A stretch of DNA of 32,000 nt from Clostridia bacterium (GTDB taxonomy: Bacteria; Bacillota; Clostridia; Lachnospirales; Lachnospiraceae), in the NCBI GenBank assembly GCA_910576205.1, contig CAJTHL010000006.1, positions 104,432-136,431 on the forward strand, written 5' to 3'. Numbering within the stretch: the stretch's first letter is position 1; each line of letters starts with the position of its first letter. This document shows, piece by piece, positions 1-32,000 of the stretch. Made by a program: the position numbers and the translations under genes. The notes below the pieces were generated by a model, which saw nothing but the letters and a program-made list of their open reading frames with translations, was not told where the DNA came from and did no database searches.

Positions 1-39
1 CTGTTCCTTCGCGGATAAATATCTCTCTTCTACGTTCAT
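1..39 (-). CDS. rhaA: L-rhamnose isomerase, first 13 codons only (gene runs off the left edge)
   Basis: Minus-strand ATG at 37-39 preceded by an AAAGGGG RBS; reads MNVEERYLSAKEQ, resembling RhaA N-termini; lies directly downstream of rhaB. Too short for firm homology. Confidence 0.35.
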   Translation of the reverse strand, partial: MNVEERYLSAKEQ

Positions 40-122
40 GTTTTAATAACCCCTTTCTATTTTAAATCCTGCATCCGGCCAATGCCTCCCTGCCTGGGCA
101 GATGCTGTTTTCTGGTTCCGTT

Positions 123-1532
123 TTATGGTTCAAACTTTTTCATGGGGAAGGATTCAAACACACATTTGCGGGCCTCCTCCAGGCTGTCAAATTCTTTTCC
201 GGCCAGCATCTGCACCAGATGATTCCCTAGAGCCGTGGCCTCTCCGGGCCCTGCAAACACCGTCTTTCCTGTAGTCCTGGCTGTCAGCTCATTGAGATAA
301 TCCGCATTGGAGCCGCCGCCCACAATGTAAATCCCCTCATAATTCTTTCCGGTCATGCCTTCCAGCCCTTTTACAACCCTTCCATAGCATGCGGCAAGGC
401 TCTGGTAAATGACGGCCGCCAGCTCCCCGGGAGTCTCCGGCACTTTCTGTCCGGTTTCCCGGCAGGCTGCCTGGACTTCCCGAAGCATGCTTTCGGGAGC
501 CAGGAAACGGTTGTCGTCCACATCCACCCGGCTTGGGAATTCCCTGCACTCCTCCGCCAGAGAACACAGCTCCCCAAAGGAATACTCCCGCTGCTGATCC
601 AGCTCCTTCTTCAAAGACTGAATCATCCACAGGCCCATAATATTTTTCAGATAACGGAAGCGGTACTCATATCCGCCCTCGTTTGTAAAATTGGCCTCCA
701 TGCTTTCCCTGCTGCAATCCGCCTCCATGCGCTCCGTTCCCATCAACGACCAGGTGCCCGAGCTTATGTACAGAAACTCCTTTTGCAGGGCCGGAACTGC
801 CAGCACCGCAGAGCCCGTGTCATGAGTGGCCGGAAGAACCACCTGACAGTCAAATCCCACCTGGCTCTGAATCCCGGGGCTAAGGCTTCCAAGGCTTGTA
901 CCCGGAAGGGCAATTTCCGGAAAAATCTCCGCCGGATACCCCAGTTTTCCCATCAGCTCCCTGTCCCAGTCCTTTGTCTTTGGACTTACAAGCTGGGTAG
1001 TGGTGGCGTTTGTATACTCACAGCGCTTCTTTCCCGTCAGCAGGAAATGGAAATAATCCGGAATCATCAGAAAGCTCTTTGCCCTGTTCAAATCCTCCGG
1101 CTGCTGTTCCCGCACTGCCATCAGCTGGTATACCGTGTTGAAGATCAGCTTCTGGATGCCGGTCCTCCCGTACAGCTCGGCAAGGGGCACCGTCTCGTAG
1201 ACCTTTTCGTCCATACCGTTTGTCCGGTCGTCCCGGTATCCAACGGAATTTCCCAGAACCTGGTCGTTCTCATCCAGCAGCACAAAATCCACCGCCCAGG
1301 TGTCGATTCCCATAGTGACAGGAATTTTCCCCACCTCCCTGCACCGCTTCATGCCCTCCAGGATGGAAGCGAACAGCTTCCCGGTATTCCAGCAAAGAGT
1401 ACCATCTTTATTTTCCATGCCATTCTTAAACCGGTAAACCTCCTCCTGCACAAGCCTTCCGTCTTCCTTCCAGCCCAGGATATGGCGTCCGCCGGAAGCG
1501 CCAATGTCTATGGCCAGATGATATTGGTTCAT
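123..1532 (-). CDS. rhaB: Rhamnulokinase (FGGY carbohydrate kinase family)
   Basis: 469-aa ORF with AGGGAGGG RBS; motifs DIGASGGR, IDTWAVDFVLLD, ATHDTGSA and VGGGSNADYLN are typical of RhaB; followed by a rhaA-like start. Confidence 0.85.
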   Translation of the reverse strand: MNQYHLAIDIGASGGRHILGWKEDGRLVQEEVYRFKNGMENKDGTLCWNTGKLFASILEGMKRCREVGKIPVTMGIDTWAVDFVLLDENDQVLGNSVGYRDDRTNGMDEKVYETVPLAELYGRTGIQKLIFNTVYQLMAVREQQPEDLNRAKSFLMIPDYFHFLLTGKKRCEYTNATTTQLVSPKTKDWDRELMGKLGYPAEIFPEIALPGTSLGSLSPGIQSQVGFDCQVVLPATHDTGSAVLAVPALQKEFLYISSGTWSLMGTERMEADCSRESMEANFTNEGGYEYRFRYLKNIMGLWMIQSLKKELDQQREYSFGELCSLAEECREFPSRVDVDDNRFLAPESMLREVQAACRETGQKVPETPGELAAVIYQSLAACYGRVVKGLEGMTGKNYEGIYIVGGGSNADYLNELTARTTGKTVFAGPGEATALGNHLVQMLAGKEFDSLEEARKCVFESFPMKKFEP

Positions 1533-1590
1533 ATTGATTTCCCTCCCTTTATTTTCAGAATTTTCATGGGTTCCCTAGTTTATATCTGTC

Positions 1591-1599
1591 ATTATACCA
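1591..1599 (-). promoter_or_regulatory. Extended -10 (TGgTATAAT) of the rhaB promoter; poor -35, compatible with AraC-type activation
   Basis: Minus strand reads TGGTATAAT about 60 nt upstream of the rhaB ATG; no TTGACA-like hexamer at 17 bp spacing. Confidence 0.35.
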
Positions 1600-1607
1600 A
1601 CGGAAAG

Positions 1608-1650
1608 ACAAAAAAATAAGGTCGCTATTTTTTAAAAACAACGTCCTTAT
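1608..1650 (-). terminator. Rho-independent terminator after the AraC-family gene
   Basis: Arms 1616-1624 (ATAAGGTCG) and 1642-1650 (CGTCCTTAT) pair at 8 of 9 positions; on the minus strand the stem is followed by a U7 run (plus-strand A-run 1609-1616). Confidence 0.5.
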
Positions 1651-1665
1651 TTTCCATCTATACGG

Positions 1666-2631
1666 TTATCTTTCTTTCAAGCGGTATTCCCTTGGCGTCA
1701 TGTCGTAACGCTCCAGAAACACCCGGTAAAAATAACTGGAATTGTCATAGCCCACAGCCGCGATAATATCGGACACAGTAAGCTCTGTGGTGGCCAGGAG
1801 AAACGCCGCCTGGTTCAGACGCTTAGTCTGAAGCAGCTCCTTGAACGTGTGTCCTGTATGCCGTTTGATAAACTTGCTCATCTGGGACGGACTCTGGTGC
1901 AGCTCCCCGCAGAGCTCCTCCAGCGCAGCCGTCCGGTAATGGCTCTCTATATAAGCCAGCGTCCGGGCTACCCGCTCCTGGTCAAACTGGTTCTGATTTC
2001 CGTAGCGTATCTTATCGCTTGTATTCATAAGATGCAGAAACAGAAGCCCCATGGTAATCTGGTTGATATTCCGGTTGTATTCCTGCTTGTACAATAGGGA
2101 CCAGATCATATTTTCCAGCAGATTCTGCACCGGAAGCACATCGCTGACCTGGAAATACAGATACACCGACTTGTCGCTCTTCCTGGTAAGGATATCCACC
2201 AGAAAATCCCTGAGAAGGCTTTCGTCCTCCATCATGTGAAAGGCAGTGTCAAAAAATTCCGGCAAAACAATAAAGTTTACCGCCAGATCCCGTTCTCCGG
2301 CGGGCAGAATCTCATGAACCGCGTTCTGATTCAGAAACAGCAGATCCCCCTGGCAGAGCGCCACCTTTTCCCGTCCATCCAGGATATGGGTCGTGGTTCC
2401 CCGGTACATGTACACGATTTCCACATAGTTATGGCGGTGTTTGGGAAAATGTACAAATCTTGTATGATGCCTTATGTCAATTAGCTTTCCCCTCTTTAAG
2501 AGCTTGTTGCTGTCCACCACAAACTCCTGTCCGCTTGTATATATCTGCTGCTGCACCTGCGTGTTTCCGTCCAGGATTGCCTGTTCTTCTTCCGAAACCC
2601 TGCTTAAAAGCTCCTGCAGCCTTACATCCAT
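1666..2631 (-). CDS. AraC-family transcriptional regulator (cupin sensor plus double HTH), RhaR/RhaS-like by context
   Basis: 321-aa ORF; N-terminal cupin-like segment (FPKHRHNYVEIVYMYRG) and C-terminal AraC HTH (QMSKFIKRHTGHTFKELLQTKRLNQAAFLL ... GYDNSSYFYRVF); sits upstream of rhaB. Confidence 0.85.
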   Translation of the reverse strand: MDVRLQELLSRVSEEEQAILDGNTQVQQQIYTSGQEFVVDSNKLLKRGKLIDIRHHTRFVHFPKHRHNYVEIVYMYRGTTTHILDGREKVALCQGDLLFLNQNAVHEILPAGERDLAVNFIVLPEFFDTAFHMMEDESLLRDFLVDILTRKSDKSVYLYFQVSDVLPVQNLLENMIWSLLYKQEYNRNINQITMGLLFLHLMNTSDKIRYGNQNQFDQERVARTLAYIESHYRTAALEELCGELHQSPSQMSKFIKRHTGHTFKELLQTKRLNQAAFLLATTELTVSDIIAAVGYDNSSYFYRVFLERYDMTPREYRLKER

Positions 2632-2651
2632 TTCTCTTTTCCTCTACTCCA

Positions 2652-3380
2652 TCAGTTCCTTTCCACCAGCATGGAAATGCAGGCTGTATATACGCCGTTT
2701 TCCCACTGGGTCCAGAATTCGCCATTATAAATATCCGCGATTTCCCTCAATATTTCCTGTCCATATTTCTTTTTTCTTTTCTGTCTGTTCTGCTCTTCCT
2801 TCAAGGCGGAATTTTCAACCTTGACCAGAAAATAGTCCCCTTTTCCCGATGCCTTCACCTTGAGAAAACGATTGTTTTTTTCGCATTGCTGCGCCGCCAG
2901 AATCGCGTTGTCCAGCAGGTTGGAAAAAACACTGCACAGATGAACCGGCCGTATCCTGGGCTCTCCGGGCACTTCCAGCTCCACGTATATTGCAATATCT
3001 TTCTCCTGGCAGAGAGGCGCCTTCTCCATAAAAACCGCGTTAACTATAGAATTCTCGCAATATTTGAAGCTTCTGCTCTCTGTCACCTGGCTGTGTACGC
3101 CGTCCAGAAGCTCCTTTGACCGTGTACTCTCTCCCAGCTCCACCAGGCGGTAAGCCGTCACCAGCTGGTTGTTAAAATCGTGACGGATCCTGGCCAGTTT
3201 TTCCCGCTCCTCCTCCATGCTGGAAACCTGAAGCCTCTCCGCCCGCATAAGGATTTCCTCTTCCTGGGCACGTCTGACTGCCCTCTGGCGTTCCCTATCA
3301 TGCATTATCTTATGTCGCGTAATTGAGTCTACTGCAATTCCAAGTACAAAAAAACCACTTGCAATCATCCAGTTAAACAT
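2652..3380 (-). CDS. Minimal membrane-anchored GHKL sensor histidine kinase (partner of the LytTR regulator)
   Basis: 242-aa ORF; one N-terminal TM helix (MFNWMIASGFFVLGIAVD), coiled-coil, H-box IRHDFNNQL, N-box FSNLLDNAI; no extracytoplasmic domain. Confidence 0.75.
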   Translation of the reverse strand: MFNWMIASGFFVLGIAVDSITRHKIMHDRERQRAVRRAQEEEILMRAERLQVSSMEEEREKLARIRHDFNNQLVTAYRLVELGESTRSKELLDGVHSQVTESRSFKYCENSIVNAVFMEKAPLCQEKDIAIYVELEVPGEPRIRPVHLCSVFSNLLDNAILAAQQCEKNNRFLKVKASGKGDYFLVKVENSALKEEQNRQKRKKKYGQEILREIADIYNGEFWTQWENGVYTACISMLVERN

Positions 3381-3429
3381 GGGGGTTCCTCCTCCACAGC
3401 ACCCAACTCACTTTTTTCCTGTATTTCCT

Positions 3430-4140
3430 TTAAAGTCTCTCTCCCGCATACCGGAAATACGCTTCCCGTGCCCGGGAATATCTGGATTTGCTAATAGGCA
3501 CTTCCGCCTTATTTGTCAGAATCATACGATTTTTCTCTATTCTCCGCACATTGTCCAGATTCACCAGGTAGCTTTTGTGACATTGCAAAAAACATGCAGG
3601 CAGACGCTCTTTGATGCTTTCCAGCCTGTCATAGCACAATATAGGCTCCCTTGCCGTATGAATCATCACCTGATGGCCCCGGCTCTCCAGATAATAAATC
3701 TTTCGTATGGGAACCGCATGGATCACGCCCCTCTGCTGTATGGTGAGTTTCTCTTCCTCCCACTCCTGCACAGTCTGCCAGGCCTTTTCTATTAACTGGG
3801 CCAGCAGATCTTCCTGCACAGGCTTAACCAGATACCCACAGATATTCCCCGGCTTCAAAAAAATCTGCTGTGCAAACTTGTCCCCATATCCCGTTACATA
3901 AATAATCTGTGTGTTCGGGCTGACCTGCACCAGCTCGGCTGCAAAATCAATCCCGTTCTTTGGAAGATTCCACTCAATATCCATAAGAATCAAGTCGAAA
4001 TTCTCCCCTTCCTCTATGGCCTCCCATATTTCATCCAGAGACAGAAACTCGTGAATCTGGTTTACCCGCTCGTTGGACTCCACCAGAGCACGGATTGACT
4101 CCAACACCTTTTTTTCATTATCACAAATCGCAATACGCAT
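3430..4140 (-). CDS. LytTR-family response regulator
   Basis: 236-aa ORF; receiver domain (MRIAICDNE ... DLILMDIEW) and C-terminal LytTR domain (IYYLESRGHQV ... CHKSYLVNLDNV); GGAGGAGG RBS. Confidence 0.9.
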   Translation of the reverse strand: MRIAICDNEKKVLESIRALVESNERVNQIHEFLSLDEIWEAIEEGENFDLILMDIEWNLPKNGIDFAAELVQVSPNTQIIYVTGYGDKFAQQIFLKPGNICGYLVKPVQEDLLAQLIEKAWQTVQEWEEEKLTIQQRGVIHAVPIRKIYYLESRGHQVMIHTAREPILCYDRLESIKERLPACFLQCHKSYLVNLDNVRRIEKNRMILTNKAEVPISKSRYSRAREAYFRYAGERL

Positions 4141-4183
4141 ATGTCACCTCCTCCCCCAGAATTTTCCTTATGGTAGTACTCAT

Positions 4184-4212
4184 ATTGTACTACATGATAA
4201 AGGTTTCCACAA
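4184..4212 (-). promoter_or_regulatory. Candidate sigma-A promoter of the LytTR/HK pair (TTGTGG-17-TACAAT)
   Basis: Minus strand: -35 TTGTGG (plus 4207-4212), 17-bp spacer, -10 TACAAT (plus 4184-4189), about 45 nt upstream of the RR start. Confidence 0.4.
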
Positions 4213-4417
4213 TAGCAAATCGGTCGAAAACCATGTGTATTACGAGTTCCGAAGGAGGGAGAGAGTCTGGAATACTTTAAGCATAGCAAGGAACCCAAAA
4301 CACTTTCCAAAGCTCTGGCCTACGCGGTACAAGCAATACATCATGGTTGTCCGACCGATAATTATATTATATATGGAAATCTGGCCCAAAAATGGGAATC
4401 TCAAAATTAACCTCTTT

Positions 4418-4455
4418 AAAAGCAAAATTGGCTGTCGCCTTACGCAACAGCCAAT
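4418..4455 (-). terminator. Rho-independent terminator ending the ribosomal operon after rplQ
   Basis: Perfect 9-bp stem (4427-4435 ATTGGCTGT / 4447-4455 ACAGCCAAT), 11-nt loop, then UUUGCUUUU on the minus strand. Confidence 0.65.
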
Positions 4456-4469
4456 CCCTGTTCTCTTAC

Positions 4470-4994
4470 TTATACCAGCTCAAGCAGCACTTCCATTGCT
4501 GCGTCGCCTTTACGCTGACCGATCTTTACAATTCTGGTGTATCCACCGTTGCGGTTCACATACTTGGGAGCGATCTCGTCAAACATTTTCGCAACAAGAT
4601 CTACTTCTTTGGCTTTCTTCTTGCCCTCTTCTCTGGCCTTTACGGGATACAGCACTTTCAGCATCTGACGTCTTGCATGGAGACGGCTGGGCTGATCTTT
4701 CTTGATGGTTTTCTCCACCTCGTCGTACAGCGTTACTTTCTTGCCGTCCACGACTTCCTTTACCCTCTTGCCATCCTTGTCCTTGCGGGGAACCTTCGCG
4801 GTCACCGTCACAGTGTCAAAGTTATCCTTTTCCCTTACAGCCATGGCAATCAGACCTTCCGCAATCTTGCGTACTTCCTTGGCCTTTGCCTCTGTGGTGA
4901 CAATCTTTCCGTTAAATAACAGAGCTGTCACCTGGCCTCTCAGCAAGGCCTTTCTCTGATTGGAATTTCTGCTTAATTTCCTATACTTTGCCAT
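4470..4994 (-). CDS. rplQ: 50S ribosomal protein L17 (long form with Lys-rich insertion)
   Basis: 174-aa ORF; MAKYRKLSRNSNQRKALLR start and GGYTRIVK near the C-terminus; follows rpoA as in the canonical alpha operon. Confidence 0.95.
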   Translation of the reverse strand: MAKYRKLSRNSNQRKALLRGQVTALLFNGKIVTTEAKAKEVRKIAEGLIAMAVREKDNFDTVTVTAKVPRKDKDGKRVKEVVDGKKVTLYDEVEKTIKKDQPSRLHARRQMLKVLYPVKAREEGKKKAKEVDLVAKMFDEIAPKYVNRNGGYTRIVKIGQRKGDAAMEVLLELV

Positions 4995-5108
4995 TTTTCA
5001 TTTCCTCCATTTCCGGAACCATACCGCCATGCTTCTTCGGTCTTACTGGCAGCTGGCTGCTCCGGCGGGGCGCCGGGGCTTCCGTGTCTTGTTCATCCTG
5101 GCTTGCTT

Positions 5109-6068
5109 TTACTCGTCGCTGGGATTCAGCTGCAGACCAAGCTCTTTTAATTTTGCAAGCACCTCTTCCAGGGACTTGCGGCCCAGATTACGAACCTTCA
5201 TCATATCCTCGGAGGTACGGTTACAAAGCTCCTCCACGGTGTTGATGCCGGCTCTCTTAAGGCAGTTGTAGGAACGTACGGAAAGCTCCAGTTCGTCGAT
5301 GTTCATCTCCAGAACCTTCTCTTTCTCGTTATCCTCCTTCTCAATCATAATCTCCGCAGTCTTTGCATTCTCGGAGAGATCAATAAACAGGCACAGGTGC
5401 TCGCTGAGAACCTTTGCCGCCAGACTGACTGCCTCGTCCGGCTCCAGGGTGCCGTTTGTGTAGACATCCAGGGTCAGCTTATCGAAATCGGTAATCTGGC
5501 CCACACGGGTATCCTGAACAGTCAGATTTACCCGCTCTACAGGGGTATAGATGGAGTCCACGGCGATCACGCCTATGGGAAGGTCGTCGCTCTTGTTCTT
5601 GTCTGCGCTCACATAGCCTCTTCCCTTTGTGATGGTCAGCTCCATATACAGCTTGCTGTCCGCCCCGCCGTTCAGATGGGCCAGCACCAGATCGGGATTC
5701 AGAATTTCAATATCCGGATCTGCCTGGATATCCGCAGCCGTCACAACGCCTTCGCCCTCAAATTCAATGTAAGCAACCTTGGCCTCATTTGTATCACTGT
5801 TGTTCTTTATCGCCAGCTCCTTGATGTTCATGATGATTTCTGTCACATCTTCCTTTACACCGGGAATAGAGCTGAATTCATGAAGTACTCCTTCAATCTT
5901 CACCTGACTCACCGCTACACCTGGCAGGGAAGAAAGCATGATTCTTCTCAAGGAATTTCCGAGAGTTGTACCATATCCTCTTTCCAGAGGTTCTACCACA
6001 AATCTTCCATATTTTTTATCATTTGAAATCTCTGCGATTTCGATTTTTGGTTTATTAAAATCGAACAC
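5109..6068 (-). CDS. rpoA: DNA-directed RNA polymerase subunit alpha
   Basis: 319-aa ORF; [19 protein letters not shown]-terminal-domain signature and C-terminal-domain motif [15 protein letters not shown]. Confidence 0.97.
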
Positions 6069-6117
6069 TATTAAGCCCCCTTCTTTTTTTGCTGGGTGTT
6101 ATTTCAGGCTACATGTT

Positions 6118-6711
6118 CTACTTAGAGTACAACTCGACGATAAGCATCTCATTTACCGGAACGTCAATCATCTCTCTGTTGGGACGCTCTTTTACGGTTC
6201 CCTTCAGAGCTTCCAGGTCAGAATCCAGCCACTCTGGAACCAGTCTTCCTCCGGTCGCCTCCACGATATCCTTATATCTCTGGAAGCCTCTGCATTTCTC
6301 CTTGATCTCAATCACATCTCCGGCCTTTACCTGGTAGGAGGGGATATTTACCTGCTTGCCGTTTACCAGCACATGCTTGTGGCCAACCACCTGTCTGGCC
6401 TCTTTTCTGGTTCTGGCCATACCAAGGCGGAAAACCACATTGTCCAGACGGCACTCCAGCATGGTCATCAGATTCTCACCTGTCATACCCTTCATTCTAT
6501 CCGCTTTCTTGTAGTAATTGCGGAAGGGCTTCTCCAGAACGCCGTAAATGAATTTGGCTTTCTGCTTCTCTCTCAGCTGCAGGCCATACTCGGATACTTT
6601 TCTATTTGCTCTTTTTAACTCTCTCTTTGACTTCTTGTCGATACCCAGTACGGTGGGCTCCAGGCCGAGGGAACGACATCTTTTCAGAACAGGAACTCGA
6701 TTCACTGCCAT
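6118..6711 (-). CDS. rpsD: 30S ribosomal protein S4
   Basis: 197-aa ORF; EYGLQLREKQK and the RLDNVVFRLG S4-domain signature. Confidence 0.97.
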   Translation of the reverse strand: MAVNRVPVLKRCRSLGLEPTVLGIDKKSKRELKRANRKVSEYGLQLREKQKAKFIYGVLEKPFRNYYKKADRMKGMTGENLMTMLECRLDNVVFRLGMARTRKEARQVVGHKHVLVNGKQVNIPSYQVKAGDVIEIKEKCRGFQRYKDIVEATGGRLVPEWLDSDLEALKGTVKERPNREMIDVPVNEMLIVELYSK

Positions 6712-6729
6712 TTCAACTGTACCTCCTAA

Positions 6730-7122
6730 TTAGACTCTTCTACGTTTTGGCGGGCGACATCCGTTATGGGGAACGGGAGTCACGTCTCTGATACTGGTTA
6801 CTTCCAGGCCGCAAGCCTGAAGGGCACGGATAGCTGCCTCACGGCCAGAACCAGGTCCCTTTACCATTACGTCTACAGTCTTTAGTCCATGTACTAACGC
6901 TGCTTTCGTGGCTGTCTCTGCCGCCATCTGAGCTGCATATGGAGTAGATTTCCTTGAACCTCTAAATCCCAGACCACCGGCACTTGCCCAGGATAATGCA
7001 TTTCCTTCCGTATCCGTTAAGGTTACGATTGTATTGTTAAAGGAAGACTGGATATGTGCCTGTCCGCGTTCAACGTTTTTCTTAACGCGCTTTTTTGTCA
7101 CTTTTTTTGTAACTTTCGCCAT
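6730..7122 (-). CDS. rpsK: 30S ribosomal protein S11
   Basis: 130-aa ORF; [15 protein letters not shown] ... [14 protein letters not shown] ... RPPKRRRV. Confidence 0.97.
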
Positions 7123-7172
7123 TTTTAAACTAACCTACCTTTTTTCAACTTTAAGTTTTTTGCTGTTTGATT

Positions 7173-7224
7173 ACTTTCGCACTAACCTCAAGCTGCGCTT
7201 TCAGCTTGCTTTCGCTAAGTGCTC
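7173..7224. repeat. Copy 1 of a 52-bp direct repeat (hairpin-forming) in the rpsM-rpsK spacer
   Basis: ACTTTCGCACTAACCTCAAGCTGCGCTTTCAGCTTGCTTTCGCTAAGTGCTC, identical to 7292-7343; contains inverted arms CAAGCTG/CAGCTTG nested in GCACT/AGTGC. Confidence 0.9.
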
Positions 7225-7291
7225 TGCTTTCTTCCACTCAACTAACATGCTGCTGTCGCCTCCTGCTCCGCACCATGAAGTTTCGGGAAGG

Positions 7292-7343
7292 ACTTTCGCA
7301 CTAACCTCAAGCTGCGCTTTCAGCTTGCTTTCGCTAAGTGCTC
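7292..7343. repeat. Copy 2 of the 52-bp direct repeat in the rpsM-rpsK spacer
   Basis: Exact 52/52 match to 7173-7224, offset by 119 bp; begins 6 nt after the rpsM stop on the transcribed strand. Confidence 0.9.
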
Positions 7344-7348
7344 AATGT

Positions 7349-7717
7349 CTATTTCTTCTTGTTTGCCACTGTTCTCTTTGGTCCCTTGCGGGTTCTGGCA
7401 TTATTCTTTGTGTTCTGTCCGCGAACCGGGAGGCCCTTACGGTGACGGATACCTCTGTAGCATCCGATCTCCTGAAGTCTCTTGATGTTCATGGCAATCT
7501 CGCGTCTCAGATCACCCTCTACCTGATAGTGCTCCTCAATGATCTCACTGATTCTCTTTACTTCCTCATCCGTCAGATCTCTGACACGGGTATCGGGATT
7601 TACCTTTGCTGCTTCGAGAATCTTGTTGGCGCTGGAACGGCCGATACCGTACACATAAGTCAACCCGATCTCCACACGTTTTTCTCTTGGTAAGTCTACA
7701 CCAGAAATACGAGCCAT
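7349..7717 (-). CDS. rpsM: 30S ribosomal protein S13
   Basis: 122-aa ORF; [26 protein letters not shown] ... [15 protein letters not shown]; GGAGGA RBS. Confidence 0.97.
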
Positions 7718-7751
7718 TTGATTATTCCTCCATTATTAAAACAAATTGGGC

Positions 7752-7775
7752 GCGGATGCTTTTTTGTCCATCCGC
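7752..7775 (-). other. Stem-loop in the rpsM leader
   Basis: 7-bp stem GCGGATG (7752-7758) / CATCCGC (7769-7775) with a 10-nt loop, about 35 nt upstream of the rpsM start; no contiguous U-run follows it on the minus strand. Confidence 0.4.
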
Positions 7776-8043
7776 CTGACACTTTCCTAAATGGGGCACG
7801 AAATATTCCAGAAACGTACCCAGCCAGGCAGGAACCTGGCCTTTCAATTACTCTGCGCTTTACGCATTTCACCGTTTTAAGCAATATCAGTGTGAATAAT
7901 CTTGGTTTTTATATATTTGTATCATCAAGCGCTCCTATTATATAGGAAGAAACGCCTCACCACACCGGAGAAGCCCTCCGTAAACGCTCAATGCAGCCGC
8001 ACAAAATAATACAATCCAAGAATAACACTGCAGTTTCAAGGAT

Positions 8044-8157
8044 TTAACCCTGTCTCTGTTTGTGCTTTGGATTTTCACAAATTACTCTGATACTACCTTT
8101 TCTTTTGATGATTTTGCATTTCTCGCAGATAGGTTTTACTGAAGAACGTACCTTCAT
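8044..8157 (-). CDS. rpmJ: 50S ribosomal protein L36 (absent from the supplied ORF track)
   Basis: Hand translation of the minus strand: [37 protein letters not shown] stop; AAAGGAGG RBS 8 nt upstream of the ATG at 8155-8157. Confidence 0.95.
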
Positions 8158-8209
8158 AGCAAAGCCTCCTTTCTCAATCATACAAAACTCCGCATTACAT
8201 GCGGATTAT

Positions 8210-8238
8210 AGTATACCACTAATTTCCTGCGAATGCAA
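8210..8238 (-). promoter_or_regulatory. Candidate sigma-A promoter for rpmJ-rpsM... (TTGCAT-17-TGgTATACT)
   Basis: Minus strand: -35 TTGCAT (plus 8233-8238), 17-bp spacer ending in TGG, -10 TATACT (plus 8210-8215). A 6-bp palindromic hairpin CCGCAT-gta-ATGCGG follows in the 5'UTR. Confidence 0.5.
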
Positions 8239-8286
8239 GCGGTTTTTCTTTGAATTTCCGGTTTTTCCGGCTTTCCGATTCCTGTC

Positions 8287-8316
8287 TTGAAATGACGGGT
8301 ATTCCCATGTTAGAAT
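8287..8316 (+). promoter_or_regulatory. Candidate sigma-A promoter for tag (TTGAAA-18-TGtTAGAAT)
   Basis: TTGAAA at 8287-8292, TGT then TAGAAT at 8311-8316, about 35 nt upstream of the tag ATG. Confidence 0.45.
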
Positions 8317-8351
8317 GACAGGGAAAAGCAATCCACATTAAGGAGGAAATC

Positions 8352-8924
8352 ATGAAGGAAATAAAAAGATGCCCCTGGGCAGGGGACGATCCCCTCTATA
8401 TTGACTACCACGACCAGGAATGGGGCCGGCCTCTTCACGACGACCAGAGGCTCTTTGAAATGCTTATTCTGGAAGGCATGCAGGCCGGCCTCTCCTGGAT
8501 TACCATACTGAAAAAGCGAGCGGCCTTCCGTGAGGCCTTTGACGGGTTTGTCCCCCAGAAGGTGGCGCTTTACGACGACGCCAGGGTCGAATCCCTTATG
8601 GAAAACAAAGGCATTATCCGCAATCGCAGGAAAATCACCGCAGCTATACAGAACGCACAGGCATTTCTGAAGGTGCAGAAGCAATACGGAACCTTTGATT
8701 CGTTTATCTGGAGCTATGTGGATGGGAAGCCTGTCATCAATTCCCTGGAAAATACGGCCGATATGCCTGCCTCCACTCCGCTTTCCGACCGCATCAGCAA
8801 AGATCTGAAAAAACTGGGCTTTAGTTTTGTGGGCTCTGTTATCGTGTATTCCTTTATGCAGGCGGTGGGCATGGTGGACGACCATATGGTGTGGTGCGGA
8901 TGTCATACCAGGAACCGGGGCTGA
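8352..8924 (+). CDS. tag: DNA-3-methyladenine glycosylase I
   Basis: 190-aa ORF with AAGGAGG RBS; KRCPWAGDDPLYIDYHDQEWG ... FEMLILEGMQAGLSWITILKKR ... FSFVGSVIVYSFMQAVGMVDDH is the Tag family pattern. Confidence 0.9.
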   Translation: MKEIKRCPWAGDDPLYIDYHDQEWGRPLHDDQRLFEMLILEGMQAGLSWITILKKRAAFREAFDGFVPQKVALYDDARVESLMENKGIIRNRRKITAAIQNAQAFLKVQKQYGTFDSFIWSYVDGKPVINSLENTADMPASTPLSDRISKDLKKLGFSFVGSVIVYSFMQAVGMVDDHMVWCGCHTRNRG

Positions 8925-8978
8925 TCTGTCCATCACGGAAACGCCCTGGTATTTACGCGCCGGAAATATACCGGACCT

Positions 8979-9944
8979 TTATACCCTCCCCACAAGCCTT
9001 AACGTCCTCCCATACAGATAGCCCTCCGGCGCATCTGTCATCCGCGCTATCCGCTCCAGGAAAAAATCCACCTGCAGGCCGGATGCGGCTTTGAGCCTCT
9101 CCCTAATGGATGCGAGAAACTTCTCTTTACTGGAGGTATCGGCTCCAGCAAAGGTGGAATCCAGCTTCACACTCTGAAGCTTTTCATATTGCTCATCTTT
9201 ACGTTTCTGAAGGGCCTCCCTGTTTTCCGCAATCAGGGAAAGGTTTTTCAAAGACCATTCCAGCGCAAAAAGCACGGCGTCCGTTCCATTGTTTTTTGAG
9301 GATTTCCACATTTTTTTGTATGTCTCATAATCTTTGGGCGACTCCCTTTCCATGGCAAACAGCGTTTCTTCCATGCTGCCCTCATGTACATATCCGTTTC
9401 CGTCGATGCACACCGCATGCTTTACCCCATAGTCCATCTCACATGTCCCCACGCGCTTCCCTTTTGTGGCGATTCTGGCAATGGAACACATGGCCTCCAT
9501 AAAGCCCGCTTTTGACTTATCATCAAGAAAGTTTTCGGCGAGATATCCCGCCTTCTCTACCCCCAGCCCGATAAGCGCCAGCCGGTCCTCCTCTTCCAGG
9601 CCGTGAACGTTGTGGGGAAGCAGGTCATTCCAGATAATCTGGTATACATTGTCTTTTAATTCCTGGCTTTTTCCCCTTAAAGCATCTGTGATGGCATTGT
9701 CGATACCGGCATACCCGGTATAAAAGGGCGTCACATGATGCAGCACCGCAATCTCCCCGGGGGCCGGTTTAGGGGCGCCGGCAGAAAATGCATCGGTTTT
9801 AACCTCCAGCGACGTCTCCTTCATGGGCTTTACCGACGGGAAATTTTTTCTGATGCTTTCCATCTGTTCAGAGGAGATCTGCTCCTGCCAGGGACGGATC
9901 TTATCTGCTCCCGGCACAGAATGATAACAGGTACATGGATTCAT
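8979..9944 (-). CDS. Hypothetical protein, no recognisable domain
   Basis: 321 aa from the ATG at 9942-9944 (GAGGGAGG RBS 8 nt upstream; the track start at 9962 is a TTG with no RBS). No signal peptide, TM helix or motif that I recognise. Confidence 0.55.
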   Translation of the reverse strand: MNPCTCYHSVPGADKIRPWQEQISSEQMESIRKNFPSVKPMKETSLEVKTDAFSAGAPKPAPGEIAVLHHVTPFYTGYAGIDNAITDALRGKSQELKDNVYQIIWNDLLPHNVHGLEEEDRLALIGLGVEKAGYLAENFLDDKSKAGFMEAMCSIARIATKGKRVGTCEMDYGVKHAVCIDGNGYVHEGSMEETLFAMERESPKDYETYKKMWKSSKNNGTDAVLFALEWSLKNLSLIAENREALQKRKDEQYEKLQSVKLDSTFAGADTSSKEKFLASIRERLKAASGLQVDFFLERIARMTDAPEGYLYGRTLRLVGRV

Positions 9945-9972
9945 GAAAAGAACCTCCCTCAAAAATCTGTTC

Positions 9973-10570
9973 TTATTTTATATTTCGGATGATAACGGGA
10001 TTCTCTTTATAGAAACAGGAATAAATTCCCATTTTACGCCGTGTAAGCCCCGGACACAAAAATACCGCCACACGCATCCCCCTGCACATGGTTGGTGGCG
10101 ACAGGATATAGCCGCCGCAGGGCGCAAACTGCCGGATGCGGGTTTTCACCTCCTCCATTTCCTTTAGGGAGCCCGGAAGCTTGTACTGGATATCAATCCC
10201 TCCATGGAAACAGACCCGGTCTCCATATTCCCGCTTCAGCATGGCCGAATCCATATCCTTTGCAAAGGGCTGCATGGGCTTTTCCGTTCTGGGACGCAAA
10301 ATCCTCCGTAAACTCCACCCACTCACAGTAACCTCCCACATCCTTCAGATAATGCAGGTGCATTTCTGTGTTAAGCTCCGTCAGCTTGTCTACCAGGGTA
10401 TCCACATACTTCTCATCTTCGTACATGGCGATCATAAAATTTTCCGTCCCGCACAGGTACTGACAGTTTTCAAACACCACGCCGGAGACTGCCGATGTGG
10501 CCATAATGGCATAATCCGTCTTTGTATACCATTCCTCCTGCAAACGGGCCAGTTTTTCAAAAACCTTCTG
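9973..10570 (-). pseudogene. Remnant of a URO-D-family gene; N-terminal about 190 codons missing, internally deleted and frameshifted
   Basis: Track ORFs 10193-10612 and 9973-10341 align in segments to the intact paralogue at 17388-18638 (TDYAIMATSA...FENCQYL..ENFMIAMYEDEKYVDTLVDKL vs TDRALMITCG...ENFLMDIYAEPESVQELVEQL; FHGGIDIQ..GGYILSP vs FWGGGCN..GGFVFNT). The frame switches near 10270 and again near 10085. Boundaries are approximate. Confidence 0.6.
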
Positions 10571-10885
10571 TCCCTCCAGCCCTTGATATGCGCTACAGTA
10601 AATATTGTACATCCTGTCATAGACCGCAGCGTTTTCCTCTATAGGCTCGTAGTGGTCCTACACATTTACCATCCTGCCCACACCCTCCGGAATATCCTTA
10701 AAAAATACCGGCTGCCTTTCCTGCCATAATGGCCGCCACAGAACCGCCGCGTCCTCCACCTCCAGGGTATCGCAGGGAAGCCTGTACATATCCGCTTGAA
10801 TCTGATTCCAGATGCGGCTGTTGGTGGCTCCTCCTATCATGCGTATGGAGCGGATCTCAATGCCGTTTTCCCGGGCTGATCTCGT
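10571..10885 (-). pseudogene. C-terminal remnant of an FGGY sugar kinase with an in-frame stop and frameshifts
   Basis: ENGIEIRSIRMIGGATNSRIWNQIQADM matches the FGGY C-domain GGGA.S..W.QI.AD motif. The expected GSVAAIMAGKAAGIF segment is only readable in another frame. The TAG at 10658-10660 interrupts ...GRMVNV*DHYEPIEENAAVYDRMYNIY, a typical kinase tail. About 400 N-terminal codons are absent. Confidence 0.6.
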
Positions 10886-11954
10886 TTAAGTTTTCCAGCA
10901 CAAGGTTGTCCCCCACACTTAACTGCTGGCACAAGCCCTCCTCCTTCTGGTTTTCCGAGGTAAATCCACACCCAAGCCGCCTCATGACGCCGGGATTCCA
11001 CCTCTTTATTTCCTTTCCGTGAAGGAACAGTTTTCCCTCCCGTACCTTGTCCAGTCCGTAAATTGCCCACAGAAGTTCTGTCCGACCGGAGCCCGGCATT
11101 CCTGCCAGCCCCAGAATCTCCCCTTTTCGCAGAGTCAGTCCCACATCCTTCAGCTTATGATTGGAAAAATGCTCCACGGCAAGAATAGTTTCCTCCTGCA
11201 CATAGGACTTTTCTTTTACGCTGTGGGACACGTTTCCGAACATCATCTGCACCAGGCTGGCCGCGTCCAGATTGGCTGCCTCTTCCGTTCCAGCCAGCAG
11301 GCCGTCTCTTAATACCGTCACCTTGTCCGCAATTTTAAAAATCTCCTGGAGTCTGTGGGAAATAAACAGGATCATAATCCCGCGCCTCTTAAGGTCCGAG
11401 ACAACGCGGAAAAGATTCTCACAGTCCTTATCCGAAAGCGCGGAGGCAGGTTCATCCAGGATCAGTACCTTGGGCTCTGCCAGCATAGCCTTGGCGGTCT
11501 CCACAAGCTGCTGCTGGCCAACCGTCAGGTCCCGGACATACGCCCTGGTATCAAGGTCGATTTGCAGATAGTCCAGGATCTCCTTTGCCTTCCGGTAGAC
11601 AAGGGGCCAGTCAATCCTGCCAGGCCTTTTTACCGGAAGCTTTCCAACCATCAGATTTTCGCCCACCGTCAGATTCTTGATAACGCTCAGCTCCTGGTAA
11701 ACGGTTACGGTCCCCTCTTTCATGTCATCCTCCGTGGAATGAAGCTCCAGCTTCTTCCCATCCAGGAAAACCTCGCCTCCGGAGGCCCGGTAGGCACCCG
11801 AAAATATTTTCATCAAGGTACTTTTGCCGGAACCATTTTTCCCCAGCACCGCATGGACATGTCCGGACTCAAAGGAGACAGAAACATTCCGAAGTGCCGT
11901 GGTGCCCGGAAACACCTTTTTTATGTGTCTCGCCTCCAAAACATACTCGGACAT
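10857..11954 (-). pseudogene. 3'-truncated sugar ABC transporter ATPase (two-NBD RbsA/MglA type)
   Basis: 365 aa from the ATG at 11952-11954 (MSEYVLEARHIK) versus 502 aa for the intact paralogue. The first nucleotide-binding domain (NBD) is complete (GKNGSGKST, VLILDEPAS). The second has only Walker A (GMPGSGRTEL) and then runs straight into the kinase remnant. Confidence 0.7.
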
Positions 11955-11989
11955 AAAGTCTCTCCCTTCTGTCACTGTGACCACATCTC

Positions 11990-12688
11990 TTATTTTGTGG
12001 CGTTTTCGTTCCAGATGGCAAGCCACTCGTCCACTTTAGCCAGGTCTTTTCTTGTCAGCTGGATACAATCCGCATGGAAGTCCTTCTCCGCCGGCTCCAC
12101 GCCGTTGACAACATAGTCGTAAACAGTCTTTACCGCATAGGTTCCCAGGGTGTAGGGGGCCTGCGCCGTGGTTCCCTGGAGAATATTCTTGTCGGATTTC
12201 ATTATCTCCACCAGCTGCTCGCTGCAATCGACAGCAAAGACAACCGTGTAAGCCTTATCGGCCACCTGTCCGTCCTGCCTTCCCACAATATGGATATCGT
12301 AGTCGGAGAGCTGGTCAGGAAATCCCTGGATTCTGGCGTCGGAGCCTGTCATATCCTGCTCGTCATAAGAAATAATCGCCATATTGATGGTCTCATTCTT
12401 TGAGAAATTCTCATCAAAATATTCCTTCGCGTATTTTCCGGTGGATTCTCCCAGGTCATAGCAGTCATTCAGGCCGGAAGCAAATACCGAATCTGAATTT
12501 AAGGTGATGGCACAGGCAAATACGGCCGCTCCCTTTTCCTTTGCCGCATCCGCGATGGCTGCCGATGTATCCGGATTTACGCATTCAATGATGATTCCCT
12601 TTGCTCCCGCCTCCATCATATTGTTGATCTGCTGAGTCTCCGTTTCCGAGGAATACTGGGAGTTGGATACGATAATATCAATCCCCGG
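11990..12688 (-). pseudogene. Fragment of a periplasmic-binding-protein-type sugar SBP (no signal peptide, internal deletion)
   Basis: The reading frame extends upstream of the track ATG to about 12688 (GIDIIVSNSQYSSETETQQINNMMEAGAKGIII). It lacks the lipoprotein signal and first strand-helix units, and a segment is missing around ...AYTVVFAVDCSEQ. About 230 aa versus 330-370 expected. Confidence 0.6.
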
Positions 12689-12689
12689 C

Positions 12690-13121
12690 TCCGCCGACCT
12701 TCTGGAACAGGTGGATTTTTCCTACCCTACCCTGTGCCGGGACTTAAACGAACTGGAGCGGGAAAATAAAATCGTCCGTTTTCACGGCGGGGTGCGTTAT
12801 GCGGATGAGAATATCAACGCATTGACGCCCCACCCCTTTGCCTGCTCGGATTATTACCTGTACCAGACCAGACAGAAATTAAACCTGCCCGAAAAGCAGG
12901 CCATCGGACGCACCGCCGCCTCCCTGGTGCAGAACAACAATATCGTGTTTATCTCCCACGGCACCACCACCGTGGAGCTGGTGAAGGCCCTGGCCAATTT
13001 TATCAGCATTGACCAGATCACCACCCTTGTCACAGACTGGATGGTGGATCCTGCCCATATCAGAAAGATGGAGGAGCTCCATCTCAATTACCTGATTACG
13101 CCGAAGCTGGCTGCGGAGTAA
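12690..13121 (+). pseudogene. DeoR-family regulator remnant (5'-truncated, internally deleted)
   Basis: ADLLEQVDFSYPTLCRDLNELERENKIVRFHGGV is the distal half of a DeoR HTH domain. EKQAIGRTAASLVQNNNIVFISHGTTT is the start of the DeoR C-terminal sensor domain. About 143 aa versus about 250 expected. It abuts the SBP fragment head-to-head. Confidence 0.55.
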
Positions 13122-13162
13122 AGAGCTTTTCTGGAAAAGAAAGCCCTATCCCTTACAAAAAC

Positions 13163-13222
13163 AAAAATACTGCGGGAATCGCAGAAGTCATCCATGACGT
13201 TTTGCATTCCCACAGTATTTTT
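13163..13222. terminator. Bidirectional terminator hairpin at the end of the ABC operon
   Basis: 17-bp arms AAAAATACTGCGGGAAT (13163-13179) / ATTCCCACAGTATTTTT (13206-13222) with one mismatch; A-run on one side and T-run on the other; lies between the convergent DeoR remnant and the ATPase gene. Confidence 0.6.
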
Positions 13223-13231
13223 TTGTTTTCC

Positions 13232-14740
13232 TTATGCCATCAGCCTTCCAATCTCCTGGCTGACTTCCTCATAGCTCTTTTCCTCCTGGTTCAGACCACA
13301 AATCTCCCCGGCGATACGATGATCTTTGAATACCAGGATACGTCTTGCAAGGGTGACCATCTCCGGCATATCCGAGGAGATCAGCAGGATGGATTTTCCT
13401 TCTTCCTTTGCAAGCTTCCAGATAAGATCATGGATATATTTCTTGGCGCCTACATCCACGCCGACAGTGGGTTCATCGATAATAAGAATATCGCAGTCCG
13501 CCGCCAGCCACTTGCCGATACTTACCTTCTGCTGGTTTCCTCCGGAGAGGTTTTGCGCATGGGTCTGCACAGAAGGCGTCTTGATCTGCATTTTCTGAAC
13601 CATGCCGTCCACAATTTCCTTTTCCTTATCCGTCTGGATTTTGCGGAAGCGGTTTAAGATGCGGTGCCAGATATTGATGCTGATGTTGGTTCCCACCGGG
13701 AAATCCAGAATCAGCCCTTCCTCCTTGCGGTTTTCGGACACATACCCAATCCGGTATTTCTCTATAGCGTCCCGGATGGAATGGATCTCCGCCCTGGCGC
13801 CATTTACATAAATCTCCCCGGAATCCATTTTGTCCGCTCCGAAGATCAGTCTGGCAAGCTCCGTGCGGCCCGAGCCGATAAGCCCGTACAGCCCCAGGAT
13901 TTCCCCCTTTTTCAAGGCCAGGCTCACATCCTCCGTTTTTCCGTAGGCTACGGCGTGCTTTACCTCAAGCACAGTCTCATCCCCCACGTCCAGGAAGCCC
14001 AGATGCTCGTTGGCTTCCTCCCGACCAATCATCATTTTTACGATCTCCGCCCGCTTCAGTCCCTGGCATTCCCTGGTTCCCACATATTTTCCGTCCCGGA
14101 TTACCGAAACCACATCGCAAAGCTCCAGCACTTCCTCGATCTTGTGGGAGACAAAAATGATTCCCACGCCCTCTTCCTTTAGCTTTTTCACAAGCCGGAT
14201 GAGGTTGCCGCTCTCGTAGCTGGTCAAGGAGGAGGTTGGCTCATCCAGCAGGATATATTTTGCATTGGCAGACAGAGCCTTGGCGATCTGGATGAGCTGC
14301 TTCTGGGCTGCGGTTAAAAGCTCCGTCCTGGCGTCCGTGCTGATGTCCAGCCCCACCATCTCCAGGTATTTCGCCGCCTCCTGGCGGACCATTTTCCAGT
14401 CCACATGTCCATGCCTGCTGTATTTGTCCAGGCGGTCCAGCACAATATTTTCTGCCACACTGGCCTCCGGTATGATCTGGATTTCCTGGCTCACCATACT
14501 GATATCGTGTTCCACGGCATCCCGGTAGCTCTTCATCTCCACCTGCTGCCCATCCAGATAAATTCCTCCCAGATCCGCCTGGTAAATTCCCGTTATGATT
14601 TTAATCAGCGTCGATTTTCCCGCTCCGTTCTCTCCCATCAGCGCATGGATTTCCCCTGTCTGAAAGGACAATGTCACATCGTCCAGAGCCTTTACACCTG
14701 GAAAGATTTTACTGATATTACGCAGTTCCAGCATTTGCAT
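13232..14740 (-). CDS. Sugar ABC transporter ATP-binding protein (two fused NBDs, RbsA/MglA/RhaT type)
   Basis: 502-aa ORF; GENGAGKST / ILLDEPTSSL in the first NBD and GLIGSGRTEL / LSGGNQQK / ILIIDEPTVGVD in the second. Confidence 0.9.
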   Translation of the reverse strand: MQMLELRNISKIFPGVKALDDVTLSFQTGEIHALMGENGAGKSTLIKIITGIYQADLGGIYLDGQQVEMKSYRDAVEHDISMVSQEIQIIPEASVAENIVLDRLDKYSRHGHVDWKMVRQEAAKYLEMVGLDISTDARTELLTAAQKQLIQIAKALSANAKYILLDEPTSSLTSYESGNLIRLVKKLKEEGVGIIFVSHKIEEVLELCDVVSVIRDGKYVGTRECQGLKRAEIVKMMIGREEANEHLGFLDVGDETVLEVKHAVAYGKTEDVSLALKKGEILGLYGLIGSGRTELARLIFGADKMDSGEIYVNGARAEIHSIRDAIEKYRIGYVSENRKEEGLILDFPVGTNISINIWHRILNRFRKIQTDKEKEIVDGMVQKMQIKTPSVQTHAQNLSGGNQQKVSIGKWLAADCDILIIDEPTVGVDVGAKKYIHDLIWKLAKEEGKSILLISSDMPEMVTLARRILVFKDHRIAGEICGLNQEEKSYEEVSQEIGRLMA

Positions 14741-14769
14741 TCCCTCCTGGTTCTGTCTGCATTTCCCCT

Positions 14770-15891
14770 TTATTTTTTCTCAAGATAATCTGTTGTCAGT
14801 CTGCCTAAGATATCCTCGGTCACCTTGTCCAGATCTGCCTGGAAAGTCTCGATATTATCCTTTGTCACAATCTGGTTTCCGGCATCCACAAAGTATACGC
14901 CGTCCTTTACCGTGTAGCCCTCTCCCATGTATTTCAGAAGCATCAGGGGAATGTAGCCGTGTCCCACATTGTTCTGCGCCACGGTTGCGTCGATGACGCC
15001 TTCTTTAATTCCTTCCATAACGGCTTCCTCTGTGTCAATACCGATGGTAAAGATATGCTCCGCGCCGGCATTTCTGTCATAATAGTCGTTGAGCACCTGG
15101 GTCATGCCTACGCTTGTAACCATTCCGGTGCAGATGATGCCCTTGATTTCTCCGCTGTTGGCTGTAAGGGCCGCCTCAATCTTGCTGACTGCCTCTTCCT
15201 GGTTTTTAATACCGGCAATTTCCTGGACGATCTCTACGTTAGGATATTTGGCAACACATTCCTCCACGCCCTCTTTGCGCAACGCCGTGTTGGGATCCTC
15301 CAGCACCTCCAGCACGTTGAGAATCTTTCCTTCTTCTCCCATCATCTGAATAAGGGCCTCTGTGGCGTCGTAAGCCGCCTGCTTTACGTCGGTTCCCACC
15401 GCAAATTTCGCCGTGGTGGGCTTGTTGGTGTCTGTTCCGAAGTTAATCACATTTACGCCCATATTTTCGCTGATCTCTTCGTAGAGTCCGTTTGCGCCGG
15501 AGGCGTCACAGGGGTAAATGGAGAGCGCATTCACGCCCTGGGCCACCAGAGCCTCCACCTTTTCATTTTCGCTGGCCTGGGTCCAGTCCGGGCCGATCTG
15601 TACCACAACTTCCATTCCCTGGTCAGCCTGGAATTTCTCTACGCCCTTCTTTACGTCGTCAAAATAGGGATGGGGCGCAGGCGCATACCAGGCGATCTTT
15701 AAATTGGAATCCGCGCTCTCCGAGGAGGCGGGTTCACCGGCGTTATCTCCCCCGGCATTCTTCTCTTCTGCCACGTCTGCCGGCGCATCCGCGCCTGCAT
15801 CTGCGCTTCCGTTATCCTTGCCGCCGCATGCGGCCAGGCCCAATACCATCACTGCACTCATTAATACTGCAAGCATTCTCTTTGTTTTCAT
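14770..15891 (-). CDS. Sugar ABC substrate-binding lipoprotein (RbsB/RhaS-like periplasmic binding protein fold)
   Basis: 373-aa ORF; lipobox LGLAAC-GG, low-complexity Ala/Asp/Gly linker, then the periplasmic-binding-protein core. Confidence 0.85.
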   Translation of the reverse strand: MKTKRMLAVLMSAVMVLGLAACGGKDNGSADAGADAPADVAEEKNAGGDNAGEPASSESADSNLKIAWYAPAPHPYFDDVKKGVEKFQADQGMEVVVQIGPDWTQASENEKVEALVAQGVNALSIYPCDASGANGLYEEISENMGVNVINFGTDTNKPTTAKFAVGTDVKQAAYDATEALIQMMGEEGKILNVLEVLEDPNTALRKEGVEECVAKYPNVEIVQEIAGIKNQEEAVSKIEAALTANSGEIKGIICTGMVTSVGMTQVLNDYYDRNAGAEHIFTIGIDTEEAVMEGIKEGVIDATVAQNNVGHGYIPLMLLKYMGEGYTVKDGVYFVDAGNQIVTKDNIETFQADLDKVTEDILGRLTTDYLEKK

Positions 15892-15909
15892 GTTTTTATC
15901 CTCCCTTAA

Positions 15910-16905
15910 TTAATTTTCTTTTGGTGAAACAGCAGCCGCTCCTTTTTTCAGCTCCTGCTTCAGTTTTCTATCGCTTATAATCTGCTTAATGCTTTCCAGT
16001 GAGACAGCCAGAAGAAGGATGAGTCCCAGATAGGTCTGCTCAAAGTAAACATTTGCATTTAACATTACCAGGCCGTTCTTTACCATGACGATCAGAATTC
16101 CCGCGAAGAACAGGCCTACGGCGTTGAATACGCCGCCCTTTAACAGGGTTCCTCCGATTACCGCTACCGCAAAGGAGATCACCATCCAGTCCACGCCTGT
16201 GGAGGGCTGGGCGGAGCCTGTTCTGGAAATCCACAGAATTCCCGCAATGGAGGCAAATACCCCGGAAGCCACGTTTGCGATAATCAGAATCCGGTTGGTG
16301 TTGACGCCGGACATTTTCGCCGCCTCAATATTTCCTCCTGTGGCCAGATACCTGCGCCCCAGAACCGTGTATTTAAACACATATCCAGCCAGAGCCAGGG
16401 CAATCACCGCCAGGATCAGCAGATAGGGAATCCCAAGGAATCCTTTCCGGCCAATGACGGTAAAGCTGTCTGGGATTCCCTCGTAGGGGAAGCCCTTGGA
16501 GATTCCGTTTATCAGCCCCGTATACACAAAGGAGGTGGCCAGGGTAACCACAAAAGCGTTAAGCTTCAGCAGTGTAATAACCAGGCCGTTAACCAGCCCT
16601 GTAAGGACGCCCACCAGCAGTCCGATGCTGACTGCTGCAAATACCGGCACCTGCATTTCCTGTAGCGCATATCCAACAGCTACTACCGTAAGCCCTCCGA
16701 TATATCCCAGGGACAGGTTCATACCTCCCACAATAACCACCATGGCCTGCCCCAGCGCTATGAACATGTAAACCGCCGCGTTCCGCCCCATATTGAAAAA
16801 ATTATAGGAGGTCAGAAAGCTGTCGGAACATACCGCAAAAATCAGTCCCAATAGGAGCACTGCCAGGATCACCGTCACTTCGCTTCTTGCAAAAAGCTTC
16901 TTCAT
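15910..16905 (-). CDS. Sugar ABC transporter permease (RbsC/branched-type, about 10 TM)
   Basis: 331 aa from the ATG at 16903-16905 (MKKLFARSEVTVILAVLLLG; AGAGGAG RBS). The track's 28-codon N-terminal extension overlaps rhaM and has no RBS. Confidence 0.85.
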   Translation of the reverse strand: MKKLFARSEVTVILAVLLLGLIFAVCSDSFLTSYNFFNMGRNAAVYMFIALGQAMVVIVGGMNLSLGYIGGLTVVAVGYALQEMQVPVFAAVSIGLLVGVLTGLVNGLVITLLKLNAFVVTLATSFVYTGLINGISKGFPYEGIPDSFTVIGRKGFLGIPYLLILAVIALALAGYVFKYTVLGRRYLATGGNIEAAKMSGVNTNRILIIANVASGVFASIAGILWISRTGSAQPSTGVDWMVISFAVAVIGGTLLKGGVFNAVGLFFAGILIVMVKNGLVMLNANVYFEQTYLGLILLLAVSLESIKQIISDRKLKQELKKGAAAVSPKEN

Positions 16906-16915
16906 TTTTCTTATG

Positions 16916-17257
16916 TCACTCCTCTCCCCGTTCCAGATGATAGACCTCCTCCATGTCCGCCCACCATTCGCCCTCCCGGGCGTCCTCAATGGGATACTGA
17001 CACGGGTCCGTCTCCTTCCACCACCTCTGCGTCGTGGGATCCGCCGCCATTTTTTTCATATCGGCCTCAAAATCTTCCCCCACATACTCAAAATAGCTGA
17101 ACAGATATCCGTTTCTATAGTAAATGGAATAATTCTGTATGTTACATTCCCGGATCATCTGGTTTACCTCCGGCCATGGATTTGCATGAAGTTCTTTGTA
17201 TTTTTCCAGAAATTCCGGCTTCACCCGGATAACCTGGCCATACCTTCTCATATGCAC
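16916..17257 (-). CDS. rhaM: L-rhamnose mutarotase family protein
   Basis: 113-aa ORF; RYGQVIRVKPEFLEKYKELHANPWPEV ... NYSIYY ... LFSYFEY ... WW is the RhaM (DUF718) pattern. Confidence 0.85.
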   Translation of the reverse strand: MHMRRYGQVIRVKPEFLEKYKELHANPWPEVNQMIRECNIQNYSIYYRNGYLFSYFEYVGEDFEADMKKMAADPTTQRWWKETDPCQYPIEDAREGEWWADMEEVYHLERGEE

Positions 17258-17307
17258 GCTCCTCTCTTAAATTCCGCGGCATCCTTATGACGCCCGCCTA
17301 TAAATCC

Positions 17308-17335
17308 ATTATAGCTTTTCCCGGTTTCATTTCAA
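17308..17335 (-). promoter_or_regulatory. Sigma-A promoter of the rhaM-permease-SBP-ATPase operon (TTGAAA-16-TATAAT)
   Basis: Minus strand: -35 TTGAAA (plus 17330-17335), 16-bp spacer, -10 TATAAT (plus 17308-17313), about 50 nt upstream of rhaM. Confidence 0.55.
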
Positions 17336-17352
17336 TACGGTTGCAGAAATAT

Positions 17353-17372
17353 AAATCTAAACGTTTTGATTT
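17353..17372. promoter_or_regulatory. LacI-type palindromic operator, copy 1 (AAATCTAAACGTTTTGATTT)
   Basis: 20-bp palindrome with central CG, 9 of 10 arm pairs complementary. Embedded in a 27-bp block (17346-17372) identical to 18755-18781. Exactly 39 nt upstream of the -10 hexamer. Confidence 0.55.
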
Positions 17373-17387
17373 TCTCTCCGGAATCCA

Positions 17388-18638
17388 CTATTTTCTGGCA
17401 CGCTCCACGGCTTTGTACATAGCCATAATATTTTCCGGCGGAACGTCCGGCAGGATATTGTGCTCTGTGTTAAAGACAAATCCTCCATCCTTGTGGAAAA
17501 TCTCAATCATCCGGCTGGTGTAATCGTAAACCTCCTCAGGCGCGGCATGATTCAGAATAGAGCGGGTGTTGCAGCCGCCTCCCCAGAAGGTAATATATTT
17601 TCCAAACTCTTTTTTGAGGCGGGCCGGGTCCATCTGATAGGCTGTAGTCTGCACCGGGCTGATAATGTCGTACCCTGCGTCAATGAGATCCCCCATCACC
17701 CCGTAAATGGAGCCGCAGGAATGCAGGAAGGTTTTCATATTGCTGTGGGTATGTACATACTCGTTGAGTTTTGTGTGGTAGGGCTTAAAGAGCTCCCGGT
17801 ATTTTTCTGCAGACATAAACATATTTTTGTCCATGCCCAGGTCATCCCCGAACCGTAGAAGGTCCACCACATCCCCCACAGCCTCGCAGGTCTTTTCCAG
17901 AGAGTGCAGGTGGCGCTCCATAAGCTGCTCCACAAGCTCCTGCACGCTCTCCGGCTCCGCGTAGATATCCATAAGGAAATTTTCCATCCTCCTAAGGAAC
18001 GTGCCCCACTCAAACAAATTGCAACCACAGGTAATCATCAGTGCCCGGTCTGTGCTGGCCCTGAGCTTTATACAGCGCTCCCTGAGATCCGCGTAGAAGG
18101 CGTCCTCGGTGGGGAAATCCTTCATGTGATCCCATGGTCCATGCACCAGGGCGCTCCAGAGCACCTGCCCCATGGCATGATCCAGATCGTCAAAGTTCTC
18201 CGGATAGTCCTCTTTATATGGGAAAATGGTCTGGTCAAAGCACATGCCTCCTTTGGGCATCCGGGCAATCAGAACCCCGTCCTGGTATACGTCGTATCCG
18301 CCATCCGCCGTACGTACAGGCTTAAACCAGGCGGGCCACTGGCCGGTTTTCCCGTTGCTCAAGGTCACGTCGTACCAGTCGCTGTCCTTCTCGTTGTATA
18401 CCCTGGCCACATCCAGGGCGTCCGCTCCAATAAGGTCCAGTACGCATTCCTCCGGCTGGGCCGCCTGCTGTACCACATCGTAAATCCGGGTGTGCCCCTC
18501 CTTAATTCCCAGATATTCTTTTAAATTTGCATACGCCTGGCCGGAAATGCCTGTGCTGACATTGCTGCCCAGATCCAGGGGCAGGTAATCCGGCTCCTTG
18601 TGATTTACGGCTGCCATTACACGCTCTCTTGACGTCAT
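17388..18638 (-). CDS. URO-D-family protein (MtaA/CmuA-like fold), function unknown
   Basis: 416 aa from the ATG at 18636-18638 (MTSRERVMAAVNHKEPDYLPLDLG; GAAGGAG RBS). The track start at 18749 lies upstream of the predicted -10. Family features: N-terminal P(D)Y.P.D, C-terminal FWGGG ... HNILPDVPPENIMAMY. Confidence 0.8.
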   Translation of the reverse strand: MTSRERVMAAVNHKEPDYLPLDLGSNVSTGISGQAYANLKEYLGIKEGHTRIYDVVQQAAQPEECVLDLIGADALDVARVYNEKDSDWYDVTLSNGKTGQWPAWFKPVRTADGGYDVYQDGVLIARMPKGGMCFDQTIFPYKEDYPENFDDLDHAMGQVLWSALVHGPWDHMKDFPTEDAFYADLRERCIKLRASTDRALMITCGCNLFEWGTFLRRMENFLMDIYAEPESVQELVEQLMERHLHSLEKTCEAVGDVVDLLRFGDDLGMDKNMFMSAEKYRELFKPYHTKLNEYVHTHSNMKTFLHSCGSIYGVMGDLIDAGYDIISPVQTTAYQMDPARLKKEFGKYITFWGGGCNTRSILNHAAPEEVYDYTSRMIEIFHKDGGFVFNTEHNILPDVPPENIMAMYKAVERARK

Positions 18639-18761
18639 CTTGTCACGCTCCTTCTCTTTTTCTGATTTTCCTGGCGGAATCTTTCCCTTTTGTGCTTTCT
18701 CCCGCTCGATAGTTCCATTATAGCGGCTGAAAATGAAAAAAGGCTCCATTTCCCGAAATAT

Positions 18762-18781
18762 AAATCTAAACGTTTTGATTT
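18762..18781. promoter_or_regulatory. LacI-type palindromic operator, copy 2, in the divergent URO-D / LacI::SBP intergenic region
   Basis: Same 20-mer as 17353-17372. It lies 39 nt upstream of a minus-strand TATAAT (plus 18717-18722) and 3 bp from the -35 of the plus-strand promoter. Confidence 0.55.
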
Positions 18782-18784
18782 ATA

Positions 18785-18814
18785 TTGACGGCAAAGAGAA
18801 GCTTCTGGTATACT
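18785..18814 (+). promoter_or_regulatory. Sigma-A promoter of the LacI::SBP fusion gene (TTGACG-18-TGgTATACT)
   Basis: TTGACG at 18785-18790, TGG then TATACT at 18809-18814; AGAGGAG RBS before the ATG at 18879. Confidence 0.5.
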
Positions 18815-18878
18815 ATCTTAAGGTTTTCATGTCCACACTGCCAACAGAATGGAATAAATACAGAGGAGAAATCATACC

Positions 18879-21185
18879 ATGGCAACTTTGAAGGATGTAG
18901 CAAAAGACGCCGGCGTGTCTATCGCCACCGTTTCCTGTTATCTAAGCGGCAGCAAGCCTGTCCGGGCTTCCACCCGTCTCAAAATCCAGGAATCCATAGA
19001 AAAGCTGAAATATATCCCCAACGCGTCTGCCCGGAATCTGAAATCCCCCCAGTCCCGGCTTGTAGGAGTTGTCCTTACGGATATCGACGATTTATACCAT
19101 GCGGAGATTTTCAAGGGCATATCCAGCAGCCTGCAAAGTGAGGGGTATTCTGCCAGCGTGGCCTTCTCCAACAATCTCCCGGACAAAGAATGCACCATCA
19201 TCAATGATTTTATCAGCCAGAATGCCGCAGGGCTTCTGATTATTACCTGCCAGCCCCAGAATACGGAATTTTTCCAGAACCGGCTTCTGAATTTCCGGAT
19301 CCCCACGGTATTTCTGGAGCGGATTCCCCAGGATCTGGATGCCTGTCTGGCCGGCTTTCAAAACGAAAAGACTGCCTTTTATCTGACGGACGCCCTGCTG
19401 GAAAAAGGATACCGTCATATTGCCCTTGTGTGCGGCCCCTCCTACTTTACCTCTGAGCACGACTGTATTCTGGGCTATCAGCGGGCCTTTGCCCAGCGGG
19501 GAATTCCCTGGGACGATTCTCTTATCTGCACCACAAATATGACCCAGGAAGACGCCTTTAAGGTTGTGCTGACCACCATCAGCCGCCAGCCTTTGGACGC
19601 CGTGATCTCCTCTTCCGAAGCCATCCACTGGGGAACCCTGGAGGCACTGAAAAACAGAGGCCTTAGGGTTCCCGGCGACATCCAGCTTATGACCTTCAGC
19701 GAGGAATCCTGGAGCCAGGCTTACCGGACCGGGGGAATCCTTTACACCTCCCGGACTGCTTTCCATCTGGGCGCGTCTGCTTCCCGGCTTCTCCTAAAGC
19801 ATATCCAGGATCCGGACTGCAAAGAAAAAAGTCTGATTCTATCAGACTCCATTCTTCAGCAGAAGCTGAATCTGCCGCCGGCCAGCTCCCTATCCCGCTC
19901 TCCTTTTACCTCCCTGGGTATTTCCGTGGTCCCCTCTTACCAGCCCCAGCTTAAGATCCTGCTGGCAGACTTGACCACCGCCCACAGCATGGAACTGCTG
20001 GCAGACAATTTCACCCGGAAAACCGGCATTTCCCTGTCCTTTGACTATCTGCCCCAAAAGGAGCTCCTGTCCCATGTCTATGAACACACGGACAAGATCC
20101 ATTCCTATGATATTTATATGTATGACGTTCCCTGGCTGGATTATCTGGTTCAGAATTCCCTGCTGGCAGATCTCACGGATTTTATCAGCGGAGACAGCTT
20201 TCATACAGAATATATTTTTCCGGAAAATATGGAGAATTGCAGATGCCAGGGCCGGTATTACGGCGTCCCCCTTATCGGCGGCACCCAGGTTCTCTTTTAT
20301 CGCAAAGACCTCTTCGAGAACAGTTCCTGGCAGAAGCTTTACTATGAACAGCAGGAGGCTCATCTGAAGCCGCCCCGCACCTGGACGGAATTTAACCGCA
20401 TTGCCGCCTTTTTTACCCGTTCTGAAAATCTCGACTCCCCCACCATGTTTGGCACCTCCATGGCCGGAATCGTGGACGAGGAGCTGGCCCCGGAGCTCTG
20501 GATCCGCCTCTGGGCCATGAACGGCTGCCTGTGGGACAGCTATAACCGCCCCTGTCTGGACAGGCCGGAAAACCAGCAGGCCTTTGAGAGCGTCCTGGAT
20601 ACCCTGCGCTATACGGAGCGGCCCCCCTTCTCCACCTCCATCTCCCAGACTGTGGAGGATTTTTCCCTGGGCAAAACCGCCATGCTTATCACCTACTCGG
20701 AATACGCCGCCCAGATCAGCCGCCATATACACGAAAACATCATCGGTCAAGTGGGATATCATCTGATCCCTGGCAGGCGTCCGGCCAGCGTGGGGTGGAA
20801 TCTGGGCATGAATCCCTACTCTGCCCGGGCTTCTCTGGCATACCAGTTCTTTGACTGGCTCTGCCAGCCGGACACCAGCTTCCACATCACCATCCTGGAC
20901 GGACAATCCCCCCTCATGGCACCCTACCATAGCCTGGAGCTCCTAAAGCTGTATCCCTGGATGTCCATCACCGAGAAGAGCTTTGCCTACACGCAAAAAA
21001 GAAAGGGGCCCTACCGGAGCCGTGCCCTGGTAGTTCCCCAGAATAAGATCGAAGCTATCCTGTGCCAGACCCTCCGCCAGATCGTTCAGGAAGGCTGTTC
21101 TGTTTTCCAATCTCTCGCGGACAACCAGGAGCGGCTGCGGGGTCTTTTATTGTCGTATGGGTATCCGAGGGCGTTTACGCATTAG
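18879..21185 (+). CDS. LacI-family regulator fused to a C-terminal CUT1-type solute-binding-protein domain (cytoplasmic, 768 aa)
   Basis: aa 1-57 are a LacI HTH (ATLKDVAKDAGVSIATVSCYL ... IPNASARNLK). aa 60-326 are the LacI sugar-binding core. aa 327-356 are a Ser/Pro linker. aa 357-768 are an SBP_bac_1/8-like domain (GRYYGVPLIGGTQVLFYRKDLFEN, PRTWTEF) with no signal peptide or TM segment. Confidence 0.8.
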   Translation: MATLKDVAKDAGVSIATVSCYLSGSKPVRASTRLKIQESIEKLKYIPNASARNLKSPQSRLVGVVLTDIDDLYHAEIFKGISSSLQSEGYSASVAFSNNLPDKECTIINDFISQNAAGLLIITCQPQNTEFFQNRLLNFRIPTVFLERIPQDLDACLAGFQNEKTAFYLTDALLEKGYRHIALVCGPSYFTSEHDCILGYQRAFAQRGIPWDDSLICTTNMTQEDAFKVVLTTISRQPLDAVISSSEAIHWGTLEALKNRGLRVPGDIQLMTFSEESWSQAYRTGGILYTSRTAFHLGASASRLLLKHIQDPDCKEKSLILSDSILQQKLNLPPASSLSRSPFTSLGISVVPSYQPQLKILLADLTTAHSMELLADNFTRKTGISLSFDYLPQKELLSHVYEHTDKIHSYDIYMYDVPWLDYLVQNSLLADLTDFISGDSFHTEYIFPENMENCRCQGRYYGVPLIGGTQVLFYRKDLFENSSWQKLYYEQQEAHLKPPRTWTEFNRIAAFFTRSENLDSPTMFGTSMAGIVDEELAPELWIRLWAMNGCLWDSYNRPCLDRPENQQAFESVLDTLRYTERPPFSTSISQTVEDFSLGKTAMLITYSEYAAQISRHIHENIIGQVGYHLIPGRRPASVGWNLGMNPYSARASLAYQFFDWLCQPDTSFHITILDGQSPLMAPYHSLELLKLYPWMSITEKSFAYTQKRKGPYRSRALVVPQNKIEAILCQTLRQIVQEGCSVFQSLADNQERLRGLLLSYGYPRAFTH

Positions 21186-21204
21186 GATACTCCCTGTGAC
21201 TCCT

Positions 21205-22182
21205 TTAGGTGGTATCTCCCTTCACCAGATGTATTTCGGAAAGCATGGTATTACAGGATATCTTTTCCCCCTCTATCTTCCGGATCAAGATATCAACTAT
21301 CTGCTCCGCGATCAGATCAAAGGGCTGCTCTACATATGTCATGGTAGGATACATCAATCTTGCGATATCCCCGCCGTCATATCCTACCAGCTTTACTTCC
21401 TCCGGTATCTTCCTGCCGTTATCCAGCAGGAACTTCATGGCATTCGCAATTATAAGATCCGAGGAAAACACCCCGTCGATCTCCGGATGTTCCTTGAAGA
21501 TAGCTTCCACAATCTCATAATACCGCTCGCGCTGAAATTCATTGGCGCTCAGTTCATAATCCATACAACGGATCTCATTTTCTTTTAAGATTTCCGCAAA
21601 TACATTATTGCGGATAAATGAAGGCGTCTTAACATTAATATCTCCTTCCAGCTGGAGAACGCACTTGCAGCGGTTTCGCACAAACTCCTCCGCCGCCAGC
21701 CGGCCTCCTTTAGCATGATCCGAGGATACTGTGGGGATGGAATCACTCAGTGATACATCCAAGGCTACCACTGGCATCTCAATCGCACGATACTCTTCTG
21801 TTTTAAGCATGTGGGTTCCGATAATAATTCCATCAACTTTATTCTGAAACAGCATCTGCAGATACTCGCTCTCATAAGCGCCCCGGTCCTTTGTGTTACA
21901 GAGAAACACCTTATATCCTTTTCTGTGCAAAAGCGTTTCTATCCGCTCTGTCATTTCTGAAAAAAACGGAATTGTCACATCGGGGATCAAAAGACCTATA
22001 TAGGATGTTCGCCGGTTGTGGAAACTCCGCGCCAGCTGATTCGGCTGATAATTCAATTCTTTTATGGCGTTCTCCACTTTATCTCTTGTCTCTTGGGAGA
22101 TATATCCCCTGCTATTCATTACACGGGAGACTGTTGTTATGGAAACCCCCGCCTGTTGTGCTACCTCTTTAATCGTTATCAT
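21205..22182 (-). CDS. LacI-family transcriptional regulator
   Basis: 325 aa from the ATG at 22180-22182 (MITIKEVAQQAGVSITTVSRVMN; GAGGTG RBS). The track start at 22194 is a GTG. Classic HTH plus periplasmic-binding-like core. Confidence 0.85.
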   Translation of the reverse strand: MITIKEVAQQAGVSITTVSRVMNSRGYISQETRDKVENAIKELNYQPNQLARSFHNRRTSYIGLLIPDVTIPFFSEMTERIETLLHRKGYKVFLCNTKDRGAYESEYLQMLFQNKVDGIIIGTHMLKTEEYRAIEMPVVALDVSLSDSIPTVSSDHAKGGRLAAEEFVRNRCKCVLQLEGDINVKTPSFIRNNVFAEILKENEIRCMDYELSANEFQRERYYEIVEAIFKEHPEIDGVFSSDLIIANAMKFLLDNGRKIPEEVKLVGYDGGDIARLMYPTMTYVEQPFDLIAEQIVDILIRKIEGEKISCNTMLSEIHLVKGDTT

Positions 22183-22221
22183 GCCGCACCTCACTATCCC
22201 AAAGCCTTTTTCCGTACCAGA

Positions 22222-22250
22222 ATTTTATCACAAATCCACCCACAGCGCAA
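22222..22250 (-). promoter_or_regulatory. Candidate promoter of the LacI gene (TTGCGC-17-TGaTAAAAT)
   Basis: Minus strand: -35 TTGCGC (plus 22245-22250), 17-bp spacer ending in TGA, -10 TAAAAT (plus 22222-22227). Confidence 0.4.
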
Positions 22251-22274
22251 TTTTTCTTTCTCCATGACCACATT

Positions 22275-23168
22275 TTACAAAATATGTGTATTTTCATTGA
22301 TCTCCCGAATCTGAGTTAGGAGGCTTTCCATCCGTTCCTTAGAGGGCGCCTCAAATTTTTCCTCCTTCATACACAGGCTTTTTGCCTTATAAGTTCCATA
22401 AGCATGATAGGGCAGCAGATCGATGCGCTCGATTTTTCTTAATTCTTGGTAATAATCCAGAAATCTCCCTATATCTTCATCCCTGTCATTCAGCCCATGG
22501 ATAATAGGCATGCGGATCCAGACTCTGCCCTTCTCCAAGGCGCTGAGTTTCTTCAGATTTCTCAAAATAATCTGATTATCCACTCCTGTATAATCTCTGT
22601 GCGCCTTTCTATCCACAGTCTTTACATCGTACAAAAAAAGATCTGTGTAGGAAAGTATTTCCCGAAAGCATTCCCAGTCTACGTTACCGGCCGTATCCAC
22701 AGCCGTGTGCATTCCTTTCTCTTTTGCCTTTTTTAAAGCGGCCTTTAACTCTCCCGCCTGCAACAGCGGTTCGCCACCGGAAAAAGTAATTCCGCCTTTT
22801 CCAAATAACTGAACATCTTCCAACGCCTTCTCCAGGATCGTATCTGTATCCACATACTCTCCAACTGTCTGTAGAGCGCCCGCATAGCAATGTGACACAC
22901 ATTTCTGACACTGTGTACATTTTTCCCTTTCCAGTCTCCAATTGTCTTTTATAGTAATCGCTTCTGTGGGACATAGCCCCACACAGGTCCCGCAAAATCT
23001 ACAGCGGGATTCCAGATACTGAATCTCCTGGCTGGCATGCTGGGTTTCTGGATTATGACACCATCTGCAGGCCAGATTGCATCCTTTCAAAAAAACAGTC
23101 ATGCGGATGCCTGGCCCATCATGAATGCTAAAACGCTGTATTTTTGTGATAAAAAGCCTGTTACCCAT
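22275..23168 (-). CDS. Glycyl-radical enzyme activating enzyme (radical SAM with two auxiliary ferredoxin-like clusters)
   Basis: 297-aa ORF; CNLACRWC (CX3CX2C) at aa 30-37 after the DGPGIR motif, plus CRFCGTCVGLCP and CTQCQKCVSHC. Its start overlaps the GRE stop by 8 nt. Confidence 0.9.
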   Translation of the reverse strand: MGNRLFITKIQRFSIHDGPGIRMTVFLKGCNLACRWCHNPETQHASQEIQYLESRCRFCGTCVGLCPTEAITIKDNWRLEREKCTQCQKCVSHCYAGALQTVGEYVDTDTILEKALEDVQLFGKGGITFSGGEPLLQAGELKAALKKAKEKGMHTAVDTAGNVDWECFREILSYTDLFLYDVKTVDRKAHRDYTGVDNQIILRNLKKLSALEKGRVWIRMPIIHGLNDRDEDIGRFLDYYQELRKIERIDLLPYHAYGTYKAKSLCMKEEKFEAPSKERMESLLTQIREINENTHIL

Positions 23169-25404
23169 TTACAAATGTTCTCCCGATGATCTCATCCTGT
23201 ATCTGTGGGTCAAGCGCTGTAAAATATGCGCTGAAGCCGCATACGCGGACCACGATATTCCTATATTCCTTAGGTTTCTCTTTTGCTTTTCGCAGGGTTT
23301 CAGCATCCAGCAGATTCAAGTCCAAAGCGCTGCCTCCTGCATGCAAAAATCCTTTCAGCGTCCATTTTATATAGTCATGTCCCAGCTTTTCCTTTGTCAC
23401 AGGCATTTCCAGATAGATAACTCCTGTTCCCGGATACGCGGACAGATCAAGCTTCGACAAAGCGCTCAGTATATTGGCCGCATTGGAAATTCCGCTGATC
23501 TCCGTGGGATTCATTCCCCTGGATAGCGCCTCTCCTGCCTTTCTCCCATCTGGCGTTGCCCCCACATGTTCTTTCATCCAGTCAAAAAGATAAAACACAA
23601 AGAGGGACGCCTCATATTTTCCTCCCCGGGCATTTTGATAGCCGGACGTTACTCTGGCCGCATCCGCGAAAAAACGCCTTGCGAACTCGTTAGTATCCTT
23701 ACAGTCGTCCCCATATTTCGGACAACGATTTAAAATGTAATCCCATATCCTCTGATCCGAAGAAAAATTACTTTTCAACAGTTTACAGAACCCTTGAAAC
23801 GACAACATCTGCTTATCAAACACGATCTCTTTTATTGCCAATAAAGAATTTATCGCCGTGGCAATACCCACCAGAGGCATACTTGTGGAATTATATAGAG
23901 CGCCTCCCTCCTCCATATCCTTTCCCCGCAAAATACACTCCTCTAAAGTGGCTGAGATCAAGACGCAGGGATTATATTCTCCGGCCTGCTTTTCATAACT
24001 ATTTACTTTCTCCACCAGGCGTCGGTAAACTGCTTCCAGCCGCAGAAAATACTGCTGATAAACCTCCTCAAAGCTCTTGTAATCCTGTTTGCAGATAATC
24101 CCTGTTTTCTCTCTCTGGAAAAATCCATCCAGCTCCTTGTCCCAAAGGGTATTGACCAACTGGGGCAGACTGATATAGATAAATGCCCTGGAATTTAGCT
24201 CTGTATTGTCCAACACCGGCTCCTGGCATCCACCCGCCGAATACAGCCTGGCATGTTCCAGGCGTTTTCCCATCCGCACATGGGATTTAATGATCACATC
24301 ATCATTTAAAAAAGAAAAAATATTTTCTCCTTTTGCCACCATCTCGCTGCACTTGTTAAAATATTCTTCTGGATGTCTATTGGTAATACGCGCCTGTACC
24401 TTTGGATTCACAAATCCAAATTCATCATAGCACTCCAGGATCATGCGGCTTATATCGTTCCAGACCACCGCACCATTGGTGTCACATCCACCTATGGTAA
24501 TACTGCAGTTGGTAGACGCAAAATCACATCCCTCCAGATCCCACCGGGCGTCTGTATGGGCCAGCCAATGGGCCATATAATTTTTTGCCTTCTCATAGGT
24601 GATCCTTCCCGTGCGGATATCCCTCTCATAAAAATCAATTAATATCCGGTCCAGGTGTCCCAGAACCGCTACCGCCACGCCCTCCAGGTCAACTGCCATT
24701 TCCTTTAAGAACAATATTGCGCACAATGCTTCATAAAAGCTCTCCGCCGGATAATAAGGTACCCGCCTGGCCGCTCTCGCCAATTCACGCAGATTCTCTA
24801 CAAAATCAGGATTTCTTTCTTCAAGGGCCATACGCTCCGCTTCCCCGGCAAAGTGTTCCGCTATCTGTTTCATGGAAGCACACATAGTCAGCACGCTCCT
24901 ATAAAAGGCCCGCTTCCTCTCATCGGATTCCACTTCTAAATGGCCGGCCGCCTGTCTCTCTATCTCCACAAACCCTGTGGCAAGGATCCGCTCATAACCC
25001 ATAGTGTGATGGGCCATATCCGTAAACACACATCCCCAGATCAGGTCCTGATCCTGGTAGGGAGCGATCCATTTCTGAAACCCATCCAGAACCGGCTGCG
25101 TCTTTCTGGTAAACCAGCCCTCAAATCCCGGGCCTGGCGGATATCCGTTCTGACTGGTATTTCGCTCCCTCCCGGAGATAAGCTCAAAGAAAAACGGGGA
25201 GCTGCGAAACACCTTCACCTTGCAAAGCCGGGCCGCCCCTTTATATACCAGGGCTTTTTTCTCATAAGAATAAGGTGTTTCCAGATGGTCCAGCCATTGA
25301 TCCATCTCCCTCTGCTCTTCTGAGAGATCATAAGGCATTTTTTCATAGTATTCTCTAAACTCCCGAAACAATATCTCCTTATACTTTTTAAAATCACTGG
25401 CCAT
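23161..25404 (-). CDS. Glycyl-radical enzyme, uncharacterised clade (Cys-x-Glu eliminase-type active-site loop)
   Basis: 747-aa ORF; C-terminal glycyl-radical motif VRVCGFSAYF (Gly723, codon 23236-23238); thiyl loop FLNDD..YSAGGCQEP (Cys393, 24226-24228; Glu395, 24220-24222); GATPDGR motif at aa 615-621. Confidence 0.9.
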   Translation of the reverse strand: MASDFKKYKEILFREFREYYEKMPYDLSEEQREMDQWLDHLETPYSYEKKALVYKGAARLCKVKVFRSSPFFFELISGRERNTSQNGYPPGPGFEGWFTRKTQPVLDGFQKWIAPYQDQDLIWGCVFTDMAHHTMGYERILATGFVEIERQAAGHLEVESDERKRAFYRSVLTMCASMKQIAEHFAGEAERMALEERNPDFVENLRELARAARRVPYYPAESFYEALCAILFLKEMAVDLEGVAVAVLGHLDRILIDFYERDIRTGRITYEKAKNYMAHWLAHTDARWDLEGCDFASTNCSITIGGCDTNGAVVWNDISRMILECYDEFGFVNPKVQARITNRHPEEYFNKCSEMVAKGENIFSFLNDDVIIKSHVRMGKRLEHARLYSAGGCQEPVLDNTELNSRAFIYISLPQLVNTLWDKELDGFFQREKTGIICKQDYKSFEEVYQQYFLRLEAVYRRLVEKVNSYEKQAGEYNPCVLISATLEECILRGKDMEEGGALYNSTSMPLVGIATAINSLLAIKEIVFDKQMLSFQGFCKLLKSNFSSDQRIWDYILNRCPKYGDDCKDTNEFARRFFADAARVTSGYQNARGGKYEASLFVFYLFDWMKEHVGATPDGRKAGEALSRGMNPTEISGISNAANILSALSKLDLSAYPGTGVIYLEMPVTKEKLGHDYIKWTLKGFLHAGGSALDLNLLDAETLRKAKEKPKEYRNIVVRVCGFSAYFTALDPQIQDEIIGRTFVNG

Positions 25405-25425
25405 TTTGTATTACCTCCTGTTGTG

Positions 25426-26460
25426 TCACGCGTTGTTTTCCATAAAAAGTACAACCTTTAGAGCCCTTTTTTCCCGAATTGCCTGGAATCCCTTTTCAAA
25501 ATCTTTCAGCTCCATCCGATGTGATATCAGAAATTCTGTATTGATTTTTTTCTCCCGGATCCCCTGCTCCACAAGAGCGTGCGTTTTCATCTCTTCTTTA
25601 GGAATTGGCCATTGTACAAATTTAAGAGTTACATTTCGCACCCCCTCCAGAGGAATGCCCAATTCCTGCCCTGTCCTTAGGCCGTAAACAGCTACCATAC
25701 CATCCTCCCGTACCAGAGGCAGCCCTTGACGGATCGTCTGCGGAGTTCCAACAGTGTCTATGTAAAAATCAAAGTATTTCTTCCGTTCTTCTCTCAAATG
25801 ATACATGCCCTCAAAATCTTTATTCCAGTAAATTCCAGAAGCTCCTATCTGTTTCGCAATCTTCAAGTTTCCCCTGTGATTTCCCACCATATCAGCTTCA
25901 ATAGCAAGCAGCCTGCAAATACTCAGCATGCACAGCCCCACCGGACCATCCCCTACCACTAATACCCTGTTTCCTCTTTCCACACCCATACGCATAAGCG
26001 CGCTGCATGTCTCCTTTAACGTGATCATTAGGGCTGCCTGTTCCGGCGTAATGTCGGGAGCAGTTACCTGCTGTGTCAGACTCCCCGACGCTTCCTCAAA
26101 GGAATATCCGTCCCGCAGCATTGCCGCAGAATCTTTTACCACACCATATTCACAAAAGCTTCCCCACCCGCTGTAATAATGTTCCGAATCCGGCAGGGAT
26201 GCCCGCAGAACCCGGTCTCCTATCTGATAGCTGCAAACTTTCTCCCCTTTCCTCACCACAATTCCAACCCCTTCGTGGCCTAATACCAGGGGAAATCTTT
26301 GCGCTTCCGTAATCCCTCCCTTTATAATTTCCATATCTGTGCCATTACAGATCATGCAGCATTCTATCTTTACCAAAGCCTCATAAGGCCCGATTTCCGG
26401 CATCGGAATATCATCCGCCAGGTGGATAATACCATTTTTCTCTACAACTAATCCTCTCAT
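25426..26460 (-). CDS. Zn-dependent alcohol/polyol dehydrogenase of the medium-chain dehydrogenase/reductase (MDR) superfamily
   Basis: 344-aa ORF; catalytic-Zn context CCMICNGTD and LGHEGVGIV; Rossmann motif VLVVGDGPVGL; no four-Cys structural-Zn loop visible. Confidence 0.85.
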   Translation of the reverse strand: MRGLVVEKNGIIHLADDIPMPEIGPYEALVKIECCMICNGTDMEIIKGGITEAQRFPLVLGHEGVGIVVRKGEKVCSYQIGDRVLRASLPDSEHYYSGWGSFCEYGVVKDSAAMLRDGYSFEEASGSLTQQVTAPDITPEQAALMITLKETCSALMRMGVERGNRVLVVGDGPVGLCMLSICRLLAIEADMVGNHRGNLKIAKQIGASGIYWNKDFEGMYHLREERKKYFDFYIDTVGTPQTIRQGLPLVREDGMVAVYGLRTGQELGIPLEGVRNVTLKFVQWPIPKEEMKTHALVEQGIREKKINTEFLISHRMELKDFEKGFQAIREKRALKVVLFMENNA

Positions 26461-26467
26461 ATGCTTA

Positions 26468-27328
26468 TCATCCTTTCACACCCGACAGTGCCACAGATTG
26501 AATAAAATACTTTTGTAAAAACAAATATAGAAGCAAAATAGGCAAAATGCTGATCAAAGTAGCAGCCATAACCTCATTCCATGGGGGAATAAATTCTACC
26601 GACGGCCCGGTTAAGCTTGCCATAGCCAGGGTGATGGGAAACATCTCAGATTTATTCAGCGCCACCAGCGGCCACATGAGATTATTCCAGCTCTGTAAAA
26701 AAACATAAGTGCCCAGTGTCAGCATCCCTGGCACAGCATTAGGTACGATCACCTGAATGAATATCCGGAAGTGCCCGGCGCCATCCACATATGCCGCTTC
26801 GTTTAATTCCTTTGGTATACCAAGAAAAAACTGGCGGATCAAAAATGTCCCAAAGGGAATCGCCCAGGCCACAAGCGGAAAGATCAAGCCGGTATAACGG
26901 TTCATAAGTCCCATATTTTTTACCAGAACAAAAGACGGGATCAGCCGGACTACCTGAGGAACCATCATGGTTGACAAGTATAAAAAAAATACCGCTGTGG
27001 CATACTTAAAATTCATTCTTGTAAGCGCATACGCCGCCATACTGCATAAAACCACTGTCAAAACCGCCGTTGGCACGGAAACCATAAAAGAATTTAAAAA
27101 GCTCTGGGGGAAATCAATCAGCTTCCATGCATCCGCGAAATTACCCCAGATAATCTGTGCCGGGATCAGTTTTGGCGGAAACACAAACAATTCTGAATCT
27201 GACTTTAACGCTGTTGAAAGCACCCAGAAAAATGGATAAAGAATGATCCCGGCGATCAGACAGGCTGCCAGAAGAGTCAGAATTTCACGGCTTCGCTTTG
27301 CTTTCTTTAAACTTCTTTCCTTTGTCAT
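26468..27328 (-). CDS. Carbohydrate ABC transporter permease (MalG/CUT1 type)
   Basis: 286-aa ORF, 6 predicted TM helices, EAA-like loop (ELNEAAYVDGAGHFRIF). Confidence 0.9.
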   Translation of the reverse strand: MTKERSLKKAKRSREILTLLAACLIAGIILYPFFWVLSTALKSDSELFVFPPKLIPAQIIWGNFADAWKLIDFPQSFLNSFMVSVPTAVLTVVLCSMAAYALTRMNFKYATAVFFLYLSTMMVPQVVRLIPSFVLVKNMGLMNRYTGLIFPLVAWAIPFGTFLIRQFFLGIPKELNEAAYVDGAGHFRIFIQVIVPNAVPGMLTLGTYVFLQSWNNLMWPLVALNKSEMFPITLAMASLTGPSVEFIPPWNEVMAATLISILPILLLYLFLQKYFIQSVALSGVKG

Positions 27329-27340
27329 ACATCCACGCTC

Positions 27341-28225
27341 CTACTCGCTCTTTGTAAATTTATTTTGAAGCAGTGTAAAGATCAGGATCACCACAAACAG
27401 AACTACCGACATAGCGCTGGCATAGCCCATTCTCATGGAGGAAAACGCTGTCTGGTACATATAGTATCCCGTAACATAGGTGGAAGTTCCCGGGCCTCCA
27501 GACGTGATCATATAAAACAGATCAAATTCCTGGAAAGAGCCTATAATACTCATCAGAGCAATAAACACAAGGATCGGCTTCAATTCTGGCAGAGTGATAT
27601 ACCAGAACTTCTGCCACGGCCTTGCACCCTCCAGGCTGGCCGCCTCATAGTATTGTTCGGAGATGCCCAGCATTCCAGCCACCAGCATAACCATATAATA
27701 GCCAGCCCACCGCCAGGCTGTCACGATCACAATAGATACCATGGCGATCTTACCGCTGGTAAGCCATTTTACAGAGCTAAGGCCGCAGGCATTTAGCAAT
27801 CCATTTACCGCTCCATTATTTGTCCCCAGCAGATAATTCCAGGCAATGCCAGTAGCTACTAAAGACAGCATTGTCGGCATAAAATAAATTCCGCGAAAGA
27901 GCTTTGATAATTTTGTATGTGTGACAAGCGCTGCCATTCCCAGGGCCATAGCCATGATCAAAGGAACATTCAGCGCAATGTAATAGAGTGTATTCCATAC
28001 GCTGATCCACCACAGTTTGTCATGTAGCAGTTCTTTATAGTTTGCCAGCCCTACAAATACATTGTCCTTCAGCGGTTTCCATTCATAAAACGACAAAACC
28101 ATGGAATAAAGCATAGGCCAAAGTACAAATATTAACAACAGAAGCATACTGGGCATCAAAAAGAGGAAGATCATAATTCCTCTTTTCCGGATTCTTTTCA
28201 TTCTACTCAAGCCTTTTTCACCCAT
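27341..28225 (-). CDS. Carbohydrate ABC transporter permease (MalF/CUT1 type)
   Basis: 294-aa ORF, 6 predicted TM helices, EAA-like loop (YYEAASLEGARPWQKFWYITLP); AGGAGAAAG RBS. Confidence 0.9.
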   Translation of the reverse strand: MGEKGLSRMKRIRKRGIMIFLFLMPSMLLLLIFVLWPMLYSMVLSFYEWKPLKDNVFVGLANYKELLHDKLWWISVWNTLYYIALNVPLIMAMALGMAALVTHTKLSKLFRGIYFMPTMLSLVATGIAWNYLLGTNNGAVNGLLNACGLSSVKWLTSGKIAMVSIVIVTAWRWAGYYMVMLVAGMLGISEQYYEAASLEGARPWQKFWYITLPELKPILVFIALMSIIGSFQEFDLFYMITSGGPGTSTYVTGYYMYQTAFSSMRMGYASAMSVVLFVVILIFTLLQNKFTKSE

Positions 28226-28241
28226 TTCTTTCTCCTGAATA

Positions 28242-28273
28242 TTTTGGCTGGCAATGACGCCTGCCAGCCAAAA
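28242..28273 (-). other. Intercistronic stem-loop between the SBP and first permease genes
   Basis: Perfect 12-bp stem TTTTGGCTGGCA (28242-28253) / TGCCAGCCAAAA (28262-28273) with an 8-nt loop; no U-run after it on the transcribed strand, so a stabiliser or partial attenuator rather than a full terminator. Confidence 0.5.
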
Positions 28274-28304
28274 GCCAGGGTTTAAGGTAATCTGTCTAAA
28301 ACCG

Positions 28305-29630
28305 CTATTTTTTTAACAGTTCATTTACCTCCGCTGCCAGATCCCTCAATACCGTTTCCACGTCTTCCCCACTGTACCATATACGATCCAATTGCCTGGA
28401 GGCAGCGTCCATCTGCTCATTTACTGTCAGGACATTGGGCATCCATTTGCAGTATTCCAGGGCATCCACAAAAATCCCCGCGTTCTTCTCAGTTGCGAAC
28501 TGGGAAACAGATACGTCTTTCAAGGATTTTCGCACCGCGATCTGGGGATCCGTTGTATTTTCAAGGAGTATCCGCAGCCCTTCCTCGCTGGTGGCAAATT
28601 TCATAAAATCCATGGCCGCCTCTTTATTTTCTGATGTAGAAGAAATGCTTATTGTATTTACATACAGCACTTCCCCTTTTGTTCCATCATTTCCCCTGGG
28701 AGCATGCATGATTCCCCAATCCAGTGTTTCGCTGTCTTCCAGCTTTAAGGCTTCCCATAATGCCACACGCCCCATGGCGATGGATCCGGAATTAAGCATT
28801 CCCACGATAGGGAAGGATCCTTCATCTAGTTTTTCAATCGGCGGAATGACGCCTGTGTCCACAAGCTTCTGAATATATTTTACTGCCTCTACCGTTTTGG
28901 GGTCATCCAGATTACTCACGGTATCGTCTGCATTTGTGTACTCTACTCCGTTCTGCCACATATATGGCAAAAGTGTTTTAATCCCATAATCATTGATCAA
29001 TGTAGCGTAATTCACGCCAACCTCATCCTTGTGCTCCACGATCAATTCACAGGTATCCAGAAATTCGTCCCAGGTATACCCTTCCTCTGGTACTTCCAGA
29101 TTCAGCTCTTCAAAAATTTTCTTATTATATACCCATGCATAGTTTCCTCCATCTACCGGAATCCCATACATTTTCCCCTTATAGGTAGCATAATCCAGTG
29201 TCGTTTCCCAGAAATCGTTAAAATTATAGGCAGAATCTGACTTTAAATCCTCCGGATCGATCTCCTCCAGGATTCCCGCTTCAGCAAACATCTGCGTGTT
29301 CCCCACTTTACAGGAAAGCAGATCTGGAAGCGCGTCTCCCGCCGCCTCTGTATTAATCTTCGTCTCGTAATCAGAGATCTGTTCATAATTTATAACCACG
29401 TCTGGATTCACCTCTTTGTATGCGTCCAGGATCGGCTGGTATTTTGAAACAGGATCCCAGCTCTGCCATGTCAGTACAAGCTTATCCCCTGTATCTTCCG
29501 TTCCCGCCTGTCCGGATTCCTGAGGCATTCCCGCCGGATCTTCGGAAGATTCTTTCGTTCCTCCGCATGCGGTAAGCATACCAACTGCCAATAACGCAGC
29601 CATGAAAATAGAAAATACCCTCTTCTTCAT
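28305..29630 (-). CDS. CUT1-family extracellular solute-binding lipoprotein
   Basis: 441-aa ORF; lipobox GMLTAC-GG; SBP_bac_1-like core (GKMYGIPVDGGNYAWVYNKKIFEE); AAGGAGG RBS. Confidence 0.9.
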   Translation of the reverse strand: MKKRVFSIFMAALLAVGMLTACGGTKESSEDPAGMPQESGQAGTEDTGDKLVLTWQSWDPVSKYQPILDAYKEVNPDVVINYEQISDYETKINTEAAGDALPDLLSCKVGNTQMFAEAGILEEIDPEDLKSDSAYNFNDFWETTLDYATYKGKMYGIPVDGGNYAWVYNKKIFEELNLEVPEEGYTWDEFLDTCELIVEHKDEVGVNYATLINDYGIKTLLPYMWQNGVEYTNADDTVSNLDDPKTVEAVKYIQKLVDTGVIPPIEKLDEGSFPIVGMLNSGSIAMGRVALWEALKLEDSETLDWGIMHAPRGNDGTKGEVLYVNTISISSTSENKEAAMDFMKFATSEEGLRILLENTTDPQIAVRKSLKDVSVSQFATEKNAGIFVDALEYCKWMPNVLTVNEQMDAASRQLDRIWYSGEDVETVLRDLAAEVNELLKK

Positions 29631-29668
29631 TTTTTGTCCTCCTTTGTTTGTTTTTAGTTTATGCTGGT

Positions 29669-29697
29669 ATCATATCACTTCTTTTTTTATATGTCAA
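29669..29697 (-). promoter_or_regulatory. Strong sigma-A promoter of the SBP-permease-ADH-GRE-activase operon (TTGACA-17-TGaTATGAT)
   Basis: Minus strand: consensus -35 TTGACA (plus 29692-29697), 17-bp spacer ending in TGA, -10 TATGAT (plus 29669-29674), about 35 nt upstream of the SBP ATG. Confidence 0.6.
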
Positions 29698-29709
29698 TCG
29701 TTTTCATAT
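29689..29709 (-). promoter_or_regulatory. Operator-like site A (ATATGAAAACGATTGACATAT on the minus strand), overlapping the -35
   Basis: Contains a LacI-type half-site ATGAAAACG and inverted ends ATATG/CATAT. 18 of 21 positions are identical to site B, which lies in the opposite orientation. Confidence 0.4.
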
Positions 29710-29770
29710 AGTTTTATACTATTTTTTTCTGCTTTTATCTGGATATTTTGCTATTTTTGTCCATTTTTTT
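29701..29770. promoter_or_regulatory. Helically phased T/A-tracts (predicted intrinsic bend) immediately upstream of the GRE-operon promoter
   Basis: Runs of 4 or more T begin at 29701, 29712, 29722, 29733, 29746, 29754 and 29764, a mean period of 10.5 bp over seven tracts. Confidence 0.55.
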
Positions 29771-29829
29771 GTTCTTCTTCTTGCTATTTTCATTTTTTCG
29801 TTATATTTTCTTTCATTATTCCAATTTTT

Positions 29830-29850
29830 ATATGAAAACGAGCGTCATAT
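29830..29850 (+). promoter_or_regulatory. Operator-like site B (ATATGAAAACGAGCGTCATAT)
   Basis: Perfect 6-bp inverted ends ATATGA/TCATAT around a 9-bp core. Its centre is 141 bp from the centre of site A. Confidence 0.4.
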
Positions 29851-29902
29851 CATCTATGCATATATGAGACCAGGAAGCCTGTGTCTGGAATACATCTTCA
29901 GA

Positions 29903-29939
29903 CTAAAAAAGGCCATTGCCCCAAAAGCAACAGCCTTTC
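29903..29939 (-). terminator. Probable rho-independent terminator after infA
   Basis: On the minus-strand RNA, AAAGGCUGUUGC / GCAAUGGCCUUU form a 12-bp stem (two G-U pairs) with a 7-nt loop, running into a U-rich tract (plus-strand A-run 29906-29911). Confidence 0.45.
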
Positions 29940-29960
29940 TCACCATCATGGTAAAAACAT

Positions 29961-30179
29961 TTATTTATCTCTCCAGATGATCCTTCCCTTAGACAGGTCA
30001 TAGGGTGACATCTCGATGGTCACCTTATCTCCCGGAAGGATACGGATAAAGTTCATGCGGAGCTTTCCGCTGATATGCGCCAGCACTTTGTGGCCATTTT
30101 CCAGCTCCACCTGGAACATGGCGTTGGGCAGCTTTTCAATTACGGTTCCTTCAATTTCAATAACATCTGCTTTTGACAT
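29961..30179 (-). CDS. infA: Translation initiation factor IF-1
   Basis: 72-aa ORF; [53 protein letters not shown] is near-universal IF-1 sequence. Confidence 0.97.
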
Positions 30180-30192
30180 GTGATTCCTCCCA

Positions 30193-30477
30193 CTACTTTC
30201 TCAATTCCCTCGAACTATGCAGTTTAATCGCAAATTTGATATCCTCATTCCGTATGCTTTCCTTCCGGGACAGCTTTTCCCGCAGATTTTCCGGAATAGT
30301 ATATTGGATCTGTATATGCTTCCTCTTCTTTTTCTTTGGCTTTTCCAGAGGCCGCAGACGCCCGTCTACCAGCCACACGTAAGTCTCATCCATATCCCAG
30401 ACAATATAGCACGTGTCCTTGTCATGGCCTGCCCTGGATATGGCAAGCATGCCTGCCTCAATCTTCTCTACTCCCAT
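30193..30477 (-). CDS. KOW-domain RNA-binding protein, commonly found between map and infA in Clostridia
   Basis: 94-aa ORF; [21 protein letters not shown]-like motif and a Lys-rich segment; conserved position. Confidence 0.7.
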
Positions 30478-30491
30478 AGCATTCCTCCTGC

Positions 30492-31247
30492 CTATAGGGA
30501 CAAAGTCAGAAGCTCCGGTTCTCCGCCCGTAATCAGAACCGTATTCTCATAATGTGCCGACAGGGAGCCGTCCTCCGTGACGACCGTCCAGTCGTCGTCC
30601 AGCCAGCACACTTCCCATCCCCCGGCGTTAATCATGGGTTCGATGGCAAGAGTCATGCCGGGCATAAGCCGGATTCCCCTGCGCTTCTGCCGGAAGTTTG
30701 GGATTTGCGGATCCTCGTGAAGCTTTGTGCCAATGCCGTGTCCCACCAGGTCCTGTACAACCCCATAGCCAAACTGGTCTATATAATCATTGATAGCCGC
30801 GGAAATCTCGTGGAGATGCCTGCCAGCCCTGGCATACTTGATTCCCTCGAAAAAACTCTGTCTTGTCACTGCGATTAGCTGCTCCGCCTCTTTGCTGATT
30901 TTCCCAACTCCATGGGTTCTGGCGGCGTCCGAATGATAGCCCTTGTAAATAAGACCTGCATCCAGACTTACAATGTCCCCCTCCATTAGGATACGTTCCT
31001 TGTGTGGGATCCCATGAACCACTTCATCGTTCACGGAGACACAGATGGACGCCGGATATCCATTGTAATTCAGAAAATTTGGGATACATCCCCGCTCCCG
31101 GATAAGCTTCTCGCCATAGCGGTCAATATCCAGAGTGGAAATCCCGGGTTTCACAAACGCTCCCAGTTCATTATGAACCTCCTCCAGGAGCTTTCCCGCA
31201 ATGCGCATATATTCTATTTCTCTGGCAGACTTAATTGTTACTGACAT
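30492..31247 (-). CDS. map: Type I methionine aminopeptidase
   Basis: 251-aa ORF; metal-ligand context VVHGIP, DIVSLDAG, YHSDAARTH, VGHGIG, LAIEPM, HYENTVLIT. Confidence 0.95.
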   Translation of the reverse strand: MSVTIKSAREIEYMRIAGKLLEEVHNELGAFVKPGISTLDIDRYGEKLIRERGCIPNFLNYNGYPASICVSVNDEVVHGIPHKERILMEGDIVSLDAGLIYKGYHSDAARTHGVGKISKEAEQLIAVTRQSFFEGIKYARAGRHLHEISAAINDYIDQFGYGVVQDLVGHGIGTKLHEDPQIPNFRQKRRGIRLMPGMTLAIEPMINAGGWEVCWLDDDWTVVTEDGSLSAHYENTVLITGGEPELLTLSL

Positions 31248-31250
31248 ATA

Positions 31251-31895
31251 TTACGCTCCCAAAATCTTCACAATATTCTGGAACACAGCTTCCATCTCCT
31301 GGGTGCCGTCCACCTCTGCCAGCTTGTTCTGGGAAGTATAGTACTCAATAAGCGGCTGAGTCTGGTCATGGTATACGCCCAGTCGTTTCTTTACGGTTTC
31401 CGGCTTATCATCGTCCCGGAGTACCAGCTCCTTGCCACATCTGTCGCAGATGCCCTCCACCTTTGTGGGTATATGCACAATATGATAGGTGGCACCACAG
31501 GCAAGACACGCCCTGCGGCCGGACATGCGGTTGACAATATTCTCGTCGGGCACCTCCACATTGATTGCAAAGTCAATGCTCTCTCCCTTTTCCTCCAGGG
31601 CCTTTGTCAAAGCCTCCGCCTGGGGAATGGTCCTGGGAAATCCATCCAGCACATAACCGCCCGCGCAATCTGGATTCTTGAAGCGGTCCATAATCAGCTC
31701 CAGTGTCAGCTCATCCGGCACCAGAAGCCCTTGATCCATATATTCTTTTGCTTTTTTGCCAAGCTCGGTTCCCTCTTTCAGGTTCGCACGGAAAATATCA
31801 CCCGTGGAAATATGCGGAATCTGGTATTTATCCGCAATCTTCTTGGCCTGGGTCCCTTTCCCTGCGCCAGGTGCGCCTAACATGATGATCTTCAT
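31251..31895 (-). CDS. adk: Adenylate kinase (Zn-lid type)
   Basis: 214 aa from the ATG at 31893-31895 ([16 protein letters not shown]; AGAGGAGAG RBS). The track start at 31901 is a TTG. Lid motif CLACGATYH ... CDRCG. Confidence 0.95.
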
Positions 31896-31919
31896 TTTCA
31901 AACTCTCCTCTATTCAAAC

Positions 31920-31949
31920 TTAAGCATCACAAATACTTGTGATGCTTAA
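31920..31949 (-). other. Perfect 13-bp stem-loop between secY and adk
   Basis: TTAAGCATCACAA (31920-31932) / TTGTGATGCTTAA (31937-31949), 4-nt loop; on the minus strand it is followed by GUUUGAAU. Confidence 0.5.
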
Positions 31950-31982
31950 AGTTTTGTATCTTTTCCCAAGGCGCCTGCCCTG

Positions 31983-32000
31983 TTAATCATTTAAGAATCC
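31983..32000 (-). CDS. secY: Possible last 5 codons plus stop of secY (runs off the right edge)
   Basis: Minus strand reads GFLND-stop. The call rests only on the conserved secY-adk order and a GFL-type SecY tail. Confidence 0.3.
   Translation of the reverse strand, partial: GFLND

Follow-up and report, generated by a model that had tools for sequence, protein, structure and literature searches.

The locus examined here raises the question of whether a single cytoplasmic protein carries two different classes of binding-protein domain behind one DNA-reading head and, if so, what the additional domain might do. Textbooks explain allosteric gene control by the example of LacI-family repressors, on which synthetic biology also relies heavily; a natural and widespread lineage with a second class of module could reveal the coupling of two Venus-flytrap domains to one DNA-reading head, and the fusion would offer a ready scaffold for two-input biosensors. 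In the window (the whole stretch of 32,000 nucleotides that was analysed), the gene in question was read by the earlier note as a single uninterrupted ORF of 768 aa, and this reading is borne out. The product has about 410 aa more than the roughly 330-360 aa of a typical LacI/GalR two-module protein, and its modules follow one another as an LacI HTH with its hinge, a type-I core, a linker of some 30 aa and a CUT1-type solute-binding-protein (SBP) domain:

18879..21185, forward strand: gene for the LacI-SBP fusion regulator, 768 aa plus stop; an uninterrupted ORF with full-length homologs
18879..19058, forward strand: LacI-type HTH (aa 3-48) and hinge helix (aa 49-60), by PF00356 and alignment to E. 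coli LacI
19059..19856, forward strand: LacI/GalR-type effector core with the type-I periplasmic-binding-protein fold (aa 61-326), by Peripla_BP_1/3/4
19857..19946, forward strand: Ser/Pro-rich flexible linker (aa 327-356), 14% identity, variable length, low pLDDT
19947..21182, forward strand: complete CUT1-type SBP domain with the type-II fold (aa 357-768), cytoplasmic, by SBP_bac_1/8, PDB matches and Foldseek

The proposed architecture of LacI HTH, LacI core and full SBP domain was confirmed by Pfam, with every match on the 768-aa protein exceeding its curated cutoff, as well as by AlphaFold2 and Foldseek. The AlphaFold2 model (pLDDT 86.4, pTM 0.80) confines disorder to the hinge (49-56) and to the linker, where pLDDT falls below 50 at aa 342-352. 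The Ser/Pro-rich linker, also noticed earlier, is the sole unconserved segment, with a mean pairwise identity of 14% and a length that differs among orthologs. Because the N-terminus is the HTH, the protein has neither signal peptide nor lipobox, and the 19-residue Kyte-Doolittle mean peaks at 1.18 across its length, with no membrane helix; the SBP domain is thus as free of export signals as had been stated. An exported or membrane protein is ruled out by the absence of a hydrophobic segment and by the N-terminal HTH. The gap between the convergent stop codons of the fusion gene and the other LacI gene is indeed 19 bp (21186-21204). As judged from sequence, the protein is a cytoplasmic LacI-family regulator with a second, different class of binding-protein domain, and the fusion is genuine and conserved.

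A mis-assembly, a missed stop or a frameshift could have fused two genes, an explanation for which the unusual length is the only argument. Full-length homologs with the same architecture form more than 120 protein clusters (46-98% identity), the continuous arrangement of 745-799 aa being found in more than 120 independent clusters from both isolates and MAGs. In species-representative genomes, a single-protein query retrieved only 3 loci, and an alignment-based query retrieved 79, with full-length matches at 35-91% identity. The carriers are Lachnospiraceae, Oscillospiraceae and termite-gut Treponema, cultured strains among them (Blautia schinkii DSM 10518, Robinsoniella peoriensis CCUG 48729, Murimonas intestini DSM 26524 and Faecalicatena contorta). 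This recurrence, which also provides the count of the fusion that the earlier note had called for, refutes an artefact for practical purposes and leaves it a negligible probability.

The relatives of the SBP half tell the same story. Among its best 150 representatives in a set of 1.8 billion proteins, 127 carry LacI parts (116 with the HTH, of median length 750 aa, and 11 with a portion of the core), which leaves 23 short pieces. No free-standing exported sister SBP was found among these best 150. The short relatives whose N-termini were inspected show no signal peptide at their start; their N-termini lie inside the C-terminus of the LacI core or the linker, which indicates truncated fragments. 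These observations strongly support a large, old clade that is always fused. All these fusion proteins bear the database name "extracellular solute-binding protein"; hundreds of these regulators are so named, and consequently the fusions are tallied as transporter parts and overlooked as transcription factors in gut-microbiome annotation. In a full-text search covering the literature readable without subscription, no published description was found of a regulator combining LacI with SBP_bac_1/8. In general terms, the literature on SBP signalling lists SBP Pfam families among the sensor domains of regulators (PMC9602780). The fusion family is, in short, conserved, unstudied and mislabelled.

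The LacI half retains most hallmarks of its family. The HTH (PF00356, aa 3-48) scores 54.8 bits against a cutoff of 27, and together with the hinge it forms the most conserved region of the fusion (mean pairwise identity 77%). The leucine lever, Leu54, equivalent to L56 of LacI and expected to insert at the central CpG of the operator, is invariant in 27/27 sequences. The recognition helix reads TVSC, placing Cys20 at the position of LacI Arg22; this Cys is equally invariant (27/27), so that the canonical recognition-helix Arg is absent, and N, Y or C occupies the position across the wider fused clade. The core matches Peripla_BP_1/3/4 above their cutoffs (aa 62-318), finds CcpA in the PDB by sequence (E ~4e-38) and, in Foldseek comparison of the N half with CcpA, PurR and RbsR, reaches TMt values of 0.67-0.88, the highest corresponding to CcpA cores. 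Every NCBIfam equivalog cutoff lies far above the score of the fusion; the closest model, TIGR01481 (ccpA), gives 156.8 bits, below its cutoff of 442.35. The inducer pocket was mapped with what we take to be the LacI contact list. R197, N246, W220 and F293 are all replaced by other residues, which the family in turn conserves; T123, S192, S246, E275 and R292, at inducer-pocket positions, are conserved in at least 22 of the 27 fusion sequences. A decayed core pocket is unsupported, since the substituted canonical contacts remain conserved within the fusion family.

The SBP half is no less complete. SBP_bac_1 matches at aa 408-662 with 56.9 bits (cutoff 26) and SBP_bac_8 at aa 374-665; PDB sequence matches include 1eu8, 5iai, 5ysb and 6dtq, and Foldseek aligns the C half with the complete CUT1 SBPs 4rya, 5ysf, 6dtq, 5iai, 1eu8 and 7ofy at TMt 0.81-0.85. 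This half is conserved to a mean pairwise identity of 54%, against 49% for the LacI core, and 14% of its columns (58) are invariant, against 9%. Judging by this pattern, both binding modules are under purifying selection, each with a putative ligand-binding function. Of 11 positions aligned with what we take to be the ligand contacts of MalE, 7 are at least 90% conserved, compared with 109/412 overall (Fisher p=0.0096, over an alignment of 22% identity). The MalE aromatic stackers W62, Y155, W230 and W340 correspond to Y415, E539, E608 and C729, and therefore the ligand may be something other than a plain sugar. The conserved cleft could instead serve inter-domain contacts. AlphaFold2 gave pTM values of 0.80 and 0.78 for two orthologs that share just 46% identity; because this is above the yield of one rigid domain (54% of the chain), the models imply, through pTM alone, that the SBP domain packs on the LacI core in a defined way.

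Which genes such a regulator would control could be approached through its predicted operator, a 16-bp palindrome with a central CG, ATCTAAACGTTT(A/T)GAT, for which the family consensus is ATCTAAACGTTTAGAT. The elements concerned are the following:

18764..18779, palindrome, no strand given: operator O1, ATCTAAACGTTTTGAT, between the divergent URO-D-like and regulator genes; one mismatch to ATCTAAACGTTTAGAT
17355..17370, palindrome, no strand given: operator O2, ATCTAAACGTTTTGAT, with the same letters as O1, upstream of the rhaM / ABC-importer operon
18785..18814, forward strand: promoter-like hexamers of the regulator gene, TTGACG, an 18-nt spacer and TATACT, with TG (consensus scan, 10/12, weak)

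O1 and O2 are embedded in a 26-bp stretch common to both, and they are the only matches in the whole window (2 versus 0.06 expected). Most orthologs, those of Treponema included, have this palindrome upstream of the regulator gene; in the 79 non-redundant loci, it was found 48 times before the regulator gene, 40 times before URO-D and 20 times before rhaM, and a second copy ahead of the next transcription unit was also seen in orthologous loci. Moreover, recognition helix and operator co-vary, TVSC occurring with ATCTAAACG, TVSY with ATTTAA(A/T)CG and TVSN with (A/G)GTAAATCG. Minimal loci, composed of URO-D and the regulator only, keep the operator with no other LacI gene nearby. Conservation and helix co-variation thus support the 20-bp palindromes at about 17353 and 18762, singled out in the earlier note, as predicted operators of the fusion. 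The linkage between regulator and regulon is not absolute, since the closest species-level relative (91%) sits in an unrelated gene context that contains no operator. The hexamers of the regulator gene start 5 bp downstream of O1. Promoter and terminator scans produced weak consensus matches only; relative to these weakly called promoters, operator centres fall near -49.5 and -61.5 at two of them and near +37 at the third, so activation at some promoters is possible.

The genes on this side of the regulator are all on the reverse strand:

17388..18638 (ORF up to 18749), reverse strand: URO-D-family gene, 416 aa from the probable start Met38 (Pfam URO-D)
16916..17257, reverse strand: RhaM-family sugar mutarotase gene (Pfam rhaM, E=9e-34)
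13232..16989, reverse strand: CUT2-type ABC importer (Pfam BPD_transp_2, Peripla_BP_4, ABC_tran)
15910-16989 (ORF; probable start near 16905), reverse strand: CUT2 permease (BPD_transp_2)
14770-15891, reverse strand: CUT2 Peripla_BP_4 lipoprotein SBP, with an N-terminal lipoprotein signal
13232-14740, reverse strand: CUT2 double ATPase (ABC_tran)

Orthologs of the URO-D-like protein (58-91% identity) adjoin the regulator gene in 61 of 85 related loci, CUT2 ATPase and permease homologs are present in 58 and rhaM in 48. Besides the gene of the regulator itself, the predicted conserved regulon comprises the divergent URO-D-like gene, rhaM and the CUT2 importer; no description of the URO-D/rhaM/CUT2 module was found in the same body of literature. 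The URO-D-like protein, with homologs of 412-417 aa, gives weak MtaA/CmuA matches and no match in a PDB sequence search, and genes for a corrinoid protein, RACo and Pterin_bind are linked in some loci. It is probably a corrinoid-dependent methyltransferase, and gene linkage suggests a pathway in which an imported monosaccharide derivative probably undergoes corrinoid-dependent methyl transfer. The enzyme family comprises more than 7,900 clusters at E <=1e-20; operator and regulon would provide a handle on this very large, uncharacterised family, which is linked with sugar uptake and also, in a subset of genomes, with genes of corrinoid methyl transfer.

The location of the gene between two sugar loci had led to the suggestion that it bridges both and that its SBP module serves as a sensor of the compound that the GRE/CUT1 locus brings in; one could add that the module was derived from that locus and that the regulator coordinates the two. 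A motif block is in fact common to the SBP half and the GRE-locus SBP, and this similarity is real, only generic and of family level (26% identity over 78 aa, E=5e-5); other fused proteins resemble the SBP half far more closely. Against this proposal, the genes for GRE, its activase and the CUT1 SBP have no match among the 85 related loci, the two CUT1 permeases have weak matches (27-36% identity) in just 2 of them, and the second LacI of the window has weak matches in 3. Scanning of the whole window placed both operator copies on the URO-D/rhaM side and none in the GRE promoter region, where sites A and B represent a different LacI-type operator and the operon has its own LacI gene. Neither the bridging role nor sensing of the GRE/CUT1-imported compound is therefore supported, and a link of the fusion to that locus is very improbable; from these comparisons, the GRE operon is outside the predicted conserved regulon. 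More improbable still is a bifunctional enzyme-regulator whose C-terminal domain would be a thiaminase-I-type enzyme with the SBP fold. The idea stems from weak matches (TIGR04541, 35 bits; 4kys, E=4e-5) and from two invariant cysteines in the domain, C454 and C729. These matches are limited to the generic CUT1 N-lobe motif, and C454 pairs with a different cysteine of thiaminase. The catalytic cysteine, which we take to lie in the segment P-Q-x-x-C-T-N, would fall on the invariant G468, as inferred by offset from the 2thi range. This position and the gap between 35 bits and the family cutoff of 175 lead us to reject a thiaminase-like enzyme.

A weightier alternative, still rather unlikely, is that the SBP-fold domain is a structural module, mediating oligomerisation in place of the LacI tetramerisation helix or docking another protein, with the core pocket as the sole effector site. 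The core pocket does look functional, given its conserved residues, and the SBP cleft has lost the usual aromatic stacking residues; a high pTM would mean that the domain is packed on the core, in which case its conservation could reflect an interface. Yet the SBP fold is complete in both lobes and in its hinge, with TMt 0.84 to ligand-bound SBPs, and the positions aligned with the cleft are enriched in invariant residues (p ~0.01). A two-lobe domain of 410 aa would be costly as a mere oligomerisation tag, and the long, flexible and unconserved linker is what a mobile sensor would have.

The explanation we favour, and consider reasonably probable as a whole, is that of a one-component LacI/GalR regulator controlling its regulon through O1 and O2, with the tethered CUT1 SBP domain as an added sensor. 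The fusion would bind its operator as a dimer through the HTH and the leucine-lever hinge, as other LacI proteins do, and O1 and O2 would put under its control the rhaM / CUT2 importer operon, the divergent URO-D-like gene and the regulator gene itself. The SBP-fold domain may function as an intracellular Venus-flytrap sensor, with the imported sugar or an intermediate of the pathway as ligand; movement of the domain from the open to the closed state would be relayed to the LacI core, its predicted packing partner, switching DNA binding, most likely by releasing repression. The remodelled yet conserved pocket of the core may take a second effector. The SBP domain probably adds a sensor to the control of genes for sugar uptake and methyl transfer, its ligand being putative. 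In a bolder version, which we regard as distinctly unlikely, the fusion is a dual-Venus-flytrap factor in which core and SBP domain bind different metabolites (for instance, a sugar imported in O-methylated form and the product of its demethylation) and together determine how far the operator is occupied, and the regulon encodes an unrecognised corrinoid-dependent route of sugar demethylation around the very abundant URO-D-like family in gut Lachnospiraceae and termite-gut Treponema.

How does this protein compare with known systems? With LacI, PurR, RbsR and CcpA it shares the N-terminal HTH, the leucine-lever hinge helix and the type-I core (CcpA, RbsR and PurR being the best sequence and fold matches of this half), and with LacI/GalR repressors in general a palindromic, central-CG operator adjoining the regulated sugar genes. 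It differs from LacI in having a whole second binding-protein domain, in the Cys (Asn or Tyr in sister subfamilies) that takes the place of Arg22 and in the replacement of the canonical inducer contacts. With CUT1 SBPs such as MalE, T. litoralis TMBP (1eu8), T. maritima MalE3 (6dtq), the sophoro-oligosaccharide SBP (5ysf) and SmoF (7ofy), it has in common the complete two-lobe type-II fold and the N-lobe motifs. In contrast to them, its SBP half is cytoplasmic, devoid of signal peptide and lipobox, carries acidic residues and Cys in place of aromatic stackers and belongs to a separate, always-fused clade; nor is it linked to CUT1 permeases (a BPD_transp_1 pair), the conserved transporter being of the CUT2 type with its own Peripla_BP_4 lipoprotein.

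The fusion resembles AraR, XylR and LysR-type regulators, DNA-binding proteins in which a Venus-flytrap domain senses the effector inside the cell, although for the fusion this role of the SBP domain is a prediction. AraR joins a GntR HTH to a LacI-type core, E. coli XylR joins a LacI-type core to AraC, and LysR-type regulators use the type-II fold; each has one binding-protein module, whereas the fusion has type-I and type-II modules in tandem. Such a tandem is found in ionotropic glutamate receptors, composed of a type-I LIVBP-like amino-terminal domain and a type-II LAOBP-like agonist domain, and NMDA receptors bind ligands through both domains and integrate them allosterically. These receptors are membrane channels and not DNA-binding proteins, and they are a conceptual analogue only, with no homology implied beyond the folds. 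Finally, in MBP-Tar, LuxP-LuxQ, ChvE-VirA and HPr-Ser46-P/CcpA, a separate module docks in a ligand-dependent manner and alters the output of a receptor or regulator. By analogy, the fused SBP could act by docking as a tethered co-regulator of the LacI core, with the difference from MBP-Tar, LuxP-LuxQ and ChvE-VirA that its SBP module is covalently attached and intracellular.

The earlier note had claimed a single uninterrupted 768-aa ORF joining a LacI HTH and core to a solute-binding protein (SBP) domain. Both the reading frame and the architecture were borne out, with all Pfam models above their curated cutoffs:

18879..21185, + strand: fusion gene, uninterrupted ORF, 768 aa
aa 3-48: LacI HTH (Pfam, above curated cutoff)
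aa 62-318: LacI-type core, Peripla_BP_1/3/4 (Pfam, above curated cutoffs)
aa 408-662: SBP_bac_1 (Pfam, above curated cutoff)
aa 374-665: SBP_bac_8 (Pfam, above curated cutoff)

An AlphaFold2 model of the protein, built on 27 homologs, was confident (mean pLDDT 86.4, pTM 0.80), and left just two segments disordered, the hinge at residues 49-56 and the linker at 342-352. When the PDB was searched with Foldseek, the N half resembled CcpA, PurR and RbsR (TMt 0.67-0.88) and the C half complete CUT1 SBPs (4rya, 5ysf, 6dtq, 5iai, 1eu8 and 7ofy; TMt 0.81-0.85), and no solved chain covering both halves was found (best TMq 0.46). No membrane helix was detected (top 19-residue Kyte-Doolittle mean 1.18) and the N-terminus is the HTH itself, in agreement with the claimed absence of a TM helix or signal peptide, which makes the whole fusion protein cytoplasmic. 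The 19 bp reported between its stop codon and that of the convergent second LacI gene were also correct; a simple scan of this gap (21186-21204) revealed no terminator-like hairpin, so read-through is possible from either gene into the other.

The possibility that a mis-assembly had joined two genes is excluded. A word-indexed protein search returned >120 clusters of 728-799-aa homologs (46-98% identity), all with the same domain set save a few N-truncated ones, and including the cultured carriers Blautia schinkii, Robinsoniella peoriensis and Muricomes. One genome per species was then scanned by an alignment-based search, which yielded 400 tblastn-confirmed stretches; nearly all of the best 80, which represent 79 distinct loci, matched essentially the full query length at 35-91% identity. 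These 80 came from Lachnospiraceae (Blautia, Faecalicatena, Murimonas, Diplocloster, Herbinix, Anaerotaenia and Anaerocolumna), an Oscillospiraceae MAG and several termite-gut Treponema, some genomes carrying two paralogs. The closest species-level relative, in a Lachnospiraceae MAG (L007, 6494-8800; 91% aa identity), is an orphan copy: similarity to the window is limited to the coding region (84% DNA identity), with unrelated flanks and no upstream operator, so linkage of the regulator to the URO-D module is not universal.

The SBP half alone (aa 357-768) was also searched exhaustively against 1.84 billion representatives, giving 302 clusters at E <= 1e-30. Among the best 150, the HTH was present in 116 (617-783 aa, median 750), 11 were N-truncated and kept part of the LacI core, and 23 were short pieces. 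The short matches whose N-termini were read start within the LacI-core C-terminus or the linker, and none with a signal peptide. As judged from these sequences, this SBP lineage is essentially always fused, which makes the fusion an old and diversified one. The source names seen, "extracellular solute-binding protein" or "multiple sugar transport system substrate-binding protein" throughout, are wrong for a cytoplasmic HTH protein.

The two window palindromes have 26 bases in common, and their core, ATCTAAACGTTTTGAT, is one mismatch from the perfect palindrome ATCTAAACGTTTAGAT. Exactly two window matches were found at <=3 mismatches, against 0.06 expected: 17355-17370 (O2) and 18764-18779 (O1). 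In most orthologs of >=41% identity, including those of Treponema, the palindrome occurs no more than 450 bp upstream of the regulator gene; in a set of 79 non-redundant loci, it stands before the regulator gene in 48 cases, before URO-D in 40 and before rhaM in 20, and operator-bearing loci include some without any other LacI gene nearby. Within the protein, conservation is highest in the HTH (77% mean pairwise identity); the leucine lever is invariant, and the recognition helix co-varies with the operator form:

TVSC helix: operator (A/T)TCTAAACGTTTAGAT
TVSY helix: operator ATTTAA(A/T)CG..AAC(T/C)
TVSN helix: operator (A/G)GTAAATCGTTTTAC(T/C)

We conclude that the window palindromes, which the earlier note had listed as 20-bp palindromes at 17353 and 18762, are the predicted operators of the fusion regulator itself. 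The LacI-type sites upstream of the GRE/CUT1 operon (ATGTCAATCGTTTTCAT and ATGAAAACGAGCGTCAT, at 29689-29705 and 29830-29846) differ from O1 and O2, and presumably belong to the conventional LacI encoded at 21205-22194. The canonical recognition-helix arginine (TVSR) is absent from the whole fused clade (window aa 17-20, 18927-18938). Among the 116 full-length representatives, TVSN is found in 86, TVSC in 11, TVSY and TVSK in five each and TVSH in one, with no TVSx-type motif found in eight; the non-TVSR helix is a sequence signature that could serve to re-annotate fused proteins. Promoter-like elements near O1 and O2 are weak calls:

17308-17335: promoter-like hexamers, rhaM promoter; operator centred near -61.5 (consensus match only)
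18785-18814: promoter-like hexamers, regulator promoter; operator centred near -49.5 (consensus match only)
18815-18844: promoter-like hexamers, URO-D promoter; operator centred near +37 (consensus match only)

Operator centres near -61.5 and -49.5 are typical of activators and +37 of repression, the latter being the default for the LacI family. Activation at some promoters is possible, given these positions relative to weak promoter calls.

All window proteins were run by tblastn against 85 related loci:

URO-D-family gene: homolog in 61/85 loci; orthologs 58-91% identical, usually divergent, 110-700 bp upstream
CUT2 ABC ATPase/permease: homolog in 58/85 loci
rhaM: homolog in 48/85 loci
second LacI: 3/85 loci, weak matches
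CUT1 permeases of the GRE locus: 2/85 loci, weak matches

The GRE, its activase and the GRE-locus CUT1 SBP had no match in any of the 85 (tblastn). Pfam tables of called genes at three homolog loci were consistent with these counts, and in some genomes the module is pared down to URO-D and the regulator. In the window, the predicted regulon comprises, through O1, the regulator gene and the URO-D-like gene and, through O2, rhaM-permease-SBP-ATPase. The link to the neighbouring GRE/CUT1 locus that had been suggested earlier is contradicted by this context, by the operator distribution and by the weak similarity to the GRE-locus SBP.

About 20 kb lie between rplQ (4470-4994), rpoA (5109-6068) and rpsD (6118-6711) on one side and, on the other, the 30492-31901 segment with a map-like methionine aminopeptidase gene (30492-31247); what separates them is the sugar loci (the CUT2/URO-D module, the fusion regulator, the second LacI and the GRE/ADH/CUT1 operon). 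Because such ribosomal-cluster genes are contiguous in many bacteria, the sugar loci have the appearance of an insert within the ribosomal-protein supercluster. At 10857-12619 (-), a 209-aa Peripla_BP_4 fragment, covering profile positions 51-172 only, overlaps a 389-aa ABC_tran ORF; together they may be what is left of a second, decayed CUT2 transporter beside the intact one.

Both binding modules are under purifying selection: mean pairwise identity is 49% in the LacI core, 54% in the SBP half and 14% in the linker, and the share of invariant columns is 9% in the core and 14% in the SBP half. For the core, the ruler was the E. coli LacI sequence, which agreed at 19 landmark residues. The LacI inducer contacts are exchanged in the fusion family (R197 to C/S/A, N246 to S, W220 to M/L, F293 to A, D274 to E275), and the core-pocket positions T123, S192, S246, E275 and R292 are conserved within it. 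Since the replaced contact positions are conserved, the pocket is remodelled, without visible decay. For the SBP half, E. coli MalE served as ruler (15 landmarks agreed; hhalign probability 95.8%, 22% identity). Family-invariant residues lie at or next to MalE contacts (E153 to E534, Y155 to E539, W230 to E608, W340 to C729, E111 to G468 and D65/R66 to P418/W419). In this 22%-identity alignment, 7 of the 11 contact-aligned positions are >=90% conserved, versus 109 of 412 overall (Fisher p=0.0096). This supports a putatively functional SBP cleft of odd chemistry, with acidic residues and Cys instead of stacking aromatics. AlphaFold2 pTM values were 0.80 and 0.78 for two orthologs just 46% identical, and the SBP domain is confidently predicted, from pTM, to pack on the core.

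The comparisons identify the protein as a LacI-type regulator, predicted to be dimeric, whose operator and regulon are defined. In the model proposed, the tethered SBP domain would act as an intracellular flytrap sensor, whose ligand-dependent closure would reach the hinge and the HTH by way of its contact with the core, most likely relieving repression, and a second effector may occupy the core pocket. That the SBP domain is merely a structural or docking module is rather improbable. A thiaminase-like enzyme is also unlikely, for the thiaminase matches that exist are weak, and the inferred catalytic position (placed by offset from the tabulated 2thi range, for the residue we take to be catalytic) is an invariant glycine in the fusion family.

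The URO-D-like partner is a member of a family that is both very large (>7,900 clusters at E <= 1e-20) and highly conserved, and whose names go no further than "uroporphyrinogen decarboxylase family protein" or "methyltransferase"; no PDB sequence homolog was found, and MtaA/CmuA matches are weak. Its ORF, 17388-18749 (-), encodes 453 aa, homologs having 412-417, and is probably annotated too long; if translation begins at Met38 (18638), as is likely, ~240 bp would remain between the divergent genes, with O1 near the middle. The UroD superfamily includes corrinoid O-, S- and halogen-demethylating methyltransferases (PMC10418091). In Treponema sp. TIM-1 (L083, 10290-16853), a second perfect operator stands before an operon for DUF2284, a B12-binding corrinoid protein, a RACo activator and an unknown protein of 423 aa, with a Pterin_bind methyltransferase gene nearby. 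Corrinoid-protein genes lie <=8 kb from the regulator in 11 of 85 loci (besides L083: L008, L009, L027, L028, L031, L034, L040, L041, L076 and L081) and Pterin_bind genes in 6 of 85; RACo genes also flank loci L001 and L002 (position 1-144). This linkage, together with the RhaM-type mutarotase and the monosaccharide-type CUT2 importer, suggests that the partner is a putative corrinoid-dependent methyltransferase acting on an imported sugar derivative. Distant regulator paralogs with a TVSY helix (39-42% identity) in two loci, L048 (4029-7794, 10247-12468) and L064 (6488-7853, 10493-11977), neighbour in one set L-fucose isomerase, FucU and an FGGY kinase 58% identical to the window kinase at 123-1532, and in the other a Fucose_iso_C-like gene, Amidohydro_2 and MaoC. 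These fucose-gene neighbours suggest that the family as a whole may deal with 6-deoxyhexose-type sugars.

Intracellular sensors of the binding-protein fold are well known, among them LacI, AraR, XylR and LysR-type regulators. SBP Pfam families have been described, in general terms, as sensor domains of regulators (PMC9602780), and literature searches yielded no description of a type-I and type-II tandem in one transcription factor. The fusion regulator is real, widespread, mis-annotated and experimentally tractable, and it falls below every NCBIfam equivalog cutoff. Its SBP half shares the fold of ABC solute-binding proteins, from which the protein differs in lacking export and linkage to cognate permeases. 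Like members of the LacI/GalR family, it has an HTH, a leucine-lever hinge, a type-I core and a palindromic CG-centred operator, whereas it departs from them in its size, its recognition-helix residue and its third module.

Follow-up and report, generated by a model that had tools for sequence, protein, structure and literature searches.

The question raised by this locus is what a glycyl-radical enzyme (GRE) acts on when its gene is packed into an operon with a sugar-type importer. GREs let gut anaerobes run reactions beyond those of ordinary enzymes, with host-relevant products such as TMA, H2S, p-cresol and skatole. To our knowledge, the first demonstration of sugar-acting GREs dates from 2024 and concerns only PTS-imported phosphorylated anhydro-hexitols. 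The window, that is, the whole 32,000-nt stretch of clostridial DNA that was analysed, contains the gene for an uncharacterized, oxygen-sensitive GRE beside genes for a CUT1-type ABC importer and a Zn-dependent dehydrogenase. Our reading, which we hold with somewhat better than even confidence, is that in this uncultured gut Lachnospiraceae bacterium they form a LacI-repressed catabolic operon for a neutral fructose-related carbohydrate: a ketohexose, a hexitol, an anhydro-hexitol or a fructoside derived from any of them. It is probably a breakdown route for a fructose-related sugar or sugar alcohol that has not yet been described. The gene content, the motifs, their conservation and co-inheritance, the operator sequence and the distance of the GRE from known GREs were observed directly. 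The substrate class, the order of the dehydrogenase and GRE steps, the presence or absence of a phosphate on the GRE substrate and the products are inferred only.

The locus comprises seven genes, all on the minus strand between 21205 and 29630. From the SBP gene downward, they encode the lipoprotein SBP of a CUT1-type ABC importer (28305..29630, 441 aa; SBP_bac_1 1.4e-33, SBP_bac_8 6.5e-34), ABC permease 1 of the UgpA/MalF type (27341..28225, 294 aa; BPD_transp_1 2.6e-20), ABC permease 2 of the UgpE/MalG type (26468..27328, 286 aa; BPD_transp_1 5.2e-16), an MDR Zn-dependent dehydrogenase (ADH) resembling polyol dehydrogenases and ketose reductases (25426..26460, 344 aa; ADH_N and ADH_zinc_N), the GRE (23161..25404, 747 aa; PFL-like 8e-100, Gly_radical 8.8e-13), a GRE-activating radical SAM enzyme (22275..23168, 297 aa; Radical_SAM and Fer4, TIGR02494) and a LacI-family repressor (21205..22194; LacI HTH 1.1e-22 and Peripla_BP_1). 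The repressor has 329 aa when read from the GTG at 22194 and 325 aa from the ATG at 22182. The gaps are 79 nt between the SBP and permease 1 genes, 12 nt between the permease genes, 7 nt between the permease 2 and ADH genes and 21 nt between the ADH and GRE genes, and the GRE stop overlaps the activase start by 8 nt (23161–23168). The coordinates, strand, tight gaps and overlap given for this block in a preliminary description were all reproduced, and Pfam and NCBIfam back every assignment made there. Its list of missing gene types was borne out as well: the block encodes no shell protein, aldehyde dehydrogenase, phosphotransacylase, kinase or glycoside hydrolase, nor does it encode an ABC ATPase. 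In the window, ABC ATPases are encoded only by a CUT2-type system at 10857–14740, and the whole window lacks a kinase, aldolase or hydrolase gene.

A sigma-70-type promoter lies ahead of the SBP gene (29669..29697, minus strand), with the -35 box TTGACA at 29697–29692, a 17-nt spacer and a TG-extended -10 box, TATGAT, at 29674–29669. This is the near-consensus promoter that had been described earlier, and with a score of 11/12 it is the top site within 21000–30300 (9.3 kb). Since the counts of promoter-like sites over the whole region showed no excess over shuffled sequence, the call rests on its position, on the RBS and on the -35/operator block conserved in orthologous loci. The RBS, AAGGAGGA with AGGAGG (29637..29644, minus strand), was read from the sequence and stands 7 nt ahead of the SBP ATG. 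The separate promoter claimed earlier for the LacI gene could not be confirmed, as the gap of 80–92 nt holds only an 8/12 match (TTGCGC-17-TAAAAT); a terminator-like site was looked for in the interval between the activase and LacI genes, and none was found.

A putative operator, O1 (ATATGAAAACGATTGACATAT, 29689..29709, minus strand), was recognized as a conserved block, an imperfect palindrome that overlaps the -35 box and occurs only once in the window. The O1 block is identical ahead of the SBP gene in two related loci (L093 and L094), two copies of the variant ATATGCTAACCGGTTGACATAT are present in the Diplocloster loci (L014–L016), and an operator overlapping the -35 box is kept across genera at orthologous promoters. 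A second LacI-type operator-like site, O2 (ATATGAAAACGAGCGTCATAT, 29830..29850, strand not given), lies 141 bp upstream of O1 and differs from it at three positions; zero chance matches were expected (100 shuffles). The LacI protein has both an HTH domain (PF00356, 80 bits) and a sugar-binding core (PF00532, 77.5 bits). In the absence of binding data, we regard it as the probable regulator of the operon through O1 and O2.

The importer meets the criterion for a CUT1 system, a cluster-B-type SBP (SBP_bac_1/8) together with two BPD_transp_1 permeases. The N-terminus of the SBP, MKKRVFSIFMAALLAVGMLTAC, contains the lipobox LTAC with Cys22; the nearest solved structures bind oligosaccharides, and a sorbitol SBP was also matched. 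The top NCBIfam models were UgpA, GlcT and MalF for permease 1, none of which reached its cut-off, and GlcU, UgpE and MalG for permease 2. The ADH exceeded the cut-offs of PF08240 (57.5) and PF00107 (40) and carries the catalytic-Zn motifs ICNGTD and GHEG; it lacks the structural-Zn Cys cluster and reached no NCBIfam equivalog cut-off. Among solved structures, it comes closest to 5yln and to the sorbitol dehydrogenases of sheep and human, a ketose reductase also being among the nearest, and the match to the sorbitol dehydrogenases is weak (~72 bits). The activase scored 318.9 bits with TIGR02494 (cut-off 174), contains a CNLACRWC cluster (CX3CX2C) and two ferredoxin-like Cys motifs, and has the HypD activase model as its top-scoring model.

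Membership of the 747-aa protein in the GRE superfamily is supported by PF02901 (335.8 bits) and PF01228 (49.1 bits), both over cut-off. The protein contains the glycyl motif VRVCG723FSAYF (RVxG), the Cys loop GGC393-Q394-E395-P, which is invariant across 45 family members, and the conserved H132/H133, with a His aligned to H164 of glycerol dehydratase (GD) and H160 of HypD. Among its conserved arginines, R287 is Arg or Lys family-wide, R406 is invariant and R629 is found only in the ADH-linked clade. The CXE motif is common to C–O, C–N and C–S eliminases and to the sugar isomerases YbiW and PflD (PMC13450708). By this loop motif, the GRE is assigned to the Cys-x-Glu eliminase/isomerase class; radical formation and turnover are predicted from the sequence. 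The AF2 model (pLDDT 89.5) gave a TM score of 0.84 to HypD, propanediol dehydratase and GD at 20–22% identity.

Our comparison agrees with the earlier view that the GRE falls outside the characterized clades. Its NCBIfam equivalog scores of 141–276 bits (PFL, 55) are far under the cut-offs of 994–1150, and the best solved-structure match, HypD (232 bits), is only ~22% identical. Identity is 20–26% to HypD, the glycerol/propanediol dehydratases, CutC and YbiW/PflD, the E. coli values being 26% for PflD, 25% for YbiW and 20% for PflB; more than 150 cluster representatives outscore the best characterized enzyme against the GRE. HypD (6vxc) is the best match in both sequence and structure (Foldseek E 8e-40). 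This identity was nevertheless rejected (NF043068, 276.2 versus 1100), with HypD D278 aligned to A244, and the operon, unlike that of HypD, has no proline-metabolism genes. Also rejected were YbiW/PflD (NF007437, 234.6 versus 1109; 25–26% identity), which the tree placed on a separate branch when the GRE was compared with the characterized clades, glycerol/propanediol dehydratase (TIGR01774, 318.8 versus 678.2), in which GD H281, S282 and D447 align with V245, A246 and A407, CutC (217 versus 1050), the DHPS dehydratases (HpsG 252 and HpfG 242, each versus 1000), the arylacetate decarboxylases (indoleacetate decarboxylase 180 versus 1100, HPAD 141 versus 1150) and PFL (55 versus 994). Neither a review from June 2026 that covers all GRE classes nor the literature that could be searched yielded a description of this GRE family or its gene context.

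The association of importer, ADH and GRE, drawn in the preliminary description from one locus, is not a chance neighbourhood, since it recurs and co-diverges across loci. In our neighbourhood survey of GRE homologues, 30 Firmicutes loci were tabulated; the ADH adjoins the GRE (within 9 kb) in 27, the other three being truncated contigs, and the importer is co-conserved. All ADH-linked loci form one monophyletic clade in the tree, and this clade of ADH, GRE and activase with a CUT1 importer is one of gut-associated Firmicutes. The gene order is repeated in other genera, and the ADH, SBP, permeases and LacI co-diverge with the GRE. Across clade A, SBP identity is 54–70% and LacI identity 47–80%, the LacI co-varying with the operon, while between clades A and B SBP identity is no more than 23–43%. 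Because of this distance, and because the hydrolases differ between loci, it is likely that several related substrates are used within the ADH-linked clade. In comparison with a 90%-identical relative, dN/dS was 0.03–0.11 for the SBP, permease 2, ADH (0.10), GRE, activase and LacI (0.03), with permease 1 left out; these six genes are under strong purifying selection.

The loci of relatives contain additional genes. In the 67%-identical locus L093, the order is SBP-permease-permease-ADH-GRE-activase-LacI-aldolase-PfkB. A PfkB kinase was scored in 9 of the 30 loci, once as a truncated 265-aa ORF (L013), and a class II ketose-phosphate aldolase in six. The closest solved relative of the L093 aldolase is E. 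coli YdjI (7.6e-59), and the top family matches of the kinase are IolC and KDG kinase, keto-deoxy sugar acid kinases, far under their cut-offs. Full-length ScrB-type GH32 genes are also present in relatives; of the 30 tabulated loci, seven have a short GH32-like gene and three have GH172 (DUF2961), the family of alpha-D-fructofuranosidases and DFA I hydrolases (PMC8605356, PMC10941961). Relatives further encode a 920-aa orphan hydrolase whose N-terminal part is GH32-like in fold. The loci surveyed contain no GH91 gene and no uronate or aldonate genes. The kinase, aldolase and glycoside hydrolases thus narrow the substrate to a fructose-related compound and provide the pathway's downstream half. 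Since the breakdown of plain fructose does not depend on radical chemistry, the fructosidases may be a sign of an aglycone or an analogue, and not of fructose as such.

Parts of this gene set are found in other systems. The E. coli ydj cluster, which we take to comprise the class II aldolase YdjI, the PfkB kinase YdjH and the MDR dehydrogenases YdjJ and YdjL, has the same trio of dehydrogenase, kinase and aldolase; however, it has no GRE, its transport is of the MFS type, and its natural substrate is also unknown. The Bifidobacterium dentium GH172/GH32 loci and the Blautia DFA-III loci, likewise from gut bacteria, combine an ABC importer, GH32 and/or GH172 and a sugar kinase (PMC8605356, PMC10941961, PMC11538131). 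In contrast to the present operon, fructose is the end point of these difructose-dianhydride loci, which have no need of a radical enzyme or a dehydrogenase.

The glycerol and 1,2-propanediol dehydratases (1r8w, 5i2a, 9rco) are among the nearest solved relatives of the GRE (225 and 221 bits), with which they share the fold (TM 0.84), the CXE loop, the first-strand His and an activase with extra Fe-S motifs. Pairing of a dehydratase with a reductase is a known arrangement, and the GRE could dehydrate glycerol or 1,2-propanediol and the ADH reduce the aldehyde, the sugar importer being a mere neighbour or a supplier of the precursor. We consider this highly improbable. The identity is ~22%, the TIGR01774 score less than half of the cut-off (319 versus 678), the GD pocket residues listed above are replaced, and the N-terminus of the GRE is ~40–50 residues shorter. 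Moreover, microcompartment genes are absent, and the gene lies in a sugar operon whose importer and regulator co-diverge with the GRE and which in relatives also includes kinase, aldolase and hydrolase genes.

YbiW/YbiY and PflD/PflC of E. coli are C–O lyases of 1,5-anhydroglucitol-6-P and 1,5-anhydromannitol-6-P that act in "anhydroglycolysis" (Ma et al. 2024, summarised in PMC13450708), and the chemistry of YbiW and PflD is established (PMC13450708; PMC12441222). These loci resemble ours in the CXE-type GRE with its activase alongside, the sugar-uptake setting, the downstream aldolase and the nearby dehydrogenase (gldA-fsaB by pflD), and both that pathway and the proposed one involve a deoxy-ketose that is then split by an aldolase. 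An ABC-import form of anhydroglycolysis is conceivable, since the parts match the E. coli loci (pflD-pflC with PTS genes, fsaB and gldA; ybiW-ybiY with fsaA), relatives hold the kinase and aldolase, and the GRE carries the CXE loop. In this case, 1,5-anhydroglucitol, 1,5-anhydromannitol or 1,5-anhydrofructose would be taken up, ring opening by the GRE would produce 1-deoxyfructose, phosphorylated or not, the kinase and aldolase would yield glyceraldehyde-3-phosphate and hydroxyacetone, and the ADH would reduce anhydrofructose or, later, hydroxyacetone, as GldA may in E. coli. We nevertheless think it rather unlikely. The GRE is 25–26% identical to YbiW and PflD, whereas these are 37.5% identical to each other and group elsewhere in the tree; LEGVAVAV stands in place of the pocket strand ESNGHS/ESNASS, and further lining residues differ. 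Uptake in E. coli is by PTS, whereas the ABC importer here indicates that the compound is not phosphorylated on entry. The MDR dehydrogenase in the core, the fructofuranosidase-type hydrolases and the class II (YdjI-like) aldolase of relatives, in place of the Fsa type, are further differences. As anhydro-hexitols have no fructosidic bond, the recurrent GH32, GH172 and GH32-like genes would be left unexplained.

We favor breakdown of a neutral fructose-related carbohydrate, for which the following steps are envisaged. The lipoprotein SBP and the two permeases, with an ATPase encoded elsewhere, perhaps a shared one of the MsmK type, would import the compound. The sorbitol-dehydrogenase-like ADH would interconvert C=O and CH-OH, either making the carbinol for the GRE or reducing its carbonyl product. 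The isethionate pathway, in which sulfoacetaldehyde reductase precedes IslA/IseG, offers an earlier example of a CXE-type GRE that receives its carbinol substrate from a dehydrogenase, although that substrate is a sulfonate, bound by an Arg/Gln/Arg triad, and the sequence similarity is weak (162–164 bits). The activase would put the radical on Gly723, and Cys393 would relay it and abstract H from the carbinol carbon; Glu395 would take the proton from the hydroxyl, the oxygen substituent of the neighbouring carbon (OH or ring ether) would depart, and return of the H would give a deoxy-ketose. In relatives, the PfkB kinase and class II aldolase of the same operon would convert this to triose phosphate and a C3 carbonyl compound; in the source genome, the genes for both would have to lie outside the window. 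The carbohydrate-like substrate and radical C–O chemistry suggested earlier fit the Cys-x-Glu loop and the LacI/CUT1 context, the function itself being inferred.

As a more specific and only tentative version, the GRE may use its radical to dehydrate a hexose-level carbohydrate that is free and not phosphorylated, or to open an ether in it. Mannitol, sorbitol or fructose, for example, would become a 1-, 5- or 6-deoxy-ketohexose, the ADH serving as ketose reductase, in a redox-balanced "radical fructolysis / hexitol fermentation" of gut Lachnospiraceae that yields triose phosphate and a C3 compound (hydroxyacetone, lactaldehyde or 3-hydroxypropanal, for instance), and hence propanediol. Fructans and caramel-type fructose anhydrides would enter it via GH32, GH172 and a new hydrolase family. 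The conserved arginines R287 (Arg or Lys), invariant R406 and clade-specific R629 could bind an anionic group, phosphate or carboxylate, which would change the order of steps. The GRE might then act on a sugar derivative with a phosphate or acidic group that is formed inside the cell once uptake is complete (a hexitol phosphate or keto-deoxy sugar acid, for example), with the ADH on the product side. The best matches of the PfkB kinase to IolC and KDG kinase, though far below the cut-offs, and the aldolase nearest to YdjI, which prefers ketose-1-phosphates with an acidic end, agree with this. We judge it improbable, however, as the kinase is found in only about one-third of the loci while the ADH is always adjacent, the CUT1 and LacI contexts and the fructosidases suggest neutral sugars, and the surveyed loci have no uronate or aldonate genes.

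Our analysis also provides a full set of testable parts: an SBP, a repressor with a defined operator, a dehydrogenase and a GRE plus activase, to which the loci of relatives add the kinase, the aldolase and the hydrolases. Since this set is complete and carriers have been cultured (Diplocloster agilis, Murimonas intestini and Blautia spp.), de-orphaning is realistic; it could uncover a new route to propanediol-type fermentation products, and the 920-aa orphan could prove to be a new glycoside hydrolase family. With the ADH-linked GRE clade, radical chemistry would reach carbohydrates that are imported by ABC systems and are probably not phosphorylated, and it would be tied to common dietary compounds, namely fructans or the fructose anhydrides formed on heating.

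The operon comprises seven consecutive minus-strand genes, and the positions, order, and identities that the preliminary description had given them were upheld by the ORF list, from which gene positions were taken, and by Pfam and NCBIfam, from which domains were assigned. The substrate-binding protein (SBP; 28305-29630, 441 aa; SBP_bac_1/8 domains) begins with a lipoprotein signal whose last residues are LTAC. It is followed by two BPD_transp_1 permeases, one of the UgpA/MalF type (27341-28225, 294 aa) and one of the UgpE/MalG type (26468-27328, 286 aa), a dehydrogenase (25426-26460, 344 aa; ADH_N and ADH_zinc_N), the glycyl radical enzyme (GRE; 23161-25404, 747 aa; PFL-like, 8e-100, and Gly_radical), its activase (22275-23168, 297 aa; TIGR02494 at 319 bits against a curated cut-off of 174), and a LacI-type regulator (21205-22194, 329 aa; LacI HTH and periplasmic-binding-protein core). 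The intergenic gaps are 79, 12, 7, and 21 nt, and the GRE and activase genes overlap by 8 nt. The near-consensus promoter proposed ahead of the SBP gene, TTGACA-17-(TG)TATGAT (29697-29669, minus strand), was borne out: it scores 11/12 and is the top site in 9.3 kb, and an AGGAGG ribosome-binding site lies 7 nt ahead of the SBP ATG. Promoter-like sites in the region are not commoner than in shuffled sequence, and the promoter is therefore credible because of its position and conservation. A promoter of its own, also claimed for LacI, remains unconfirmed: the gap contains only an 8/12 match, and no terminator-like site was found between activase and LacI.

Searches for an operator with generic cre/LacI patterns and for short inverted repeats gave no result. 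The operator came to light only when the sequences upstream of the SBP genes in orthologous loci were compared: these share ATATGAAAACGATTGACATAT, an imperfect palindrome of 21 bp. The window has it at 29689-29709, and its right arm is the -35 box of the SBP promoter. The palindrome is identical in the related loci L093 and L094, and a variant occurs twice in three Diplocloster species. A second copy with 3 mismatches, where 0 are expected by chance, lies at 29830-29850. Without binding data, and judged from sequence alone, the two copies would look like the main and auxiliary operators of a LacI-type repressor.

The GRE carries the glycyl motif VRVCG723FSAYF and the Cys loop GGC393-Q-E395-P. 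The C-x-E motif is common to 1,2-eliminases acting on C-O, C-N, and C-S bonds and to a newer set of isomerases, to which YbiW and PflD, both acting on sugars, belong; in the CXE mechanism, Cys takes the hydrogen of the carbinol carbon, Glu deprotonates the hydroxyl, and the adjacent substituent leaves (PMC13450708). Membership of any characterized GRE family is rejected, as the protein falls far under all curated equivalog cut-offs: it scored 276 for hydroxyproline dehydratase (HypD; cut-off 1100), 252 for HpsG (1000), 235 for the PflD type (1109), and 217 for CutC (1050), and 319 for the PFL2/glycerol-dehydratase subfamily (678). Its top match among solved structures is HypD (232 bits), followed by the B12-independent glycerol and 1,2-propanediol dehydratases (GD and PD). 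The AlphaFold model (pLDDT 89.5) reaches a TM of 0.84 to HypD and GD/PD at only 20-22% identity. Identity to E. coli PflD, YbiW, and PflB is 26%, 25%, and 20%, while YbiW and PflD share 37.5%. In a 50%-cluster library of 1.84 billion proteins, 1,373 GRE-like representatives were found at E < 1e-30, of which more than 150 outscore the best characterized enzyme; the window GRE shares its cluster with the homologue P0018, and approximately 17 more clusters are 36-42% identical.

Alignments to HypD, GD, PD, YbiW, and PflD, on which all of our active-site statements rest, indicate that the conserved first-strand His (H132/H133) is retained, that LEGVAVAV stands in place of the pocket strand ESNGHS found in GD, YbiW, and PflD, and that alanines occupy the positions aligned with GD D447 and HypD D278. 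The invariant set of the family consists of D129, E241, H250-x-D252-R253, D285, T298-N299, Q394, E402, N404, R406, Y410, and E598.

Our survey covered 80 loci from species-representative genomes and 11 contig sets (19 loci) carrying the window or homologue proteins; ORFs were called and clustered, and recurrent clusters were annotated. The association of importer, dehydrogenase, and GRE claimed from the single locus proved conserved among Firmicutes. Of the 30 non-redundant Firmicutes loci whose GRE is 37% identical or more, 27 have an MDR dehydrogenase no farther than 9 kb from the GRE, and the other three are truncated contigs; nearly all have CUT1 permeases and a regulator, which in most cases is LacI. 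The neighbor-joining tree gathers every dehydrogenase-linked locus into a single clade, which splits into three subclades: that of the window, one regulated by AraC, and one with a gene for a 920-aa orphan protein. YbiW and PflD occupy a separate branch. Within the window subclade, identities are 55-67% for the GRE, 54-70% for the SBP, 57-79% for the permeases, 36-61% for the dehydrogenases, and 47-80% for LacI. Set against a relative whose GRE is 90% identical, the six genes that were compared give dN/dS values of 0.03-0.11. The co-divergence of the partners and the low dN/dS indicate that the unit is inherited and selected as a whole. A chance neighborhood of importer and GRE is ruled out by the locus survey and co-divergence, and a decaying locus by dN/dS.

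A sister group from Planctomycetota, Verrucomicrobiota, and Lentisphaerota lacks the dehydrogenase and importer, often has sulfatase neighbors, and usually has no adjacent activase. Examples are loci L030, L032, L034, L039, and L047, from Planctomycetota, Latescibacterota, Sumerlaeota, and related MAGs (GRE 35-41% identical). Pro, Lys, or Gln stands in place of R629 in this clade, whose GRE probably acts on a different substrate, perhaps one from sulfated polysaccharides. Diplocloster agilis (L016, L026) and D. hominis (L014, L029) each carry two paralogous dehydrogenase-GRE-importer cassettes. One is LacI-regulated, with a short GH32-like gene and a GRE 60% identical to that of the window; the other combines an AraC regulator with a sensor kinase, a Gfo/Idh/MocA oxidoreductase, and a GRE 40% identical. 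Such pairing argues for two related substrates. Cultured carriers of such operons are D. agilis, Murimonas intestini, and Blautia spp.

The relatives carry further genes. In L093, the closest fully sequenced relative outside the species (GRE 67% identical), the order is SBP, two permeases, dehydrogenase, GRE, activase, LacI, class II aldolase, and PfkB kinase. Among the 30 loci, the kinase occurs in 9 (the match in L013 is a truncated 265-aa ORF) and the aldolase in 6. The nearest solved relative of the aldolase is E. coli YdjI. The kinase had no match in a sequence search of solved structures, and its top family models are keto-deoxy sugar kinases, all far under cut-off. The top solved relatives of the dehydrogenase include sheep and human sorbitol dehydrogenases and a ketose reductase, with low scores. 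A short GH32-like protein, which keeps the RD and EC motifs and has the N-terminal block GDSW, not NDPN, is present in 7/30 loci; full-length ScrB-type GH32 in 3/30, with a fourth, in L010, missed by the ORF caller; and DUF2961 (GH172) in 3/30. The founding member of GH172 is the alpha-D-fructofuranosidase/difructose-dianhydride I hydrolase of Bifidobacterium dentium, partnered by a GH32 enzyme (PMC8605356, PMC10941961).

The 920-aa orphan, found in 13/30 loci, is the commonest accessory gene (13178-15943 in L023, and 15 other loci; family P0113-P0173). Metagenomes contain it in abundance, its largest cluster numbering 1,509 sequences. Pfam gives no significant match for it, and the solved structures include no relative by sequence. 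In its predicted model (pLDDT 86.7), the C-terminal (alpha/alpha)6 part resembles GH94, GH78, and GH116-type enzymes, and the beta-rich N-terminal part resembles GH32 beta-fructofuranosidases. The protein is a candidate for a new glycoside hydrolase family.

From the LacI/CUT1 genes, the constant pairing of a polyol-dehydrogenase-like enzyme with a CXE-type GRE, and the kinase, aldolase, and fructofuranosidase-type hydrolases of relatives, we infer a catabolic route of four stages. A fructose-related sugar, polyol, or anhydro-polyol would be imported, derived from a fructoside in hydrolase-bearing loci; the dehydrogenase would interconvert keto and hydroxy forms; radical 1,2-elimination of an oxygen substituent would give a deoxy-ketose; and this would be phosphorylated and split into triose phosphate and a C3 carbonyl compound. 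The cautious earlier interpretation of an importer-fed radical pathway for a carbohydrate-like compound holds, and is sharpened by the downstream genes of relatives and the fructosidase link. A microcompartment-type diol system is rejected, as shell genes are absent, which agrees with the earlier observation.

Chemically reasonable versions include a route from a hexitol, free or phosphorylated, to 1-deoxyfructose, likewise free or phosphorylated, an intermediate that the E. coli pathway also forms; one from fructopyranose by way of 6-deoxy-2,5-hexodiulose to a 6-deoxy-ketohexose; and one from fructofuranose to a 5-deoxy derivative. The evidence cannot choose among them. The tight linkage of dehydrogenase and GRE, compared with the looser linkage of the kinase, favors a non-phosphorylated GRE substrate. 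An anionic substrate is nevertheless possible, given the conserved residues R287, R406, and R629 in the alignments. The subclades differ at positions 243-245 of the pocket strand, and SBPs of different subclades are only 23-43% identical; related but distinct substrates are therefore likely. No gene of the surveyed loci specifically supports O-methyl-inositol, inositol, D-arabinofuranoside, sugar-acid, or 3,6-anhydrogalactose substrates.

RpoA is 93% identical to those of Candidatus Galacturonibacter soehngenii and Konateibacter massiliensis, and the organism is therefore an uncultured Lachnospiraceae bacterium. The identical GRE protein occurs on 18 metagenomic contigs, and L099 (GRE 90% identical) has the same arrangement. 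The genes infA and rpmJ are ordinarily neighbors in the ribosomal gene cluster. In the window, a carbohydrate-gene stretch of approximately 21.8 kb that includes the GRE operon (8182-29961) lies between infA (29962-30180) and rpmJ (8044-8181), and the layout is the same in L099. The G+C content of the operon is lower than that of its flanks (0.44-0.48 versus 0.49-0.54), and orthologous operons of other genera have unrelated surroundings. These three features indicate that the cassette has moved, and the stretch looks like an acquired island at an unusual, highly conserved site.

Several neighbors within the window deserve mention. A 768-aa fusion (18879-21185, plus strand), found in this species group only and convergent with the operon LacI, joins a complete LacI-type repressor (HTH and Peripla_BP core) to a C-terminal SBP_bac_1/8 domain and has no signal peptide; as a regulator, it would possess two ligand-binding modules. 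Next to the GRE operon, three window-type loci (window, 10857-18749; L094, 1-3749; L010, 1-3000) encode a CUT2 (ribose-type) ABC importer together with a sugar mutarotase, which is rhaM in the window and RbsD/FucU in L094. Genes for an FGGY kinase (123-1532) and an AraC regulator (1666-2631) lie elsewhere in the window. These genes may hint at deoxyhexose-type metabolism nearby, or may be coincidence. A URO-D-like gene (17388-18749, minus strand) lies two genes away from the operon. In L012, a locus from another phylum, a 37% identical GRE homologue stands amid three URO-D-like genes and an MttB-family methyltransferase (7886-15131), which suggests a different, methyl-transfer-linked role in that branch. 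Short ORFs at 9973-10840 resemble, by eye and from translations only, fragments of a URO-D-like gene and of an FGGY kinase C-terminus, and would be decayed genes within the island.

The operon recalls several known systems. The "anhydroglycolysis" loci of YbiW and PflD, the E. coli anhydro-hexitol-6-phosphate lyases, likewise place a GRE and its activase alongside an aldolase, and gldA lies beside pflD; however, sequence, tree position, uptake system, and aldolase type all put the operon outside that family. A dehydratase-plus-reductase pair is shared with glycerol/propanediol metabolism, and a dehydrogenase-kinase-aldolase trio with the E. coli ydj cluster. A likeness to GH172/GH32 fructose-anhydride loci was also noted. 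All parts together occur in none of these systems. We found no description of the family in the searchable literature, including GRE papers of 2025-2026, although papers in subscription journals were possibly missed. It is not in the June 2026 review of the GRE superfamily, according to which whole GRE clades are still without experimental validation (PMC13450708). The finding is real, conserved, and unassigned, and its parts list, together with cultured carriers, makes its function directly testable.
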